In this document: one piece after another, positions 1 to 64,000 of the stretch
Layout: each line of letters starts with the position of its first letter
How positions within the stretch are numbered: the first letter of the stretch is position 1
DNA from: Promethearchaeota archaeon
Lineage (GTDB): Archaea > Asgardarchaeota > Lokiarchaeia > Sigyniarchaeales > SOKP01
Assembly (NCBI GenBank): GCA_016839765.1
Contig: JAEOTP010000016.1
Coordinates: 1-64,000, forward strand
Direction of reading: 5' to 3'
Length of the DNA stretch: 64,000 nt
Notes under the pieces: model-generated
The model's input: the letters and a program-made list of their open reading frames with translations, nothing else
The model's database searches: none
What the model was told of the DNA's origin: nothing
Program-made: the position numbers and the translations under genes

Positions 1-598
1 CTTCCTCCATAGCTAATTTATGCAACTTCAATACATATTCTGTACGTATATCTATAAGCTTGCTAGACCGTTTCTTATCAAAATATAGAAAAACCGGTTC
101 ATCTATATATGACAAGTATTCATCATAGGTATCTTTAGCCTTACCAATATCGCCCAACTGGCTTTCAAGAAGGTCTAATAATGGACCTAAATAATCTAAC
201 AACTTTTTTATATTATAACTCATTTTTCGGTAATTGAAGATCTCCATTTTATAAAACTGCTGAAGTTCCTGAGGATCTTCTGAAAGAGACATCTTATCTA
301 TCTCTACTTCCTTTTCTTTAAATTTTGGATTAATTTGATATATCTTTGGTGGTATTCTTCCTTTCACAACTTCTTTTGCTATTTTTGATATGAGAAGTCC
401 GTCTTTTTCCATTAGCTTAAGATGTCTAGCAACAGTTGTTTTACTTTGTTCAACATAGTGAGTAATTTGAGTAACATTCAATTCGTTATGGAGTTCAAGG
501 ATAGCCCAAATTTCGAATCGTAACTTATGCTTAGTTATCAATTGATCCCATTGATCTTTAGGAATATTACTATTTTTCGCATTCAATATATCTTTCAT
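1..598 (-). CDS. ArsR-like winged-HTH transcriptional regulator (runs off the window; not in ORF track)
   Basis: Hand translation from ATG at 598: MKDILNAKNSNIPKDQWDQLITKHKLRFEIWAILELHNELNVTQITHYVEQSKTTVARHLKLMEKDGLL, a typical ArsR wHTH pattern. Confidence 0.8.
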   Translation of the reverse strand, partial: MKDILNAKNSNIPKDQWDQLITKHKLRFEIWAILELHNELNVTQITHYVEQSKTTVARHLKLMEKDGLLISKIAKEVVKGRIPPKIYQINPKFKEKEVEIDKMSLSEDPQELQQFYKMEIFNYRKMSYNIKKLLDYLGPLLDLLESQLGDIGKAKDTYDEYLSYIDEPVFLYFDKKRSSKLIDIRTEYVLKLHKLAMEE

Positions 599-861
599 AC
601 CCCTTTCAAAATTGAACGTTAGTTTATTACTTAAGTCTCAATTATTCCCTTGAATATTACCTTTTTAACTTTTTAATTAATATGACTTTGATAAGTATCC
701 ATAAAACGTTATTAATTTTTAATCTTATATAATATATAATCTTTTGAAATATAAAAGCTTGATCAAAATATTTAAATATGAGACGTTCTGATTTATATAT
801 GGTTATGGCACGATCAAGTGCTATAATATTTTTTTTAAAAAAAAATAGAGTATGAAGAAAA

Positions 862-1545
862 ATGAATAAAACCAAATCAAAAAAGATTTTGTATGGACTT
901 CTAGCTCTGGGGCTCATATTTTTAAGCTTCCCCTCAGTAGTACACGCATGGGGGGATCGAAGACGAGTGACCTATAGGCCATTAAGCGATTGGACACTAA
1001 ATAATCCCCGTGTGCTTTTAGGATCTACTACTAATTGGGATCTCCTCCCAGAAGGTTGGATAATACGTCCTAATTCTGCAGTTGAAGATAATGGGCACTA
1101 TTGTGGTTATATACGTGAAAAGGTATTGGATGATGGACGAGCCGAACTCACAGTCTATATCGTTGGAAAAGACAGCCCTAGATCAATATATCGCTTATCA
1201 GAATGGTTTGATTATTGGTACGTACCAGACACGCCATGGCCCGAAGATATTCTTGAAAATGTAAAGATGGACTTCTTCACGATATTAAAATTTATCCTTC
1301 CAAAACCTAACGATGAGATACCTTTCTTATTTGATTTATTTGATGAACCGAATGAGTGGGTGTCACAAATGATAATTGGTACTGCCTCTGGAACATTCAC
1401 AGACCATGCTGGGGCTTTTGGACCAGCCCCAGGATTTACTCCAGGGGAAGAGGGTAGAGTATTCATATTCCAAGTTAATTATATAAATGAAGATGGCGAA
1501 GAAGTCTGGCCTTACGAAATAGTAAATGTTTATGAAGTAGGTTAG
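862..1545 (+). CDS. Secreted hypothetical protein
   Basis: 227 aa; basic N-terminus, hydrophobic stretch and VVHA|WG signal-peptide-like cleavage site. Confidence 0.75.
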   Translation: MNKTKSKKILYGLLALGLIFLSFPSVVHAWGDRRRVTYRPLSDWTLNNPRVLLGSTTNWDLLPEGWIIRPNSAVEDNGHYCGYIREKVLDDGRAELTVYIVGKDSPRSIYRLSEWFDYWYVPDTPWPEDILENVKMDFFTILKFILPKPNDEIPFLFDLFDEPNEWVSQMIIGTASGTFTDHAGAFGPAPGFTPGEEGRVFIFQVNYINEDGEEVWPYEIVNVYEVG

Positions 1546-1608
1546 AAATAAGATTAAAAGGGACGAATCAGGTGAAGGTTTAAATTTTAAATTTAAAATA
1601 TGGAAAAA

Positions 1609-1668
1609 GGAGGAAGTAGTTTAGATAAATGGCTTCTCGATAAACCACACCTAAACCAATTATCCTCC
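1609..1668 (-). ncRNA. Candidate long-hairpin RNA element
   Basis: Minus strand pairs GGAGGA/UCCUCC, UGGUUUAGGUG/UAUCUAAACUA and UGGUUU/AAGCCA; the G-U pairs work only on the minus strand; TTTAAATA about 40 nt upstream and a U5 tract just downstream. Confidence 0.35.
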
Positions 1669-1856
1669 TATTCTGTATATCTTTTTTTTATTTTAATAAT
1701 TTACTTATTTAAAGCGGTTTCAATTATTTTCTACTTCTTAATTTCTTCTAAATCTTTTTCGGGGTTATCCCAGAAAATTTTATATGAAATAAGCGGTAAG
1801 TATCAATTCCAGCGAAAATAATTAAATATAAATATTTAGGAGTATGAAGATTTTAT

Positions 1857-2321
1857 ATGGTTGAAGTAAAACAAGAGCTTTTAGCTCCATGTGGATTGTA
1901 CTGTGGTGTTTGTTCAATTTATATCGCACATAGAGATAATAATATGAAATTTAAACAAGTATTATTTCCTGTGTATAAGGCTTTTGCAAAAACAGTAGAT
2001 GAGATCGCTTGTACAGGATGTTTATCTGATGGAATTGTTTTTCCAGTTTGTAGAGCATGTTCTATTAAAAAATGTTGTAGCGAAAAAAATATTGATGGCT
2101 GTTATCAATGCGATGACTTTCCATGTAAATTTATCGATAATTTTCCAATCCCTGTTGCCAAAAAGGTAATGATGCGAACAATACCATTTTGGAGAGAACA
2201 TGGCACAGAAAAATTTGTAGAAGAGGAAGAGAAAAGATATCATTGTCCAACTTGTGGAAGTCCATTATTTAGAGGAGCGAAACGTTGTAATAAATGCAAA
2301 ACTGAAGTTGACGTTGATTAA
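1857..2321 (+). CDS. DUF3795-family Cys-rich protein with C-terminal zinc ribbon
   Basis: APCGLYCGVC...CTGC...C..C.IKKC...GCYQCDDFPC plus CPTC/CNKC. Confidence 0.85.
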   Translation: MVEVKQELLAPCGLYCGVCSIYIAHRDNNMKFKQVLFPVYKAFAKTVDEIACTGCLSDGIVFPVCRACSIKKCCSEKNIDGCYQCDDFPCKFIDNFPIPVAKKVMMRTIPFWREHGTEKFVEEEEKRYHCPTCGSPLFRGAKRCNKCKTEVDVD

Positions 2322-2349
2322 AAATATATATTAAAAAAATAGAAATTTT

Positions 2350-2562
2350 TTATCTATTATTATTTAAACTACTTTTTAAGAGCATTTTAAAACATGTATC
2401 GTCTAAATCAGCATACATTTTCAGTTCATCATCCAGAAAATCTCTTAAAGCGGTCCTTATTGCTTCACTTCTTGAGGGGTATACGCCCAAATCATTTAAG
2501 GTTTTAATTGCCGCTAAATACTTTTCAGGTAGATTTATAGTGATTATCTTCATTTTTATCAA
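2350..2562 (-). CDS. CopG/NikR-type ribbon-helix-helix regulator
   Basis: MKIITINLPE...GVYPSRSEAIRTALRD. Confidence 0.85.
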   Translation of the reverse strand: MIKMKIITINLPEKYLAAIKTLNDLGVYPSRSEAIRTALRDFLDDELKMYADLDDTCFKMLLKSSLNNNR

Positions 2563-2733
2563 CCCTTAATAAATTAAAAATAGAAATTTTACATTATAGT
2601 GGTTTAATTAATAAATATATTTTTTCGGATTATATAAGTCAGTTCTATTAATCCTTTAATGGTGTTAATGGCTTAATTTTTAACGAATATTTTGCATTAC
2701 AGTTCATACAAAAATTTCTAAAAATCTTTTAAT

Positions 2734-3486
2734 CTAATAGAGTTTATTAAATGATTTTATATGCGAAACTAAAGAGTATGCTGATTTATATAATTCTGAA
2801 TGACTAATATCTTTAATATCTTTTAGAAATTTAAGAGTATAATCTTCCTCACGCTTGATATATGTAATATTTCTTGTTTTCTGTTCATAATCTAGGTAAA
2901 CATCGATTTTTAAAACGTTTTCCTTCAATTTTCCTGGTAATTGAGGCATCATATTAAAAGTAAAGATTAAATCAGGATCCGATTTAATTTTTGCATCAAT
3001 AACAAAAACAGTGTTAGGTTGTAAATAAGAGATAAATGATTCCATAGAATGGAATAGATCATCAACTTTTATTGTTAATTTGGAATTATCTAATGCACTA
3101 CAATCACTAATTAAAGGAAAGGAAAATTTTTCTTTACCTCTAAATGCTAGAGCCATCTCATTGGAATTTAAATACTTTTTAAAAGTTTCATGGTCTTTTT
3201 CTAAGAGATATTTGTCTGATATAGGATCACTTTTACAGTAAATTATCATTACACCAGCAGATAGTAGATTTATCTTTTGAAAGTATATCTTATATTCCGG
3301 ACTATAAGGCAGATTAATTATTTCTTTACTTCCTCCTAATCCAAGTTGAGACATTAAATCCATTGGCACTTGACTTGTGAGTGTAAATAAAAGATAGGAC
3401 CTAAAATTCTCCAATTCAATAAAATTAGTAAAATCTTTAAAATTTTGATTAACAATATCAATTTTTTCTTTAAACTTCTGAGACAT
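2734..3486 (-). CDS. Hypothetical protein
   Basis: 250-aa ORF with no recognised motif. Confidence 0.7.
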   Translation of the reverse strand: MSQKFKEKIDIVNQNFKDFTNFIELENFRSYLLFTLTSQVPMDLMSQLGLGGSKEIINLPYSPEYKIYFQKINLLSAGVMIIYCKSDPISDKYLLEKDHETFKKYLNSNEMALAFRGKEKFSFPLISDCSALDNSKLTIKVDDLFHSMESFISYLQPNTVFVIDAKIKSDPDLIFTFNMMPQLPGKLKENVLKIDVYLDYEQKTRNITYIKREEDYTLKFLKDIKDISHSELYKSAYSLVSHIKSFNKLY

Positions 3487-3546
3487 TTTACTATATTAAA
3501 AACTAATTATTTAATTAATTCACTGAAAGAATGATATTAATTAAAT

Positions 3547-4008
3547 TTATTCCAAATAATTAGAAAGAAATTTCTTAAGAGATTTTTTTACATCTTGGGT
3601 AATATGATGCTCAATCTCATGTGATACATTCTCAATTAATTGATTATCTTCAATTTTTAATACGTTCTTGAAAAATGCTCTTAATAATTCATGGATTTCA
3701 TCTAATTGAATCGCAATGTTTTTTCCTTCTTCAGTGAGTCGTATAGCTTTTCTAGGTTCCCATTTAATATAACCTTTGCTTTTTAATTTATCAAGCATAC
3801 CTGAGACTGAGGCAGGTTCAACATCGAGCGCCTCAGCTATTTCTTTATTTGAGACCCAACCTCCTCTTTTTTTCTTAGAAATTTCATAAATAACATCTAT
3901 ATATCTTTGATAACTTTCTCTAACATCCAAAATATCTAAAAGATCTTTATCACTACTATTTGTCATCTTATTAGATGAATTAAAAATTTTTGTAATGTAT
4001 AATATCAA
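3547..4008 (-). CDS. DtxR/MntR-family metal-dependent repressor
   Basis: EIAEALDVEPASVSGMLDKL HTH, IRLTEEG, HELL...HEIEH metal-site pattern; true start probably the later Met (MTNSS). Confidence 0.9.
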   Translation of the reverse strand: MILYITKIFNSSNKMTNSSDKDLLDILDVRESYQRYIDVIYEISKKKRGGWVSNKEIAEALDVEPASVSGMLDKLKSKGYIKWEPRKAIRLTEEGKNIAIQLDEIHELLRAFFKNVLKIEDNQLIENVSHEIEHHITQDVKKSLKKFLSNYLE

Positions 4009-4067
4009 TAATTATTCATTACTCTTTTTAATTTTGTTATAAAAAGAAATAAAAACTCATTAATTAA

Positions 4068-4661
4068 ATGATATTGATGAAAAAAAAATTCGCTGGTACT
4101 CTATTTCTTGTAGTTGGAAATTCTGGTTCTGGAAAAGATTCAACAATACAAGGAGCTGTCAAAAAATATCCTAATGATCTAAAAAAATTATATGTTCCAA
4201 AAAGGTATATCACACGACCTCCATCCAAAACGGAAGAAAACATCTCAATTTCGCCCGTAGAATTCAAAATGATGTCTAAAGAAGGAAAATTTGCCCTTAA
4301 ATGGCATATTTATGGATTAGACTATGGGATACCTATTGAAATTGATGAGAAGCTTAAAAACGGTCATCCTGTAGTTGTAAATGTAAGTAGAACTATAATT
4401 CCAGAAGCAAGAGAAAGGTATGAAAATATTAAAGTCATATTTATCGAAGTTCCATTTGATATTACCTTAAAACGCCTTAAAGAACGAACTAGAGAAATAG
4501 GAAAAAGGTTAGAAGAAAGAATAGAAAGAGCAAGAAATAATCAACAATTTTCAGAAGCAGATTTTATAGTTAATAATTCTGGTCTTCTTGATAATGCAAT
4601 TGATCAATTTTTAGATTATGTGATAAAAGTTGTTAAAGAAGTTAAAAGTGGAATGGAATAA
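4068..4661 (+). CDS. phnN: Ribose 1,5-bisphosphate phosphokinase PhnN-like (guanylate kinase fold)
   Basis: VVGNSGSGKDS P-loop, RYITRP, FALKWHIYGLDYGIP, VVNVSR. Confidence 0.8.
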   Translation: MILMKKKFAGTLFLVVGNSGSGKDSTIQGAVKKYPNDLKKLYVPKRYITRPPSKTEENISISPVEFKMMSKEGKFALKWHIYGLDYGIPIEIDEKLKNGHPVVVNVSRTIIPEARERYENIKVIFIEVPFDITLKRLKERTREIGKRLEERIERARNNQQFSEADFIVNNSGLLDNAIDQFLDYVIKVVKEVKSGME

Positions 4662-4734
4662 AAAAAATAAAATAAAATTTTTTTATTAACAAGAATTATA
4701 TTTTTTTGTATTTAGATATTAGATTCTAAATGAT

Positions 4735-4868
4735 GGCTCGGTTCGTATAGTGGTTAGTATTGGGGACGATTCTTGAAAAATATTCAAGAATCCCCACTGT
4801 GAATCCTTAGTGATTGGGGGAATTTCTCTCCTTTCGGGGAAACGGGGGTTCGATTCCCCCACCGAGCC
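4735..4868 (+). tRNA. tRNA-His(GUG) with encoded G-1 and two BHB introns (4768-4797 at 32/33; 4811-4841 in the variable loop, 45/46)
   Basis: Acceptor G-1+GCTCGGT/ACCGAGC+C73; D arm GTAT..GTAT; T arm GGGGG-TTCGATT-CCCCC; after splicing, anticodon arm GGGGA-CTGTGAA-TCCTT and variable loop AGAC. Confidence 0.9.
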
Positions 4869-4987
4869 CTTCTTAATCTATAATTTCTATTTTTTGTTTT
4901 AAATTTAAGTATAATTACATAAAATGGAAGATTAAAATCTGTAGAATTATTTTCTTATATAACTGATACTAATTAATATTTGTAATT

Positions 4988-5443
4988 ATGGGGATATTAG
5001 ATCAAGAAAAACTTAGAGACATTCCAGGATGGGAAAAAAATGCGCCCATTCATATTTGTATGGATGCTGATTATCGAGGATTGACATTTTGTTGTAAACC
5101 AGGGCATTCACTAACATTTGGCATTAAGTGTAAAAGAGATCAAATTCTTGATGAGATCGGAATGACCCCACAGGAATTTATTAAGATTAAAGAGGAATTT
5201 TCAAAAGAAAATCAATGGAATTCAGATTTAGTATGTTTTGGATCACTTTCTTATTGTTGTATGAGGAGAGGAGGCTGCCCAAGGAGAGATCCTGCTTTAG
5301 AGTTAAGATATCCTAATAAATCAAAGGAAGAGAGGATGAGAAAATATTTTCAAAAGAAGAAAGAGTTAGCAAAGAGAATTTTAGAAGCTGTAAATGATTC
5401 AAAAGGAAGAGAGAAAGTTAAGCCATATTTAAAATTTTTATAA
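4988..5443 (+). CDS. Methanogenesis marker 9 domain-like Cys-rich protein
   Basis: W..NAPIHIC..D.RGLTFCC...CFGSLSYCC...CPRRD pattern. Confidence 0.7.
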   Translation: MGILDQEKLRDIPGWEKNAPIHICMDADYRGLTFCCKPGHSLTFGIKCKRDQILDEIGMTPQEFIKIKEEFSKENQWNSDLVCFGSLSYCCMRRGGCPRRDPALELRYPNKSKEERMRKYFQKKKELAKRILEAVNDSKGREKVKPYLKFL

Positions 5444-5465
5444 ACTTCATTTTTATTAAGGTAAA

Positions 5466-6425
5466 ATGATAATTTCAATAACTCATGAGCATGATTTAGA
5501 TGGATTAGGATCTCAAGCAATTATAAAAAGATATTTTGATTTCTTTTATACTGGAGAAAAGCAAGAATTTAAGCAATTCTTCGCTCATTATTTGGATTTT
5601 GTTGAAAAAGTTAAAAAAATCTTAACTTCAGATTATCTCCCTTCTCAATTAATTATTACAGATATTGGTTTTAATGAGGATTTTAAAGAACTATTCCCAA
5701 AATTGGAAGAAGCAAAAAAAAAAGACTGCAGGATACTATGGTTTGACCATCACTTAGTTAGTAATGAGATTAAAGAAAAAATTAAACATTTCACATTTCT
5801 TTATATGAATGATCCCTTGAGTTGTGCTGCCGAAATAGTTAAAGATTATTATTTGCCAAATGACTTAATTGCTATAAAAATAGCAGAATTAGCAAGGGAT
5901 TCAGATTTTAAAACTAATAAATTTCAATTCGCTGATGATTTGCAATTAATTATTGGATATAACCGTGGTGACAGTAAATTTCAAGAAAAATTTAAATTGG
6001 TTTCCTTATTATCTAGGGGAGATTTTCAAGAACCCTGGTTTAATACTCAATTAAAGGAGTTAAAAAGTTGGTTTAATGAAGAATCATTTTTTGCCATAAA
6101 TCAAGCTAAAATTGTTAATATAAAGGATTTTGGGGATTTGGCTATTTCATTTGCAAGAATTAGTGGAGGAAAAATTACTGATTTACTTAAAAAAGAATTT
6201 CCAAAAATGAGAGCATATATAGGAATCGATACGAGATTTGATGAAATCATTATAAATAGCGAATACATTAATTGTAGAGACTTTGCCATTGAGTTTAATG
6301 GTGGAGGCCATAAATCAAGGGCAGGATTTAAGTATAAACAAATTTTTTCAGAAAAAGGAGTAATAAATCAACAATTTATTCAAGATATTAAAATGAAATT
6401 TACTAAATTTAAAACTAAATACTGA
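5466..6425 (+). CDS. DHH/DHHA1 phosphoesterase (nanoRNase-like)
   Basis: H.DLDG, ITD, FDHH and C-terminal GGGH..AG motifs. Confidence 0.9.
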   Translation: MIISITHEHDLDGLGSQAIIKRYFDFFYTGEKQEFKQFFAHYLDFVEKVKKILTSDYLPSQLIITDIGFNEDFKELFPKLEEAKKKDCRILWFDHHLVSNEIKEKIKHFTFLYMNDPLSCAAEIVKDYYLPNDLIAIKIAELARDSDFKTNKFQFADDLQLIIGYNRGDSKFQEKFKLVSLLSRGDFQEPWFNTQLKELKSWFNEESFFAINQAKIVNIKDFGDLAISFARISGGKITDLLKKEFPKMRAYIGIDTRFDEIIINSEYINCRDFAIEFNGGGHKSRAGFKYKQIFSEKGVINQQFIQDIKMKFTKFKTKY

Positions 6426-6486
6426 TCAATAAATTAAGATATTACGAAGGGATATATTGAAAAAATATTTAGATATTTCAATTTAA

Positions 6487-6507
6487 TCGTGAAGATACGT
6501 TTCACGA
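6487..6507. promoter_or_regulatory. Inverted repeat, possible operator
   Basis: TCGTGAA-gatacgt-TTCACGA in intergenic DNA. Confidence 0.3.
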
Positions 6508-6642
6508 AATCCTCTGAAAAGAACCTAATTAAATCGACACATTTTTTTTATTTGAGAACATTTATGAAATTTATAACTTACTTTTTTGACGAATGATAAA
6601 ACACAAATTTTTTAAATAACAAAAGTTAAAATACAATTTAAT

Positions 6643-6786
6643 ATGCAGTGGGAAAAAGTTATTTCACACGGATACAGAGAAGATTTGTATATTTATAAAG
6701 TCTTGACGCCTCATAATGAGACTGCAGATGACGACAAAAAAATTTTAAAAAATATTCTTTTAGTAGAAATTGGTAGAGAGGAATAA
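6643..6786 (+). CDS. Small hypothetical protein (47 aa, below ORF-track cut-off)
   Basis: MQWEKVISHGYREDLYIYKVLTPHNETADDDKKILKNILLVEIGREE*; ATG start, TTTAAATA about 30 nt upstream, converges on hsp20. Confidence 0.4.
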   Translation: MQWEKVISHGYREDLYIYKVLTPHNETADDDKKILKNILLVEIGREE

Positions 6787-6795
6787 GATAAGGGT

Positions 6796-7464
6796 TTAAT
6801 CTCCAATTTCTATATTAGTCGTTTTTTCATCAATTCTTTTTAATTTAATTTCAAGGATCCCATTAACATATCGTGCTTTAGCGTAATCAGAATTGATTGC
6901 GGAAGGCAATTTTACTTCCTTAAAATATTTTCTTTTTGATTCTGGCTTAGTTGATATTGTTAAAGAATCTGTTTTTGCTTCTAATAGTATATCATCTCTA
7001 GTAACACCAGGCATTTCTGCTATTATAATAAGGTGATTTTCATCTTGATTAACTTCTACCATTGGTTCTCTTTTTTTTTTCACCTTTGTTTTGCCCGTGT
7101 AAGATTCGGGCTTTATATTACCAAAAGAATCAACAATTGGTTTTCCATCTGGTCCAGATGTTATATTAAAGCCATACATTATTGGTTCTTTAAAAAATTT
7201 CGATCGGTTCTTCCAAATCTCTCTTGTAAATTCTTCTGGAGAGAGTTTTTCTAGATCTTTGGGTAAACTTTTGGATATTTGCTTAAAAATTTCTTTAAAG
7301 ATATGTTGAAATTGTTCTGAATTAAAAACTTTATTAATATCTACATCTTTAAAAAATTTTTTTGGGTCACCAAACAATTTGAATAAATCGATTGGATCCT
7401 TATAATCATCTTCCTCATCCTCGTCTTCATTTCTATCTTTTGGTGGCATGAACTCACAACTCAT
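6796..7464 (-). CDS. hsp20: Archaeal small heat-shock protein Hsp20
   Basis: YGFNITSGPDGKP..FGN, REPMVEV, AEMPGV, ARYVNGILEI alpha-crystallin domain. Confidence 0.92.
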   Translation of the reverse strand: MSCEFMPPKDRNEDEDEEDDYKDPIDLFKLFGDPKKFFKDVDINKVFNSEQFQHIFKEIFKQISKSLPKDLEKLSPEEFTREIWKNRSKFFKEPIMYGFNITSGPDGKPIVDSFGNIKPESYTGKTKVKKKREPMVEVNQDENHLIIIAEMPGVTRDDILLEAKTDSLTISTKPESKRKYFKEVKLPSAINSDYAKARYVNGILEIKLKRIDEKTTNIEIGD

Positions 7465-7687
7465 TTACATATGTATAGATATTATGTTCAATTAAATTTT
7501 TAAATTTGAATTTAAATATAAATACATAAAGTTAAAAAGTTAATAGCTTATATTCTAGAAAAAATTGTTTAGATTAATAAAGTTATTCCAAATAAAAATT
7601 TTGTAATTTTATATTAAAAATATTTGAGAGTGGATTGTTATTTATTCTGATTTAGATGAGGATGAGAAGGAACTTTATCTTGATGTT

Positions 7688-9451
7688 TTGAGAGAGGCGC
7701 CTTTATTACCTTTTTCTAATTTCGTATCGCGTGGGGATATTCCCGACCGGATCGATATTGCAAGACCAAGAAGTTATATTGATCGTGAAGTTTATCGGCT
7801 TGTTCGTCAAACTTATAGAGATAAATCATCACGATTAATACCAATTTTAGGATCAGCTGGTACGGGCAAAACACACGCATATCATTCCTTTAAAGATAAA
7901 GAACGAGAAAATAGAAAAAAATTAGAACAAGTTACTGAAGAAGAAGAAATCGAAGTTAGTCAATTAGAGCCCGTAGATTGGAGTATCGTCTATGTTCCTA
8001 GCCCTCCAGCAAGTATTAGAGTTTTGCTACATGTATATACCTGTATGATTGAAGAATTAGGTGCTGAAATTCTTGATGTTGTCTCAGAAAGATTAGTAAA
8101 GGACAAATGGGGTGGTAAGAAAGGAGGAATCTTTCAAAAACCTAAAATTGATGAGGTTATTCAGAAAGGAATAAGAGAATTTCCTGGTGTTTTTGCAGAT
8201 TGTGTAAAAGCATTAGTATTATACCAACTAGATAAAAACAAAAAGGCTTTAGCAGAAAGATGGCTGCTTGGTGAAGATTTAGAAGATGACGAATTAAATG
8301 AATTAGGAATCAACAGTGTTGTTGAGGAAGATGATGTCTGTTTAGCCATGATTAAAATCATCACAGACAACTTAGATAGAGTTCTTATTCTTTATTTTGA
8401 CGAGCTTGAATCGCCATATCGTATGCTTGGTGAAACAGCTGAGCAAAAATTTTTGGAAATCTTAAAAAGATTATATAATGAAGTAAAGGGGCTAGTTATT
8501 ACCATTGCTGTTTTAAAAGAAATATGGCCTCGGATTTTAGAAATAGCAGATCCACCTTTACGTTCAAGAATGGAACCTGAACAAGATTTAAAACCATTTA
8601 GCTTAAATGATTTAAAGATCTTCTATTCAAGGACTATGGAGGCTTTTTGGGACAATAATAATTTGAATCCTCCGCTTTATCCTTTGTTTCCTATAAATGA
8701 AAAAATAATAGAAATGATTTATGAAAAAACGCAAGGAAACCCAAGAAATTCTATAAAGCTTTGCAGGAGATTCATCGATAAAGTGGTGATGGAAGAAATG
8801 ACTATAGAAGAATTAATGAAAGCTGGTTCAGAAATAGTTGCTTCCCCTAGGCCCCCAACCATGGAAACTGAAGAGGAAGTAATCGATTTTTCAAAACCAA
8901 GAGAAATTGTTAAGAAAACTATAGAAGAAATTTTAGCAGAAGAAGAATATGCGATAGATGTTAATCCCTCCTCTGTAGCTGGAGCAGCACTAAAAAGTAT
9001 TATCAAGGTCGGTGAAGAAAAAAGTATAAAATTTAAAACACAAATGGAATTTAAATTCAAGTTGGGTAAAAGAAGCCAAACTTTAGCAGCTCTAATTGAC
9101 ACAAAAGATAAAAAATGGGGCTTAGAAATCCCATCAATAAAAACTTTTGATAGAAGCGCGGGGGTTGCGGGTTATTATGCTGCAAAACGATTGAAAGACG
9201 CTATTGATGAAAATGCTATTGACGCTGCAATTTTAATAGTGCCAACAGGAAGTAGTGGAGCTAAATTTGAAATGATATTAGACAACAATCCAAACATCCG
9301 TAAAGTAGAGATCAATAATGAGTTAGGCGAACAATTAATTGCTAATGCATTATCTTATCCTACTAAGGAAGGATGGGAGATTGCAAAAATTATATTTCCA
9401 GATATAGGAGATTATAAGCCTCCTGAGGAAGAAACCCCTTCAGAAGATTAA
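7688..9451 (+). CDS. AAA+-like P-loop ATPase with C-terminal alpha/beta domain; frame is open upstream to 7628
   Basis: GSAGTGKT Walker A, LYFDELE Walker B, LRSR arginine finger, GNPR sensor-2. Confidence 0.85.
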   Translation: MREAPLLPFSNFVSRGDIPDRIDIARPRSYIDREVYRLVRQTYRDKSSRLIPILGSAGTGKTHAYHSFKDKERENRKKLEQVTEEEEIEVSQLEPVDWSIVYVPSPPASIRVLLHVYTCMIEELGAEILDVVSERLVKDKWGGKKGGIFQKPKIDEVIQKGIREFPGVFADCVKALVLYQLDKNKKALAERWLLGEDLEDDELNELGINSVVEEDDVCLAMIKIITDNLDRVLILYFDELESPYRMLGETAEQKFLEILKRLYNEVKGLVITIAVLKEIWPRILEIADPPLRSRMEPEQDLKPFSLNDLKIFYSRTMEAFWDNNNLNPPLYPLFPINEKIIEMIYEKTQGNPRNSIKLCRRFIDKVVMEEMTIEELMKAGSEIVASPRPPTMETEEEVIDFSKPREIVKKTIEEILAEEEYAIDVNPSSVAGAALKSIIKVGEEKSIKFKTQMEFKFKLGKRSQTLAALIDTKDKKWGLEIPSIKTFDRSAGVAGYYAAKRLKDAIDENAIDAAILIVPTGSSGAKFEMILDNNPNIRKVEINNELGEQLIANALSYPTKEGWEIAKIIFPDIGDYKPPEEETPSED

Positions 9452-9512
9452 GAAAGTTAATGTAAAGAAAATATTATTTTTTCTACTTTTTAATACTTAA
9501 TTGTCTTATTAT

Positions 9513-10439
9513 TTAAAGATTTTCGAAGAAATCTTTAAATTTTTTATCCATGCTAAATAACTCTTTTGCTGATTGATCAGCTCTTTTAAGTTCATTAGAC
9601 ATTTGAATTAATGATTCAGATAATTCTTGTTCTTCAAATGAATTTGATATATTAATTAACTTATTTACTGGTTTAATTAGTTCATGATATAAATGTAGTT
9701 TATTTTGGCGCAATAATTCAATGAGCTTCTCAATATCTCTAAGCAATAATTCTTTCTCCTTCATAAGATCAGGGAATTTTTCAATTTGTTCTGCTTTATT
9801 TTCCAAAAAAGACTTTATTTCAGTCTCTTGAATTAGTTCTGCTAATTCTGCTGCTTTTAAAAAGCTTTTCATTGCTTTTTTATATAATTTTTCGTGTAGT
9901 AGTTGTTCAGCAAGTTTAATTTCATCAGATAGCTTTTCAGGGATTTCTTCACCAAGATTAATTAATTCTCTTGCTTCTTGAAGTTTGCCATTATCAATCA
10001 TCTTTTTAGTTTTATCATCAATAGTATTCTTAACTAAAGCAGGTTCCTTTAATTTTTCCATCAGTGAGAAGATAGAATTCAATTCATCTTTAAGTAAATC
10101 TTCCATTTTCGCCCTATCTTTAGAGAAGTTTTGCACTATTTTTTCAGAAATCTGGTTGATAATACTTTTTAATGACATTAAATCTTCTTCTTCTTTCAGA
10201 ATAAAAGCTATAAATAAATTATCTTTTTCGATAGATTTTGCATCAATCTTACTTGAAAAATACCTTAAATCATTTTGATGTGCTGATGCATTCATAAATT
10301 CTTTATCAACATGATTTTCTGTAAATTCTTTTAAAATCTCAGATGATATTTTACTTTCTTGGGATAAATAATATTCTGCAATTACATTAGGTCCAAAAGA
10401 TACATCTATCTCATAAAGAATAATTCCAACAGGCGACAT
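9513..10439 (-). CDS. uDENN/longin-like N-terminal domain plus helical domain
   Basis: GIILYEIDVSFGPNVIAEY resembles the h-h-x-F-D-x-x-x-G-P start of uDENN/longin domains; C-terminal half is amphipathic helices. Confidence 0.55.
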   Translation of the reverse strand: MSPVGIILYEIDVSFGPNVIAEYYLSQESKISSEILKEFTENHVDKEFMNASAHQNDLRYFSSKIDAKSIEKDNLFIAFILKEEEDLMSLKSIINQISEKIVQNFSKDRAKMEDLLKDELNSIFSLMEKLKEPALVKNTIDDKTKKMIDNGKLQEARELINLGEEIPEKLSDEIKLAEQLLHEKLYKKAMKSFLKAAELAELIQETEIKSFLENKAEQIEKFPDLMKEKELLLRDIEKLIELLRQNKLHLYHELIKPVNKLINISNSFEEQELSESLIQMSNELKRADQSAKELFSMDKKFKDFFENL

Positions 10440-10582
10440 TTTTTTTAACTCCTCATTAAATTGATATTTTTATATTTAATAGTTAATTAGCATTTAATTA
10501 AAAATTTTTATACCATCTTAATTATTTAGTTAATAGTCAAAATTAGGAATAAAAGATCGCGTTTTTAGTTAAAATTATATAT

Positions 10583-11266
10583 CTATTTTTTATATTTAAA
10601 AACTTCTTCTCCTTTCATTGAGTTAATTGAGAGCCCTCTTTTATATCTTGCGTATTTTTCAAATTTTTCCTCAAATACAATATCAATTTCATCTAATGGT
10701 AAATCCGCATGTACACCCCTATCTTTTACATATTCACCAAAACGGTTCCCATTATCATCATAAGGAGGAAAGACTGCATCATTTTCCCCATCAAATTCAA
10801 CCATTGGGAGAAAGCCTCCTTTAATAGCCGTAGCTTCATCAAAGGAAGGGGTTAATTTTATCCATCTATTATTCAAATAAAATTCACTATAACCGTGATA
10901 ATACATAACATTATGTCCCATAAAGTCGATGACTCTTTGGGACACTTTATGATTTATTAAGTCTACTAAATGAATTCGGGCTGGAATTCCAACTGCTCTG
11001 GCAAATGAAGATAATAAAATGGATTTAGAAACGCAGAAACCATTTTTTCTGCGTAAAGTTACACTAGCTTTAAAATTTGATTTCGAATTGGGCAAATATG
11101 TTGCCATATTATATTTAATTTCATTTCTTACCCAGTAAAATAAAACAATTGCTTTTTCTTTATCTGTTTCTAAATCTTTTGTAATTTCTAATGCTTTATT
11201 TTTAACGATTTTTTTGTCAAAATCATAAAATTCAGTTGGTTGAAGATATATTGAAAAATCCTCCAT
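10583..11266 (-). CDS. Transglutaminase-like family protein
   Basis: GFCVSK (Cys), RAVGIPAR, HGYSEFYLNNRW. Confidence 0.9.
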   Translation of the reverse strand: MEDFSIYLQPTEFYDFDKKIVKNKALEITKDLETDKEKAIVLFYWVRNEIKYNMATYLPNSKSNFKASVTLRRKNGFCVSKSILLSSFARAVGIPARIHLVDLINHKVSQRVIDFMGHNVMYYHGYSEFYLNNRWIKLTPSFDEATAIKGGFLPMVEFDGENDAVFPPYDDNGNRFGEYVKDRGVHADLPLDEIDIVFEEKFEKYARYKRGLSINSMKGEEVFKYKK

Positions 11267-11316
11267 GATTAGAAAAAAATGAGATTACTTTATAATTTTT
11301 TTATAATAATTAGGAA

Positions 11317-13167
11317 TTAAATTCCTAATTCTTCTAATTTTTCCTTTGTTGGCCATCCAGTTTCCCATTCCCAACCCCTTATTTCATAGTACTTTTTAAG
11401 GTTTTCGTCCAATTCAAGTTTATTTCCAGCAGTACCTCCATATGGAATAGGGGTCTTATTAATTTTTGTCAAGTGATCATCGCCTCTTGTTACCCCCAGT
11501 TTACAAGAAATTAATCGTTTAACATTATTTGCTCTCTCTCCTGCTTTTAACATCTTTTTTTTGTTTCCCAAGCTTTTAAACCCAGTAGCTGCTTGAAATA
11601 TTTTTGTAAGATGAGGAATGTTTACATACGGTTTATTACAAATCACTCCAGAATCATACAAGTTAGCTAAATCTTGCATATTGATAACATCTTTTTCTCT
11701 CCCGTTGATATCAAATCTATCTGCTCTTTTTATACCCGTTATATTAGCACCATTCCCGTCAATATTATAAAATTCTCCTTTTTCGTGACTCGCACCACAG
11801 CAACATGTCATATAAGAAAGAGCTTGGCCATCATATGCTCTTGGATCATGCATAGGCATTTCCAGTCCTTTAACATGTGCTGCTAGCTCTGGATCAACTC
11901 CAAGTGCTTCTGCCATGATTTTCACTCCTTCAGAAAGTAATTTACCTATACCTTCTGTCTTGGAAATTTTCTCAACGAGTTTTAAGATCAGCTCACCATT
12001 TCCCCATTTGATATCTTCTAATTTAATATCTGAAAGATGTTTTTTGATATTATCAATGCTAATTTTATTCTCAACAAGATAAATTAAGAACGCAATTGAA
12101 ACACCCGCCGAAATTGTGTCAATTCCATCAATATTACATAAGTGATTAGCTTCTAAAATTGGCTCCCATTCAAAATTACCGCATAATGGACCAAATGCTG
12201 CAAGTGTTTCATATTCAGGTCCATCAATTTCTAACTCATTCCCATCTTTTTCATAAATCGTAGTTCTTCCACACCCTATAGTACAACCTGCACAATAGTA
12301 ATTCAAAACAGGATACTTTTCCTTTAACGCTCTTCCTGTAAGTTTTTCCGCAATAAATTCTGATTTGGTGAAATAATACGCAGGAACATCTCCAACGACC
12401 ATTCCCATATCAGTATAACATGCTGTCCCATAATGGGACTGAAACTGCACAGCAAAAGAGGCTTCTATTCCTGCTCTAGCTAATGTTACAGATTTTTTCA
12501 TTTGCTCAAAATCAGCATATTCAATTTTTTTAGTACCCTTCATAGCAATAGCTTTCAGTTTCCTATAACCCATAAGCGCTCCAAATCCGCATCTGCCTGC
12601 AGCCCTTCCTTCGTCATTGATAACACAAGCATACTTTACTAAATTTTCTCCACCCTTTCCGATGCATGCGACACGAATCTTCTCATCCTTGAGCTCGTTT
12701 TTTATAATATCGATCGTTTCATATGTGCTTTTTCCCCAAATATTCTCAGCACTCTTAAATTCTATGATTCCATTATCTATAGCCAAGTATATAGGTTTCT
12801 CTGAATCTCCAGTTATTACGATCGCATCAAATCCACTCCTTTTTAAGGCGATTGGAAATTGGCCTCCGGAGGTTGACTCTCCCCACACTCTGGTAAGTGG
12901 AGATATTCCAGTAACCGAATATCTTCCGCTTGAAGGCGTTATTGAGCCCGTAAGTGGTCCAGTAGCGAATATTAGAGGATTAATACTGGCATATGGATTC
13001 CGTTTCAACATTTCATAATCTTCATCAGATAATAAGTCGTAAGTGAGTTTTGCGGATAAACCAACACCACCAACAAAATTTTCAGCGACTTTAGGATCAA
13101 GTTCCTTTATTTCCACTTTCTTAGAATCTAAATCAATATAGACAATTTTACCATTATATCCTAACAT
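11317..13167 (-). CDS. aor: Tungsten-dependent aldehyde:ferredoxin oxidoreductase family
   Basis: GYNGKI, SPLT..WGES.SGG, RAAGRCG.GALMG, C..C..GC, PEYET, DGIDTIS, HDPR. Confidence 0.93.
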   Translation of the reverse strand: MLGYNGKIVYIDLDSKKVEIKELDPKVAENFVGGVGLSAKLTYDLLSDEDYEMLKRNPYASINPLIFATGPLTGSITPSSGRYSVTGISPLTRVWGESTSGGQFPIALKRSGFDAIVITGDSEKPIYLAIDNGIIEFKSAENIWGKSTYETIDIIKNELKDEKIRVACIGKGGENLVKYACVINDEGRAAGRCGFGALMGYRKLKAIAMKGTKKIEYADFEQMKKSVTLARAGIEASFAVQFQSHYGTACYTDMGMVVGDVPAYYFTKSEFIAEKLTGRALKEKYPVLNYYCAGCTIGCGRTTIYEKDGNELEIDGPEYETLAAFGPLCGNFEWEPILEANHLCNIDGIDTISAGVSIAFLIYLVENKISIDNIKKHLSDIKLEDIKWGNGELILKLVEKISKTEGIGKLLSEGVKIMAEALGVDPELAAHVKGLEMPMHDPRAYDGQALSYMTCCCGASHEKGEFYNIDGNGANITGIKRADRFDINGREKDVINMQDLANLYDSGVICNKPYVNIPHLTKIFQAATGFKSLGNKKKMLKAGERANNVKRLISCKLGVTRGDDHLTKINKTPIPYGGTAGNKLELDENLKKYYEIRGWEWETGWPTKEKLEELGI

Positions 13168-13189
13168 TTCTCTCCTCTGATTTTATTTA

Positions 13190-14503
13190 TCACATGTAAT
13201 ATAGTTTCATTAAATCATCTATTTTATTTTCATATACGATTTCAAAAATTTTATTAATCTGAGGCTTATCTAAATATCGTGAAGAAAAGAGAGTGTCCAC
13301 ATCGCTAAAAGCATTATTAATCAACTGATTCATTTTATTCATATATTCTTCCCGAGAAATCTTTGGTTTCTCAAGATGATTGATAGAAAGTGGACATTGA
13401 ACTTTTTTCAGAAAGTCCTGCATTTTTCCCAATAATTCCTTTAAAATTTGATCATTTGCTTTTTTATTCACTTCAACTCCAAAAATTTTTGCTATATCTA
13501 GAAATCTATCTGTTACTTTTGCTTGGTATGCAACAGAAGCGCATAAAAATAATCCTACTGCTACACCATGATGGACATGGAAAATACCTCCAAAGGAATG
13601 ACCTAAACTATGTTCTAAACCTGCAGAACCTGTATTTATAAACCCCAATCCTGCAATATAAGCAGCCATTTGCATTTTTTCACGGGCTTCAATATCATTT
13701 CTCCTTTTTACTGCCCGAGGTAGAAATTCTAAGATCATTTCTATAGCTTTAATGTTATGCATATCCGTATAAGGAGTACTTCCATATAATACATACGATC
13801 CTATTGAATGCGCCAAAGCATCTATCCCAGTACCCATTGTTAAATAAGTCGGCATGGTTTTAGTGAATTCAGGGTTTAAAACTACGATATCAGGACAGAA
13901 TTCATATAGAGGAACAGCTATTTTTTTGGGAGGATCTCTTCTTGTATCTGTGACCATCGCATTAAAAGAAGCCTCTGCTCCTGTTCCACTAGTTGTCGGT
14001 ATAGCCGCTAAAAAATGAACTTTTTTGCGTAAACCCAAATATGAAGGCATCATCATAGTGTTAACATTCACTAACGGCTGTTCATAGTAAAGTAGAATTA
14101 TTTTTGCCATATCTATAGCAGAACCACCTCCTATAGCTATCATTATCTTTGGGTCATATTCTTTGCATATCTCAACAGCTTGCATTACTGATTTTAAAGG
14201 CACTTCAGGAATTACATTATCAAAAATACAACTATCAATAGCTCTAAGCTTTTTTAATTGATTAGCAACTTTTTCACCGAATTTCCTTAGTTCTGGATCT
14301 ACAATAATTAAAGTACGCTTTTCATCAGGATTTAAACACGCACCCAATAAAATTATGAAATCATTTAGACTGTTCGTTCCAGTAAATGTATACTTGGGCG
14401 ACACAATAGCACAGTGATATCCGCGCATTGCATTACTAGCTGCTTTTAAATATAAATTCCTTAAATTCGGATCTTCATACCAACTAATATCTCTTTTTGA
14501 CAT
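13190..14503 (-). CDS. Iron-containing alcohol dehydrogenase
   Basis: GGGSAIDMAK, IPTTSGTGAE, GIDALAH, H...H...HG. Confidence 0.92.
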   Translation of the reverse strand: MSKRDISWYEDPNLRNLYLKAASNAMRGYHCAIVSPKYTFTGTNSLNDFIILLGACLNPDEKRTLIIVDPELRKFGEKVANQLKKLRAIDSCIFDNVIPEVPLKSVMQAVEICKEYDPKIMIAIGGGSAIDMAKIILLYYEQPLVNVNTMMMPSYLGLRKKVHFLAAIPTTSGTGAEASFNAMVTDTRRDPPKKIAVPLYEFCPDIVVLNPEFTKTMPTYLTMGTGIDALAHSIGSYVLYGSTPYTDMHNIKAIEMILEFLPRAVKRRNDIEAREKMQMAAYIAGLGFINTGSAGLEHSLGHSFGGIFHVHHGVAVGLFLCASVAYQAKVTDRFLDIAKIFGVEVNKKANDQILKELLGKMQDFLKKVQCPLSINHLEKPKISREEYMNKMNQLINNAFSDVDTLFSSRYLDKPQINKIFEIVYENKIDDLMKLYYM

Positions 14504-14637
14504 CTAATAACCTCAAAACTAACGATTTTCTCATGTGGGATAAATTTTTTGTAATTTATAATTGTATCCAGAATGTAAATAGAAAATTAGACAAAAAAAG
14601 AAAATTTATTTAATAGATTTAAATAAAAAGAAAAAAA

Positions 14638-16056
14638 TTAAAGAGATTTAATTGCTTCCTTTACTGATTTTTCAAAAAGTATGCAAATCATATCTGCATC
14701 TTCATCATTAATAATAAGGGGAGGCTTAACTTTTAAAGTATTTTGAATGTAATAACCTGCTGTAGACATGATCTGCATTTGTTCACCAAAAAAGATTCCA
14801 TTTTTCCATCCAATATGGATCAATTTGTTTAATAGCTCATTATGAGGTTCACGGGATTCACCATCTTTTATAAACTCCACACCAATAAATAAACCAGGCC
14901 CCCTAACATCACCTATCTGTGGAATATCTTCTGAGAGATCTTTGATAAATGAGGATATTATCTTTCCTAATTTTGCTGCACTTTCCGGTATCTTATGTTT
15001 TTGTAAAATCTCAATATTAACTAAACATGCCGCCATTGCTAATGATGGTGAAGAAAACGTGGAATGTTCCTCAAATTCCGTTAACATCCGTAATTTAGGT
15101 TTTGCTACTGTAATTCCAATGGGAACCCCCGCTGCGGCTGCTTTAGTTAAAGTCATAATATCGGGAGAGACATCTTTACCGTAAGTGGCTTCATACCATT
15201 CAGTTGCAAACATTTTTCCAGTACGCCCAAAACCTGTTTGAGCCTCATCATAAATTAACAAAATATTATTATTTCGACATATTTCCTTTAAACCCATTAA
15301 AAAGTCAACTGGAGCAGGAATTTGACCTCCAGGACCTTGCATAGGTTCAATAATACAACCAATTGGGTTACCAGTAGCATACATTTCTATTTGTTGGCGA
15401 ACCATTTCTAAACATTCTAAATTACAAGATTTATCTCTTATTCCCCCAAGACCTTCCTTATAATTCCATGGACATCGATAACAGTAAGGATAAAAAGTTC
15501 TGAGCCAATGCTCTGTTCCAAAACCAGAAAATCTCATGGGTAGCCGTTGAGAAGCTCCCATCATAACTAAACTTGAACCATGATAACCCCTTCGGAAAAC
15601 AATAAATTGATCTCCCTTCTTATTATTTATCATTGCCAATCTTATGGCGCATTCAAGAGCCCATCCTCCTCCAGAATTATTTACACTTACTCTTCCACCT
15701 TTCAATTGGCCTGGTACAATTTCCGCAATTTTATTAGCAAATCTAATCCTAATAGGCGTTAGAAAATATGACCATGCATGAGTGGTTATCTGAGATTGAA
15801 GACCTAATGTATAAGTTATATCCGGATTATTATGCCCTAAATTATAAACCCATGCTTGAGATGTACAATCTAAAATCTCCCTTCCATCATGAGTTTTAAA
15901 ATATATTGATCCTGGAGCTATAGCTCCCATATAAACAATATCTCGATCTTTAACTAAAAGATGATCTTTTTTACATCGTTCAATTTCATCTTGAGATAAG
16001 GGACTAAGTAAAATTTTATCGATCTCTTCTTTTGACAAATATCTTGGTTCTTGCAT
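14638..16056 (-). CDS. Class-III PLP aminotransferase (omega-amine/GABA-like)
   Basis: NLGH, GYHG, IIEPMQG, LIYDEAQTGFGRTG, TLTK (PLP Lys), DVRGPGL. Confidence 0.92.
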   Translation of the reverse strand: MQEPRYLSKEEIDKILLSPLSQDEIERCKKDHLLVKDRDIVYMGAIAPGSIYFKTHDGREILDCTSQAWVYNLGHNNPDITYTLGLQSQITTHAWSYFLTPIRIRFANKIAEIVPGQLKGGRVSVNNSGGGWALECAIRLAMINNKKGDQFIVFRRGYHGSSLVMMGASQRLPMRFSGFGTEHWLRTFYPYCYRCPWNYKEGLGGIRDKSCNLECLEMVRQQIEMYATGNPIGCIIEPMQGPGGQIPAPVDFLMGLKEICRNNNILLIYDEAQTGFGRTGKMFATEWYEATYGKDVSPDIMTLTKAAAAGVPIGITVAKPKLRMLTEFEEHSTFSSPSLAMAACLVNIEILQKHKIPESAAKLGKIISSFIKDLSEDIPQIGDVRGPGLFIGVEFIKDGESREPHNELLNKLIHIGWKNGIFFGEQMQIMSTAGYYIQNTLKVKPPLIINDEDADMICILFEKSVKEAIKSL

Positions 16057-16143
16057 ACTATATCAAATAGATTTTTAATTATTATTAAAACTAATATGAA
16101 CTAATATGAATGAACATTATATAAAAGTATTTTCCAACTAAAT

Positions 16144-17440
16144 TTAAATCTTCGAGGCGATAAAATCTATGATATCAACAACTTTAATTTTTTCTTTAAC
16201 CATAGTATCCATTTCTTCATAAGCGTTGTTTAAGTTATTTATGCAAAATGGACAGCTAGTTGTTAAAATTTGAGCACTACTGTCAACTGCTTCTCTAATA
16301 CGTTCTTTAGAGATTTTAACCGCTAACTCTGGAAATTGGCTTTTTACCCCACCACCCGCGCCACAACACCAAGCATTATTTCTATTTCTCTTCATTTCTA
16401 TTAATTCAATTCCTGGAATATTAGTAATGACTTCACGAGGTATATCATAAAGATTCATGTGGCGACCTAAATGGCAAGGGTCGTGGTAAGTTACCTTTAC
16501 TTTTTCTCCTTCTTCCTTTTTAAAAGGAATTTGATTATTATTAAGCAATTCAATTATTATTTCTGTTATATGCTTTACTTCAAATGGTAATTTTTCACCT
16601 AATAATTCAGGATAATCTTTTTTCCACGTTCGATAACATCCTGCACAAGCGGTAAAGAGAGTCTTAGCACCCCTTTCCTTGAATTCTTCAATATTATGTT
16701 TAATCGTTTCAGTTAATGATTTTTCATCACCAATACGTATGGCAATTGAGCCACAACACCATTCATCTTTGGTCATTGCTATTTCTTTTCCTGCCGCTTT
16801 TAAAATTTTCATCATATTTTTTAATGTTTCTACCTGTCTTAAAGGTATACTACATCCCCCAAAAAACATTAGTTCTCCCTTTTCCTTAATTTCGGGAAAT
16901 TCTTTTATCCAATCGAATTTTTCATCTATATCCTCCCCATATGGATTTCTCATCTTATCATCGTTCATATATTCGACTAAATCACTATGTCTTTCAAGAG
17001 GAGCAAAACCAGCTTCAACCAAATCTTTTCTTAATGCATCCCAAACTTTAACATGATCAATCCAATTACACGTAGGGAGGGTAATATATTCATTTTGAGA
17101 CATATGACATACTTCAGTACAATTTCCACATACCGAGCATTGATATACCCATTCTGCAAGCTCTCTACTCAATGGGATTTGTCCTTCTAATATACTCTTG
17201 AGGACATTCATCCTCCCTCTTGAAAAATATAATTCAAATCCCTCATCTTCCATTGCCTCTTTAACGGGACATGTCAGATATCTCCCAACAACAGGTCGAA
17301 TGGCGTAACCACAATCTCCACAACCCAGGCAGGGTTTACGATCGATATCATAAACCTTTCTGCGATCATGGATAATTTCCAAAACCTATACAAGAGAATA
17401 TGGCTTTCCATTCCTTTTTTAGATGTTTTAATTCACTCAT
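16144..17440 (-). CDS. HdrD/GlpC-like Fe-S oxidoreductase (ferredoxin-like + two CCG domains); two exons: 17440-17388 and 17326-16144, 411 aa spliced
   Basis: Spliced N-terminus MSELKHLKKEWKAIFSCMGCGDCGYA...CP aligns with the paralog at 42171 (LKELEKEIYKCIHCKACRFA); WCCG, ACAGC, YHDPCHLGR, WCCGAGGG, TSCPFC. Confidence 0.88.
17327..17357 (-). other. mRNA BHB intron B (31 nt)
   Basis: AGGUUUAUGAUAUCGAUCGUAAACCCUGCCU; 9-bp outer helix UCCAUGAUC/GGUUGUGGA, central helix GCAG/CUGC, bulges AA^A and CU^G, 10-bp inner hairpin with AUCG loop. Confidence 0.85.
17358..17387 (-). other. mRNA BHB intron A (30 nt)
   Basis: AGGUUUUGGAAAUUAUCCAUGAUCGCAGAA; central helix UUGU/GCAG, bulges AU^A and AA^G, inner hairpin GGUU.UGGA/UCCA.GAUC. 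Confidence 0.8.
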
Positions 17441-17450
17441 ATTTTTCACA

Positions 17451-18314
17451 TTAAAATATATAAACTAGTTTTTCACTAATTTTCCATAATTTCGTTTGTA
17501 GAGATTCATCATAAGTCAATTTGTGTGATTTTACAGGTTTACAGTTCTTAAAATATTTTCCCGTAATTCCTTCCACTTCGGGCGATGATGCGAGATATAC
17601 GGAAGTTCTTGCCGCTTCTTCTGGGCTTTTTGTCAATGGTGATATTAAAGAGAGAAAAATTTTGGAACGTTTTTTAGTTGGAGCTGTCATTTTTGTTCTT
17701 GCATGACCTGGATGAAGTGCATTTACAGTTACACCAGTTCCATTTAATCTACGTGCCAATTCATATGTGAATAGTACTAACGCAAATTTAGCATTTGCAT
17801 ATGCTTTTTGAGAAGAATATTTTTCCTCAGACATTAAATCATCAAAATTTATTTTAAAATAGAGATGAATATTTGATGAAACATTTATAATTCGGGAAGG
17901 AGCGCTGTTTTTAATGACATCAAGTAAAGAATTTGTTAATAAGAAATGTGCCAAATAATCGACTGCAAATGTGCTCTCATATCCATTTTCAGTTTCTATT
18001 CTTTTTCTATTAAAGATACCGGCATTATTTATTAAAACATGTAAATATTTGTAATTCTGTTTGAATTCTTTAGCCACATTTTCAACTGATTTTAAAGAAG
18101 CTAGATCTGCGATTAAAAGATCGATTTTTTCATTACCTGATTTATCTTTGATCTCATTTTGTGCTCTTTCTGCTTTTTCTCTATTTCGACATATCATTAT
18201 GATATGATATCCCTTTATTGCTAGTTGCATGGCGGTTTCTATCCCAATACCAGCATTGGCTCCCGTAATCACACAAAATCTTTTGTTAGACTTATAATTT
18301 TTGTTAATCATCAT
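17451..18314 (-). CDS. Short-chain dehydrogenase/reductase (RDH/WWOX-like)
   Basis: TGANAGIG, NNAG, YANAK, HPG. Confidence 0.92.
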   Translation of the reverse strand: MMINKNYKSNKRFCVITGANAGIGIETAMQLAIKGYHIIMICRNREKAERAQNEIKDKSGNEKIDLLIADLASLKSVENVAKEFKQNYKYLHVLINNAGIFNRKRIETENGYESTFAVDYLAHFLLTNSLLDVIKNSAPSRIINVSSNIHLYFKINFDDLMSEEKYSSQKAYANAKFALVLFTYELARRLNGTGVTVNALHPGHARTKMTAPTKKRSKIFLSLISPLTKSPEEAARTSVYLASSPEVEGITGKYFKNCKPVKSHKLTYDESLQTKLWKISEKLVYIF

Positions 18315-18332
18315 TTCTAAAAATTATTATTT

Positions 18333-19844
18333 TTACTCCCAAAAATTAAATTTACCTCTACTCAATATCATATTTGGGTCTAAATTTTTTTTAATAGATG
18401 TCATTAAGTTATAAAATTCTTCTGAATAAGCTCCAATATCTACCATAAAACGAGATACATAATCACCCATCATATACCATTGCACTCCATGTCTAATTAC
18501 TCTTTCTAAGAGAGATTTCCATAGCTTTATGTTAGTTTCTTTGATTAAATCATGGATTTCACCATCATAATACCTCCAAAAGCTTACAAAACCAGCTGTT
18601 ATCTCAACATTATTACCATCTACTAATGGTACAGGTCCACTACCTGAAATCGGCCGAACATTGGTAATATCGAAAATTTTTCGCATATCTGATTCGTGCT
18701 CAATATCCCATTGATCAATGTCTTGTAAAATTTTAGGAAATGCAGAAATTGGACAAAAACACTCTGCTGATAATGGTTGCATTGATGGGTACATCCCCCA
18801 TAAATTATGATAAAATTGCCAATGCCCTTGTTCTGCATAATGCCATTTAGCAATATTACCGTCCTTAATCTCAGGGCCTAAAAATTCAGATTTCTTGCCT
18901 AATATTATCTCATCCAAATTTTTAACTCGTTCTTCTAATTCTATCTTACTATTTGCTTCAATAGTATAAAAGAACATACCAAGTTTACGTTTTATACCTT
19001 CCCATAATGGAAACATACCTCGTTCGGATCCAATAGCAACAACTACATCCGGAATAAACATAGCATCATAAACATCTATGCCTTTTTGCCTAATTTCGGT
19101 CATGATTTGAGCTGCTGTCTCAGCAGATTTTCGGGGCATCAAAAATGTTTTATAGTCTGCAAACTTTGGTTTAGGAAATATTTGTAGAGATACTTTTGTT
19201 TTAACCCCAAATATTCCATTGTCGCCACAAAATAATCCAGCTAAGTCAGGTCCATTTCCAAATCTATTAAACGGATATTTCGAAAATTTATTTGCTTGAG
19301 AACCAGTCTCTATAATTTCACCAGTAGGTAAGACTACTTCTAACGAAACTAATTGATTTGTACAAGCTCCATATTTTGCACAACCACCACCTCCCACAGA
19401 ATGATGGGAAATTCCTCCTCCAACAGAAGCAGACATTCCTGAACCAGGCCCCATACATCCTGTATAAAGCCCATAATGACAAAGATATTCATTTAATTTA
19501 CCCCATGAGATTCCGGCTTCTATTGTAACGATTAGATTATCCTCATCCAAATTAATAATATTATTCATTCTTTTCATGTCTAGAACAATACCACCATCTC
19601 CAATGGGTTTACTGCCGCCAAACTCACAGATTCCCCCACCGCGAGGTATGACCGGCATATTATTTTCATTCGCAACTTTAAGAATTTCTGAAATTTCTTT
19701 AGCATCTTTAGGTCTAATTACTATATCAGGCACACCTTGTAATACAAGATCTACATTTCTAGAGTAAGCGTGTCGTACATAAATGCTGTTAGAGAGAAAT
19801 TTTTTGGATACAATTTTTTCTAATTTTTGGTAAATTTCAGTCAT
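18333..19844 (-). CDS. FAD-binding oxidoreductase (GlcD/VAO family)
   Basis: PDIVIRP, PRGGG, ASVGG, LEVVLPTG, G..GIFGV.T, LDPNMIL. Confidence 0.9.
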   Translation of the reverse strand: MTEIYQKLEKIVSKKFLSNSIYVRHAYSRNVDLVLQGVPDIVIRPKDAKEISEILKVANENNMPVIPRGGGICEFGGSKPIGDGGIVLDMKRMNNIINLDEDNLIVTIEAGISWGKLNEYLCHYGLYTGCMGPGSGMSASVGGGISHHSVGGGGCAKYGACTNQLVSLEVVLPTGEIIETGSQANKFSKYPFNRFGNGPDLAGLFCGDNGIFGVKTKVSLQIFPKPKFADYKTFLMPRKSAETAAQIMTEIRQKGIDVYDAMFIPDVVVAIGSERGMFPLWEGIKRKLGMFFYTIEANSKIELEERVKNLDEIILGKKSEFLGPEIKDGNIAKWHYAEQGHWQFYHNLWGMYPSMQPLSAECFCPISAFPKILQDIDQWDIEHESDMRKIFDITNVRPISGSGPVPLVDGNNVEITAGFVSFWRYYDGEIHDLIKETNIKLWKSLLERVIRHGVQWYMMGDYVSRFMVDIGAYSEEFYNLMTSIKKNLDPNMILSRGKFNFWE

Positions 19845-19977
19845 AATTTTAACTTAAATGGCTAAATTAGTTATCTTGTTAATTTTATTTAATAAAAATT
19901 AATTCTTTTTATATTTATAACTTAACGAGTAGAAATTTTCATTTTTTAATATTTTACTATAAAAGGTTTTATAGAAG

Positions 19978-20571
19978 TTGAAAAAGAGAATAAAGTATAC
20001 AATCATCTTAATAATTTTTTTGCTTCTAACAATTCCTATTTATTTTAATGTGTTTACAGATTTTTTTTTTATTAACGAATTTAATATAATTATATCTGTA
20101 ATTCTTGTAATAGGTTTTTTGACACTCTTTTTAATCGGAAAAGTCATTGAAGTTTATGGTTATAATGCAGAAATTATTAAAGTAATGGAAAAGCATGATA
20201 TCATAAATTCATTTGTTGAAGGTAATAATAAAATTATCAGATGGTTAGGATTTCTTGTAATTATAATAATTGAAGAATTAGTTTTTAGATATTATTTAGT
20301 TGGACTATTAAACATTCAATCATATTTAGGAGAAATGCTAATAATCCTAATCTCAAGTATAATCTTTTCAATCTTTCATATCCATACTTGGTTTTCTTAT
20401 AAAAATGTAAGAATTTTGACTATCTTTCTTATCTATTCATTTTTCTTAGGATTATTTAATGGATATCTTCTTCTAACTTTAGGAATAATCCCTTGTATTC
20501 TAGTTCATTATAGTCTAGCTTCTATTCTATATTATGGTATTTATAAACGTTATTTTAAAGTTAAAACATAA
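19978..20571 (+). CDS. CPBP/Abi-family intramembrane metalloprotease
   Basis: EELVFR, FSIFH, ILVH; several TM helices. Confidence 0.85.
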   Translation: MKKRIKYTIILIIFLLLTIPIYFNVFTDFFFINEFNIIISVILVIGFLTLFLIGKVIEVYGYNAEIIKVMEKHDIINSFVEGNNKIIRWLGFLVIIIIEELVFRYYLVGLLNIQSYLGEMLIILISSIIFSIFHIHTWFSYKNVRILTIFLIYSFFLGLFNGYLLLTLGIIPCILVHYSLASILYYGIYKRYFKVKT

Positions 20572-20598
20572 AAAAAAATAATAAAAATATATTATAAA

Positions 20599-22329
20599 TT
20601 ATTTATTCCTTAAGGCTTTCTTGTCTACTTTACCAACAGTAGTCAATGGCATTTCTTTTATAATTTCGATAAATCTAGGAACCTTATATTTAGCTAAATT
20701 TTCTTGAGCGAATTTCATTATATCTGCCTTAGTTTCTTGTGAAGCTTCATATCCTTCCTTTAATAAAACATATAATTTTACTAACTCTGAACCCGGACGA
20801 TCTGGATCTGGAATGCCCACACTAGAACAAAGCTCAATTGCAGGATGTTTATTCATCTTATCGTCAACCTCTACGCTAAAGACTTTATAACCACTAACAA
20901 TTATCATATCTTTTGTACGATCGACAATTGTAATATATCCATCCTCATCCATAACTCCAACATCACCGGAATAAAACCAACCATCTTTAAGAGCATTTTC
21001 TGTTTCTTTTGGTTTATTCCAATAGCCACTAAATATTTGAGGACCTCGTATAGCAATCTCTCCTGGAGTACCTAAGGGAACTTCTTTACTCCTGTCCGTT
21101 ACATCTACTAATTTCACTTCTGTATTAGGAAATGGAACTCCTACAGTCCCAATTTTCTTTTTACCAAGGTAAGGATTCATTGTAACTCCAGGAGATGCTT
21201 CAGTCATCCCATAAGCTTCCACTACTTTACCTTTACCTGCGACTTCCTCAAATTCATTTATACTCTTTGTTGGGAATGGAGCTGCACCTGAGATATAACC
21301 TTGAACCGAACTCAGATCTATTTTTTTAAATTTCCGATTTTTTAAAAGCATCATATAGAGAGTTGGAACATTATACATTAGTAATATTCTACCTTCATAC
21401 TCTTTTATTTTACTTGTCATATAATTTGTATCACGAGGATCTGGTACTAAAATTTGAGCCCAAGCCATATAAACTGTTTGTATGCAAAATTGTAAACCTG
21501 CTAAATGAAAGAATGGAAATCCAGAAATATTTATAGCGCTACCTGGATCTGCTGAAGGTTCAAACCAATGTTCTACGATTTGTAACATTGATATTAGGTT
21601 TCTATGTGTTAATATTGCTCCTTTTGGAGGACCTGTAGTTCCACCTGTATATTGGAGAAGTAGCGTAGTATCAGGTTCAATTATTACATCAGGTCCTTCA
21701 TCACCTGAATATTTTTCCATTATTTCATTATAAGTAAAATATTTCAAACCCTCTATAGGTAAAACTTTCCCGAAAGGAACTTTTCCAATTTTTATTAATT
21801 GCTCTTTCATTGATGGTTCTAAATCCAAAATATCGGCTACATTTGTTGTTATTACAATCTTAACTTCTATACCTCCCATTAGAAGCGCTTCCCTAACTTT
21901 TTCCTCATAAAAAGAATCGAGTGTTATAATCGCAGCAGCTCCACAATCTTTTAATTGATAGTTGATCTCATTTGGAGATAAGAGGAAATTCATCCCTGAT
22001 GCAGCACAACTTGCACAGAAAGTACCAAATAATGCTACAATGAATTGAGGAATATTTGGCAGATTGATAACTACTCTATCCCCCTTTTTTATTCCATTTT
22101 GAGCAAGAAAGTTCGCAAAACTATTAATAAACCTTCCAGCTTCTCTAAAAGAAGCGCATGCACCTTGAAAATCATAACAAAGACTATCTGGATATTTATC
22201 AACTGTCCTTCTAAGCATTTCTGCTAATGAATAGATTTCTAAATCTAATATAGGTTTAACATGTTCATCATAAGATTTTAACCATATTTTATTGGAATAT
22301 GGACTGCCTTCCATCATTTTCTCAGCCAT
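20599..22329 (-). CDS. Long-chain fatty-acid--CoA ligase
   Basis: YTGGTTGPPKG, YGMTE, SGD, DRTKD, GKVDK. Confidence 0.93.
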   Translation of the reverse strand: MAEKMMEGSPYSNKIWLKSYDEHVKPILDLEIYSLAEMLRRTVDKYPDSLCYDFQGACASFREAGRFINSFANFLAQNGIKKGDRVVINLPNIPQFIVALFGTFCASCAASGMNFLLSPNEINYQLKDCGAAAIITLDSFYEEKVREALLMGGIEVKIVITTNVADILDLEPSMKEQLIKIGKVPFGKVLPIEGLKYFTYNEIMEKYSGDEGPDVIIEPDTTLLLQYTGGTTGPPKGAILTHRNLISMLQIVEHWFEPSADPGSAINISGFPFFHLAGLQFCIQTVYMAWAQILVPDPRDTNYMTSKIKEYEGRILLMYNVPTLYMMLLKNRKFKKIDLSSVQGYISGAAPFPTKSINEFEEVAGKGKVVEAYGMTEASPGVTMNPYLGKKKIGTVGVPFPNTEVKLVDVTDRSKEVPLGTPGEIAIRGPQIFSGYWNKPKETENALKDGWFYSGDVGVMDEDGYITIVDRTKDMIIVSGYKVFSVEVDDKMNKHPAIELCSSVGIPDPDRPGSELVKLYVLLKEGYEASQETKADIMKFAQENLAKYKVPRFIEIIKEMPLTTVGKVDKKALRNK

Positions 22330-22426
22330 TATTGATCATTTAAAAAATTTTTTAAGCAAATTTAACTACTTTTAATAGTATTTCTATTGTCGGATTTATA
22401 TTTAAAATTAATTATATGTTTTCTCG

Positions 22427-23500
22427 TTGATATATGTGTCTGATGAAACTTATTTGAAACTAAGAGATTTTCTAAATCAATTTCCTTTAGGGTTTCCTGA
22501 AACTTCTTCTCAAGTTGAATTAAAAATCTTAAAAAGGCTTTTTAATGAAGAAGAAGCAGAAATAGCGATAGTATTAACCCATATTCCTGAAGAGGCACAA
22601 AAAATTGCTAAAAGGATTGAGATGGATGTTAAATATTTGGAAGAAAAATTAGAATTAATGGCAAAAAAAGGGTTAATCTTTAGAATGAAAAGGGATAATA
22701 AAACCCTCTTTAATGCTATCCCTTTTATGATTGGTTTATATGAATATTCCGTTAAAAAAGTAGATAAAGAGCTTGCTAAGTATTATAAAGAATATTATGA
22801 TGCTGCATATCAAGATGAAATGGGTTTAAGCAATGTCCCGGGATTTAAAGTAGTCCCTATTGAAGAAACAATTGAACCAAATACTACACTTTATCCTTAC
22901 CATAAATTAAAAGAGAGTATTAAAAATGCAAGAGTAATATCTGTAACAGATTGCATTTGTCGTAAGGAAGCAAAATTAAATGGAGAAGGATGCGATTATC
23001 CTATTGAAACCTGTCTTAGTTTTGGAGTCGCTGCCGAATACTATATTGAAAATGGGATAGGAAGAGAAATAACTGCTGATGAGGCAATCAAAATTATCGA
23101 ACAAGCTGATGAAGCTGGCTTAGTTCATGCTGGAGCAAACTCTAAACATTTATCAAATATATGTAATTGCTGTCCTTGTTGTTGCGGATCAATGAAAGGA
23201 ATTACAAAGAAAGGACTTGACAAACATAAATTTATGAATGCCATGTTTGAATCAATTATAGATGAAGAAATCTGTATTAATTGCGGAACATGTGTTGAAC
23301 GGTGTCCTGTAGGAGCTATAGAAATGGAAAATATCGCTGTTGTATCAAGAAAAAAGTGTCTTGGATGTGGATTATGCGCTACAGCGTGTCCTGAAGACGC
23401 AATAACTTTACAGTTGAGAGAAGATGGAGAGGAACCTTTCAATCGAGTGATGGAGATGGGTTTGGCAATCCTAAAAGGAAAAAGAGAGAATCTTAATTAA
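22427..23500 (+). CDS. 4Fe-4S binding protein (wHTH N-terminus, Cys-rich core, 2x[4Fe-4S])
   Basis: CICR, C...C, ICNCCPCCC, CINCGTCVERCP, CLGCGLCATACP. Confidence 0.88.
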   Translation: MIYVSDETYLKLRDFLNQFPLGFPETSSQVELKILKRLFNEEEAEIAIVLTHIPEEAQKIAKRIEMDVKYLEEKLELMAKKGLIFRMKRDNKTLFNAIPFMIGLYEYSVKKVDKELAKYYKEYYDAAYQDEMGLSNVPGFKVVPIEETIEPNTTLYPYHKLKESIKNARVISVTDCICRKEAKLNGEGCDYPIETCLSFGVAAEYYIENGIGREITADEAIKIIEQADEAGLVHAGANSKHLSNICNCCPCCCGSMKGITKKGLDKHKFMNAMFESIIDEEICINCGTCVERCPVGAIEMENIAVVSRKKCLGCGLCATACPEDAITLQLREDGEEPFNRVMEMGLAILKGKRENLN

Positions 23501-23597
23501 ATTCATTTGAAAATCAAAAATTCTATAGTATCTTTTTTTATTAAATCAGCAATTCATAAGTTATTCTTAATAACTTAAAATAATTTGATTCATAATT

Positions 23598-24761
23598 ATG
23601 AGTAAAGTTGGCATTGCCACACTTCCTCTACATGGTTCTAAAGCTCCTGGTTGGCTTTTAAAAAGAATGGTTATTTTAGGAAGGCCAATTTTCAAAATCT
23701 TATATGATATGGAAGGGGCAGATGGTATAATTCGTCGATTATCTGATACATTTTGGTTTCAAGGTTTGGCTTGTATTCTAGGGTTTGACTGGCATTCAAG
23801 TGGTTGTACTACAGTCTTAGGAGGTGTCTTAAAACAGATTATTACTCCTGAGGAGCATGGATTAATTATTGCGGGGGGAAAAGGAAAAACTTCTTTAAAA
23901 ATAAAAGAACACTTAAAAAATAATGCAAAAAGGTTGGATTTTAGTGATGAAAACATTGAAGAACTAAGCAATATTAGCAGACTGGTGGCAAAAGTAGACA
24001 ATGCCGCAATTCAGGATGGCTTTTCTTTATATCATCACTTAATGTTAGTTTCGGAAAAAAATTGGGGAATTATTCAACAAGGGCTTGATACAAATATAAG
24101 AAAAGCTAGAAGGTATCATTGGATATCTGAAGGATTAGAAAGTTATTTGGATGATCCTCATAGTGATATTAACACAGAAGTATATAAAGATAAAGTACTC
24201 AATATGGCATCAAAAGAGAGTTCAGATTGCAGAAAAGTTTCTATTGATCTAATATCAGAGGGATCAAAATCAATTCGGCGTTATTTGACAAAACTAAAAA
24301 ATAAAAACCAAACAAGTTTACAGGATTTTATGATAAATAGTGATAAAATCAAATTACAAAAGATTTCAAACTTGAATATGCCAATACCATTCACCTTAAA
24401 ATGGGAATGCGTGGAAATGGCCAAAGAACTGACTACAAATGATTATACAGAATTATTAAAAATTCAAGGGATCGGTCCTGGAATGATAAGAGCTTTAGCT
24501 CTTATATCAGAATTTATATGGGGTCAGCCTCCAAGCTGGAAGGACCCTGCCAAGTATTCTTTTGCTGTTGGAGGGAAAGATGGAATTCCCTATCCTGTGA
24601 ATTTAAAAAGAATGGAACAATGTGCTGAGATTTTAGAAGAAGCAATAGATTTATCTCACTTAAAGGAGAATGAAAAACTTAATGCTTTAAAAAGATTACA
24701 TAAATATAAGAGTAGAGCTAACGACTATTTTCTACCTAATAGGGAAATGACATTTTATTGA
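23598..24761 (+). CDS. DUF763 family protein
   Basis: LPLHG.KAP.WL, GFDWHSSG, AKVDNAAIQDG, DPAKYSFAVGGKDGIPYPV. Confidence 0.9.
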   Translation: MSKVGIATLPLHGSKAPGWLLKRMVILGRPIFKILYDMEGADGIIRRLSDTFWFQGLACILGFDWHSSGCTTVLGGVLKQIITPEEHGLIIAGGKGKTSLKIKEHLKNNAKRLDFSDENIEELSNISRLVAKVDNAAIQDGFSLYHHLMLVSEKNWGIIQQGLDTNIRKARRYHWISEGLESYLDDPHSDINTEVYKDKVLNMASKESSDCRKVSIDLISEGSKSIRRYLTKLKNKNQTSLQDFMINSDKIKLQKISNLNMPIPFTLKWECVEMAKELTTNDYTELLKIQGIGPGMIRALALISEFIWGQPPSWKDPAKYSFAVGGKDGIPYPVNLKRMEQCAEILEEAIDLSHLKENEKLNALKRLHKYKSRANDYFLPNREMTFY

Positions 24762-24793
24762 AAATAAAATAAAAAAAGAGAAATAAAAAGAGT

Positions 24794-25318
24794 TTAATAT
24801 TGTTCTACTTCAATTATATTGGCTTTGAATCCTTTACCGCAATGAGCACAATAGGCTACTCTTCTATCAGCTAATTGCTGATGCATTCTTTCAGTAAACT
24901 CAGCACCACATTCAGTACAGTAAGCAGCATTAGATTCAAGTTCATAAAATTCTTTTATTACTGGTCGTATATGTTCTACTTCTGGTTCTTTTTGTACTTG
25001 GGGAAAAACTTGTTGTTCTTCTTGTTCTTGTTTAATTGGTCTGGGTTTACCTGAAATGAGATAATATAATGCCTCAAATAGTTTGTAGAATAGGAGTCCA
25101 ATACTTTTTAGGAGAAGATAGGTACCTTTTAGAATATAATAAACTAAGTATGCAACTCCTTTTAATATATAGTAAACCAGAATGACAGTAAGAACCAATA
25201 TCGCAGCAATTCCAATAACAACTAATACTTGACCATAAAGAGGAATAGTTAAAAACCAATTCATAAATTCTTCCCAATAATACATAGCAGTTTCAGCAAC
25301 CTTATTCCAATCAACCAT
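24794..25318 (-). CDS. Membrane protein with C-terminal zinc ribbon
   Basis: Long N-terminal hydrophobic segment; YCTECG...YCAHCG. Confidence 0.75.
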   Translation of the reverse strand: MVDWNKVAETAMYYWEEFMNWFLTIPLYGQVLVVIGIAAILVLTVILVYYILKGVAYLVYYILKGTYLLLKSIGLLFYKLFEALYYLISGKPRPIKQEQEEQQVFPQVQKEPEVEHIRPVIKEFYELESNAAYCTECGAEFTERMHQQLADRRVAYCAHCGKGFKANIIEVEQY

Positions 25319-25445
25319 CTATTTACCACCTTTATTGAAATTTTTTGTATTTTTAATTATTGAGTGTTTTTAGCGGAATAAAAAAAATTTGGAGTCCAAT
25401 TTTTGGGATTATCCTAAATAGGTTAAAAAATAAGGTGTACTAAAT

Positions 25446-26831
25446 TTAACAATTTGATTTCTTAAAATCGTACATCATTTTAAATGCTTTAATGGTATGA
25501 TTTATTTGAGTCATTATAGGAATGTTATATTTATCAGTATATTTTAAAAAATAATCTACAACCCATCTTGAACCAAAAACGCAAGTGATAATTGGTTTCT
25601 CGTATTTATATGAAAGTTTTTTCATATCTTTCATATGGGGCATAATTGGTATAGAAAAGGTTTGAAGCGGTTTTTTAGGGACTGCAAAAATATATAATAA
25701 TGCATCAACATTTTTATCTTCAAATAAAGCATTTAAAGCAGGGCGAAATGTAGAGAATAACGAGGGTCCTAAATCCACAGGGTTATTTATCGATGTCCAT
25801 GTGGGAGAAATTGATTCTAAAGCTTTAACCGTATGTTTATCTAATATTGCGAGTTTTAATCCTAACTTTTCAATTAGATCGCATGCAAGTATACCTAAAC
25901 TTCCCGATGTAGTTATTATTGCAATATTTTTTCCCTTAGGTAGAGGTTGATTGGCAAACACTTGTGCGATATTAAACATCTCAAAAAAATCAGTAACTCG
26001 AAATACATTTGGAAATTTTTTAAAAACTGCATCATATATTTTATCATTACCAGCAATAGAGCCTGTATGGCTTTTTATTGCTCTTGATCCTGAATCACTA
26101 CGTCCATTTTTTAAGATTAATACTGGTTTACTCATCTTTTTGAAAACTTTTAATAATTCTTGACCTCTTTTAACCCCCTCTAAGTAAATTGTGATTACAT
26201 CTGTATTTGGATCCTTTTCAAGGTATTCTAGCATATCAACCTCATCAACATCAACTTTATTCCCTAAAGTTATTGATTTAGAAAAACTAATTTTTTGATT
26301 AGACCCCCAATCAATAAAGATATTCCCTAATACTCCAGATTGAGCAATTATCGAAATTTTTCCTCCCTCTAATGTGTCACTAAAGTCTACTTCAGCACTA
26401 GTGAACTTGTTATAGAAATTCGTTACACCAACGCAGTTTGGACCTATAATCCTGATTCCAGTAGTTTTGGCAATTCTTTCAATTTCATTTTGGATTTCAA
26501 TATACTTTTTAATCCCTGTTTCAGTAAATCCAGCAGATTCGATAATAATACCCTTAACTCCTTTTTCCACACAATTTTTTACTGATTCAAGGACCATATC
26601 GTTATTAACAATAATAATTGCTAAGTCAATATCCTCCGGAATTTCCGCAACATTTTTATAAGTCTTATGCCCAAAAATAGTATCTTTATTAGGGTTCACT
26701 GGATAAGTTTTAAAATCAGATTGTAAGAGATATTCGGTTGTCCAATATCCAAATTTAAATGATTCTGAAGCACCAATAAGGGCAATAGATTTTGGTTCAA
26801 AAAATACATCCATATTAGAAATAGAAATCAC
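25446..26831 (-). CDS. ADP-forming acyl-CoA synthetase alpha subunit
   Basis: PKSIALIGAS, IIGPNC, SQ/AQSG, SHTGSIAG (catalytic His), NPVD. Confidence 0.9.
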   Translation of the reverse strand: MISISNMDVFFEPKSIALIGASESFKFGYWTTEYLLQSDFKTYPVNPNKDTIFGHKTYKNVAEIPEDIDLAIIIVNNDMVLESVKNCVEKGVKGIIIESAGFTETGIKKYIEIQNEIERIAKTTGIRIIGPNCVGVTNFYNKFTSAEVDFSDTLEGGKISIIAQSGVLGNIFIDWGSNQKISFSKSITLGNKVDVDEVDMLEYLEKDPNTDVITIYLEGVKRGQELLKVFKKMSKPVLILKNGRSDSGSRAIKSHTGSIAGNDKIYDAVFKKFPNVFRVTDFFEMFNIAQVFANQPLPKGKNIAIITTSGSLGILACDLIEKLGLKLAILDKHTVKALESISPTWTSINNPVDLGPSLFSTFRPALNALFEDKNVDALLYIFAVPKKPLQTFSIPIMPHMKDMKKLSYKYEKPIITCVFGSRWVVDYFLKYTDKYNIPIMTQINHTIKAFKMMYDFKKSNC

Positions 26832-26898
26832 GATTTAACTTTTTAATTTAGAAATTAATATATAGATTACCTTGAGCAAATAAAAATTATTGTGAAGT
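26814..26898. repeat. Imperfect direct repeat, copy 1 (promoter region)
   Basis: attagaaatagaaatcac..atttaactttttaatttagaaattaatatatagattaccttgagcaaataaaaattatt.gtgaagt matches 27696-27797. Confidence 0.75.
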
Positions 26899-26961
26899 TA
26901 TAATTATTCCAGAATAAACTTAACAGAAATCAAATTTAAAAATAAAAAAGAATTTTGATTT

Positions 26962-27585
26962 TTATTTACTATGATTTTTTCGTTTCTCTCTCATTATTGT
27001 AAAAATTATAGTGATGCATGTTATTACGCTACTTCCTAAAAGAAGAGGAATATCATAACTAGGAATTCCTCTAGGAGTTTCATACACATCTTCAAAAGAA
27101 TATGAGAAGTTTGTGCTTAGCATATCTTCATCTGCGTTTAAAAAGATAAAATAATAGCCCACTTCTCCAGTACCTTTTCCCCAATATGGATTTTCCCAAG
27201 TTCGATCTTGAACTGATACCTCATCTTTAGAGAGAACTATATAATCTGATTGATAGAGATCATAAAAAAGGCTAAAATCTTCATTTTGATCGTAAAAATC
27301 TCCTATAGAACTATCTGAGATTGCTAAAAAATCGATTAAAACATTTATGTTTGAACTAGTGTAATTGTATTTAACACCCTTAAGATGTAACCCTCCATAA
27401 TATCCAAGTGATATATATTCTCCAAAATCTAACGGTACATCGCTCGCTACGGAATTAATATTCAAAGTATATGGTGAACCTTTTGTGTTAATCCCCGAAG
27501 AATAAATATAACTAAAGAAAGGTAAGAGTGTACTAATTAATCCTATAAAACAAAGAATAAATTTATAGTTTAGATTTTTCTTCAT
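26962..27585 (-). CDS. Surface protein with signal peptide and Loki-CTERM-like C-terminal anchor
   Basis: N-terminal hydrophobic leader; GIPSYDIPLLLG + TM + basic tail REKRK. Confidence 0.75.
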   Translation of the reverse strand: MKKNLNYKFILCFIGLISTLLPFFSYIYSSGINTKGSPYTLNINSVASDVPLDFGEYISLGYYGGLHLKGVKYNYTSSNINVLIDFLAISDSSIGDFYDQNEDFSLFYDLYQSDYIVLSKDEVSVQDRTWENPYWGKGTGEVGYYFIFLNADEDMLSTNFSYSFEDVYETPRGIPSYDIPLLLGSSVITCITIIFTIMREKRKNHSK

Positions 27586-27695
27586 GATTTTTGCCTCACA
27601 GAGACGTTTTTGATGTTATTAAATAATAATAAAAATTCGTAATCGAATATTTAATATTTGTTATCATATTAAATTTTCAAAAAAAGTAATTCTAA

Positions 27696-27797
27696 ATTAG
27701 AAATAGAAACCACTTTTTAGTCGGACTATTTAACTTTTAATTTAGAAACAAATATATAAATTACCTTAAGTAAATACGAAATTATTTTTAGTGAAGT
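27696..27797. repeat. Imperfect direct repeat, copy 2
   Basis: attagaaatagaaaccac...atttaacttttaatttagaaacaaatatataaattaccttaagtaaatacgaaattatt....gtgaagt. Confidence 0.75.
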
Positions 27798-27801
27798 AAT
27801 T

Positions 27802-28329
27802 TTGGTAATTGTTAACATTATATGTCCGATATGTAAAAAGTGTAAGGGTATCAATATTCCCGAGTTCATAAATCCTCAAAAATCACATTTACTTACCATC
27901 TCAATACCAAAAGGAATGATTTGTGAACATCATTTTCAGGTATTTGTAGACAAAAACTATAACATTCGGGGATACCAAAAAGTAGACATCGAATTAAAAA
28001 ATAGTGTTATTAATAGAGATTTGGAGGACCATGACATATCAAAGCACTTCACAATTGAAGATAATCTTATTAAATTTGATCCAAAATCTATTAATTACAA
28101 CAAGGAAGACGCTTTAGAAATAGAAGATAAATTTGATAAGAATAAAGTGATGTCTCTAAAAGACATTTATAATGAATTTTGGGAATTTATTGATAATAAA
28201 AATTCCTTTTTCAGTGAGTTTATAAAACATGATAAAAGAAGAAAAATTTCAGACCTAGAAAATGAGAATTTGAATGTTAAGGATTTTATCTTGAGTCTCG
28301 AAAATGAAATCCAAAACAATAATCCCTAA
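27802..28329 (+). CDS. Hypothetical protein with N-terminal Zn-binding domain
   Basis: CPIC...ICEHHFQVFVDKNYNIRGYQKVD. Confidence 0.75.
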   Translation: MVIVNIICPICKKCKGINIPEFINPQKSHLLTISIPKGMICEHHFQVFVDKNYNIRGYQKVDIELKNSVINRDLEDHDISKHFTIEDNLIKFDPKSINYNKEDALEIEDKFDKNKVMSLKDIYNEFWEFIDNKNSFFSEFIKHDKRRKISDLENENLNVKDFILSLENEIQNNNP

Positions 28330-28527
28330 AAAAAAGGAGAATTTGAATTTTTAAAACTGTTATCTTTTTTTAAAATATTTGTATACTGACATTAAGTTTT
28401 TAAGATAGAAAATTTACTAATCTTTTATATAGAGCTACATAATTTCTAAAATTTAATCATTTAAAAATAAATTTTAATCATTCTTGATTAAGATTTAATT
28501 TAATTAACCCTTTGAGAGTATTATGGA

Positions 28528-29682
28528 ATGAATATCGGTGGATTAATTAAAAAAGAGTTTGGAAGAATTAAATCTGATAAAAGAACTTTAATTTTATTAT
28601 TTGTTATTCCCGTTATTCTAATTATCATATTTGGTCTTACTACTGGAGTAGGGCCAACTAAATTTTTTACCGCAGCAATTATAACTCGGGATGAGATGCC
28701 TACTTATGATAATTTTCCCACAAATTCATCTCAATTTGACGATATATTTATATCAATTATGCAACATAATACAACCACTTGGGATCTTCATCAATTTTTT
28801 AATTGCACTAATTTAGAAGATTATGATAATGCTTTTGACAAATGTATTCAATTTATTAAAAACGATATTGTGGATGCGTTTATTGTGTTACCTGAAAATT
28901 TCTCTGAATCTGTGGAAAACAAAATAAATCCAGTAGTAATTTATTACATCGATGGTTCAGATATGACTGCTACTAGTTCAATTGAAGTAGCCATCCAAGA
29001 ACCAATTGCGCTATTTAGAGTGCAAGCTGATTTACTCGAAAATTTCACAATTATGGTTCCTTATTTAGAATTTGATGTTCCATTCTGGGAATCCCAATTA
29101 TTAAATTATGCTCTACCCATGATTCTTCCAATAATAATACTTGGTACTACAATGAATCTAACCTCTCTCTCTATTGTATCCGAAGGTCCCTTACCTAGGA
29201 TGCTGATTACTCCAACAACAAAGAGGGAAATTATTTTAAGCAAATTAATAGCAAATACAGCAATCATGATCCTCCAATCTACTGAAATTTTTATAATGTC
29301 AGCATTTTTCGGTCTTTATAGCCTTGGCTCCCTCTTCAATTTATATTTAGTTCTTATTATGATTGGTTTTTGTGGTATTTGCATGGGATTGTTTATATCT
29401 GCACTTAGCCCAACAGAACAAGGAGCAAATCAAATGTATCTCATAATGTTCATCGTTATAATTATGTTTTCCGGATCCTTTATACCACCAGAGCTAATTT
29501 CACCAGAGATGCAGTATGTTATTAATATACTTCCCTTAAGTCATGCTTTTCCTTTAGTAACGGACATAATATTAAAGGGTTTAGGGCTAAATTTAGAGCA
29601 TGTATTAGTTCTGAATCTCAATTCCGTAATTTTTGTACTTTTAGCTTATGTAATTTATCGATTTAAAAAGATTGAGGTGTAA
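28528..29682 (+). CDS. ABC-2 type exporter permease
   Basis: KKEFGRIKSDKRT.L, extracytoplasmic loop, EGPLPRMLITP, SGSFIP, LPLSH. Confidence 0.92.
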   Translation: MNIGGLIKKEFGRIKSDKRTLILLFVIPVILIIIFGLTTGVGPTKFFTAAIITRDEMPTYDNFPTNSSQFDDIFISIMQHNTTTWDLHQFFNCTNLEDYDNAFDKCIQFIKNDIVDAFIVLPENFSESVENKINPVVIYYIDGSDMTATSSIEVAIQEPIALFRVQADLLENFTIMVPYLEFDVPFWESQLLNYALPMILPIIILGTTMNLTSLSIVSEGPLPRMLITPTTKREIILSKLIANTAIMILQSTEIFIMSAFFGLYSLGSLFNLYLVLIMIGFCGICMGLFISALSPTEQGANQMYLIMFIVIIMFSGSFIPPELISPEMQYVINILPLSHAFPLVTDIILKGLGLNLEHVLVLNLNSVIFVLLAYVIYRFKKIEV

Positions 29683-30919
29683 GACAATAGGATCCAGAAG
29701 AAGAGCCAAAAAGTTAAGACCTACCACAACGAAAAAAAAAAGTATTAAATTACGAGGCTCTTTGTATAGAATTATTCGCCAAATTAAAAAGGAGTTTAAG
29801 CTTCTATGGACAGATAAATTCAATTTAATTCTTGCAATTATTATACCCCCTGTAGTTATCCTCCTCTTTGGGTCCATGTTAAATGCCATACCTCCAACAC
29901 CCCAGCCTGTTCCATGTGTGGTTATTTCTTATGATTCTAATACCATTATAAATCCAAATAACTATACAGAATCACGAATAAATAATTATACCATCCCCTA
30001 CGTGAACGCAGTAAATAAATCAGAATTATTAAAACTAGAGCATTTTTATAATGCAAGTGAGGAAATCTACGCTATGGAAACCGCAAGGATGCAATTAATC
30101 TCTGGAAAAATTAAGGTAATAATTTCAATCCCCACAGATTTTTCAGAGTTCATTATATGGGGGCTTCCAGCATTAATTGATTGTATTCCTGATTCTTCAG
30201 ATGTTCAACATATTCAAGATAATTTAAATGCGGTATATGATTCTGTGAAGATTTTTATAAATGAGAATAACTTAACTCCGCAATTTATAATCCAAGGTTA
30301 TGAAGAATTTGCAATACCAGAAGGATATAGTCTTAGATTTAATTATAATGCAACTTTATTACTTTCCTTTATAGCATTTGGCGTATCGATGGTTTTAACA
30401 ATTCTAGTTGTTGTTCAAGAAAAACCTGTAGCAAGATTATTACTTACTCCTGTAAAAAGAACTGAGATACTCCTTTCGAAATATTTTGCCTATATGCTTG
30501 TTTTAGTTCTCCAAATAATATTGTTAATTATTAGCACTATGGTATGTGGATTATATCTTGTAGGAAGTTTATTAAATTTCTTTTTAGCTCTTTATATAGT
30601 AGGATTTAGTGGTTTATCAATGGGATTGTTTATAAGTAGTATAAGTAAAACAAAAACAGAAGCAAATCAGTTATTTTTTGCTTTTATGATTGTTATTTTA
30701 TTACTTAGCGGGATTTTTATTCCTATTGATGCCATGCCGATATATCTACAAGTATTTGCTTACATACTACCTTTATCCCATGGAGATCCTATGATAAAAA
30801 GTGTAGTGACAAAGGGTAAATCTGTATTTGGATTTGATTTTTATGTACTTCTAGGCATAAGCTTCCTTTTTCTTATAATATCTTTTATAATATTTAAAAA
30901 AAGGAGATACGAGGTGTAA
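29672..30919 (+). CDS. ABC-2 type exporter permease (start possibly ATA at 29687)
   Basis: KKEFKLLWTDK, RLLLTPV.R.EILLSK, SGIFIP, LPLSH. Confidence 0.9.
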   Translation: MRCKTIGSRRRAKKLRPTTTKKKSIKLRGSLYRIIRQIKKEFKLLWTDKFNLILAIIIPPVVILLFGSMLNAIPPTPQPVPCVVISYDSNTIINPNNYTESRINNYTIPYVNAVNKSELLKLEHFYNASEEIYAMETARMQLISGKIKVIISIPTDFSEFIIWGLPALIDCIPDSSDVQHIQDNLNAVYDSVKIFINENNLTPQFIIQGYEEFAIPEGYSLRFNYNATLLLSFIAFGVSMVLTILVVVQEKPVARLLLTPVKRTEILLSKYFAYMLVLVLQIILLIISTMVCGLYLVGSLLNFFLALYIVGFSGLSMGLFISSISKTKTEANQLFFAFMIVILLLSGIFIPIDAMPIYLQVFAYILPLSHGDPMIKSVVTKGKSVFGFDFYVLLGISFLFLIISFIIFKKRRYEV

Positions 30920-30931
30920 GATATAAGCTCA

Positions 30932-31921
30932 TTGATTCCAAAAAGACCAATGGTTGAAGTTAATAATTTAAATGTAATTTTTGGTAAGGCACATATAGTT
31001 CATAATGTTTCGTTTACAGTAAATGAAGGCGAAGTTATAGGGTTATTCGGAATTTCGGGAGCAGGAAAAACAACAATTATAAGAGTTTTAACATGTCAAA
31101 TTGATAAAAAGAATTGGAATGGTAATGTACGGGTTACAGGTTTATCCCCAGCAAATAAAAAAAACCATCCCAAAATTCTTAGTAATATTGGCTATGTTCC
31201 TCAACTTGAACTATTAAATTTATATTTTGAATTAAGCCCCCTAGTGAATGTAGAAGTATTTACTTCTACTTATGGAATGTCAAAAAAACAAGCGCGAAGA
31301 ATAGCTAAAGAATTATTTGAAATCTTAGATATCCCAAAGGATACTTGGAAGAAACGAGTAAAACATATGAGTGGAGGAGAAAAGAAAAGACTATCTATGG
31401 CTATTGGTTTAATTCATAATCCAAATGTTTTATTTCTTGACGAACCCACTACTGGCGTTGATGCCTCTAAACGCTACGATATTCTTAGCTATTTGAAGAA
31501 GCTTAACAAGAAATTAAAAACCACGATGTTTATAATCACACATGACTTAGAAGCCGCATTAATATGTGATAAAACTGCAATATTGCGAGAAGGCAAATTA
31601 TTAGAGTTTGAAACACCCCAAAAATTAATTTTATCTTTACCAAGTGAGGGTTTAGTTGCAAGATTTACAGTTGAAAATTTAAATGAAGAATTAATTGATA
31701 TGATAAAAAAGTTTGAACCGATAAGAAAAGTATTACGAGTAGGAAATGAGGTTATTGAGATTTTGATGGACGATTTTGAACAAAATTTACCAAATCTTAT
31801 ACAATTCTTAATTAATAAAGGTATCAAAATTAAATCAATGAGTAGGGATATAGCCAGTTTTAGGAGGTTCTTTCAAATTAGGATTCAAGAAGAAGAGGAA
31901 AAAGAAAAAACTTTAAATTAA
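30932..31921 (+). CDS. ABC transporter ATP-binding subunit
   Basis: GISGAGKT, MSGGE, LFLDEPT, ITH. Confidence 0.95.
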   Translation: MIPKRPMVEVNNLNVIFGKAHIVHNVSFTVNEGEVIGLFGISGAGKTTIIRVLTCQIDKKNWNGNVRVTGLSPANKKNHPKILSNIGYVPQLELLNLYFELSPLVNVEVFTSTYGMSKKQARRIAKELFEILDIPKDTWKKRVKHMSGGEKKRLSMAIGLIHNPNVLFLDEPTTGVDASKRYDILSYLKKLNKKLKTTMFIITHDLEAALICDKTAILREGKLLEFETPQKLILSLPSEGLVARFTVENLNEELIDMIKKFEPIRKVLRVGNEVIEILMDDFEQNLPNLIQFLINKGIKIKSMSRDIASFRRFFQIRIQEEEEKEKTLN

Positions 31922-31937
31922 AAAAAAGAGGTGTTGA

Positions 31938-34900
31938 TTGATTATAAAACTGAGCCGAACGGGTAAAAGAAGACTAAAAAATTTTGTTCTCTTACTTCTT
32001 CTTATTGGAACTCCAATCTTCACCTTCATTCTTGTAAACACTCGCTTTATTTCATATATTGATGAAGAAAGTGTGGAATATGTCAAAAGAAATGCTGCCT
32101 TATTTACAAAGTCCCATCAAAATGATGACGGATTATTTTTAGAACCAGACTTAGATACTAATTTTAGAGCCATTGATTCTATTAATTTCACCCATGTGAA
32201 TAATACAGATTCTCGTTTAATAAATCCCAACAATTTAAGAAATGATTTAATTAAAAAACTGGCCCCAAATTTCTTTTTCGACTACATATTTGAAAAACAA
32301 AATATTAATGGAGCCTATTCAGATATAGGTGGTTTAGGGAATATGATTTCTACCTATGAAGCAATAAAAACAATTGAGGTGGCAAATAAATCTTACCTTA
32401 ATCGTAAAATAATGGAAAATAAAACAATCGAAATTATTAATTATCTAAATGATTCATTGAATGGAAATGGGTTGGGATTTAAGGTTGCTCCCCTTTTGAA
32501 TTATTCGGACATCATCTCAACATCTTATGCAATTGAATTAGCCCAAATTCTTTCGGGAGCTTCGATATTAAATAATAAAAATATAAGTAAATATATAAAT
32601 TCTACATGGGTAATAACAGGGGGGTATGCTTTGACTAATTTCTCCTTAATTCCTACTCCTGAAACCACTTTTCATGGAATTCGAGCATATATTGGCATGA
32701 ATATGACTTATGATAATGCGAGTGAATTTGCTATTTCATCCTATATTAACTCATCATATAATATGGATGGGGGTTTTAGAAATAGTCTTGGGCTGATTTC
32801 TGACATTGAATCAACATATTACTGTTTAGCATCTTTAGATTTATTAAATTTACCTATAATTAATGAAAATACTACTCTTAATTTCATTTTAAATTGCAGT
32901 AATCCAGACGGAGGTTTTAGTCAGCATCCAGTTTTTACAACACCATCAGACTTTAATTATGGTTGGGCTGCAATGAAAGCCTTATCAATTTTAGAAAAAT
33001 TATATAACTTTACACCCAGTATTGAAAATAGAATAAATGAAATAAAACTTAATTATTATAACTGGTTGCATGATCACCAAGCAATAAATTCTTTATTTGG
33101 TCATATCACTTTAGAATATAATTATTTTGGAGTTTTAGCATTAAGAAATTATAGTCCTGAAAATCTATATGAATGGATTAATACCACACAGACCGATAAT
33201 ATATTAGCTTATGTTTATAATTGTTATAATATAGAGGATGGTGGCTTTGGTTCAAGACCGGATTTAAATTCTACTCTTTTTTCAACGTATTGTGCCCTGA
33301 ATTTAATCAACTTTATTGAACCGTATGAGTTAAATCAATTTCACGAGCAAAATAAATCAAAAACCATACACTATTTAGTAGGTCTCCAAAATCCTGATGG
33401 AGGTTTTAGAGTCGGAAATGATATTGATTTTTTACTTTCCTTATTCGGCCCGTATTATAACTATTTCCTAAATTTAATCAATACAAATGTTTCTATGGTG
33501 GAAAGTACGTATTGGGCATTAATTTCGCTTGACATACTTCAAAGTAGTCATTTAATTGATCGAAATAACCTTTCACATTGGATAAAATCATGTCAAAATC
33601 CAGACGGAGGTTTTTCAATTTTTATTGGATTTCATAGTGATATAATCTCTACATATTTTGGTCTTGAAATATTTAACCAATTTTTTTCTTCTGAACCAAT
33701 GGCCAAGATTGCTGTAATTGAATTCTTAAAACTTGCGCAAATGTCTGATGGAAGTTTTTCAATATTACCCGCTATAGGTCAATTCATAGAATTACCATCA
33801 ACATTTTTAGTTACATATTTAGCGTCTAAGGCTCTCTACGATTACCGTTTTCAACCAGAAGATATTCAAGGAGCATTAAATTGGTATAGAGAATGCATAA
33901 GTGAAACAACTGGGGGTTTTGGAGATAACCCGGGTTTTGGAGGAGATTTAAGAAATGCCGCTTATGGAATAGTTATAATTGATGAACTAAAACATGATCA
34001 GGCTTTTGATTCTAAACCATGGAATGATTTGTTATTTTATATTCTTATTGTTGAGCTTATAGGTTTCGGATTATTTATCTTATTGAAGTTATATCAGAGG
34101 CTTTCTATTCCACAGAGGATAAAATTATTATTTGGAATAGGAGAAAAGTTAACTCCGTCATACCTGCAACAATTTCCTGCTATAAACTGCGAAAATTTTA
34201 GTGTATATGCTGGTGGGACATTGATAGTTGATTCAGTATCAATGAGTATATCGCATGGTAAAATTCTTGGCATTCTAGGAGAAAGTGGAGCTGGGAAGTC
34301 AACATTTATAAAGGGTTTACTAGGTATGAGAAAAACCACAGGATTTTGCCAAATTTATGGAATGAACATGAGTAAGAGAACATCAAAAAGAATACGACCC
34401 ATTTATGGTTATGTACCTCAAGATTTGGGAAAACTTTATCATAATTTCACCACTTTAGAAAATTTATTATATTTTGGGAATCAATATGGATTGACTGAAA
34501 AAGAGATAATAAGTAAATCTAAAAGGATACTGAGAAGCTTAGATATTGAAGACAAGATGCAAGAATTAGTAAAAAATTTATCTGGGGGCGAAAAAAGGCG
34601 AGTTAGTATTGCTATTGGTTTGACACATTCCCCAATTTTTCTTATTTTAGATGAACCAACTTCTGGATTAGATCCAATAATAAGGGAGAGTTTATGGCTA
34701 ACACTTACAAAAATTAATGAGCAATTTAAAACCACACTAATAGTTATCACACATTATCCAGAAGAATCGCGTTTTTGTAATGATGTAGCAATTTTCGGGA
34801 GAAAACGGGGCATGATTGATTTTGGAAAGCCAAAAGAACTGCTAGATCAATTACCAGGGAAAGGACGCTCAGTGGAGCTACAGTTTTATAAGCCTATTGA

Positions 34901-35129
34901 AAATGCCATAGAATCGCTTGAATCTATTGAAGGCATCGAAAAGGTTTTAGAAAATAAGGTTGGAACAAATTTTTCAATCTTTACCAACTTAAATGTAAAT
35001 GAATTATTTAATAAAATAGAAAATGTAATTGGTAACGATTCTGTTCAATTATTAAAACAAATAGATTCAAAGATGGAACAATTCTTTAGATATAAAGCTA
35101 TGGAGGTGCCTAAAATTGAAAAGCTTTAA
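31938..35129 (+). CDS. Fusion: TM - prenyltransferase/squalene-cyclase-type repeats - TM - ABC ATPase
   Basis: Repeated Q/N-x-DGGF...S.I.STY.(A/G)L motifs; TM near aa 700-720; GESGAGKS, LSGGE, ILDEPT, ITH. Confidence 0.88.
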   Translation: MIIKLSRTGKRRLKNFVLLLLLIGTPIFTFILVNTRFISYIDEESVEYVKRNAALFTKSHQNDDGLFLEPDLDTNFRAIDSINFTHVNNTDSRLINPNNLRNDLIKKLAPNFFFDYIFEKQNINGAYSDIGGLGNMISTYEAIKTIEVANKSYLNRKIMENKTIEIINYLNDSLNGNGLGFKVAPLLNYSDIISTSYAIELAQILSGASILNNKNISKYINSTWVITGGYALTNFSLIPTPETTFHGIRAYIGMNMTYDNASEFAISSYINSSYNMDGGFRNSLGLISDIESTYYCLASLDLLNLPIINENTTLNFILNCSNPDGGFSQHPVFTTPSDFNYGWAAMKALSILEKLYNFTPSIENRINEIKLNYYNWLHDHQAINSLFGHITLEYNYFGVLALRNYSPENLYEWINTTQTDNILAYVYNCYNIEDGGFGSRPDLNSTLFSTYCALNLINFIEPYELNQFHEQNKSKTIHYLVGLQNPDGGFRVGNDIDFLLSLFGPYYNYFLNLINTNVSMVESTYWALISLDILQSSHLIDRNNLSHWIKSCQNPDGGFSIFIGFHSDIISTYFGLEIFNQFFSSEPMAKIAVIEFLKLAQMSDGSFSILPAIGQFIELPSTFLVTYLASKALYDYRFQPEDIQGALNWYRECISETTGGFGDNPGFGGDLRNAAYGIVIIDELKHDQAFDSKPWNDLLFYILIVELIGFGLFILLKLYQRLSIPQRIKLLFGIGEKLTPSYLQQFPAINCENFSVYAGGTLIVDSVSMSISHGKILGILGESGAGKSTFIKGLLGMRKTTGFCQIYGMNMSKRTSKRIRPIYGYVPQDLGKLYHNFTTLENLLYFGNQYGLTEKEIISKSKRILRSLDIEDKMQELVKNLSGGEKRRVSIAIGLTHSPIFLILDEPTSGLDPIIRESLWLTLTKINEQFKTTLIVITHYPEESRFCNDVAIFGRKRGMIDFGKPKELLDQLPGKGRSVELQFYKPIENAIESLESIEGIEKVLENKVGTNFSIFTNLNVNELFNKIENVIGNDSVQLLKQIDSKMEQFFRYKAMEVPKIEKL

Positions 35130-36819
35130 AATGAGCGAACTAGAGCGCCTTAGACTAAAAACTTTAGACGCTATACGCTTTTCTAAACGATTTTGGATGA
35201 CATATAGGGAAAATACTTTTGGAATTGCCTCTATTATAAATTTAGTTTATAAAAAGTCTTTTTTTGAAGTTTTATTCTTTACAAATAAAGATGTTCTAGA
35301 GAAGGGAGTCCCTTTATTAAAAATTTATACTCCTATCGAAGAGCAAATAGATTTTGATGAAATCATAGTAGAACCTGATTTTGATGATGATGGACTTGTT
35401 AGTCCGGTGAAAATCATCGGTCGAATGAGAAAGCTTATAAGAAGAGAGTTTCAGAAACATTTAGCATTCTTGGATAAAGAAATAGAACTTCTTGATGAAA
35501 TATATGAAAATTTCCCCATAGATAATATTCCTTACCATAGAGAAATAGGCATTTATTTCCCTGATTTTGTAGTAAAGCTTAACATAAATTTTGAAAAATT
35601 TCCATCTATTCCTTCCTTTTCTTTTTCAAAAACTCTTTCAAGAATTGTAAGTGAAAGAGAATTTAACGAATCTGCTATTATCACAGACTGGAATGAATTA
35701 AACCCACCTCATATATATGAGTTAGTAGAAAAATTAACTCAAATTGTAACCGATCGTTTAAAAGTAGAACCTATAAAATTTAATTCTCAACACCTTGTGG
35801 TTGATAATTTTTCAATAGGGGGTAATATAAAAGACATCTCATTTAAGATCCATAGAGGTAAATCAATAGGGATTGTTTATGATAAAGAATTGTTCGAGAA
35901 TGCGGAGCATAGTTTGACATTATTAAAACTTTTTGAGGCTATATCAGGTGAACATCCTAATTTTTCAGGCAGAATTGAGATCTTTGGTAGATATGTTCAA
36001 TTATTACCCGCATATGATATGGAGAGAATTTTTATCTTACCCCAAGCTTATGAGTCAAAATTAACTAAAATGAAGCTTAAAAAAGCAGTTCAATATAGTA
36101 TAGATATTAAGGGTATCCTTAAAGAAAGAAAAGTTGCTTTGGATAAGGTTTTAAAAAATGCAGGATTAACTTCTAAAATGGGAGATATCGTGAATGATCT
36201 TCTTACAGAAGCACCTCTTTTACAATTTACTCGGAGGAAAGAATTTATTAAAAATGCTTTAACAGCCACGGGTTTGTGGAATAAAAAGAAAAAAAGATTT
36301 TCTCAATTAACACCTTTAGAATTTTTACTATTTTCAATTGGAAGAGCATTGCTTCAATCACCTATAATTGTAATGTTTTCAATACCTTTTGGATTACTTA
36401 ATAGAATAGACTTTGAGAAATTCAACAAATATATGAATCGCATAAAAGAAGTATTCCATATAATACTTATTTTTCATGGCCCAGAAGGAATTGCTTCAAA
36501 ATGTGATCAAATTCTAACTGTTTCTCAAAGTGTATCTAAAATAGGAACCCATGAGGACTACATCAATGCACTACCATATGCGGGTGAATATATTACAGTT
36601 GAATTCAATAATGCAGATGAGAATTTAATTAAGAAAATAAATGAATTCGAAGAAGTTAATAGAATAATTGAAGAAAGGAAAAATGAAAAATATAAGATAT
36701 ACATAAAAGAAAATCCAGATAAATTAATAATAAATTTAACAGAATTGTTTGGAGCAAATCTTTTTAGCTTCAAAATTTCAAAAGCATCAATAGGTGATTA
36801 TTTAGAATTTAACCAATAA
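35116..36819 (+). CDS. Degenerate ABC ATPase with putative UBC/UEV-like N-terminal domain
   Basis: ISFKIHRGKSIGIV and IGRALLQSP are ABC-like, but Walker A, LSGGQ and Walker B acids are absent; N-terminal LNINFEKFPSIP...WNELNPPHIYELV. Confidence 0.6.
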   Translation: MKSFKMSELERLRLKTLDAIRFSKRFWMTYRENTFGIASIINLVYKKSFFEVLFFTNKDVLEKGVPLLKIYTPIEEQIDFDEIIVEPDFDDDGLVSPVKIIGRMRKLIRREFQKHLAFLDKEIELLDEIYENFPIDNIPYHREIGIYFPDFVVKLNINFEKFPSIPSFSFSKTLSRIVSEREFNESAIITDWNELNPPHIYELVEKLTQIVTDRLKVEPIKFNSQHLVVDNFSIGGNIKDISFKIHRGKSIGIVYDKELFENAEHSLTLLKLFEAISGEHPNFSGRIEIFGRYVQLLPAYDMERIFILPQAYESKLTKMKLKKAVQYSIDIKGILKERKVALDKVLKNAGLTSKMGDIVNDLLTEAPLLQFTRRKEFIKNALTATGLWNKKKKRFSQLTPLEFLLFSIGRALLQSPIIVMFSIPFGLLNRIDFEKFNKYMNRIKEVFHIILIFHGPEGIASKCDQILTVSQSVSKIGTHEDYINALPYAGEYITVEFNNADENLIKKINEFEEVNRIIEERKNEKYKIYIKENPDKLIINLTELFGANLFSFKISKASIGDYLEFNQ

Positions 36820-36835
36820 ATTATGAGGTAATTGT

Positions 36836-37639
36836 ATGTTTAAGAGTCTTTATATTATGGATGAAAATGGAATTGTTTTATATTCTAAAAATTTTATGAG
36901 AGAGAAGTATGATGATAATATTTTAGTAGGATTTTTCGCATCAATCGCTAATTTTAGCAGGGAAGCATTAGGAAGTGTAATTAAAAACGTTGATTTAGGA
37001 CAAAATAATAAGCTTATCTTACTTCCCATCTCAGAAGAAAATCTACTAGGAGCTGTAATTGTTAGTTCAAATGATAATAACCAGTTAATTTTAACTATTT
37101 TAAGAGATATTTTACAAGATTTTATTGATACTTTCGCTCCAGATTTCGATCCTGAAAAAATTTTTGAGGAGGAAATGGAAAAAATAATCCAAAATAATAT
37201 GAAAGGTAAAATAATGCAATCACCAAAAATTAGATTTTTACTTGCTTGGTTAATTGCGGCACCATTATCGTATCTACTTATTTTTTTAAGTATTTTCGCT
37301 ACGGATTTTCTTTATTCTATTTTTCGGCTGAACCAATATTTAAATCCTGCCCAAATTTTAACTCGCTTTACGCCATCCTTAATTTTATTATCAACAGTAA
37401 ATATAGTCATACTATTTCTGCTTCCAAACTTAATCCTTGGGTATCTTTCTCCCAATTGGAAAATCGCTACAGTAAATTCTTTTATACATTTGGCGGTTAC
37501 AATAACGTTATATTTCTTTTCTATAGAACCTAACTTTGCATACATAATTGTAGGATACCTCCCCTTAGCGTTAATTTTTTCATTGTTCTTCCTTTTCATC
37601 GGTATTCGTTATTCTTCAAAAAAATTCTTAAAAAAATAA
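36836..37639 (+). CDS. Longin-like domain fused to about 4 TM helices
   Basis: LYIMDENGIVLYS...DNILVGFFASIANFSRE, an Asgard longin-like pattern; hydrophobic C-terminal half. Confidence 0.7.
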   Translation: MFKSLYIMDENGIVLYSKNFMREKYDDNILVGFFASIANFSREALGSVIKNVDLGQNNKLILLPISEENLLGAVIVSSNDNNQLILTILRDILQDFIDTFAPDFDPEKIFEEEMEKIIQNNMKGKIMQSPKIRFLLAWLIAAPLSYLLIFLSIFATDFLYSIFRLNQYLNPAQILTRFTPSLILLSTVNIVILFLLPNLILGYLSPNWKIATVNSFIHLAVTITLYFFSIEPNFAYIIVGYLPLALIFSLFFLFIGIRYSSKKFLKK

Positions 37640-37804
37640 TTAAAATTAATCTTAATTCTATCATTTTCTACTCATTTGTGTATAAAAAATTTCATAATAC
37701 GAATCATTAAATAACCCAATTTTTATCTATCTATTTAGCTAGAAAAGGGTTAACAATTAGGTCAAACTTATCTTCTGATAGAGATAAAGACTGTTGATAA
37801 TATT

Positions 37805-40054
37805 TTGAGCAATAAAAATCTTAAGTTGGACTTTAATGTCGGAAATTATAAGTCTATTTTTAATACTATACCTACTCCCACTTATATCTGGAAAGTAGAT
37901 AATGATGATTTCAAATTAATTGATTGTAATAAAGCAGCAGAAATTATTACTGAAGGAAAAATTTTAGATTATTTAGGTTTAAGTTTAATAGACATATATG
38001 ATGAAGATTCTGAAGTCTCTAAGGATCTAAAAAAGTGTTTTTATGAAAAAATTAATTTTTCAAAAGAAATGCTTTATAAATATAAGAGTACTGGTAAACA
38101 GAAGGTTCTTTATACAACCTATAACTTTATACCACCGAATCTTGTTATTGTCTTTACAGAAGATATCAGTAAACAAAAAGAAGCAGAAAGTTTATTGAAA
38201 AAGACTGAAGGCGAAAAATCTATAATATTAGAAAGCATTTCAGAGCATATTGTTTATCAAGATTTAAATAATAGAATTATCTGGACAAATAAAGCCGCAG
38301 CAGATTCAGTTGGTTTAACTAGCGATCAATTAATTGGAAAAAAATGTCATAAGATTTGGAATAACCGTGATGATAAATGTCCTGGTTGTCCAGTTATTTC
38401 TGCAGTTGAAACTTGTAAACCGACTATGGCAGAAATGACTACTCCAGATGGCAGAGTATGGTTAGTTAAAGGATTTCCCGTTTTTGATGAAAAAGGAAAT
38501 GTTATAGCCGCTGTTGAAATCACTAATGAAATTACAAAGATTAAACAGGCTGAAGAAAAATTAAAAGTTTCAGAACTACAATATCGTAATACAATTGATT
38601 CAATGGGCGATGCTATACACGTCATTGATAAAGATTTAAGACTTATTCTTATTAATCCAGCAATTATAAGATGGCTTGAGGTTTTAGGTTTACAAACCGA
38701 TGTTATAGGTAAAAAACTAAATGAGGCCTTTCCTTTTTTACCTGAAAAAGTTCTTGATGAATACAAACAGGTATTAGATTCTGGAGAAACCCTTATTACG
38801 GACGAGGAGACTTTTATTAAGGGAAAAACTTACTGTACTGAATCTCGAAAGATTCCAATAATTAGTAAGGGAAAGATAAATCAAATTGTAACTATTGTCC
38901 GTGATTTTGGTGAAAGGAAAATCTCTGAGCAAAAATTAAAAGCATCAGAAAAAAAGTTTCGTCACCTTTTTGACACTTCTCCTTATGGCATAGTATTGTT
39001 AGATCTTAAAGGCGATATAATCGATTGTAACACATCTACAAATAGGTTTTTATCAAAACATACGATAGATGATTTGATTGGTAGAAATTTTAGAGAAATT
39101 TGGTTCATTCATGAAAAAAACAAAAATTTAATATCTTTTTTCGAAAACATAATTGAAAGAGTAATAAATGGTGAAAAGATTAAAAATTTGGAATTCCCTA
39201 TAAATAGATCACTTGGAGGTATAATTTGGGTAAATAGTAGTATATCATTGACAAAGTTAGGAGACGAATCATTAATACAATTCATATTAGAGGATATTTC
39301 AGATAAAAAAAAAGCTGCAACCGAGTTAAAAGAATCAGAAAAAAGATATCGTGAAGCTTTTAATCGTTCTAATTTTTATAAGGATCTTTTCGCTCATGAT
39401 ATAAATAATATTTTTCAAAATATTCAATCATCCTCTGAATTACTCTCTTTATTATTAGATGAAATGAATATTACTAAAGGAAATAATTTTGTAGATATTA
39501 TTAAAGATCAAATTATTAGAGGCTCAACTTTAATTTCAAATGTAAGGAAACTTTCAGAAATTGAAGAAATTGAATCTCCATTGAAAAAAGTTGAATTATT
39601 TGGAGTTCTTAATGAAGTTAAGAATTATATCATTAAATCCTTTCAAAATAGAAAGATTAATCTTGAAATTCTCTCTGATGAAAAGCAAATATTTGTTAAT
39701 GCAAATGAGATATTACCAGATGTATTTGAAAATATTTTAATTAATGCTATAAGATATAACCAAAACTCTTTAATAGAATTAATGATAAGGGTGTCTAAAG
39801 ACATTTCTGATGGAAAAAATTTCATTCGAATGGAATTTATCGACAACGGTATCGGCATTCCAAATGAAATGAAAGAAAAAGTTTTTCAGAGAGGTTATAA
39901 TCACAGGGGTATTATTAAGGGCTTGGGGCTGGGATTAACACTTGTAAAGAAAGTAATTGGAATTTACAATGGACAAATTTGGGTCGAAGATAAAGTTATT
40001 GGTGATTACACTCAAGGAAGTAAATTTATATTATTAATCCCAGAGGTGGAGTAA
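37805..40054 (+). CDS. Soluble multi-PAS sensor histidine kinase
   Basis: About 4 PAS/PAC repeats, FAHDINN H-box, NILINAIRY, DNGIGI, GLGLGL. Confidence 0.93.
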   Translation: MSNKNLKLDFNVGNYKSIFNTIPTPTYIWKVDNDDFKLIDCNKAAEIITEGKILDYLGLSLIDIYDEDSEVSKDLKKCFYEKINFSKEMLYKYKSTGKQKVLYTTYNFIPPNLVIVFTEDISKQKEAESLLKKTEGEKSIILESISEHIVYQDLNNRIIWTNKAAADSVGLTSDQLIGKKCHKIWNNRDDKCPGCPVISAVETCKPTMAEMTTPDGRVWLVKGFPVFDEKGNVIAAVEITNEITKIKQAEEKLKVSELQYRNTIDSMGDAIHVIDKDLRLILINPAIIRWLEVLGLQTDVIGKKLNEAFPFLPEKVLDEYKQVLDSGETLITDEETFIKGKTYCTESRKIPIISKGKINQIVTIVRDFGERKISEQKLKASEKKFRHLFDTSPYGIVLLDLKGDIIDCNTSTNRFLSKHTIDDLIGRNFREIWFIHEKNKNLISFFENIIERVINGEKIKNLEFPINRSLGGIIWVNSSISLTKLGDESLIQFILEDISDKKKAATELKESEKRYREAFNRSNFYKDLFAHDINNIFQNIQSSSELLSLLLDEMNITKGNNFVDIIKDQIIRGSTLISNVRKLSEIEEIESPLKKVELFGVLNEVKNYIIKSFQNRKINLEILSDEKQIFVNANEILPDVFENILINAIRYNQNSLIELMIRVSKDISDGKNFIRMEFIDNGIGIPNEMKEKVFQRGYNHRGIIKGLGLGLTLVKKVIGIYNGQIWVEDKVIGDYTQGSKFILLIPEVE

Positions 40055-40055
40055 T

Positions 40056-40436
40056 TTGACTTCAATTTTGATTGTAGAGGATGACATATACCTGCAAAAA
40101 TTATATGAAATGATGTTAAAAACCCAAGGATTTAAGATAATTGGCAAAGCAGGGAATGGCTCTGAAGCAATTAATATTTTTAAGGCTCTACGAAATAAAC
40201 CTGACATTGTTTTGATGGATCACAGAATGCCCATTAAAAATGGAATCGATACTACTCTCGAACTTACTAGATTAAATTCTCATACTAAAATTATATTTAT
40301 TAGCGCAGATAATTCCGTGAAAAAACAGGCGCTCTCAATTGGAGCAAAGAGTTTTATTGAAAAACCGTTCAGTATTGATCAACTAAATAATGTAATTAAG
40401 AAAGTTATAGAAAACTCTAAAGTTGTGAATAATTAA
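40056..40436 (+). CDS. Single-domain response regulator
   Basis: IVEDD, MDHRMP, ISA, EKPF. Confidence 0.93.
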   Translation: MTSILIVEDDIYLQKLYEMMLKTQGFKIIGKAGNGSEAINIFKALRNKPDIVLMDHRMPIKNGIDTTLELTRLNSHTKIIFISADNSVKKQALSIGAKSFIEKPFSIDQLNNVIKKVIENSKVVNN

Positions 40437-40639
40437 GCAAAAGCAAAGCGGTTATTCTATTTTGATTTTGAAAAAAAAATTATGATTTTTAAATAATTTT
40501 TTTATCTTTATAAGAAATCATCATTGCAATTATAAGAAAAAATCTTCCTTTTTTTGAAAAACCCCATAACAAATTTAAAATTCAGTACTTAATTTTCTAA
40601 AATAATTTGTTAAACTTAAAAAATCAAAAAATATGAAGA

Positions 40640-42148
40640 TTGGTTAAAAGGTTAAGGTTTATGAGCTATAAATTAGCAGATGAAAAAGATTTAGAAGCTA
40701 TGATTGGTATTGTGGGAAAAGATTATGCTACCAATAACAAGGCAATTACAGCGTCATATCTTTCCAAATCTGTAATGGGATTAGAGTCACAAATTCCTGA
40801 TATCGTCATACGCCCTAAATACGTAGAAGAGATTCGTAAAATACTACTTTACTGCTCTGCAGAAAAAATTGCAGTCTCACCGATTTCAGCCGGACTATCT
40901 GGCGGTTTTGCGTGTCCGACTATTAAGCCTGCTGGAGTTATGCTTGATTTAGGTAGAATGAATAGAATTATCGAAGTCGATACAGAAAATCGATATGTCG
41001 TAGTCGAACCGGGAGTCACGATTGGAGAGCTGTGGGCTTACATGCACAAGAATTATCCAGAGTGGGCGCCTCCCGTACCAGACGGTGCTCCACCAGCTTC
41101 TACCGTAATGGGTGATGCTATCGATCGAGGGTTTTCCCTTTACACTAGTTCCGTTGGTCCACAAGGTGATAATTTTATGTGCGGTGAGATAGTGTTTCCA
41201 AATGGAGATATTGTGCGAACCGGTTCTTGGGCTCTTCCATTTGCGAAACCGTTCTATAAATACGGACTAGGTCCAGATATCTGGTCCTTTTTAATGGGTT
41301 CACAAGGAGCTCTAGGCGTAATGACTAAAGTTGCAGTTAAAATATATCCACATCCAAAATTTAAGACTGTAGTTGTGTGGGGCATGTCCAATCCTGAGGA
41401 TATGCAGAACTTAACACTTGAAATTGGAAAACAAGAATTTGGAATTGCACACAACACCGTTATGGTTCAAGGTGGGAACTATCCATTAGTAATGACACGT
41501 TGGCCAAAAGATAAAGTTCCTCACGATTATGAATTCTACGAACAGCTAGGAATTAGTAAGTGGTGGATGAATTGGGAGTGCTGGGCACAAACTCAAGAAG
41601 AGTTAGATTATGTGGTTAATAGAATCAATAAAATGGCTGAAGATTTTAAGAAAAATAGAGCTAAAGATCCTGATGGTATAAAACCTCAGGAACTACATCC
41701 CAAACAAATCGCAAGCAGATTGAAGAAACCCAATAAGATTGCGATTCCTTATTCATTCTGGGAGGCAGGATTTTTATTCATTACGTTCTATACACCATGG
41801 AACGAATGCGCCCATTTTGCTGAAATGTACTGTAAAGCTATGGAAGATCGAGGATTTCCACCAGTAATGTGGATTGCTAGTATTGAGCGTTGTAGGCAAG
41901 CAATTTGTATGCCAATTATTTGTTTCGATAGCACAAAACAATCAGATTTCGAAAAAGTTCAAGAGATGAATAGAGAAACAACAGAATACGCGCTTAAGCA
42001 AGGGTGGTTGAATTATCGTCCAGATCCATACATCCATGCACCTCTCACTTATTCTCAAGCAGGAATGTATTGGAAATATTTGAGGATGATGAAGAAAATG
42101 TTTGATCCTAATATGATAATGCATCCCGGAAGACTTGCTCTTCCTTAA
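40640..42148 (+). CDS. FAD-binding oxidoreductase (GlcD/VAO family); probable start ATG 40661
   Basis: PDIVIRP, LDLGRMNRI, VEPGVT, GSQGALGVMT, FDPNMIMHPG. Confidence 0.9.
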   Translation: MVKRLRFMSYKLADEKDLEAMIGIVGKDYATNNKAITASYLSKSVMGLESQIPDIVIRPKYVEEIRKILLYCSAEKIAVSPISAGLSGGFACPTIKPAGVMLDLGRMNRIIEVDTENRYVVVEPGVTIGELWAYMHKNYPEWAPPVPDGAPPASTVMGDAIDRGFSLYTSSVGPQGDNFMCGEIVFPNGDIVRTGSWALPFAKPFYKYGLGPDIWSFLMGSQGALGVMTKVAVKIYPHPKFKTVVVWGMSNPEDMQNLTLEIGKQEFGIAHNTVMVQGGNYPLVMTRWPKDKVPHDYEFYEQLGISKWWMNWECWAQTQEELDYVVNRINKMAEDFKKNRAKDPDGIKPQELHPKQIASRLKKPNKIAIPYSFWEAGFLFITFYTPWNECAHFAEMYCKAMEDRGFPPVMWIASIERCRQAICMPIICFDSTKQSDFEKVQEMNRETTEYALKQGWLNYRPDPYIHAPLTYSQAGMYWKYLRMMKKMFDPNMIMHPGRLALP

Positions 42149-42170
42149 TTGAGTAAGGAGGTAAAAAAAA

Positions 42171-43595
42171 ATGGCTAAAACTGGAATGGAAAGATTAAAA
42201 GAATTAGAGAAGGAAATATATAAGTGTATTCACTGTAAAGCATGTAGATTTGCTTATTCGGGAGAGCCCAGTAGAGAAGGGATAGGGGAATATACAGGTA
42301 AACAGGGTACAGTTCTTTATGAAGGAATGGTTGACGCATGTCCAGCTGGAATAGAATACGGTTGGGAAGCGTTTTGGAACGCCGGTAAAATTTGGATTGC
42401 TCGTTCAATTTTAAGCGGAGATTTAGATTTTTCTGATGAAGTAAGGGATGTTATAATGCCTTGTATTACTTGTGGACAATGCAGTGCTCAATGTGATAAT
42501 AAAATTCCAACTGTTGATATTATCGAATCATTACGAGCAGCATGTAATGAAGCGGGTATTCCAATGATAGAAAAGCATGAATTAGTGGATAGGCTTGTAA
42601 AGGAACTCAATAATCCTTACGGTGGAAAAGCTGCAGAACGCTTTAAATGGGCAAAAGATGCCGGATTAGAGAAATTTGTTGATAATAAAGAAGCAAAAAT
42701 TGGCTACTATGTAGGTTGTACTGCATCATACCGTCAAGTGGAAGTCGCAATAGCAACTGCGAAACTTTTTGAAATGTTGGGCATCAACTTTACTTTAGTT
42801 GGTGATGAGGTATGTTGTGGAAGTCCTTTCTTTAGAATAGGAGCTGTTGACACTGCACAAGAACTAATGAACAAAAATCTCGAGGCTTTTAAAGGTTTAG
42901 AAATGGTTTACTTCAGTTGTGCTGGATGTTATAGGACAATCACTTTAGATTATCCAAAATGGATGCCTGAGGGTTCCAAACTACCTTTCAAAACACAACA
43001 CGCATTTGAATTAGTCACTCGATTAATCCAACAAGAAAAAATCAAATTCAAGCCAAATAAAGAGTTAAAAGGAAAGATAGTTACCTATCACGACCCGTGC
43101 CATACTGGTCGTCATTTCGGAGTTGATTTTGAGCAAGAACTTATCAAACAAAGCAAGAATTTAATGTTCGATATGAGAAAAATCAAAGAGAAAATTGATA
43201 AATGGTTTGAAATTCCAAGAATTATTCTTAGAAAGCTTGAAGAGGATGTTGGAATCGAATTTAGAGAAATGTATCGTATAAAACTGAATAGTATGTGCTG
43301 TGGGGCAGGTGGTGGTGTCCGTGCTGGATATCCTGATTTCTCAATACGCACTGCTAGTTTACGATGTGATGAAGCAAATGCAGTAGAAGCAGATATTTTG
43401 ACAACCGAATGTCCTTTTTGCTGGAGGAATCTAACGGATGCTAATGAACTATACAATCATGGCATGAAAGTTATGGGTGTTTTACAAATGATTACTGAAT
43501 ATAATTTATTAGAAATCTTAGATAATCCGACTGAAAAAGATTTCTTGACCTCCTCTATAAGGGAACTTGAAGCAGATTCCGAAAAGAAGAAATAA
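42171..43595 (+). CDS. HdrD/GlpC-like Fe-S oxidoreductase (CCG domains), intronless paralog of 16144..17440
   Basis: CIHCKAC...CP, CITCGQCSAQC, VCCG, SCAGC, YHDPCH, CCGAGGG, ECPFC; GGAGGT RBS. Confidence 0.92.
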   Translation: MAKTGMERLKELEKEIYKCIHCKACRFAYSGEPSREGIGEYTGKQGTVLYEGMVDACPAGIEYGWEAFWNAGKIWIARSILSGDLDFSDEVRDVIMPCITCGQCSAQCDNKIPTVDIIESLRAACNEAGIPMIEKHELVDRLVKELNNPYGGKAAERFKWAKDAGLEKFVDNKEAKIGYYVGCTASYRQVEVAIATAKLFEMLGINFTLVGDEVCCGSPFFRIGAVDTAQELMNKNLEAFKGLEMVYFSCAGCYRTITLDYPKWMPEGSKLPFKTQHAFELVTRLIQQEKIKFKPNKELKGKIVTYHDPCHTGRHFGVDFEQELIKQSKNLMFDMRKIKEKIDKWFEIPRIILRKLEEDVGIEFREMYRIKLNSMCCGAGGGVRAGYPDFSIRTASLRCDEANAVEADILTTECPFCWRNLTDANELYNHGMKVMGVLQMITEYNLLEILDNPTEKDFLTSSIRELEADSEKKK

Positions 43596-43802
43596 GGAAC
43601 TTATTAACTACTAAACTATTTTTTTGTTTTTCTTATTTTTTATATATTGTCATTTACCTCAAATTTTTCAATTAATAATTGGACAATATTGGGAAAATAG
43701 CCAATATTTAAATTGATAGATTTTCTAGTGTTCTGTTAAGGTATAATTTAAATAATAATTTTAAAATATTATTAAAATAGGAATTCAATTTTGTGAAGGT
43801 TT

Positions 43803-45311
43803 ATGAAAAAGAAAAAAGCAATTGCGATTATTGCTGCTTTAGTTATTGTAGCGGGAGTAACTACTACGTTACTGCTGGTATTTCTATTTCCCAGTCCAGG
43901 AGTATATACAGGTCAAAGGAAAGCATTAATCTGCTGTAGTGCAAATGATTTTTTTGGTTCAGAACCTGAGGAACCATTTAATGATGGACATGATTCTAAT
44001 TTAAATAACATTATTAAAGATGAAGGGAATTGGTCATTTACTAATATAGAAAATTGTTTAGGACAACATACTATGCTTGAAGCTTATGAAGGGCCTCTAA
44101 ATGGCAGTTTGCTTATGAAAGCTATTATAGATGGACCATTCTCAGGGATTTTTTCTCTTAATTGGACACAATCTGGTTATACTCTTTATGAATATGCTTA
44201 TTATAATATTTCAGCCATGATTAAAATTATAGATACAGGAGGATTAATAGGTAAGGGGGCTCGAATTGGATTACAATGGCTGGATTCCGATGGAGATGTA
44301 ACTAGAACTGACTGGTCAAATTATATTAATAATACAAATTCAGAATGGGCATTTTTAAATTCTACAGGAGTTTGCAATAATGAAACAGGAAAAGAAATAA
44401 CGGAATTAAAACTTGTGTTATGTGTAAATTTCACATTATCTATTGCTTTAACAGATTATATTTTCTTTGATTACATCAAAATAGATAAGTGGGTTTTAGT
44501 AGATTTAGACAATCCTACTGATCCTGGTACTCCTCCTCCGCCTCCAGGCATAAATTCAGATGGATTCCCTGCTCAGGCATTACAAGTATATTGGATATTG
44601 AAAAATCATGGTTATACAGATGAAAATATCTTTTTGATGTTATATTATAAGGATGATGCAGATGGAATTATTGATATTAAGTTAGGTGGTAAACCAGATG
44701 ATTTAGTTGGTGCAGTTATTGATTTAGCTAATAACAGTGTAAATGCTACAAGTTTCAAACAAGAGTTAAATGTTTCTTATGCAGGTTCTTTTGCTTCCAC
44801 CATACAACCACAAGATTATCTAATTATATATATGTGTGATCATGGTTCAAATAAAATACCTGGTCAAGCTCCCAATGCTACATTCCATTTTGAAGCGGAT
44901 AATAGTTTTATTACAGAATTAGAATTTTATAATTTAGTTAAGCAAATAAATTGTCAGAGAATAATGATAAATGTAGATTGCTGTTTTAGTGGTAATTTTC
45001 TAAATCAAAATATTGTTGGTCAGAGCTGGTATGATATTGAAAATTGTATCATGGTTAGCGCTTCTTCGAATTTACTTGCTTGGTATTATATAAATAATAA
45101 AAATCTTGATGGATTTGCAGGTTCCTGGTTCTTTCATATGTTTTGGGATGCGTTAAATCAGTCTGCGACTATTTACGATGCTTTTAATCATGCCAATATC
45201 TGGCCTCCAGCTGCTCGTGGAATGCCATTATTTTTGATTCAGAATCCAATGTGGGATGATAATATGGGTATTAATAAAACATTAAGCTTCGATAGCGATC
45301 CTCCATTATAG
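43803..45311 (+). CDS. Membrane-anchored clan CD (C13 legumain/caspase-fold) peptidase with inserted beta-domain
   Basis: N-terminal signal anchor; GYTDENIFLML, IIYMCDHG (His), INVDCCFSG (Cys); many N-x-S/T sequons. Confidence 0.8.
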   Translation: MKKKKAIAIIAALVIVAGVTTTLLLVFLFPSPGVYTGQRKALICCSANDFFGSEPEEPFNDGHDSNLNNIIKDEGNWSFTNIENCLGQHTMLEAYEGPLNGSLLMKAIIDGPFSGIFSLNWTQSGYTLYEYAYYNISAMIKIIDTGGLIGKGARIGLQWLDSDGDVTRTDWSNYINNTNSEWAFLNSTGVCNNETGKEITELKLVLCVNFTLSIALTDYIFFDYIKIDKWVLVDLDNPTDPGTPPPPPGINSDGFPAQALQVYWILKNHGYTDENIFLMLYYKDDADGIIDIKLGGKPDDLVGAVIDLANNSVNATSFKQELNVSYAGSFASTIQPQDYLIIYMCDHGSNKIPGQAPNATFHFEADNSFITELEFYNLVKQINCQRIMINVDCCFSGNFLNQNIVGQSWYDIENCIMVSASSNLLAWYYINNKNLDGFAGSWFFHMFWDALNQSATIYDAFNHANIWPPAARGMPLFLIQNPMWDDNMGINKTLSFDSDPPL

Positions 45312-45452
45312 AGAACTGTATATTTAATTTTTATTTTTTTTATCTTTTAGTCTATTTATTAATCATTTTTTGCTACAATTTAGTTCTATCAATGACAAAA
45401 AATAAATGTAAAAATTATCATTATAATTAAAAGGATTTATGGGGTTTTTTAT

Positions 45453-48400
45453 TTGTCAAACGTAGAAAAGAAAACTGCGTATCCGTATATTACGGAATTC
45501 AAAAGAGAACCTTTTGAATCGTTTGTACTAATAGATAGGAAAAAAATTGGGAGTTTCCATCTAAGTTATTATAATAAAATCATAAATCTTTATCAATCAA
45601 AAGTTAAAACGCTATTTAAAGAGCCTAGTTTAGACTTAGAGTATTTATATTGGTTTCTCTTATTAGGGAAATATCTGAAAGAGGATCTCACTACTCAAAA
45701 ACATGAGTTTTATGCTTTCATTAAAAATTGTGAAGTGGATATTTTAGAGAAGCATCAAATAAGTTTTAAATTAAATCCTCAATCTAAAGCTGTACCTGAT
45801 ATTTGGTCTTTATATTATGCCCTATCTAGTTTGCATATATTAGGATTGCTAGAAGAATATCTTCTCTCAAAAGGAAGTAATGATCTTGTAAGAAAAGTTA
45901 AAAATTTTATATATGAACATAAAAAAGGTGAAATTTTTCTCCACTGTCTTGATAAACAATGTGATATTCATAAAAAACCATTTTCTTCAAAGACTTTTTA
46001 TTATATCCTTGAAATTCTCACACTTATAGGTTCAGATGTTAGAGTATTTAAAGAACAATTCCGTATATATTTGAATAGCAGAAAAAAAATTCCTTCCATG
46101 CTATTCAAATATCTATCTCTTAAGTATTTAAATCTGGATTTAGAAGTAAAAGATAAAGAGCTTCAATATTTCCATCAATTTCAAAAATATGATGGTGGAT
46201 TTAACTTCTCTAACGGAGAAGGAAATATAGATGATACTTTTTGGATAATTTATACTTTTGATCATTTTTCATGGCTAATGGATTACAACCCTGCCAGAAT
46301 CTATTCATTCATCAACGAAAATATTCAAACACTTTTTGAAAGTAGTAATGAACAAGCTTCACTCATATTCCTTAATTTGTCCAAGGTCACAATACTTTTA
46401 TCTTTTATATGGAAAAAGTTTATTGGAGAGATTGAAAGGCTGATTTTTAAAGAAATAGAAAAAAATGGATTCGTAGATATTAAACACATAAAAACAGCTT
46501 TTGGATTAACCCATGGAATTGAAGAGATCATCCTATATATTAATTTAAGTTATAATTTTAAGCTAAAAATCATAAGTAATACATTAGAATTTAATAATTT
46601 TCTTATAACCCTCAATGATGGATTAAAAGTAATTGCGAATGAAATATGTAATCAGTTAAAGGAAAATAGCATAATATCTCTTTCTGACATTCTAAAGAAT
46701 TATAAATCATCTTATCATTTTGAATCATTGAAAATGAAAGAGGATATTATTCCTCTAATTAATGATATGATGGAAAAGAATTTTTTCAAGGGAAATATTC
46801 GAACTAAATCAAAATTTCTAGGAAAATCAAAATATTACTTTTACTTGGATTTTCTTCTAGATGATGTTATAACTTCTGACATGAAAATAAATACAGAGAA
46901 GGTATTAGAAGAAAAAGAAAAATTGGGTGATATTAAGAATGATATCTATAATATGACTTTAATTTTAAAAAATACCTCCACACAGATTAAAGAAGAAATT
47001 GAATCCTATTTACTTCTAGACGAAATCGACTATGCAAAAGAACGATTGAGATTTATTTTGAGAAATGCATTATTGGAAGCTGATTTTCTAAATGAAAATA
47101 TTGAAAATTCATTTAGTCAAGATATGAGATATATCAATATTCAAGCAGTATTAGCAACTGAAATTAATCAATGGAAAAAAGCATACTCTATAATGCAGAA
47201 GAAGCTAAATGCAGTTGAGAAATATTTAAAAGAAAAAATTTCCGAAAAAGAAGAATTAAAAAAATTTAATGTTATTTTAGATGAATTAAATAATAGAATT
47301 TTTGAAATTGGGGAATTTATTAAAAAAGAATTAGATTCATTTAGAAAATATTTTAGAGAGAAGCTTGAATCTGGTTTTATTAACGATAAATATAATTTAA
47401 TAATTGGTGAATTTAATAAAATCTCGAATTATGTAGAGAAGTATGATCATACAATTTATAAAATATCACAACAAATTACGATAAAAGAAGAGAAAGTTTT
47501 CAAGAAACATAAGGGAATTATCGATAATTGGGTTAACTTAAAAGAAGAATTTGAGTCGATCTTCAATTATTATGCTGAAGGATTTAAATTTTTCGAGCAA
47601 ACAATTGAAAAAATTGATGGAATTAATGATGAAACTGAAAAAGAAATATCTTATATAAAACAAAAAGCAGATGAAAAAATTTCTCAGAATCAATTCAAAG
47701 AAGCTTTTGAGATTATAAAAAAGGATTCTGAAAGCTTATTAAATCAAAAAATAAAGGAAATAAAGGATCTCAAAATAATTGTCTTAAATCAAATTAAAGC
47801 TAATCAAAAACTATTCCTTCTTTTTCAATATTTAAAAGAAAAATTGGATGTAATAGAAGAATCAATTATAAATTTGGTAGCAGAACAAGTTCAATCGCTA
47901 AAGGATGAAGTATTGGAAGAGAGAAATAGGGCTAAAATTGAAGATTTTGATAATTTTATATCTGAACAAATTCAGAGATTCAAGATTAGATTAAAATTTT
48001 ACAAAACTAAACTAAGTGAAGCAAAAAGTATAAAAATCAAGGATGTAATTGATGGCTTTGACAGAATAATCATAGAATTAGATGATAAGTATAAAATCTT
48101 CTTGAAAAAATTAAATAATTTAAAAACAATAATACAAAATTTTGATCAAAATTCGATTACAGTTATCCAATGGGAAAATTTTTATGATTATCTAACAACT
48201 GAGATTAATAATTTGAAAGAGAATCATGTTAATCAAATTATCATTAGTGAAATAGAGATCTGGTCTAAAGAGAAAAAAACTAATAAAGTAGATATAACAG
48301 AGCTTGCAAATAAATTAAATTTAAAATGCAAATCAGTAATACCTCTCATTAAAGAAATGATAGAATTCTCTAAAATTGAGGGTGATTTAAATGAAGAAAA

Positions 48401-49859
48401 GAAATCAATGATTGTTCATAATGATGATTATTATAAAAATAAGGAATTAAACACTTATATTGATACTAAGCTTTTGAAATTTCATCAAGAAAAAATTGGG
48501 AAGATTTTAGCACTCTATGATTCAGGAGTTAGAAATAAAAAATTAGCAGTTAATATACTAGAACTAGAGAATAGAATCAAAGAATATTCAGATTTAGAGA
48601 ACAAAATTAGAATTCAATATGAAGATAAAGTAAACCAACTTCAAATTATTGAAGAGAGAGAAGAAAATCTTAACACTAAAAAAGAACTAGAAAATATAAT
48701 AACAAATGGAAAGATGGCAATTCAAAAAATAAAAGCCAATTTAAATTTCTTTAATGAGTTCCAAATTTTTATTTCAGAAGAATATAATTTATTAACATTA
48801 GATTTTGTGAATAACCTTATCAAAGCTTTTGAAAATATCGAACATTTTGGTTCTTATGTAAAAGCTATTGAACATTTTGAATCTAAAAAAAGTAAATTTG
48901 ATGTTAAGGTAAAACATATTGAGGAAAAGATTAATGAAAAACTAAAAGGGTCACTAACTAAAAATTCTAGTTTCAAACGGCTCGAAACTGAAATAAGGGA
49001 GTTTTATGTCCTCAAAAAGAATGAATTTGGAGCTTTTTACAAAGCTAAATTGGATAAAATCAATGAAGATATTAATATATTGAAGGATGATACCTACCGA
49101 AGTGAATTATTAGACAAAATAAATAAAATAAAAATACGTTTAAGTCAATTATTAGGAACACTTCAGACTAGAGTTGAAGATTACATAGAATATAAAGAAT
49201 TTAAAAGAGCTCATGTGAAAGTACAAAAAAGAGAAAAGAAAATCGAGGTAGAAATTAGAGACGTTTCAAAAAACATAAAAAATTTAGTTAGAGAATATGA
49301 AAGAAAGTCAAAGAATTTCGAAACTAAGAATAGGTATTTACTAGATGATTTTGAGCAGTTTATTAAAGGTTTTCATGATTTAATGAATGAAAAAGTTAAA
49401 TCTCTAGATGAGATGATAATCAAATCATATGTTTCAATGGCGATTAAAGCTGTGGCAGACCAATATTTGACAATAAGCTTTTTACAGAACGAGTTAAAAA
49501 TAAAGAAACAGAAAATTCAAGAGCATTTAATTTCTTTAATAAGTTCAGGGAAATTAGAAGGAAAATATGATCCTCGTATTGGATTGTATTATGAAAATCC
49601 AGATCTATTAGATAAAGTAGATGAATCTGAACTAGAGGTTATGAAGAAAATGAATTTTAGATTTTATATGTTCTGGAGGCGCCTAAGGAGTTTTGCAAGC
49701 CAAAACTATAGTATATTTGCATTCCTAGCGGCAATTTTATCTATTACCCTCTCATTATTCAATTTTACCGGTCCAGCTATATTTATACTATTATTCGTTT
49801 TAGTAATAATACTTGCTTTATATCTATTAATTAAACGAAAAAAGCAAGAAAAAATCTGA
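45453..49859 (+). CDS. 1468-aa protein: degenerate prenyltransferase-like repeats, coiled coils, wHTH/PCI-like modules, two C-terminal TMs
   Basis: PDIWSLYYAL, QKYDGGF...DDTFW; long heptad-rich region; LQNELKIKKQKIQEHLISLISSGKLEGKYD; hydrophobic hairpin at the end. Confidence 0.7.
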   Translation: MSNVEKKTAYPYITEFKREPFESFVLIDRKKIGSFHLSYYNKIINLYQSKVKTLFKEPSLDLEYLYWFLLLGKYLKEDLTTQKHEFYAFIKNCEVDILEKHQISFKLNPQSKAVPDIWSLYYALSSLHILGLLEEYLLSKGSNDLVRKVKNFIYEHKKGEIFLHCLDKQCDIHKKPFSSKTFYYILEILTLIGSDVRVFKEQFRIYLNSRKKIPSMLFKYLSLKYLNLDLEVKDKELQYFHQFQKYDGGFNFSNGEGNIDDTFWIIYTFDHFSWLMDYNPARIYSFINENIQTLFESSNEQASLIFLNLSKVTILLSFIWKKFIGEIERLIFKEIEKNGFVDIKHIKTAFGLTHGIEEIILYINLSYNFKLKIISNTLEFNNFLITLNDGLKVIANEICNQLKENSIISLSDILKNYKSSYHFESLKMKEDIIPLINDMMEKNFFKGNIRTKSKFLGKSKYYFYLDFLLDDVITSDMKINTEKVLEEKEKLGDIKNDIYNMTLILKNTSTQIKEEIESYLLLDEIDYAKERLRFILRNALLEADFLNENIENSFSQDMRYINIQAVLATEINQWKKAYSIMQKKLNAVEKYLKEKISEKEELKKFNVILDELNNRIFEIGEFIKKELDSFRKYFREKLESGFINDKYNLIIGEFNKISNYVEKYDHTIYKISQQITIKEEKVFKKHKGIIDNWVNLKEEFESIFNYYAEGFKFFEQTIEKIDGINDETEKEISYIKQKADEKISQNQFKEAFEIIKKDSESLLNQKIKEIKDLKIIVLNQIKANQKLFLLFQYLKEKLDVIEESIINLVAEQVQSLKDEVLEERNRAKIEDFDNFISEQIQRFKIRLKFYKTKLSEAKSIKIKDVIDGFDRIIIELDDKYKIFLKKLNNLKTIIQNFDQNSITVIQWENFYDYLTTEINNLKENHVNQIIISEIEIWSKEKKTNKVDITELANKLNLKCKSVIPLIKEMIEFSKIEGDLNEEKKSMIVHNDDYYKNKELNTYIDTKLLKFHQEKIGKILALYDSGVRNKKLAVNILELENRIKEYSDLENKIRIQYEDKVNQLQIIEEREENLNTKKELENIITNGKMAIQKIKANLNFFNEFQIFISEEYNLLTLDFVNNLIKAFENIEHFGSYVKAIEHFESKKSKFDVKVKHIEEKINEKLKGSLTKNSSFKRLETEIREFYVLKKNEFGAFYKAKLDKINEDINILKDDTYRSELLDKINKIKIRLSQLLGTLQTRVEDYIEYKEFKRAHVKVQKREKKIEVEIRDVSKNIKNLVREYERKSKNFETKNRYLLDDFEQFIKGFHDLMNEKVKSLDEMIIKSYVSMAIKAVADQYLTISFLQNELKIKKQKIQEHLISLISSGKLEGKYDPRIGLYYENPDLLDKVDESELEVMKKMNFRFYMFWRRLRSFASQNYSIFAFLAAILSITLSLFNFTGPAIFILLFVLVIILALYLLIKRKKQEKI

Positions 49860-49882
49860 TTTTCAAATTATATTGACTCTTC

Positions 49883-52036
49883 TTATTCACAATCGGAAAT
49901 TAATTGGACCATTTCAGCTTGTTTATTAATATAACCTAAATAACATGCTTGATTAAAATGTATATAAAATTTATCGTCATAGATCTCTTCTGCGCGGGCA
50001 AGATCCTGAAATGCTGAAAAGTTGAGTATTCCATTTTGCCCATAAATTTTTATTATATTTATGAGAGTTCTTATATTCTTATTTATACTATGATTTTTTT
50101 TCTTAAATTGATTAATTTTGCTTCCTTTTATTTTTAATAAAGATTTTTTTAATTTACCTTTATCTAATTTAATTAAATCATTGATATGTATTATTCCATA
50201 TTCTTTAAATTCTTGACATTCATTACTTTTAGCAAAATTGTCAATTTCTGTAATAATATCTTCAAGCGAACGATTAGCAAGAATTAATTTTTCTCTCTCT
50301 CTACGTTCTTTAAAATTTTTGATAAAATCTAAGTTATCAACATAAATTATTCTTTTTTGAAAATCAATTTCATGCCTTTCAAGATTTTTGCTTAATTCTA
50401 AAGTTGTGGGTTTTGAAAGAATATAATTCATTGTCTTTTCCTTTCGAGTGGCAACTTTATGAAAAGGCACATCTACAGTTCCTTCAGTAATAAGGATGTA
50501 GCATCTACCTGAAGATTTTCTTCCAGTTCTTCCTCTTCTTTGAATTAAACGAATTTCAGATGGAACGGGTTCATAGAAAATTATTGCATCTACATTTGGA
50601 ATATCAAGACCTTCTTCTGCCACACTAGTTGCGATTAATATATTGATTTCTCCCGATCTAAATTTATCAAGAATATCTAATTGCTTGTATTGAGAAAATC
50701 CAAAATCATTAAACTTAGATGCTTGACCAATAAATTTCTCTACTTTTAATTTTGTTTTAAATTGATTTGTGATTTTATTTTTTAGATACTCTGCCATTTC
50801 GCGAAATTGGGTGAAAATTAAGATTTTATGATTGTTGTATTCTTGAAATTCCTCTTGAATTATTGATATCACTTTTTCTATTTTAGGATGAGATAATTGC
50901 TCATCTGATGTATTTCCTAGCAGATTTTCTATGAATTTATAGTGTTCTGAATTAATAATTCTTTTTGCTGATAATATATCCTTATCTGACTTTGATTTTA
51001 TTCTTTCTAAGAACGATTTAAATAAGGAGTAATTTTGGGTTTCAAGTAAATCTTTACCATGAAGAAGACTAATACAACTAGAACAATAAGAATAAACGGT
51101 TTGAATGTTAAGCGCTTCTTCTCTAATTATATCAATAACCTTTGGGACTTGATAATATAATAAACTGATATAATCTTCCTCTGATAAGTCAGGTTCATAC
51201 CCGTTTTCATATCTTAATGATAAAGTTAAATCTCGAGCGATTCCTAGAAACTCTACTTTTGAATAATACTTTTTATTGGGGACAATTAATTTCCAATCGA
51301 AAAATAGTCTTAAATATCTCTCAAATAAGTTATACCAAATAGCACTAATTTCCAAAACCTTAATTGGAACATTTACAAACTCTAAAAAAGTATTAATATT
51401 ATAGATGTATTTTTTTACATCCCCGTCATCATAGGATTTGAAGATAACATTTTCAATGAATAGATTATCACATAATTGTTGGATGCATGAATAATCTTTA
51501 CCTGGAGATGCTGTTAATGCTAATATTAATGGATCTGAACATGTATTTATATATTCATTTGAAATGAAATTATAAGCATAATTGCCTTTAGTTCGATGTC
51601 CTTCATCAAAAATTAATAAAGAGATATGTTTTAGATTGTATCTACCTCTTTCAATATCATTTTTAATCACTTGAGGAGTAGAAATTATCACTTTTGAGTT
51701 ATTAAATAGAGTTATTCTTTTTTCTGGCTGAATTTTTCCTGTAAATGCAGTAATCTTTTCTATCTCAATATCTAAAAATTTTTGGCATGATGATTTATGT
51801 TGAGAAACTAATGGTCTAGTGGGAGCTAAAATTATTATTTTTGACTTTGGGTACTTTTCTAAAGATTTTGCGATGAGTAAAATGCCAATAATTGTCTTTC
51901 CTAAACCAGTTGGTAAAACAACCAGAGTATTTTTATTGGTACATCGTTTTACAATGTTCTCTTGATAGTGTCGATAAATTACTTTGTTCTCTTTCAAGAA
52001 AGATTCATTAAAATACTCCAGTTTTTGACTTTGCAT
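49883..52036 (-). CDS. Hef/FANCM/Mph1-like SF2 helicase lacking an ERCC4 nuclease domain
   Basis: LPTGLGKT, APTRPLV.QH, DEGH, LTASPG, ATSVAEEGLDIP, QRRGRTGR. Confidence 0.9.
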   Translation of the reverse strand: MQSQKLEYFNESFLKENKVIYRHYQENIVKRCTNKNTLVVLPTGLGKTIIGILLIAKSLEKYPKSKIIILAPTRPLVSQHKSSCQKFLDIEIEKITAFTGKIQPEKRITLFNNSKVIISTPQVIKNDIERGRYNLKHISLLIFDEGHRTKGNYAYNFISNEYINTCSDPLILALTASPGKDYSCIQQLCDNLFIENVIFKSYDDGDVKKYIYNINTFLEFVNVPIKVLEISAIWYNLFERYLRLFFDWKLIVPNKKYYSKVEFLGIARDLTLSLRYENGYEPDLSEEDYISLLYYQVPKVIDIIREEALNIQTVYSYCSSCISLLHGKDLLETQNYSLFKSFLERIKSKSDKDILSAKRIINSEHYKFIENLLGNTSDEQLSHPKIEKVISIIQEEFQEYNNHKILIFTQFREMAEYLKNKITNQFKTKLKVEKFIGQASKFNDFGFSQYKQLDILDKFRSGEINILIATSVAEEGLDIPNVDAIIFYEPVPSEIRLIQRRGRTGRKSSGRCYILITEGTVDVPFHKVATRKEKTMNYILSKPTTLELSKNLERHEIDFQKRIIYVDNLDFIKNFKERREREKLILANRSLEDIITEIDNFAKSNECQEFKEYGIIHINDLIKLDKGKLKKSLLKIKGSKINQFKKKNHSINKNIRTLINIIKIYGQNGILNFSAFQDLARAEEIYDDKFYIHFNQACYLGYINKQAEMVQLISDCE

Positions 52037-52280
52037 GTTAAGGAAAACTTTACATAATTCTATTTAAAAGAGACAACTCTGAAAGATTTTTATAAAATAG
52101 GGTAGAATATTATTTTAACCAATTGACATAATTTTTGAGAAAAATGACAGAAACTAGTTTTAACAAGTTAACTTGTTAATTGAAATTACCATCCTAATTA
52201 TAGCTTTAAATAATATCTTCTCTAAATTATATTTAGAAATATTAGATATCTAATTTTAATTCAATAGAGTTTATAGAATC

Positions 52281-53618
52281 ATGACTGAATTTGAAGATAT
52301 AAGAGATACTGAAAGTAGTAAAAAAAAATATTTGATTTTTGCCTCACCTAGATTTGGAGTAAATATTACTGCAACTATAGTAGATTTTGCTTTACTCACT
52401 CTTTATAGTATTGGCTTTAACTTACCAGCTTGGCAAGTTTTATTGGCTACTGCTATAGGAAAGTTGAGTATTGCTGCTTCTCAATTTCTTTTAGGTTGGA
52501 TAAGTGATGCTAAATATACTCGATGGGGAAGGAGAAAACCATATATACTAGTTTTTAGTCCACTTTTCGGTATTTCATTCATATTTCTACTATTACCCAA
52601 CTTATTCATTGATAGTTCTGATTTAATCAGTTTGTTTATATGGTTTTTAATATGGAACATAGCTTATCAAGTTAGTTATGGAGTAACATCACCTTACGAA
52701 TCATGGGTGGCTGAACAATTCAATTTATCAGAGCGGCCGACGGTCTCTCAGTATATGAACATTTTTAACTACATTGGGGTGGGTATTGCAACTGTTTTTA
52801 CCTTTACTCTCTTAAAGTCTTTTAAGGATCAAATTGAATCTAATCCTGATATTGTTCCCACCGAATTCTTAATCACAATTTTATCTTTTGGTGCGATTTT
52901 GATAATCCTCTTTTACCTCATCGTCTTTTTCTTCCCAACTGAACCACATTATGAAATTAAATCATCATTAATGGAAAATTTAAAAGAGATAGTAAAAAAT
53001 AAAAATTATATAATGGTAAACTTAATGCAAGGGATAGCTAGTATTGGAATTGCCATTGTTGCTCCTACTATCCTGGCATTTATAGAGGCAATCTTAGATT
53101 TTGATACAACGGAATATATAATTGGCGCTGCAGTTTTAGTCTTAAGTATTTTGATTTTTCTTTACATATGGAAAAAACAGATAGAAAAGAGAGGTAAGAA
53201 AAAAACCCTCTTGATTATTTTTCTTTGTGCTGCTGTAATTTTGCCTTTTTCGTTAGTAGGCCTTATTCCAATGCAAAATACTTTAATATATGGCATATTA
53301 TTCTTAATTGGGATCGCACTCTCTCTTGGTGGCTGGTATCTTTTTCCTTATATTATGTATGCTGATTTAGCAGAAGATAGTGAAAAAAAAACCGGTGAAT
53401 TAAAAGCAGGAATATATAAAGGATTCTCAAGTATTTTATTAAATATTTTTCAAGCATTAGGTTTAGGACTTTCAGCAGGAATAACTTATCTAATAGGTGA
53501 TGACTTATTTTATGTATGGTGGGGTCCTCTTGTCGCTCTTATCCTACTATTTTCTTACTTTTTTACGAAAAAGTATATTACTCTAGACTTCGAATGGGAA
53601 GAAAAACAAAGAAAATAA
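52281..53618 (+). CDS. MFS transporter (MelB/GPH-like)
   Basis: GWISD..YTRWGRRKPY; about 12 TMs. Confidence 0.88.
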   Translation: MTEFEDIRDTESSKKKYLIFASPRFGVNITATIVDFALLTLYSIGFNLPAWQVLLATAIGKLSIAASQFLLGWISDAKYTRWGRRKPYILVFSPLFGISFIFLLLPNLFIDSSDLISLFIWFLIWNIAYQVSYGVTSPYESWVAEQFNLSERPTVSQYMNIFNYIGVGIATVFTFTLLKSFKDQIESNPDIVPTEFLITILSFGAILIILFYLIVFFFPTEPHYEIKSSLMENLKEIVKNKNYIMVNLMQGIASIGIAIVAPTILAFIEAILDFDTTEYIIGAAVLVLSILIFLYIWKKQIEKRGKKKTLLIIFLCAAVILPFSLVGLIPMQNTLIYGILFLIGIALSLGGWYLFPYIMYADLAEDSEKKTGELKAGIYKGFSSILLNIFQALGLGLSAGITYLIGDDLFYVWWGPLVALILLFSYFFTKKYITLDFEWEEKQRK

Positions 53619-53711
53619 TAAATCTTTTTTTTTAATTTTTATTTAAGTTAATGATATCTTCTATCTTTAAGCTCTTTGAAACAGCTATTAGATAAAAAAT
53701 AAGATGATCAA

Positions 53712-55292
53712 TTAAATTTTAACGGTGATTTTTGTCGGTTTTTGTTTTTTTCTAGTATAAATGATATTTTCGATTTTTTTATCAGATTTTTTAGGTATGA
53801 ATATTGTATCGGGTATTCCGTGTTCCATAAATTCTTTTAATTCATCAGAAATTATCGATTTACTCATTCCCATTGAATGAAGCATATCATTTCCGCTTTT
53901 AATCACAGTTTTAGCAAAGCGTGGTATATTTCGGCCCATCCAATTAAATTTACCAAAAGGATTAGTATATCTTTTTATGAGCATTTGAAGCCAACCCTTA
54001 CTAAGATAATATGCAGAATATGCTTCGCCTACTAAGTTATACATTTCATTAGTTGTTAATTGTTCTGTACGCATCATTGGATGAAATAAATCATAATACC
54101 TATAATCCTTAGTTGTAACCATTTTTTTTTCCGACATTTCATTGTAGAACTCCGTTCCTGGAAATGCTGTAATGGGAGTAAATTGAATACAGGTTAGATT
54201 AAGGGATCTTGCAAATTGAATATTTTGTCTTACCATCGTTTTAGTTTCACCTGGAAATCCAATAATAACACCTCCAAATATTGAAATTCCCTGGTCTTGA
54301 AGCATAGATACAACATTTTTAATCATTTCAGGAGTAGTATTTTGTTTATTCATCGCATCAAGGCTTTGTTGGTGAACTGATTCAATCCCTAGAAAAACTT
54401 GTCTCATGCCCGCCTTAGCCATTAAATCAACTAACCAAGGATTTCGATATAATGAATCAACTCGGGACTGGCAGGAAAAAAACATTTTATTTGGGACTCC
54501 CGAACGAATCATAGTTTCGAGTATTTTTTTTGTCCGTTTTATTTTAATAGTAAAATTATCTTCACAGAAAAAGATAAAATCGTTTTTCCAATTAATATCA
54601 TAAATTTCTCGCATGATTCTTTTAGTTGATTTTGTTCTATAAGTTACAGATTTATTTGAATTCCTCCACATTTTAATAATGCAACAGAATTTACAATTAT
54701 GAGGACAACCACGTGAAGTTTCAAGTTGAGCTACTCTTGCACCTAAATAAATATATTTTGCATCATCTAATAAATCTCTTCGAGGCATTGGAAAGTTATC
54801 TAAATTACTTTCTAATTGACGCTCTTTATTATGTTTTACTATTCCATCTTTATCCTTATATGATAAACCATCAATTTGATTTAATAAAATATTATTTCGA
54901 TTACCGTCAAGATAATCAATTACTTCTTTAAAAGTATGTTCTCCCTCACCCCGAATGGTGAAATCTACGTCCTTATGCCGTGCTACAAATTTGGGTGCCA
55001 AAGTAGGATGATATCCGCCTAATATTGTATGACAACCTTGTTCTTTAGCCATTTGTGCGACCTCAAATGCGTGATATATTTGAGGTGTCATACTTGTAAT
55101 AGCTACTACATCATATCGGTTTAAATCACTGCGAAATCTCTTTTCATGATATTTATCCACTTTAAAATCAAATAATTTTGCATCATGTTCAGGAACCATT
55201 GCAGCGATGGAAATAAGGCTTAAAGGTGCACCCTTAATAATAGCATCCAACCCTGATTCCAATCGAGCAGGATTAACGTAAAGAATTTTCAT
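53712..55292 (-). CDS. B12-binding radical SAM protein
   Basis: GGYHPT, GEGE, TSRGCPHNCKFC, GIES, PGT. Confidence 0.92.
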   Translation of the reverse strand: MKILYVNPARLESGLDAIIKGAPLSLISIAAMVPEHDAKLFDFKVDKYHEKRFRSDLNRYDVVAITSMTPQIYHAFEVAQMAKEQGCHTILGGYHPTLAPKFVARHKDVDFTIRGEGEHTFKEVIDYLDGNRNNILLNQIDGLSYKDKDGIVKHNKERQLESNLDNFPMPRRDLLDDAKYIYLGARVAQLETSRGCPHNCKFCCIIKMWRNSNKSVTYRTKSTKRIMREIYDINWKNDFIFFCEDNFTIKIKRTKKILETMIRSGVPNKMFFSCQSRVDSLYRNPWLVDLMAKAGMRQVFLGIESVHQQSLDAMNKQNTTPEMIKNVVSMLQDQGISIFGGVIIGFPGETKTMVRQNIQFARSLNLTCIQFTPITAFPGTEFYNEMSEKKMVTTKDYRYYDLFHPMMRTEQLTTNEMYNLVGEAYSAYYLSKGWLQMLIKRYTNPFGKFNWMGRNIPRFAKTVIKSGNDMLHSMGMSKSIISDELKEFMEHGIPDTIFIPKKSDKKIENIIYTRKKQKPTKITVKI

Positions 55293-55591
55293 TTTTTTTT
55301 AACTTTTTATGTTGTTATTTTTTGTTAAATTAACTCTTTTCACTCATTAGGAGAAAATTTAAAACATAAAATTAATTAATTACTATTATAAAATAAATGA
55401 TCCTTAAAATAATTGTTGAATCTACATAATTGTTGTTGATTCTATATAGAAGTTTTGTGACAAAACGTCTTAATACTACTTTTTTGAGCTTCTATCAATA
55501 TCCTACTGTAAAGTATTTCAAATTAATTTTATAGACAAAAATATAAAAATCAAATTGACTTACTTTCTTGTAAACTTTGTGAGATGATGAT

Positions 55592-56023
55592 ATACCTAAT
55601 ATAGAAAGAAAAATTGATGTTAATGCTCCACCTAACATAATTTATGATTGTTTGACAGATATCTCCCTAATTCCTAAATGGAATTCTACCGTAAAAGAAA
55701 TCACTCAAACTGGACCAAATGAAGGATCTATCAAATCAACTAGTGGAGATTATACGTTTACTATTATAGAACGAAAAGAAAATGAAATCCTCACAAGTAC
55801 AGCAGAAAGCGAGTATTTTACCTCATATGGATATGTTTTAAAGGCGAAGGGTGACTTGACAGAAGTATCTGCATGGATTAATTATAAAATCGTAGAACAT
55901 GAAGAAATATTAGGAAGAAGTATACTATTCATTTTAAATGACTTAAAGGAGTTTGCTGAATACCTTGAAGATGGTGGAGATCCAGATGAATATGATAAAA
56001 AGAAAATATTAGTAAGCCATTAA
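55592..56023 (+). CDS. SRPBCC/START-fold protein (ORF track starts at 55652; fold extends to ATA 55592)
   Basis: IPNIERKIDVNAPPNIIYDCLTD...PKWN...LNDLKEFAE. Confidence 0.75.
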   Translation: MPNIERKIDVNAPPNIIYDCLTDISLIPKWNSTVKEITQTGPNEGSIKSTSGDYTFTIIERKENEILTSTAESEYFTSYGYVLKAKGDLTEVSAWINYKIVEHEEILGRSILFILNDLKEFAEYLEDGGDPDEYDKKKILVSH

Positions 56024-56033
56024 TTTCGCCCTC

Positions 56034-56471
56034 TTGTTTGAAAATTATATTAACAAATATATTTATTTGCACTTTTCTTATCTAGATATATTGAGATATC
56101 ATCCAGAAACCGTCGAGAAATTTTTATTTAGTTTGCAAAATACAAATTCAGCAATTAAGGGAGTCATTTTGCTTTCTGTCGAAGGTTTACCAATTGCATC
56201 TACTCTATCTAAAAATATTAATAAAAGTCAGTTATCTGCTCTTTCTGCTACAATATTAGCAGTAGGAAAGAAAGGAAATACTGAAATGGCTAATGGAGAA
56301 TTCAATCATTTATATATTAAAGGATCTAAAGGGGGTGTTTTGGTTTTTCAATTAAGTAAATTTGAGGTAATTGTCGTACTTACGAAAGAAAATGTTAACC
56401 TAAAAACGCTCCTAAAAAGTGTAAGTAACTTTCAATATGAGGGGCATACTTTATTTCGTCTTGAACATTAA
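56034..56471 (+). CDS. Roadblock/LC7 domain protein
   Basis: GVILLSVEGLPIAS...LSALSATIL...IKGSKG; true start likely downstream. Confidence 0.85.
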   Translation: MFENYINKYIYLHFSYLDILRYHPETVEKFLFSLQNTNSAIKGVILLSVEGLPIASTLSKNINKSQLSALSATILAVGKKGNTEMANGEFNHLYIKGSKGGVLVFQLSKFEVIVVLTKENVNLKTLLKSVSNFQYEGHTLFRLEH

Positions 56472-56571
56472 GATAGAGGGAGTAAATTTAAAATTAAAAA
56501 AAAACATAACAAAATTCAAAATTAAAAAAAAATAATGAATTAAATTTAAGATATTTTGTTTCCTATTTACT

Positions 56572-56781
56572 TTAGAAGTATTTAATGGCTAAAAGGATGT
56601 CGTCTCGAGTTACTTTCTTTCTTTTTGAATGCTTTGTTAAACTCAAGGCAGATTTAGTTATTTTTTCAGCTGCCATACCCATCCAATCAACTAGTTCATC
56701 CACTGCGTCACGGGCAACAATTATTGCGCCATTATGTTTCATTAATCTTCTAATAGGACTCCAACTAATATATTCAGACAT
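56572..56781 (-). CDS. Archaeal histone
   Basis: PIRRLMK..GA..VARDA...HSKRKKVTRDD histone fold; GGAGG RBS. Confidence 0.92.
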   Translation of the reverse strand: MSEYISWSPIRRLMKHNGAIIVARDAVDELVDWMGMAAEKITKSALSLTKHSKRKKVTRDDILLAIKYF

Positions 56782-57220
56782 TTTCTATTCCTCCACTTTT
56801 TTATTATTATATTGATATTTTTATTGATTTTTGTTATTATTTAATGGTTAGTTAAATAGTAATATATCTTCTATATATTTAAAGATTTTGATGCATACAT
56901 GATTTTATGAGGAATAAAATGAAAAAAATATCACGACAAAATTCAGAAATGGTAAAAAGATCAATCTCGTAAAAGTTAGATTTTTTTTATGGAAATTAGA
57001 GTTTCGTTAAATATTAAAATTATAAGATATAGTAAGATGTCTATTTTCTTCCTCTTTCACTAAACCATGTTTATCTTAAGAAAGATAAAAAATTTGATCA
57101 AATTCTGAGATGCTCAATTAAGAATTTTTGTGTTTTCAATAAGTTAGTAAGTTTCAATTTATATGGAAAAATTGAGGCGAATTAATCAAGTTAATTAAGA
57201 TTATCCATGAGTTTTAGGAT

Positions 57221-57586
57221 TTGATTGATATGAGGAAAGAAATCAAAAAAGATTTTATTAATCTCGATTTTTATGAAGGTTTAAGGGCTTATTTTAGCAG
57301 CGCTTATACATTTGATCAATGGGGATCGACTTGGCAATACGATCAATTGCTTTTTGTTGATGGATATGTAATTTCATCCGATTTATATTATGATTGGACT
57401 TTCAATGACAAATTAATAACTCGTGTATTATAGGTTGCTCACTGGGATGATGTTCCTGATAGAATTTATCAGTATCTCCTAGAATTGGAGGTGTCTGGAG
57501 TAATATCCTACGGAAATTTCTTTTTAGTGTTTGCAGGGATTACAATTATCTCATTAATTTATGTCTATAAAAAGAAAGAGGTTTAA
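57221..57586 (+). pseudogene. Remnant of a C-terminally anchored surface protein with in-frame TAG (57431-57433)
   Basis: Frame continues after TAG: VAHWDDVPDRIYQYLLELEVSGVISYGNFFLVFAGITIISLIYVYKKKEV* (TM + basic tail); no signal peptide. Confidence 0.65.
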
Positions 57587-57667
57587 AGTTAAATTAATTC
57601 TCTTTCTTAAATTTTTTTTTCGTAAGCTCTGAAGATAAGATTATAAAAATAACAAATTCTTAAAAAA

Positions 57668-58660
57668 CTAAGACCATATTATTTTTTCATATTTGCATTT
57701 AGTACATTCTACGGATTCCCCTTTTTTTGGAAAAAAAGGTAAGACGGTTCCACAATAATTGCATTCTAAATCATAAATTTGGTCTAAAGTTTCTATTATA
57801 TTTTCAATTACTAATCGATTTGAGAATTCAGTTACGAAATTTGTTAAAATAGAAATAATTATATGAGGATTTTGGGAAGCTACCAACACCTCGATCTTAT
57901 TAGATTTAAGTTGTCCAATTACTAATAGATCAGCCCCTGAAACTAACTCTGTTCCGAAATACCAAGCAATTCTTTTCTCATTATCTTTAATAATTAGTTG
58001 AAAGTTGTGATCTTCAATTGTTTGGTTAAGTTGATAAAATAAATAATCGAAATCATGAATGTTTTCGATACCAATTCCAAAACTCTTAATGCCCCGCTTT
58101 ATATCTGTTAATTGAAGAAAGCTCCGTACTTCAGAGCTAGGTAAAATTTTTCTTTCGACAGAGATTGGATCAAATTTTATTGTAACGGGGTCTGAGTCAA
58201 GAGCTCGTACAAAATCTGCATTATTTATGAAAGTAACGTATGATCTAATTTCGCCATTTTCTTCTAATAACAATGGAGTAAAAAAATTATTTATTTGCTT
58301 TTGGGAATTTTCATCTAATTTTTCAAACTCAATTCGAATCTGCTTTTCATTTTCTTCAATTAAATCAGAATCTATAATAACCTTTGGTGGGTTACTCCTA
58401 TTTAGTTGTAAAAAGTCGGGATATCTTATTCTAATTTTAATTTCTGTAATAGGAGCCATACTTTGGTTGATAATAAGGAGTGAATAAAGGTAATTTCCTC
58501 CAAAAGGTTCTAGCTTACATACTAATTTTATCTTATTCTCTTGATCTATATATTCTAATGATACTACTTCTTGTTTTTGAGTTTGTTGTGATTTAACATC
58601 TCTAAATACGACTAATCCTTGAATGTCTTTTGGATTGTTATCATCAGGGTTATTTTTCAT
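57668..58660 (-). CDS. Ig-like + platform-like domain protein with C-terminal zinc ribbon (adaptin/coatomer appendage-like)
   Basis: Beta-rich LIINQSMAPITEIKIRIRYP...; alpha/beta second domain; CNYC...CTKC. Confidence 0.5.
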   Translation of the reverse strand: MKNNPDDNNPKDIQGLVVFRDVKSQQTQKQEVVSLEYIDQENKIKLVCKLEPFGGNYLYSLLIINQSMAPITEIKIRIRYPDFLQLNRSNPPKVIIDSDLIEENEKQIRIEFEKLDENSQKQINNFFTPLLLEENGEIRSYVTFINNADFVRALDSDPVTIKFDPISVERKILPSSEVRSFLQLTDIKRGIKSFGIGIENIHDFDYLFYQLNQTIEDHNFQLIIKDNEKRIAWYFGTELVSGADLLVIGQLKSNKIEVLVASQNPHIIISILTNFVTEFSNRLVIENIIETLDQIYDLECNYCGTVLPFFPKKGESVECTKCKYEKIIWS

Positions 58661-58786
58661 GGCACTATTAGTATATAACCGACATAAAGAATTTCTATCG
58701 TTATTATTAAAAAAGAATATTCTTCCTTTTATTTTTTTTGACCTTATATTTTTTTTATATATGGATTCTAAATATATATAAAGGTT

Positions 58787-59482
58787 ATGAAAGATTTTGA
58801 AGAATTAGATCCTCTCTTTGAGAGCAAAACAATTAAACCTTCTTTCGATTATGTTCATGTTATTTTAGCTATATTATTATTTGGAGATAACCCTGAAGGT
58901 TTGGGAAGATATCGTCTAAAAGAAGAATTAATAATAGGAGGAGGTACAGCAAAATCTCTTGTTAAAAAATTAAAGGAAGAGGGCGGTTTTATAGAAGTTC
59001 ATGTTAAGAATAGTAATAATAAGCAACAAATAAAGTCAAAAGGACATGTGTTGACTGAAAGGGGTCTACAGATTCTAATGAAAATTAAAAATAAAATCCC
59101 CTTATTAGATGAAGGAGATGTTTCTAGTTTAAAAAATTTCATAATCAATTCTGAGATTTCAAAATTATATTATTGTTTGGTTAGAGGTGCTGCTGATCGT
59201 TTAAAAAGTGGTGTTGAACAAAGAGATGCCGCAATTAGATTAGGGGGATTAGGAGCTACTTGCCTTATTTATAATGGAAATGAATTATTATTTCCCTCGT
59301 TTTCCTCAGGACAGGAAAATTATGGAGTAAAAATAAACGATAAAGTTCAATTATACTTCAAAACAAAATTAGTTAATGTAAATATATCTTTTGAAAGAGG
59401 AGATGTTATTATTATAGGATCTGGTGTTAATATAAGAAAAGCAAGGTTAGCGGCTTTGAATGCTGCACTAACTTTATTATAA
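58787..59482 (+). CDS. wHTH protein of DUF4443/DUF2111 type
   Basis: LGRYRL.EEL.IGGG..KSL, GHVLTERG, GVEQRDAAIRLG..GAT. Confidence 0.75.
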   Translation: MKDFEELDPLFESKTIKPSFDYVHVILAILLFGDNPEGLGRYRLKEELIIGGGTAKSLVKKLKEEGGFIEVHVKNSNNKQQIKSKGHVLTERGLQILMKIKNKIPLLDEGDVSSLKNFIINSEISKLYYCLVRGAADRLKSGVEQRDAAIRLGGLGATCLIYNGNELLFPSFSSGQENYGVKINDKVQLYFKTKLVNVNISFERGDVIIIGSGVNIRKARLAALNAALTLL

Positions 59483-59487
59483 AGAGG

Positions 59488-59997
59488 GTGCTATATATTA
59501 GAAACTTAAAATTTGAGAAAGATATAAAACTTTTCATCAATCAAGATATTTATAAAAAGATAGAACAATGTGTTGATAAAGCTTATCCTAACGAGGCATG
59601 TGGTCTAATTTATGGAAAAATTGAAGAAATCAAGAAAATCAATTTCGAAAATGATTATTCTTATTATTATTATACTAAAAAATTTGAGTGTATAGAATCC
59701 TCATTTGAAAGTCCTGTAGCTTTTCTAATGGATGATTATCTCAAATTAAAAGAAATATCTGAAAAATTTTTAAAAAACTTCAATTTACAATTAATAAGTA
59801 TCTTTCATTCTCATCCAGGTGGAGCTTATCCAAGTGGCGTTGATATACCATATATGAGAAGTTACTATGAAGGTAAAATTATAAAATTTAAACATATTAT
59901 TTGGACAATAATGGATGCTCAAAACAAAGTATTAAATGGTTTTATCTATATTTTTGATGAACTTAGACAAATTAATATAGATTTTCTTAAGAAGTAG
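59488..59997 (+). CDS. JAMM/MPN+ metalloprotease
   Basis: PNEACG; FHSHP...PS..D. Confidence 0.9.
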   Translation: MLYIRNLKFEKDIKLFINQDIYKKIEQCVDKAYPNEACGLIYGKIEEIKKINFENDYSYYYYTKKFECIESSFESPVAFLMDDYLKLKEISEKFLKNFNLQLISIFHSHPGGAYPSGVDIPYMRSYYEGKIIKFKHIIWTIMDAQNKVLNGFIYIFDELRQINIDFLKK

Positions 59998-60011
59998 TTA
60001 TTTAAAAAAAA

Positions 60012-60653
60012 TCATTGAATTTGTTTATAACCATCTTTAGTAATAATACATAATTGAATTTTAAATCCAGATGCAGCGTCTCTTTCACGAGAGCTAGAAA
60101 TAGCTGTTTTCACTAATTCAATTCCTACATTTGAAGTCATACCAGGCTTCCAATCAGCTTCTAATACACCTAAGGAGAAAGGTCCTCCAGACCCAAAAGC
60201 TATAAAATTTTCTTCTTCATAAAGGGTGCCTAACAAGTCAACTCCATAAAGTTTACCCTTCTTCTCTTTTACTGAGTAACCCCCAATTATCATCATAGCG
60301 AGATAATATGATCTGCCACTGAATAAAATGTTTCTTGTAACGCTAGCAATATGCTTAGGCTCAGGAACTTTTTCCTCTTCAACTTCTTTTAATTTAGATA
60401 ATGCTGTGAGTTGATTAACTATATACTGGCAATCCGCTACCCCTCCAGAAATAGTTGCACATGTATAATCATTTATCTTAAAAAGTTTCTGAGCTTGTTT
60501 TGTAGCAACAGTATATCCTGCAGTAGCTTGAGATTCCGTTCCTACTACGATACCATCCTTTACGATTATTCCAACCGTTGTAGTACTTGATTTAATGATT
60601 TTTTCTAAAGAATTTTTATCTAAATTTAATTTTTTTGCAATATTTTCCATCAT
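60012..60653 (-). CDS. psmB: Proteasome beta subunit
   Basis: TTTVGI, ES QATAG, K, SGGVAD, GSG, RDAASG. Confidence 0.93.
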   Translation of the reverse strand: MMENIAKKLNLDKNSLEKIIKSSTTTVGIIVKDGIVVGTESQATAGYTVATKQAQKLFKINDYTCATISGGVADCQYIVNQLTALSKLKEVEEEKVPEPKHIASVTRNILFSGRSYYLAMMIIGGYSVKEKKGKLYGVDLLGTLYEEENFIAFGSGGPFSLGVLEADWKPGMTSNVGIELVKTAISSSRERDAASGFKIQLCIITKDGYKQIQ

Positions 60654-60817
60654 TTTTCTATTATACTTTAAATTACTTTTCTGATAAACTAATTGTTATA
60701 ATGAATAAATTAATTTTTAGTATATTTATTTTACTTTTACAGATTATAAACATTTAAATACAAAAATTTTAAAGAAATCATTACCTTTACTACTTACTAA
60801 TTTAATGATGGTATGTC

Positions 60818-61195
60818 ATGGCTCGTTCTCAAGCAAGATCAAAAAGAAAATACACAGGAAAAAAATATAAACACTTTAGAAAGAAGAGAAAAAGAGAATT
60901 AGAACGCCCTCCCATAGAAACCAGAGTAGGAGAAGAAAAGAAGAAAAAGCAGAGAGTATTGGGAGGAAATCAAAAGCTTAAATTATTTTCATCTCTATAC
61001 TTGAATGTTACAGATCCTAATAGCAATCAAACTTCCAAGGTGAGAATTTTAAGATTTGATAGTAATGACGCTTCTAAGGATTATAACCGAAGACACATTT
61101 TAACTAAAGGTGCGATTGTTGAAACAGAGCTAGGAAAAGCAAAAGTAACATCTAGACCCGGACAGCACGGAGTTTTAAATGGTGTTTTAATCTAA
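60818..61195 (+). CDS. rps8e: 30S ribosomal protein S8e
   Basis: RKKRKRELER, RVLGGN, TKGAIVET.LG.A.VTSRPGQHG. Confidence 0.97.
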   Translation: MARSQARSKRKYTGKKYKHFRKKRKRELERPPIETRVGEEKKKKQRVLGGNQKLKLFSSLYLNVTDPNSNQTSKVRILRFDSNDASKDYNRRHILTKGAIVETELGKAKVTSRPGQHGVLNGVLI

Positions 61196-61567
61196 TTATT
61201 CTTGAATCTTTATATTTTTAACATTTGCTTTCTTACCTTCAACTATTTCTGTGTTTTTACTCTCACAAAACTTACATTGAAATAATTGAAGTCCAGTTAA
61301 TTGAGCTTCTTCACTTAAAGTTACTGTTGATACTTTTCCACATTCCCTACATTTTATTTTACCAGGTACGATCTCAATTTTTAATTCTGCTCCCTCTGCA
61401 ATTGAGCCAGAAGTTGCCATCTTAAATGATTGGCGTAGAAGTTGGGGAACAATTAAAGTTAATTCACCAACTTCTAAATATACTTCAGTAATTTTTTGAG
61501 CATTATATTTTAGAGCAGTAGCTTCTGCTATTTTAAAAATATCATAGGCAAAGGCAAATTCATGCAT
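61196..61567 (-). CDS. hypA: Hydrogenase maturation nickel metallochaperone
   Basis: MHE N-terminus, VGEL, CREC, CKFC. Confidence 0.93.
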   Translation of the reverse strand: MHEFAFAYDIFKIAEATALKYNAQKITEVYLEVGELTLIVPQLLRQSFKMATSGSIAEGAELKIEIVPGKIKCRECGKVSTVTLSEEAQLTGLQLFQCKFCESKNTEIVEGKKANVKNIKIQE

Positions 61568-61576
61568 AATAACGAT

Positions 61577-61873
61577 TTATCTCTTGGATTGTGTCTTTTT
61601 TAATTCCTTTGCTAATTCAATTAATACTTTAGATTTTTTCTTTCCTTTAGTATCTACTAAGATTCTTCCTGGTTCATCCCACCAAGTTCTCGAATATTTA
61701 TAATTCTTTTCATGTTGAACATTATACCCTAAACGCTTAGCAGCATTGTAAAGATCATTTGAATGTATTTTTTCTACGGCAAATTTTCTAGGAATACGCC
61801 TACCCTCTGCTCTACTCCTCTTTAAATCAAAATATTGAGGCCAGAAGATAATAAAAGGTTTCCGAGAGCGCAT
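61577..61873 (-). CDS. srp19: Signal recognition particle protein SRP19
   Basis: WPQYFD..RSRAEGRRIP..AV, W..PGRILV. Confidence 0.95.
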   Translation of the reverse strand: MRSRKPFIIFWPQYFDLKRSRAEGRRIPRKFAVEKIHSNDLYNAAKRLGYNVQHEKNYKYSRTWWDEPGRILVDTKGKKKSKVLIELAKELKKTQSKR

Positions 61874-62059
61874 GAAATTATCAAGGTTTTCTATTTTTAA
61901 AAATTATAAGTTTAAAAACCCTCTAAAGAATTTAAAAATTATTAGTACATTGTATAAGGATAATTAAAAATAAATAGAATTTAAGATTTTTAAGTATACA
62001 AAACTAAGATAACGCTATTCCAAGTTCTAAACTCTGAAACTGACATCCCTTTTTTGAAT

Positions 62060-62163
62060 GGGAGGGTGGTCTAGCTTGGTATGATACATTAGCTTGGTTC
62101 TTTCAAACTAAATCTAATCGGCTGGGGGCCGAGTGGTCGGGGGTTCAATTCCCCCCTCTCCCA
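62060..62163 (+). tRNA. tRNA-Pro(GGG) with non-canonical 30-nt intron at 27/28 (62088-62117)
   Basis: GGGAGGG/CTCTCCC-A acceptor; after splicing CTCGG-CTGGGGG-CCGAG anticodon arm; GGGGG-TTCAATT-CCCCC T arm; relaxed BHB (TGAT/ATCT, bulges AC^A and AA^T, TTAG/CTAA). Confidence 0.9.
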
Positions 62164-62287
62164 TCAACTTTTTTTAAAATATTTTTCTATAAATAACAAT
62201 TATTAAATTATCGATTGGTGTAACTTTTTAAGTATCATTATGTTATTTTTTAATTAAAAACCATTTTTATAAGAGAGTGATTCTAAC

Positions 62288-62593
62288 ATGAGTGAAATTC
62301 AAGAAACAGATAAAGCTATGCGAGTTTTCGCAGTTATTGGGGGAATTGTTTCTATTATAGAAACTATCTTAATAATGACCGGAACAGCGATATTGCCTTA
62401 CGCGGGAATATGGGGGATTTGGGTGTTGATCTTATCGCTATTGGTTTCAGTTTTAGTGATTGGATTAGGGATTAGGCCAATTCATTATACTCCAACATTT
62501 CTAGGAATCTTAGGAGTAGGCTTAATTGTCTGTGCTGTTTTGATTGGGGGGATTATAGTACTTTTAGCCACACTTATTGGAGCCATTAGTTAG
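62288..62593 (+). CDS. Small integral membrane protein
   Basis: 101 aa, 3-4 hydrophobic helices. Confidence 0.75.
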   Translation: MSEIQETDKAMRVFAVIGGIVSIIETILIMTGTAILPYAGIWGIWVLILSLLVSVLVIGLGIRPIHYTPTFLGILGVGLIVCAVLIGGIIVLLATLIGAIS

Positions 62594-62619
62594 TATTTCA
62601 AATTATATTTTTTCCTTTT

Positions 62620-63483
62620 TTATTGATTTAAGTTTACTAGTGCTAGGCTGAGTATTAAAGCACCTTCTATTTCAGATGTTTTACCTACTCTTGATGTATC
62701 TATGATTGTAGAATCTAAACCCACATAAATAGCTCCATATGCTTTACCACCACCTAAATGAACTAAGGTACGATAGATTAAGTTTCCAGAAATACCGTCT
62801 GGAGCAATGATTAAATTTGATTTATTTTTAAGGCTGGCTTCGATTAATATTTCATCATGTTTAATATTCAATTTAGGATATTTATCCTTAAGATGGTTTA
62901 CTATTTGTTTAGCTATAGTAATAGTTTTATCCACATATACATCACGGCCAATATCACCAAGCCTACCTCCACTCAAAATACTTATTCCTGGCTCAATGTC
63001 TAAAGATTGAAATAGGATAATCGCATTTTCAATAAAATGAATTTTTTTTTGATAATCATTGCACTCATCAATGCCAACAGGTCCAAAAAAGAATTGTTTT
63101 CCATCAAAAGACTCAAGTAAAGCTAAACGGTTTATTTCTGAAATGTTTAATTTGTGCTTTAAATGCATTAAAAATTTACTAGAACTCAAATTTCCCCTTA
63201 TTATAGCATTTATGATATTTTCTTTTAAATAATATATAATTTCTTCTTCTGGCTCACTACTTTCGATTAATTCAATATTATTTTTAGAAGTGCTTGAATT
63301 GTTTAATATTTGTGATACTGCTTTTGGTTCACCAAAAAAATAGATTTTCGATGAATTTTTCTTTAAAAAATATTGAGTTGTTTTAAAAACTTTTAAATTT
63401 TGAGATTGCTCACTTCCAAGACCAATTCCAATATTAGCAATTTTTCCTTTGGCTAATGATTCAAAAAAATTTAAAATATTCAT
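62620..63483 (-). CDS. MtxX-like protein (methanogenesis marker 4, phosphate acyltransferase-like fold)
   Basis: RGNL, PVGIDE, ILSGGRLGDIGR, ILIE, APDGISGNLIYRTL, IDTSR. Confidence 0.85.
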   Translation of the reverse strand: MNILNFFESLAKGKIANIGIGLGSEQSQNLKVFKTTQYFLKKNSSKIYFFGEPKAVSQILNNSSTSKNNIELIESSEPEEEIIYYLKENIINAIIRGNLSSSKFLMHLKHKLNISEINRLALLESFDGKQFFFGPVGIDECNDYQKKIHFIENAIILFQSLDIEPGISILSGGRLGDIGRDVYVDKTITIAKQIVNHLKDKYPKLNIKHDEILIEASLKNKSNLIIAPDGISGNLIYRTLVHLGGGKAYGAIYVGLDSTIIDTSRVGKTSEIEGALILSLALVNLNQ

Positions 63484-63503
63484 AAAACACTAAAATATGC
63501 AAT

Positions 63504-64000
63504 TTAAATAAGACTAAAATAGATATAAGCTATAATTATCGTTATTGCATTATAAAAACCATGCATAATAATAACAGCAATAAGATTTTCTTTTCTCCAA
63601 TAAAATAAAAATCCCAACAATAGGGATAATGCAAAGTATGGGAAAAAGTTTAGTAAAAAAGAAAGTAGATAATCTATTGGAGTAGCATTTCCTATTTGGA
63701 AAATTCCTATTAAATGGATTAAGGAGAAGAGTACTGCTGTGATAATAAGCCCTCCGTATTTTCCAACAGTCCTTACTAAACCTTTTTGCATGAATCCTCT
63801 AAATAACAATTCTTCTGAAGTACCGACGATTGATATCATAATAATAGCCAGAAATATCAGAGCTAAAATGTCAGAATTAGCAAGAATTATATCTATTTCA
63901 TTTAATGATCCACCTCCCGTAAATACAATATCCACACCAAGAATTAATTCCAAAATAATTTCAATAAGGAATGACACTAAAAACACTAAAATTATTCCCA
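63504..64000 (-). CDS. CPBP/Abi-family intramembrane metalloprotease (5' end outside window)
   Basis: EELLFRG, FSLIH, IMHGFYN. Confidence 0.88.
   Translation of the reverse strand, partial: GIILVFLVSFLIEIILELILGVDIVFTGGGSLNEIDIILANSDILALIFLAIIMISIVGTSEELLFRGFMQKGLVRTVGKYGGLIITAVLFSLIHLIGIFQIGNATPIDYLLSFLLNFFPYFALSLLLGFLFYWRKENLIAVIIMHGFYNAITIIIAYIYFSLI

Follow-up and report, generated by a model that had tools for sequence, protein, structure and literature searches.

The gene for a GlcF/HdrD-like Fe-S protein in a Promethearchaeia (Loki-type Asgard) archaeon is interrupted by 61 nucleotides that, judged from a comparison of alleles, are very probably two tRNA-type (BHB) introns, spliced from a protein-coding mRNA. 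The position of the insert, the restoration of the reading frame upon its removal, the covariation within its helices, the selection acting on both exons, and the presence of the splicing enzymes in the genome can all be observed directly.

The interrupted gene and its alleles

The gene lies on the reverse strand of the 64,000-nt stretch of DNA that was analysed (the window). Its ATG, at 17440, opens a frame that encodes MSELKHLKKEWKAIFSC and then I-G-F-G-N-Y-P before a stop, seven codons on. Deletion of the 61 nt from 17387 to 17327 yields one ORF of 411 amino acids that reads ...FSCM|GCGDC across the junction, and the C-M-G-C-G-D-C so produced is the first Fe-S cluster motif (CxxCxxC) of the protein. 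A preliminary description, made from the sequence of the window, had noticed both the early stop and the resumption of a CCG oxidoreductase 61 nt later, and it was right in this and in all of its coordinates. Exon 1 (17388..17440, 53 nt) extends from the ATG to the first Cys of CxxCxxC and on through the first two bases of the Met codon. Exon 2 (16144..17326) supplies the remainder of the protein to the stop codon, with a Fer4_8 dicluster and two CCG domains (by Pfam and NCBIfam, scoring below equivalog cut-offs). Deleting intron A alone (17358..17387) or intron B alone (17327..17357) leaves stops in frame. The paralog at 42171, put forward earlier as collinear with the restored protein, is so only roughly: exact collinearity is lost to a 3-residue offset ahead of the first Cys. 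True orthologues, rather than this paralog, are the exact control for the junction.

Genomes of the genus and metagenomes provide 113 orthologous loci, which reduce to 97 distinct junctions. There is no insert in 53 of the 97, and these read C-M-G/N/S-C-G-D/E-C after the same N-terminus. The other 44 carry inserts of 29-63 nt, all placed after the same AU: 35 alleles with single inserts (29-34 nt) and nine with double inserts (56-63 nt). Every one of the 44 breaks the frame, 31 by frameshift and 13 by an in-frame stop. Excision after the second bulge base recreates the intronless sequence, and the 53 intronless junctions match at that base, as the preliminary description had expected of relatives that lack the 61 nt. 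A misassembly, also considered at the outset, is not the explanation, because the same A+B allele recurs in a further genome (L004; protein identity 84%) and the insert is spanned, at about 90-94% identity, by independently assembled contigs from three other studies. Variants of A+B are found as well on metagenome contigs L075 and L131. One congener contig (L007; G018:C18:1-3) begins right at the intron site, two bases ahead of exon 2, as would be expected of a population in which some members have the insert and others do not.

How well do the inserts fit the BHB shape? Amongst 34 distinct single inserts, the 4-bp BHB helix is paired in 98.5% of cells and is complete in 32. Shuffling the partners reached that level in none of 10,000 trials (shuffle mean 89%); such tests are inflated by related sequences, and the five pair types and the dependence on register are hard to obtain by descent alone. 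At slid registers, pairing of the central helix is 17-66%. The outermost pair of the helix takes the forms U-A, U-G, G-U, C-G, and G-C, the exon side being a synonymous position. The inner helix is 85-97% paired in single inserts, and the hairpin z is below -2 in 29 of the 34. The exons are also involved: two exon-exon pairs beyond the bulge, flanking the motif, are formed at frequencies of 91% and 100% in alleles with a single intron, compared with 32% and 43% in intronless alleles. The Ser codon takes the form TCN throughout the intron alleles (47/47), whereas 29/53 intronless alleles use AGY (p ~0.004 by independent pairs).

One may ask whether the inserts merely inactivate the gene, as pseudogene alleles or the footprints of elements, with the BHB shape incidental. 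With its many CCG paralogues (25 matches), the genome might tolerate the loss of one. But the insert is present in nearly half of the alleles, and both exons are intact save in one truncated allele. Exon 2 shows a dN/dS of 0.055-0.13 in pairs that include an intron allele, equal to that of intronless pairs (0.06-0.10), and exon 2 of the split gene compared with its relatives gives 0.07-0.13. Covariation specific to one register would not persist in a dead gene. Selection and covariation together already largely refute inactivation, which I regard as scarcely credible. The truncated allele is L148, intron-bearing and frameshifted near residue 240 by a short deletion; it is the sole damaged allele seen.

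A different objection is that nothing is spliced here: translation would begin at a TTG within the insert (17380..17382, reverse strand), the product would keep CxxCxxC in the form ...PCLGCGDC, and exon 1 would be a leftover. The frame is indeed open from 17382 for 412 amino acids, with a Cys two residues ahead of GCGDC, and Fer4_8 scores 24 bits with the TTG product against 20.8 without. Gene callers choose this ORF and public records annotate it; for one relative, the protein listed publicly at NCBI is this 412-aa product of the TTG, just as the preliminary description had warned. However, only three of the 44 intron alleles offer both the start and the Cys, while the homologous double alleles have a stop or Arg, so that the N-terminus is not a conserved one. 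The Cys codon has an explanation of its own: it is there because intron B must complement GCAG, the complement of the original Cys-codon strand. Nor does exon 1 behave as a leftover. In 40 distinct intron-bearing alleles it contains no stops and is under purifying selection, with pN 0.147 against pS 0.67 (pN/pS ~0.22), and in two intronless orthologues the Fer4_8 match falls below cut-off when exon 1 is removed (from 31.2 to 26.7 bits and from 29.0 to 24.3). Finally, a TTG start in this allele leaves the 35 single-insert alleles unexplained. Translation from the insert in place of splicing is thus highly improbable, and the pattern across alleles marks the TTG start as a by-product. It may serve in this allele as a leaky by-pass, where unspliced RNA could yield a CxxCxxC protein.

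Two probable introns and the predicted order of their removal

Intron B, 31 nt in length and situated at the 3' splice junction of intron A, is a canonical BHB. Its central helix is GCAG/CUGC (4/4), its bulges AAA and CUG, its inner helix 10/10, and its outer helix 9/9, the 9 bp pairing intron A with exon 2. It ranks first, at -23.6 kcal/mol, amongst 1,939 strict BHB candidates (<=45 nt) in the 3.3-Mb genome, and the candidate that ranks second is a tRNA intron. Intron A (30 nt) is a relaxed BHB and contains both the in-frame TGA and the decoy TTG. Its central helix, UUGU/GCAG, in which the UUGU strand comes from exon 1, pairs 4/4 with two G-U pairs included; its inner hairpin helix is good; its outer helix is just 2 bp; and its bulges, AUA and AAG, arise once intron B is out. 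On its own it is thermodynamically weak (-3.8 kcal/mol), and what establishes this predicted intron is comparison with relatives, not energy. The earlier parsing of the 61 nt into two abutting BHB units, each cut after the second bulge base, therefore stands, the helices being as described and the relatives in agreement. No further copies of intron A or intron B were found in the genome.

The A units of all nine double alleles belong to one family, and in L124 a homologue of intron A is found by itself, as the only intron. The B units are mostly related, with compensatory stems: the central helix is GCGG/CCGC in L059, and inner stems are changed in L075, L110, L114, and L131. I propose that intron B is a later gain on one family of intron A.

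GCAG plays two parts, as the 3' helix strand of intron A and the 5' helix strand of intron B. Because the introns share this strand, intron B would have to be cut first. Folding gives the same order. In the precursor, the central helix of intron A has a pair probability of 0.0, which rises to 0.16-0.23 without intron B, and if intron A were cut first, intron B would have two mismatches. By computation, the two introns are not independent and make up an ordered substrate, B before A. In the precursor, GCAG at the end of intron A would pair with the CUGC of intron B, so that only B forms a BHB. Intron B would be excised, ligation would release GCAG for pairing with the UUGU of exon 1, and intron A would then be cut as a relaxed BHB, giving C-M-G-C-G-D-C. 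Nested introns of archaeal pre-tRNAs (Sugahara 2007; Tocchini-Valentini 2009; PMC3978253) likewise include a last BHB that forms after another's removal. The present case differs in that the substrate is mRNA, the introns abut at a single junction, and they have one 4-nt helix strand in common.

I infer that the cleavage is carried out by the cell. The host's two-subunit EndA would do the cutting and RtcB would rejoin the ends. The genome has two EndA genes (PF01974 over cut-off; contigs C72 and C82), one of which has the Tyr/His/Lys catalytic residues, and one RtcB gene (PF01139 over cut-off). A permissive EndA must be assumed, because intron A is weak and some alleles are mismatched in the central helix. 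The (alpha-beta)2 type of EndA, common in Asgards, is reported to cleave non-canonical motifs (PMC5829648). The suggestion of the preliminary description, that an Asgard archaeon splices the mRNA of a metabolic gene by means of its tRNA machinery, gains support from orthologues, from the lack of conservation of the TTG N-terminus, from independent assemblies, and from the presence of EndA and RtcB.

Could the inserts come out, or be passed over, in some other way? The core of a self-splicing group I or group II ribozyme, at least some hundred bases, is absent from the inserts, which are simple hairpins of 29-34 nt. Perhaps ribosomes hop over the hairpins in translation, or an enzyme other than EndA excises them. 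Free-standing nuclease cassettes of phage can be tied to recoding, as is known for T4 gene 60, and the BHB of intron A is weak. Yet the inserts begin and end precisely where the geometry of EndA requires, behind the second base of each of the 3-nt bulges that flank the 4-bp helix, and pairing is lost at slid registers. Moreover, the point of insertion lies within a codon (AU|G), and matched take-off and landing codons are absent. I give bypass or a non-EndA enzyme very little chance.

Probable spread of the intron with a putative nuclease companion

The intron is present patchily: there are 22 changes on a tree of 91 rows, at least 15 of them forced by well-supported branches, and near-identical sister alleles differ in having it. 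The genes upstream differ too. The usual direct upstream partner of the split gene encodes a GlcD-like FAD oxidase (18333..19844, reverse strand, in the window), and it is directly adjacent in 49/52 intronless alleles but in only 12/45 intron alleles. Directly upstream of 13/45 intron alleles and 0/52 intronless alleles is a gene for a double-HNH nuclease, or its remnant (Fisher p 1.6e-5); the association is borderline in a phylogenetically independent test (8 pairs, ~5 for, 0 against, p ~0.06). The nuclease is free-standing, 600-790 amino acids long with two HNH_3 domains (an example is encoded at L154, 2333-4132), and the double-HNH protein found no match in PDB or NCBIfam. The locus in the window departs from this arrangement. 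Here, the variable slot between the FAD oxidase gene and the split gene is occupied by one for a short-chain dehydrogenase (SDR; 17451..18314, reverse strand). In another genome (L160; G033:C135, ~20,330-20,460) a 43-codon HNH remnant immediately precedes the intron-bearing gene, and ABC-transporter-like genes have entered on the upstream side.

Exon 1 tracks the status of the intron and not the rest of the gene, in a gradient that fades into exon 2. When an intron allele is compared with an intronless one, exon 1 differs by 21-24% at any distal divergence (3.5-14.5%); when two intron alleles are compared, it differs by only 9-12%. The exon 1 nearest to that of an intron allele belongs to another intron allele in 95% of cases (base rate 46%). 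This polar pattern is expected if the nuclease gene, exon 1, and the intron were copied in together.

I think it probable that the intron moves from lineage to lineage by collaborative homing. The double-HNH nuclease, its gene inserted immediately upstream, would cut alleles that lack the intron close to their conserved Cys codons. The repair would copy in the nuclease gene, exon 1, and the intron, which would protect the new allele. The nuclease gene would later decay or be replaced, in this genome by the SDR gene. The precedent is in phage, where a free-standing endonuclease is paired with a group I intron that has no ORF (PMC10448857). There too, the nuclease gene lies outside the interrupted gene and next to it, nuclease and intron are acquired together, and the intervening exon is co-converted in a polar way. 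The differences are that here the site is on a cellular archaeal chromosome, the intron is a 30-nt BHB spliced by protein and not a ribozyme, and the double-HNH protein, without solved relative, is a putative nuclease. Archaeal rRNA offers BHB introns mobilised by homing endonucleases (PMC2738675), but these are long introns with the nuclease encoded within, as opposed to a minimal intron with a free-standing nuclease.

The intron might instead be old and have come down by vertical inheritance, lost many times over; the HNH gene would then be a passenger with no relation to it, lodged at an insertion hot-spot that separates two genes. The tree does not distinguish gain from loss, the slot also accepts SDR, membrane, hydrolase, and LRR genes, and the HNH family is present at other loci. 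It would then be odd, however, that the nuclease is found in none of the 52 intronless alleles and that exon 1 tracks intron status with a gradient into exon 2. The double alleles, moreover, are one family and yet are scattered on the tree (9 changes, where shuffling gives a mean of 9.7). Vertical descent seems to me a possible account of the origin, though an unlikely one.

If homing is the route, what of the nuclease elsewhere? Some observations count against homing. By eye, HNH relatives at ten other loci had no neighbouring intron. This genome's own HNH copy, on another contig, adjoins genes in which no intron was seen, and there is no HNH motif within 3.5 kb of the four other intron sites checked in the genome. 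That copy, a full-length double-HNH homologue (L165; G000 C33:38895-41078, reverse strand), has 46% identity to the cassette nuclease. It is oriented tail-to-tail to what is probably a radical SAM gene, whose apparent start lacks an in-frame ATG; C56 of G000 holds one more HNH match, a partial one. At L172 (G014:C194:14421-18440) an HNH member follows an AAA ATPase gene and is accompanied by a duplicate of the final 45 codons of the ATPase gene. The gene that follows appears split around another ORF, and the arrangement resembles a cassette in which the end of a gene has been replaced.

Other candidate introns, known systems, and implications

At least five other genes of the genome hold BHB-bounded inserts of 30-37 nt within conserved motifs, and in each of the five examined, removal restores the motif of the family. 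These encode mevalonate kinase (G000 C96:37300-37330, forward strand), DnaG (G000 C17:32113-32077, reverse), phosphofructokinase (G000 C22:40418-40389, reverse, a relaxed BHB), eS31 (G000 C51:14793-14823, forward, 31 nt), and EF-1alpha (G000 C57:103567-103599, forward). A congener has eS31 without the insert; for the other four, motif restoration is the one line of evidence that suggests a candidate intron. The motif test did not convincingly recover an intron in the Rag-GTPase gene, and the genome's cbf5 is intact at its catalytic motif.

Coding introns are sparse. A census at the protein level against 400 kb of a congener found none in ~200 orthologue pairs. At the DNA level, 744 kb of alignment gave one clear coding intron, that of eS31, in a comparison that can miss introns common to both genomes or near gene starts. 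From one in 744 kb it follows that there are probably a handful to low tens of introns per genome. I give no ab initio count, because the scans failed to beat their controls. A strict scan for single BHB introns that restore the frame found no excess over an antisense control, and real sites whose outer helices are weak escaped it; a relaxed BHB scan was swamped, equal to a control of mirror geometry.

Certain tRNA genes should be mentioned as well. In the window, positions 4735-4870 (forward strand) contain a multi-intron tRNA gene, probably tRNA-His(GUG), with a strong BHB inside (rank 3 of the candidates). ARAGORN misses it by default and mis-calls it Glu with the intron option. In a congener (G018 C17 ~332,660-332,740, the L048 region), the tRNA-Cys gene upstream of cysteinyl-tRNA synthetase has a 30-nt insert in the T-loop, absent from this genome's copy and loosely similar to the mRNA intron family. 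I considered an origin of the family from a tRNA intron and did not accept it: the congener's tRNA-Cys insert has a z of 4.2 against shuffles, but unrelated hairpins reach z 2-3.

By every testable feature the inserts belong to the class of BHB introns. The confirmed case in a coding sequence is cbf5 (Watanabe 2002; Yokobori 2009, PMC2738675), which with one Haloferax 5' UTR makes up the confirmed endonuclease splicing of archaeal mRNA in the literature searched. The crenarchaeal cbf5 introns (PMC2738675) are similarly short (16-44 nt there, 29-34 here), free of ORFs, often relaxed in their BHB, inserted within a codon of a conserved motif, associated with hetero-oligomeric EndA, and patchy amongst relatives. 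Here, by contrast, the host gene is a metabolic Fe-S gene of an Asgard, with two stacked introns in obligate order, a very patchy distribution, co-conversion of an exon, a nuclease partner, and several genes per genome. Splicing of cbf5 was demonstrated by experiment, whereas the present case is known from sequence. The Haloferax intron, in the 5' UTR of HVO_1309 (PMC7714728), likewise has EndA acting on mRNA, but it is untranslated, while here the reading frame requires removal. BHB introns in Asgard mRNA are not reported in the literature searched, a search whose coverage left most subscription journals outside. A preprint on Asgard tRNA introns (10.64898/2026.10.13.758758) found no general arrival route for them and is silent on mRNA; in its available part, homing nucleases of the free-standing kind are not put to a test as such. 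The novelty lies in the host, in a gene for an ordinary enzyme, in introns that are stacked and ordered within an mRNA, and in an HNH partner that stands free.

On balance I favour the view that Loki-type Asgards splice the mRNAs of enzymes with their tRNA machinery, ordered stacks included, and that the introns are the immunity part of HNH cassettes. Public annotations are wrong at such intron sites. The locus amounts to a natural experiment with about 100 alleles, in which splice sites are fixed to the base, structure is under selection, and a stacked pair occurs. The HNH partner makes the gain of tiny BHB introns without ORFs, a long-open question, testable by nuclease assay; if the idea is true, it would provide such introns with a concrete route of arrival, left open by the 2026 Asgard tRNA-intron census. 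And splicing of mRNA by EndA and RtcB would appear to be used, for metabolic and core genes alike, in the lineage closest to eukaryotes.

Follow-up and report, generated by a model that had tools for sequence, protein, structure and literature searches.

We find that an HdrD/GlcF-like Fe-S protein gene of a Promethearchaeota archaeon is interrupted at its 5' end by two short inserts that lie end to end. We read them as BHB introns, A and B, of which B would be removed first, in an order that, as far as the evidence goes, is not regulated. From sequence comparison and predicted folding we put the probability of this reading at about three in four. The gene lies on the minus strand of the 64,000-nucleotide stretch analysed here (the window; contig C67 of a 3.3-Mb genome with 30% G+C, whose relatives are labelled Promethearchaeota or Lokiarchaeota), near an FAD-linked oxidase gene. 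A short-chain dehydrogenase gene (17451-18314, minus strand) sits between the FAD-oxidase and Fe-S genes; the latter two are directly adjacent in several relatives, and the short-chain dehydrogenase gene also occurs in L136.

Anatomy of the interrupted gene

Most homologs of the Fe-S protein are ~411 aa long and begin MSELKHLKKEW..., and the same sequence is encoded here from an ATG at 17440, in another frame. Joining 17440-17388 to 17326-16144 on the minus strand gives a 411-aa protein with no internal stop, the length found in intronless relatives. The 61 nt left out fall between the AT and the G of Met18, within the first CxxCxxC of the protein, exon 1 ending with the first Cys of that motif. 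Every element quoted in the first-pass annotation (GCAG, UCCAUGAUC, the arms and CUGC) is present on the minus strand (Table 1).

Table 1. Features of the interrupted Fe-S protein gene, in window coordinates
Feature	Position	Strand	Remarks
Exon 1	17388-17440	-	starts at ATG 17440; 17 codons and the AT of Met18; corresponds to the N-terminal part of intronless homologs (~410 aa)
Exon-1 strand UUGU of A's central helix	17390-17393	-	pairs with intron bases -6 to -3
Putative intron A	17358-17387	-	30 nt; hairpin BHB with weak (relaxed) motif; site common to single introns of relatives
A 5' arm	17378-17386	-	inner helix of A, 8/9 pairs
TTG start of gene callers, presumably false	17380-17382	-	412-aa prediction through the 3' half of A and B
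A 3' arm UCCAUGAUC	17364-17372	-	partner is the A 5' arm or the exon-2 start (outer helix of B)
Common GCAG	17360-17363	-	in the central helices, 3' strand for A and 5' strand for B
Putative intron B	17327-17357	-	31 nt; canonical BHB at A's 3' splice site; fold z -4.5; two-sided changes
B inner arms	17356-17347 and 17342-17333	-	inner helix of B
CUGC	17329-17332	-	3' strand of B's central helix; Watson-Crick with A's GCAG
Exon-2 start	17317-17325	-	3' strand of B's outer helix, 9/9 pairs
Exon 2 of the HdrD/GlcF-like Fe-S protein	16144-17326	-	Pfam Fer4_8 and two CCG domains

The segment 17372-17317 folds unaided into a complete BHB around B (-23.6 kcal/mol, z -4.5, 0/200 shuffles), with a 9-bp outer helix, four Watson-Crick central pairs, two 3-nt bulges where exon and intron meet, and a 10-bp inner helix. 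The predicted motif of A comprises a central helix between exon-1 UUGU and GCAG, an inner helix with 8/9 pairs and only two adjacent outer pairs. Judged by these predicted structures, B is a canonical BHB and A a relaxed, HBh'-like motif. Cutting after the second base of each bulge would give Cys-Met-Gly-Cys, as in the intronless homologs, in 56/56 alleles. A and B abut with a zero-length exon between them, the 3' site of A and the 5' site of B being one bond, and A contains an in-frame UGA (17368-17366). The 5' arm of A differs from the exon-2 arm at one base. The first-pass picture of two stacked BHB introns, with B built on A sequence and inserted at A's 3' site, is upheld by this anatomy.

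We scanned the whole genome for stacked BHB pairs that leave a joined open reading frame when taken out. Of the 38 candidates this locus ranked first; the others looked like A+T-rich noise, and the scan yielded no second convincing pair. The corresponding scan for single mRNA introns was noisy and filtered too strictly to give counts; its top candidate, outside the window on the minus strand of G000 contig C46 (offset 28679, counted from the contig end), is a 30-nt BHB insert that joins 325 and 246 codons. The Fe-S locus has no Rfam match, and a group I/II twintron was rejected, the inserts being 30 and 31 nt long with no Rfam match and no ribozyme core.

Two tRNA genes of the window also bear inserts. 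The first (4736-4869, plus strand), which the default scan did not detect, can be read as a tRNA-His(GUG) in which a 30-nt BHB hairpin intron immediately precedes the anticodon and an apparent second insert follows the anticodon stem. The second (62059-62165, plus strand), an Rfam tRNA match that ARAGORN wrongly assigns to Leu, can be read as a tRNA-Pro(GGG) whose anticodon stem has a 30-nt hairpin intron at its start.

The host genome encodes an EndA alpha subunit with the Tyr-His-Lys region and a specificity loop, a second, His-less subunit, and RtcB; the two EndA genes lie on contigs C72 and C82 and that of RtcB on C25. EndA alpha aligns with crenarchaeal-type structures, loop included, and the loop of Asgard EndA has been linked to relaxed motifs (PMC5829648). 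Judged from its genes, the host thus has an EndA able to cut relaxed motifs and the RtcB ligase. We infer splicing itself from the sequences, and the comparative support is strong: A and B are very probably real BHB introns.

Intron alleles in relatives and their origin

Among genomes, metagenomes and assemblies we observed 12 intronless, 41 single-insert and 15 double-insert distinct junction alleles, all interrupted or uninterrupted at one bond; the alleles are kin, and counts over them are not independent tests. Insert lengths range from 29 to 34 nt in singles and from 56 to 63 nt in doubles, many not being multiples of 3; the singles whose length is divisible by three (30 nt) contain a stop in 13/13 cases. 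The single inserts are diverse (mean identity 57%), and each consists of a hairpin and, after it, a four-base stretch paired with exon 1. Positions 2-4 of this central helix are paired with the exon-1 strand in 41/41 single and 15/15 double alleles. All doubles carry one family of A, with an identity of 82% for A and 60% for B. The A-only relative that the first-pass annotation had recommended looking for exists: L071 has a stand-alone intron 83% identical to A.

Both exons of the double alleles are under purifying selection (exon 1 pN 0.054 vs pS 0.62). Ser16 is encoded by TCN, the source of the pairs adjoining A's helix, in 32/32 alleles with an intron and in 3/12 without; these alleles are kin rather than independent, and the count covers unbiased sources, the metagenome set being left out as selected with a TCN-containing pattern. 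Gene callers mis-start intron-bearing alleles in protein databases (MQKGCG..., LQKGCG..., MEIIH...), and these N-termini are usable as probes for more introns.

In the exon-2 tree the intron states are interleaved with strong support, the sister pairs including L101 (double) and L084 (an unrelated single), L049 and L117, L125 and L138, and L078 and L068. L084 and L101 differ at 13 positions within ~53 nt either side of the junction and at 9 in the other ~1,090 nt. Alleles whose coding sequences are 1-2% apart can hold either unrelated single introns or the double. The window allele and L003 have identical copies of exon 1 and cassettes that differ at one base; their second exons differ at 193/1,190 bases. 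From the interleaving of 0-, 1- and 2-intron states and the sharp tracts of difference, we conclude that the junction region is exchanged between lineages by recombination and that the second intron is dispensable, as far as sequences can tell. Sharp recombination tracts are centred on the intron site in the comparisons of L084 with L101 and of L001 with L003, a pattern suggestive of gene conversion, with no homing endonuclease involved, as the means by which intron alleles spread. Genome G045 holds two copies of the gene, L089 and L099, one with a single intron and one with a double; they could be paralogs or bin contamination.

B must postdate A, as judged from sequence, because B has no motif without A. 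The alleles fit both a single early gain of B, after which A was under a double constraint, and several gains on a permissive A. A donor search of the genome found no copy of A or B beyond the reversed-sequence background. As a duplicate of A, B scored above shuffles in 7/13 alleles but not above other single introns at the site, and the proposed likeness of B to A is no greater than that of B to those introns. Nor did a local-duplication origin of A hold up: singles match the exon-2 start at 2.9/9 bases vs 6.5/9 in doubles, and the higher match in doubles is expected if the 3' arm of A must pair with both partners. The AGGUUU start that the first-pass annotation had pointed out is common to both inserts here (17387 and 17357) but is not conserved, B starting AAAUA, AGAUU or AUGUU in other doubles. 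The UGA in A was considered as a selenocysteine codon and rejected, other alleles having UAA; a decay of A's hairpin caused by B was likewise rejected, since the A-only L071 has the same mismatches.

Order of removal

In 15/15 doubles, B's four bases are paired with the last bases of A at positions 2-4, exclusively by Watson-Crick pairs in 14, and GCAG/CUGC is replaced by GCGG/CCGC in L099 and L125, a compensatory change. The inner helix of B has two-sided changes in six of nine pairs and 98.9% of cells paired, a paired count that 0/500 shuffles reach. The corresponding test for the fold of A among doubles is reached by 179/500 shuffles, A barely varying there. Exon 1 would be B's neighbour if A left first and is also the partner for a one-step excision of 61 nt. 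Against exon 1, position 4 of B's four bases (next to the 5' bulge) is mismatched in 15/15 doubles; the same position is paired in 41/41 singles. In the window allele CUGC forms just two G-U pairs with UUGU.

Predicted folding points the same way. In the precursor of the window allele the predicted probability is 0.78 for the central helix of B and 0.002 for that of A; the latter rises to 0.24 once B is gone, similar to singles, and the former falls to 0.000 once A is gone. The comparison of conformer energies that had been proposed as a check favours B's helix by 4.7 kcal/mol in the window allele and favours it in 14/15 alleles overall (range 0-7.8), L078 and L086 having two nearly equal folds (0.0 and 0.6), with the reservation that nearest-neighbour energies are approximate for BHBs. 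For the duplex of A's 3' arm with exon 2 the mean energy is -5.9 kcal/mol among doubles and -2.5 among singles. When the flanks are extended, the best predicted fold holds A's own hairpin and B's central helix together, without the outer helix of B; relative to it, the complete B motif costs +2.1 kcal/mol, the relaxed A motif +4.8 and the complete A motif +12.4. Since this fold keeps both, the decisive either/or element in these models is GCAG (UUGU vs CUGC) and not UCCAUGAUC. The claim of mutually exclusive folds thus stands for the partner of GCAG and falls for UCCAUGAUC. The near-identity of the 5' arm of A and exon 2 would let the outer helix form by strand exchange.

As had been claimed, removal of B from the window allele leaves an intermediate with the in-frame UGA, and removal of A leaves an RNA that is frameshifted; the latter, we find, also stops three codons later. 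We found no other register in which excision of 61 nt or of B restores the frame. B before A is the sole productive route that we could construct and also the favoured fold. Whether either motif can form depends on whether the other intron is still there or gone, and because B's helix pairs with A in every double and fails against exon 1, we infer, with good confidence, that B is removed before A, as the first-pass annotation had proposed. A point against this order is that A, transcribed first, could be cut co-transcriptionally. B keeps three pairs with exon 1 in L063, L101, L049 and L051, where A-first removal, on the modelled pairing, may not be an absolute dead end. In L051 (935-1015, minus strand) B is 27 nt long and lacks a stop; its A-first product would keep the frame, gain 9 residues and have the CxxCxxC rebuilt, and is possibly no dead end.

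In the mechanism that we propose, two protein-spliced BHB introns lying end to end in an mRNA would be cut by an (alpha-beta)2 EndA and their exons joined by RtcB. In the full transcript the GCAG at the end of A would pair with the CUGC of B, and EndA would remove B first; GCAG would then be free for exon-1 UUGU, and A would form a weak motif like that of the singles and be cut. Exon joining would yield the 411-aa Fe-S protein, either via a ligated exon1-A-exon2 RNA with the in-frame UGA or directly after the third cut. The first-pass annotation had routed splicing through that UGA-bearing intermediate, which is possible but dispensable: since one bond serves as both the 3' site of A and the 5' site of B, one ligation after three cuts could be enough. 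Once B is released, the unligated 5' piece may itself be the substrate from which A is cut, in which case the UGA intermediate need not accumulate. Removal of A first would be a thermodynamically disfavoured dead end. The order would be set by the place where B landed, the 3' splice site of A, and kept by purifying selection, and the A+B cassette would move between lineages by homologous recombination.

The first-pass annotation had also raised a regulated RNA switch, in which temperature, ribosome traffic or a protein would shift the balance of A and B folds between B-first and A-first removal and thereby set the enzyme level. The two folds do compete for GCAG, the 5' arm of A and the exon-2 start are similar enough for easy strand exchange, A is more conserved in doubles than B or the single introns are, and two alleles have near-equal fold energies. 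However, the 61 nt amount to just two hairpins with no visible sensing element, and we found no two comparably populated states conserved across relatives: the A-first form is predicted at ~0.2% at 37 C in the window allele and lower at 20 C. The need to pair with several partners explains the conservation of A. Close relatives carry 0, 1 or 2 introns, the stacked arrangement is absent in most and many are intronless, and the exchange of an unrelated single for a double between L084 and L101 also marks the device as dispensable. It is unlikely that the stacked pair is a regulatory device in which competition for GCAG partitions transcripts between B-first splicing and nonsense products, and just as doubtful that this competition is biased by temperature, by the passage of ribosomes along the 17-codon exon 1 or by how much EndA is available.

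Removal without a fixed order, or in one step, also appears improbable. A permissive EndA would then cut the three bonds in any order, or take out 61 nt at once, and pairing of exon 1 with exon 2, which is indeed predicted around the cassette, would hold the ends for RtcB. The loop of Asgard EndA fits such permissiveness (PMC5829648), and the relaxed motif of A can form in the precursor at the cost given above. A one-step BHB, however, would depend on UUGU/CUGC, where 57% of the pairs form over all alleles and one forms in none of them, and it lacks an alternative frame-restoring register; a free order would require a cut at B's 3' end with no predicted motif whenever A is absent.

That the protein is made from unspliced RNA is very improbable. 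Translation would start at the TTG at 17382, a Cys of B (P-C-L-G-C-G-D-C) rebuilding the CxxCxxC; gene callers predict this frame, which runs open over 412 aa in the window allele and in four related ones. The same TTG frame, however, has a stop or no Cys in 8/13 doubles, the changes in B are mostly non-synonymous yet keep its base pairs, exon 1 is under purifying selection, and the Cys codon follows from the need of CUGC to pair with GCAG. A pseudogene, whose loss ~25 related CCG genes in the genome might make tolerable, or an assembly artefact can be dismissed, the same site being interrupted in dozens of independent assemblies by diverse, structure-keeping inserts between intact, selected exons.

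Significance and known systems

At one codon, the locus offers a natural set of alleles from Asgard archaea with 0, 1 or 2 introns. It indicates that an mRNA can tolerate the arrival of a new intron precisely at a splice junction already present, presumably through ordered cutting, which bears on how BHB introns arrive and points to splice sites or splicing intermediates as targets. The 61-nt substrate, with its natural compensatory variants, is directly testable with recombinant EndA. Gene callers truncate or mis-start such proteins and lose or fake an Fe-S ligand. If the regulatory reading were true, the locus would be an instance of tRNA machinery carrying out alternative, regulated splicing of an mRNA in eukaryotes' closest prokaryotic relatives.

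In an incomplete coverage of the literature we found nothing on BHB introns in Asgard mRNA or on abutting BHB introns in any mRNA. Within the searchable literature, cbf5 is the only archaeal mRNA with a BHB intron in its coding sequence; its splicing in Crenarchaeota is backed by cDNA (Yokobori et al. 2009, PMC2738675). As in cbf5, a short BHB or relaxed-BHB intron lies in coding sequence at a functionally important codon, the predicted cut follows the second bulge base, EndA is hetero-oligomeric, and gain and loss are patchy. Unlike cbf5, for which one intron has been described, there appear to be two abutting introns with a common helix strand here, in an Asgard metabolic gene whose splicing is predicted from sequence. 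What seems new is the abutting, interdependent arrangement of BHB introns in an Asgard mRNA.

Nested multi-intron archaeal pre-tRNAs are spliced in an obligatory order (Sugahara 2007; Tocchini-Valentini 2009), and, as far as they are described in PMC3978253, they resemble the present case in that one BHB becomes available only after another intron is removed, by the same enzymes. They differ in that the host here is an mRNA, the exon between the introns has zero length, the wrong order would give a nonsense mRNA, and the dependence would run both ways, B needing A and A being masked until B is gone. A census of heavily interrupted Asgard tRNA genes (bioRxiv 10.64898/2026.10.13.758758) covers tRNA only, and the words 'mRNA', 'nested', 'tandem' and 'stacked' are absent from it; it concerns the same lineage, with repeated gains at BHB-competent sites and an (alpha-beta)2 EndA, and no donor was found for those introns either. 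Organellar twintrons and tandem group I introns (PMC8393795) share the stacking of intron on intron and an ordered or ratchet-type removal, and have been discussed as possible switches; they are large self-splicing ribozymes, whereas the inserts described here are 30-nt hairpins that would be spliced by proteins.

Follow-up and report, generated by a model that had tools for sequence, protein, structure and literature searches.

A six-gene operon conserved in Lokiarchaeia encodes two permeases, two ATPases with complete catalytic motifs, one of them fused to a double prenyltransferase-fold barrel, an ATPase homologue that has lost its catalytic motifs, and a longin membrane protein. Our best explanation, to which we assign a probability of about 0.5, is that the products form an exporter of lipids, equipped with an acceptor domain on the outside and an adaptor module in the cytoplasm.

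A conserved six-gene operon in Lokiarchaeia

Six co-directional open reading frames (A-F), all intact and spaced by -11 to +16 nt, were detected in the 64-kb stretch of DNA analysed here (hereafter, the window), and the tightly coupled block of a preliminary description is thus real. The genes are under purifying selection (dN/dS 0.05-0.19), and Pfam, alignment and fold search agreed on the domains named in that description (two ABC-2 permeases, an ATPase, a barrel-ATPase, a degenerate ATPase and a longin-TM protein).

27802..28329, + strand: 175-aa CxxC...CxHH protein, candidate seventh member
28528-29682, + strand: gene A, type V (ABC-2) permease, 384 aa (PF12698, ABC2_membrane_3, E 2.8e-27)
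29672-30919, + strand: gene B ORF; second type V permease at 29687..30919 (PF12698 E 2.9e-27; ABCH E 3e-7)
29674-29679, + strand: Shine-Dalgarno site of gene B
30932-31921, + strand: gene C ORF; soluble ABC ATPase (ABC_tran) at 30923..31921 (PF00005 E 1e-25)
31938-35129, + strand: gene D, 1063 aa, Prenyltrans + ABC_tran (Pfam)
35116-36819, + strand: gene E, 567 aa, no Pfam family
36836-37639, + strand: gene F, no Pfam family

The gene order ABCDEF was found in 39 of 56 related loci, most of the remaining loci being interrupted by contig ends, and synteny held down to E homologues with 22-28% identity. E and F were syntenic with the ABC core, as expected from the earlier proposal of a single Asgard unit, and an F orthologue was also present in ~72 of the 79 genomes having D. 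Throughout the class Lokiarchaeia, C, D and E are each a single lineage, and the operon family was not found outside this class. Nor was the operon detected in the sister family's closed genomes, which may explain why it is undescribed: a literature search found no published description, and the main text of a structural survey of Asgard proteins from 2026 is silent on ABC, RWD, longin and UBC. The block recurs in many uncultured Loki-type Asgard archaea. The 175-aa CxxC...CxHH gene sits before A or after F in ~29 family loci; its product has no Pfam family and five paralogues in the same genome. An apparent D-E fusion (1505 aa, L077) was rejected, as it spans a 100-N assembly gap.

The GAGGT(G) ribosome-binding sites of the preliminary description were present upstream of B, C, D, E and F and absent before A, which is probably the first gene of the operon. 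The motif pairs with the 16S tail GATCACCTCC (same genome, contig C56) and survives in relatives as the Glu-Val codon pair that ends A and B. The pentamer GAGGT is common by itself, with 35 occurrences on the same strand across the 64 kb, so the weight rests on position and conservation rather than on the motif. No ATG, GTG or TTG is spaced correctly from the Shine-Dalgarno sites of B and C, whose likely start codons are ATA 29687 and ATA 30923, respectively; an ATG occupies the gene C start position in a 93%-identical relative. The gene B ORF is open from TTG 29672, and TTG 30932 is an alternative start for gene C. A scan for sigma-70 promoters and terminators returned hits at chance level and is ill-suited to archaea.

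Permeases and a probable two-ATPase motor

The gene A product comprises one transmembrane helix (TM1), an extracellular domain with six N-x-S/T sequons and then five further helices (dN/dS 0.05). Over its full length (residues 3-371) it matches the transmembrane domain of insect ABCH (PDB 8YZP/9JU6) at E 1e-14. Gene B is a paralogue of A; both pass the Pfam cut-offs for type V permeases (PF01061/PF12698), and A and B would make the membrane channel. ABCH is the sole significant solved relative of both permeases, at low identity, and it extrudes ceramide (PMC12578276), which favours reading the operon as a lipid exporter. The earlier proposal of an exporter was supported, as one of the lipid-handling ABC-2 group. 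That the pump exports lipid nevertheless falls just short of an even chance. Type V permeases also carry out peptides, drugs and glycans, which counts against the lipid reading.

Gene C retains Walker A, Q-loop, signature, Walker B, D-loop and H-loop, followed by a C-terminal domain of ~85 aa; its top NCBIfam model is drrA, below cut-off. In the D ATPase every catalytic motif is intact and conserved among 55 homologues (dN/dS 0.08). By their sequence motifs, C and D thus supply two catalytically complete ATPase domains per transporter. The three nucleotide-binding domains previously regarded as odd are indeed there, E being the third, but only C and D can hydrolyse ATP; two is the usual number, and the puzzle is thereby largely resolved. 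In a separate locus of two other families, a C-type and a D-type ATPase (support 100/99 and 100/96) flank a permease, so the pair is older than the operon. Given the age of the C-D pair, A-B-C-D would be a complete transporter with E as an accessory, and C together with the D ATPase domain probably makes the two-ATPase motor.

ABCH (Tribolium ABCH-9C; PDB 8YZP, 8Z01, 9JU6; PMC12578276) and ABCA/ABCG are likewise of type V with a large extracellular domain, and ABCH shares with the operon ATPases with a C-terminal extra domain and two catalytic ATPase domains per channel. ABCH, however, pairs two identical halves, each with ATPase and permease fused, whereas the operon has four different chains, one ATPase (D) with its own membrane anchors and ectodomain, and two extra genes, E and F. 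The fused ATPase-permease chain of ABCH and ABCA was absent, the genes being separate in all loci, and any likeness would be in function only. In DrrAB, NodIJ, RbbA/YbhFSR, SagGHI and PmtCD, as here, one operon encodes the ATPase and the PF12698/PF01061 permease by separate genes, and YbhSR and SagHI, like A and B, are two different permeases each. Unlike the operon, these systems have no barrel-fused ATPase, pseudo-ATPase or longin, and their models scored below cut-offs.

A double prenyltransferase-fold barrel on ATPase D

31980..32036, + strand: first membrane anchor of D, residues 15-33 (hydropathy)
32055..34022, + strand: D ectodomain, 12 PFTB repeats (PF00432 E 3e-37)
34029..34085, + strand: second membrane helix of D, residues 698-716, then a basic stretch (hydropathy)
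34170..35129, + strand: cytoplasmic ABC ATPase of D (PF00005 E 2e-25)

The region between the two membrane helices of D consists of two alpha/alpha barrels of prenyltransferase-beta repeats. Its profile matched RabGGT beta at E 6e-27, and its two halves align mutually with 25% identity (E 9e-10). It carries 21 sequons, at a density of 2.3 versus 1.1 per 100 aa. The PFTB repeat barrel of the prenyltransferase beta subunit is thus present, with six repeats per barrel as in RabGGT beta (PDB 1DCE/6O60) and class II terpene cyclases, but in D it is doubled, extracellular and membrane-tethered and lacks the zinc triad, DxDD and an alpha subunit.

A dead ATPase with E2/RWD folds and a membrane-bound longin

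35116..35778, + strand: N-terminal E2/UBC-RWD-like domains of E, probably in tandem (model pLDDT 93)
35788..36819, + strand: dead ABC ATPase and conserved C-terminal domain of E (alignment)
36836..37210, + strand: longin domain of F, residues 1-125 (Z 13.5 AP-3 mu)
37223..37639, + strand: four-helix membrane domain of F (model helices and hydropathy)

In E, Walker A, the signature and the Walker B acidic pair are gone in all aligned homologues, and dN/dS is 0.13-0.19 despite this loss. The E ATPase scored higher on the D profile than on the C profile in 21 of 21 sequences, suggesting that E is a decayed copy of a D-type ATPase, accessory to the complete A-B-C-D transporter.

The N-terminus of E matched Ubc8 (Z 10.1) and the VPS37A UEV (Z 9.3), with residues 104-212 adopting a UBC fold (Z 10.1, rmsd 3.3 A over 99 residues); E2, UEV and RWD proteins made up nearly all of the best 50 matches listed. 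Double-RWD proteins were matched at Z 8.1 over 162-169 residues (FANCL and Knl1), the full-length matches being weak (rmsd 7-10 A), and the top Foldseek matches (FANCL, Knl1, Ctf19-Mcm21) were likewise weak, at E 1e-3 to 1e-2. The ESM Atlas returned nothing above 0.76 for this region, and searching PDB sequences with profiles of E and F yielded nothing but noise (calmodulin, Rpb8, LuxR). No cysteine occurs in columns 174-197 of 74 sequences, the region past the fourth strand where an E2 would have its catalytic cysteine. A cysteine-less E2 fold is also found in FANCL, Knl1, Ctf19-Mcm21, BRE, the TSG101/VPS37A UEV and Asgard UEV-Vps23 (PMC9192718, 10.1101/2023.07.25.550441), and E shares with these proteins a Y/F-P-x-x-P turn and a conserved Trp preceding the last helix. 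Unlike those proteins, E is fused to a dead ABC ATPase, and no RING, ESCRT or ubiquitin gene lies near the operon. The "ubiquitin-fold recognition" proposed earlier was a mislabel, as E has an E2/UBC-RWD fold, probably in tandem, with no catalytic cysteine and no tie to ubiquitin; no ubiquitin-system gene was detected among the conserved neighbours, and ubiquitin binding by E is very improbable.

F, first described as longin-like, proved to be a true longin, with five strands and three helices superposing at rmsd 2.9-3.2 A over ~120 residues. Z scores were 13.5 for AP-3 mu, 13.3 for VAMP7 and 13.0 for Sec22, and lower, about 10, for roadblock; Foldseek matched AP-2 sigma at E 5e-5. Structural comparison thus upheld both the dead nucleotide-binding domain of E and the longin of F. 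The full fold is shared with AP-complex mu/sigma, VAMP7, Sec22, TRAPP longins and Asgard roadblock-longin proteins, but F is directly joined to four membrane helices (130-162, 179-204, 208-227 and 232-263 in the model) and has no SNARE motif. F belongs to a Loki paralogue family. The N-terminus of an apparent longin-RWD fusion elsewhere in Loki genomes matched the F longin at only 12% probability, and an E+F complex prediction scored 0.01 and was counted neither way.

Proposed mechanism and alternative readings

In the preferred reading, the operon products would assemble into one heteromeric type V ABC exporter. The D membrane helix would keep the glycosylated double barrel outside, beside the exit between the permease extracellular domains, where it would act as a non-catalytic acceptor or carrier for hydrophobic cargo. 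The predicted cargo is most likely an isoprenoid lipid; the acceptor role is a tentative assignment, at somewhat below even odds. Other Loki surface proteins also bear prenyltransferase-fold ectodomains (e.g., a 1010-aa protein in L091), so the fold need not mean isoprenoid binding. No lipid-synthesis gene was a conserved neighbour of the operon. The dead D-type duplicate E might dock on the motor or displace the D ATPase to turn the pump off, and regulation of the same complex by E has an even chance. Its putative tandem E2/RWD folds would be a protein-binding platform, and F would be a membrane-anchored longin adaptor positioning or regulating the pump. That F works through a small GTPase is rather doubtful, and no small GTPase gene was found in the operon or in the first 75 kb of the contig.

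An unlikely extension would wire the lipid exporter into the Asgard membrane-trafficking network, with the F longin recruiting a small GTPase and the E double RWD binding an adaptor or ubiquitin-like tag. Lipid extrusion would then be activated at selected membrane sites, with the dead ATPase as an exchangeable regulatory subunit; we know of no ABC system of this kind. Neither a pseudo-ATPase as a separate subunit nor an ATPase bearing its own receptor-like ectodomain would have a precedent among ABC transporters. In Asgard archaea, longin and E2-like domains have mostly been tallied as single "eukaryotic signature" genes whose clients are not known. The operon ties them across the class to a defined machine with assayable ATP hydrolysis and lipid movement, and gives a direct test of longin/E2-like module function in archaea.

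FtsEX- and BceAB-type systems are mechanotransducers that use ATP to change shape, and the operon could similarly be a signal relay in which the D barrel senses an outside ligand or surface, A-B-C-D changes shape and E and F signal to GTPases. The layout of D (ectodomain, helix, cytoplasmic enzyme) is receptor-like; paralogues of F in two other families have Rag-like (PF04670 E 8e-22) and Rab-like (PF00071 E 2e-48) GTPases as neighbours, one or two genes away; and the sister locus that has the C-D pair includes a D-type ATPase fused to a winged helix, and a subtilase laid out like site-1 protease. We consider such a relay improbable, as A and B are complete type V domains whose extracellular parts are large and which most resemble a true exporter, and the operon has no GTPase or conserved response gene, a histidine kinase trailing F only in part of one genus.

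The kinship of the barrel with prenyltransferase beta subunits and class II cyclases would also fit an extracellular enzyme, an unusual terpene cyclase or prenyl-transferring enzyme acting on an exported substrate. The last D repeat carries an invariant polar patch, G-D-x-P-x-F-G-x-D-L-R-N, whose Asp663, Asp670, Arg672 (41/42) and Asn673 appear to sit where RabGGT beta has its zinc-binding histidine. However, the zinc-ligand D-x-C motif occurs in none of 42 homologues, the His position being Ser or Asn, and DxDD occurs in three of the 42 at no conserved place. With these catalytic residues lost, no alpha-subunit gene, and prenyl diphosphates being cytoplasmic, an enzyme is a poor prospect.

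Export of a peptide, glycoprotein or glycan to the cell surface, with the barrel as a generic glycosylated scaffold, has similarly slim odds. It would accord with the PFTB ectodomains of other Loki surface proteins and with the best NCBIfam models for the operon, which include SagH, NodJ, DrrB, GldA and PmtC, all below cut-off, but none of the conserved neighbours in ~56 loci encodes a precursor peptide, a glycosyltransferase or a surface protein. One family has a compact C-D-A-B unit with E in the opposite orientation, marking A-D as the core. Although F is also not adjacent to the rest of the operon in two families and the closed genome L037 keeps only the C-terminal half of E plus F, it is highly improbable that E and F are a separate module sharing a transcript with an ordinary four-gene exporter, since E adjoins C or D in every family possessing the core, appears to descend from the D ATPase, and overlaps the D stop codon at its start with its own Shine-Dalgarno site.

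A predicted intron in gene C of relatives

31452..31453, + strand: unoccupied intron site of gene C, within the codon for Thr174, which follows the Walker B glutamate (alignment with relatives)

An insert of 31-34 nt with a bulge-helix-bulge (BHB) structure was found in 10 of 47 related gene C copies and is absent from the window copy. It has two 3-nt bulges and a 4-bp central helix (4/4 pairs in eight of the ten, 3/4 in two), the exon helix is 3/3 in all ten, and the spliced frame is intact throughout. Three unrelated insert sequences were present (shuffles P 0.0001-0.004 each). The insert is a predicted tRNA-type mRNA intron, adding a case of such introns in Asgard genes and a possible spreading route. 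Frameshift or slippage as the cause of the split gene was rejected in favour of the insert. The intron alleles do not form one clade (8-9 changes required, no clustering), and an integrase-driven island was rejected, five genomes each showing only the single chromosomal Xer-type recombinase, none near the locus.

Like the cbf5 intron of Crenarchaeota (PMC2738675), the insert is a patchily distributed BHB element that interrupts a coding sequence where a conserved catalytic motif lies, but in another gene and phylum. It seems to move together with a gene of HNH type; in relatives, the co-conversion of the flank and the proximity of this gene resemble collaborative homing by free-standing endonucleases (PMC2988022), the intron being too small for a nuclease of its own.

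Operon organization and translation starts

The six genes (A to F) occupy positions 28528-37639 on one strand, with overlaps or gaps of no more than 16 nt, and dN/dS values against close relatives were 0.05-0.19 for all six. A GAGGT(G) motif, complementary to the tail of the 16S rRNA of the same genome, was detected a few bases 5' of the start in five of them, the exception being the first, gene A. For genes B and C, an ATA (29687 and 30923, respectively) is the sole in-frame initiator-like codon at the correct Shine-Dalgarno distance, and the Shine-Dalgarno site itself is conserved and encoded by the final two codons of the preceding gene. A close relative has ATG where gene C of the window has ATA. 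Among relatives, ATA, ATT or ATC was the only option at the start in 13 of 45 genes for B and in 14 of 47 for C. ATA is thus the probable start codon of B and C in the window, and ATA, ATT or ATC probably start these genes in many related loci; gene callers would place such starts wrongly.

A putative complete transporter core

Known folds account for every part of the operon, and its core belongs to the type V transporters; no description of the six-gene combination turned up in the literature that could be searched. Genes A and B encode type V permeases with extracellular domains, whose sole significant solved relative is insect ABCH, an exporter of ceramide and hydrocarbon (PMC12578276). 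All ABC catalytic motifs are retained in C and in the C-terminal third of D, and the ATPase-domain tree places C, D and E in one lineage each. The two distinct permeases and two distinct active ATPases would make one complete transporter, which removes most of the oddity that the preliminary description saw in three ATPase-type subunits serving one permease pair. Two distant families have a separate locus where a permease and a subtilase are surrounded by two ATPases, the first C-type and the second D-type, so a dedicated pairing of C and D arose before the operon. The products of this sister locus (L039 2274-10491 and L040 1324-9764, in related genomes) are a C-type ATPase, a subtilase of 1300 aa that has site-1-protease-like domains, a single type V permease, and an ATPase of the D type joined to winged-helix repeats (weak UFL1/PCI/EAP30 matches).

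Residues 40-695 of D lie between two membrane helices and contain 21 glycosylation sequons, and across 55 homologues sequons are two times as dense here as in the cytoplasmic part; this placement and sequon richness indicate that they face outward. The ectodomain consists of 12 prenyltransferase-beta (PFTB) repeats forming two barrels related by duplication. In genome G019, the DNA inserted after gene B encodes a stand-alone protein of 1010 aa that has a membrane anchor and prenyltransferase-like repeats (L091 6263-9295). An Rce1-like CAAX prenyl endopeptidase family gene (window 19978-20571), 8 kb upstream of the operon, is not a conserved neighbor and is probably unrelated.

RWD-like and longin domains in genes E and F

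An ABC ATPase makes up the C-terminal 340 residues of E. It lacks Walker A, the signature and the acids of Walker B in all homologues, and is closer to D than to C in 21 of 21 sequences. The N-terminal 216 residues were predicted at pLDDT 93. In the predicted structure the second half has the fold of E2, UEV and RWD domains (Z 10.1); taken together, both halves are most like double-RWD proteins, e.g., FANCL and Knl1, with modest scores. Homologue comparison revealed no cysteine at the E2 catalytic position. The domain also occurs in other Loki proteins, in up to four copies, so it is a common Loki interaction module and not by itself a ubiquitin sign; the ubiquitin-fold recognition proposed earlier is not upheld. 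Found at L174 3956-5611, L179 and L189, and at L175-L177, were further Loki proteins with two to four such domains and a conserved gene pair for longin-looking proteins, one ending in an E-type RWD-like domain.

Residues 1-125 of F have a longin fold, with Z scores of 13.5 against AP-3 mu and 13.3 against VAMP7, and four membrane helices follow. Of the longin/small-GTPase signaling suggested initially, the longin stands; no small GTPase gene was detected within the 64-kb window, and F paralogues adjoining Rag-like and Rab-like GTPase genes in two other families give a hint of a GTPase link at the family level. These paralogues (L180 2849-7030, L182, L183, L185 3714-5360; longin plus four helices) neighbor a Rag-like GTPase and an arrestin-like gene or, in a back-to-back arrangement, a Rab-like GTPase.

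Proposed function and distribution

In the most likely model, to which we assign a probability of about one half, A and B would form the channel and C and D the motor, the outward D barrel would be the acceptor for an isoprenoid-type lipid, E would be a pseudo-ATPase scaffold, docked or exchangeable, and F a membrane adaptor. A receptor and signal relay is a less probable use of the same parts. A catalytic D barrel is doubtful. RabGGT beta is the closest match of the barrels; the zinc triad and DxDD were looked for and both are missing, and the last repeat holds an invariant polar patch. Binding is more likely than catalysis, an unorthodox enzyme being the less probable alternative. Export of a peptide or glycan is about as doubtful.

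That E and F have no relation to the core is very improbable. The A-B-C-D-E-F order was found in 39 of 56 loci; in most of the others, contig ends or DNA inserted between B and C break the order. As the loci were picked by way of D or E and come from related genomes, the counts given here are descriptive rather than statistical. Three further families share the order, as do loci with E homologues at just 22-28% identity. In one family the arrangement is C-D-A-B, E being divergent and F located elsewhere, and another has D-E without F. Homologues carry the label Promethearchaeota/Lokiarchaeia. Of the 151 genomes searched within the class, 79 have the D barrel and almost the same set has F orthologues, and a search of 223 genomes from other Asgard classes gave no match to the E N-terminus. 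The block is missing from several near-complete genomes, so cells can do without it, and it is acquired or lost as a whole.

Closed genome G045 has the C-terminal half of E and the whole of F adjacent, with A-D missing (L037 7311-8947). In one genus (L057 12186-13568, L062 6477-7943), two opposite-strand genes are inserted between D and E, one for a membrane protein and the other for a small protein that looks like a longin.

Genes near the operon in the window
27802-28329, CxxC...CxHH protein, flanking the operon on either side in about 29 loci and possibly a seventh component
37805-40436, a PAS histidine kinase with a response regulator, immediately downstream of F and present there in part of the genus only
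43803-49859, legumain-like peptidase with a membrane anchor (PF01650, minus strand) and 1468-aa surface-type protein with a weak PCI/winged-helix domain at its end

A predicted bulge-helix-bulge intron in gene C of relatives

Ten of 47 gene C copies carry an insert in the codon that follows the 'DEPT' motif of Walker B; the site is empty in the window (Thr174 codon, 31452/31453).

Gene C copies with a 31-34-nt bulge-helix-bulge insert
L045 6681-6712
L046, L050, L056, L058, L068, L069, L073, L075, L086

All 10 inserts form a bulge-helix-bulge, and the reading frame is intact again once they are excised by the standard rule. They fall into three unrelated sequence types with compensating base changes, and the intron-bearing alleles are dispersed over the tree. 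Gene C lies at least 1 kb from B, or behind other genes, in 7 of 10 intron-bearing loci (one cut by a contig end) versus 1 of 38 intronless loci. Allele identity shifts abruptly at the intron: gene C of the window and G019 differ at 20% of sites 5' of it and 4% 3', and G146 and G072 at 4% 5' and 20% 3'; intronless pairs have no such step. As far as the intron, the 5' half of C has a foreign look, and behind B in L046 and L056 there are still remnants of the former gene C start.

Upstream of C in three intron-bearing loci, and at none of the intronless loci fetched, is a double CxxC..HH..CxxCH (HNH-pattern) protein with 49-62% identity and no Pfam match; its family is multicopy in these genomes.

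HNH-pattern proteins with a winged-helix tail, upstream of intron-bearing C
L093 57-1967
L075 10560-12830
L046 5169-5987

These patterns agree with the collaborative homing described for phages (PMC2988022): a free-standing nuclease may cut the empty gene C site, and the nuclease gene, first exon and protective intron would be carried across together into the cut site. The sole strict bulge-helix-bulge match in the 64 kb (17327-17357, minus strand) splits the CxxC motif of an Fe-S gene ending at 16144, showing that the genome of the window also has coding-region inserts of this kind.
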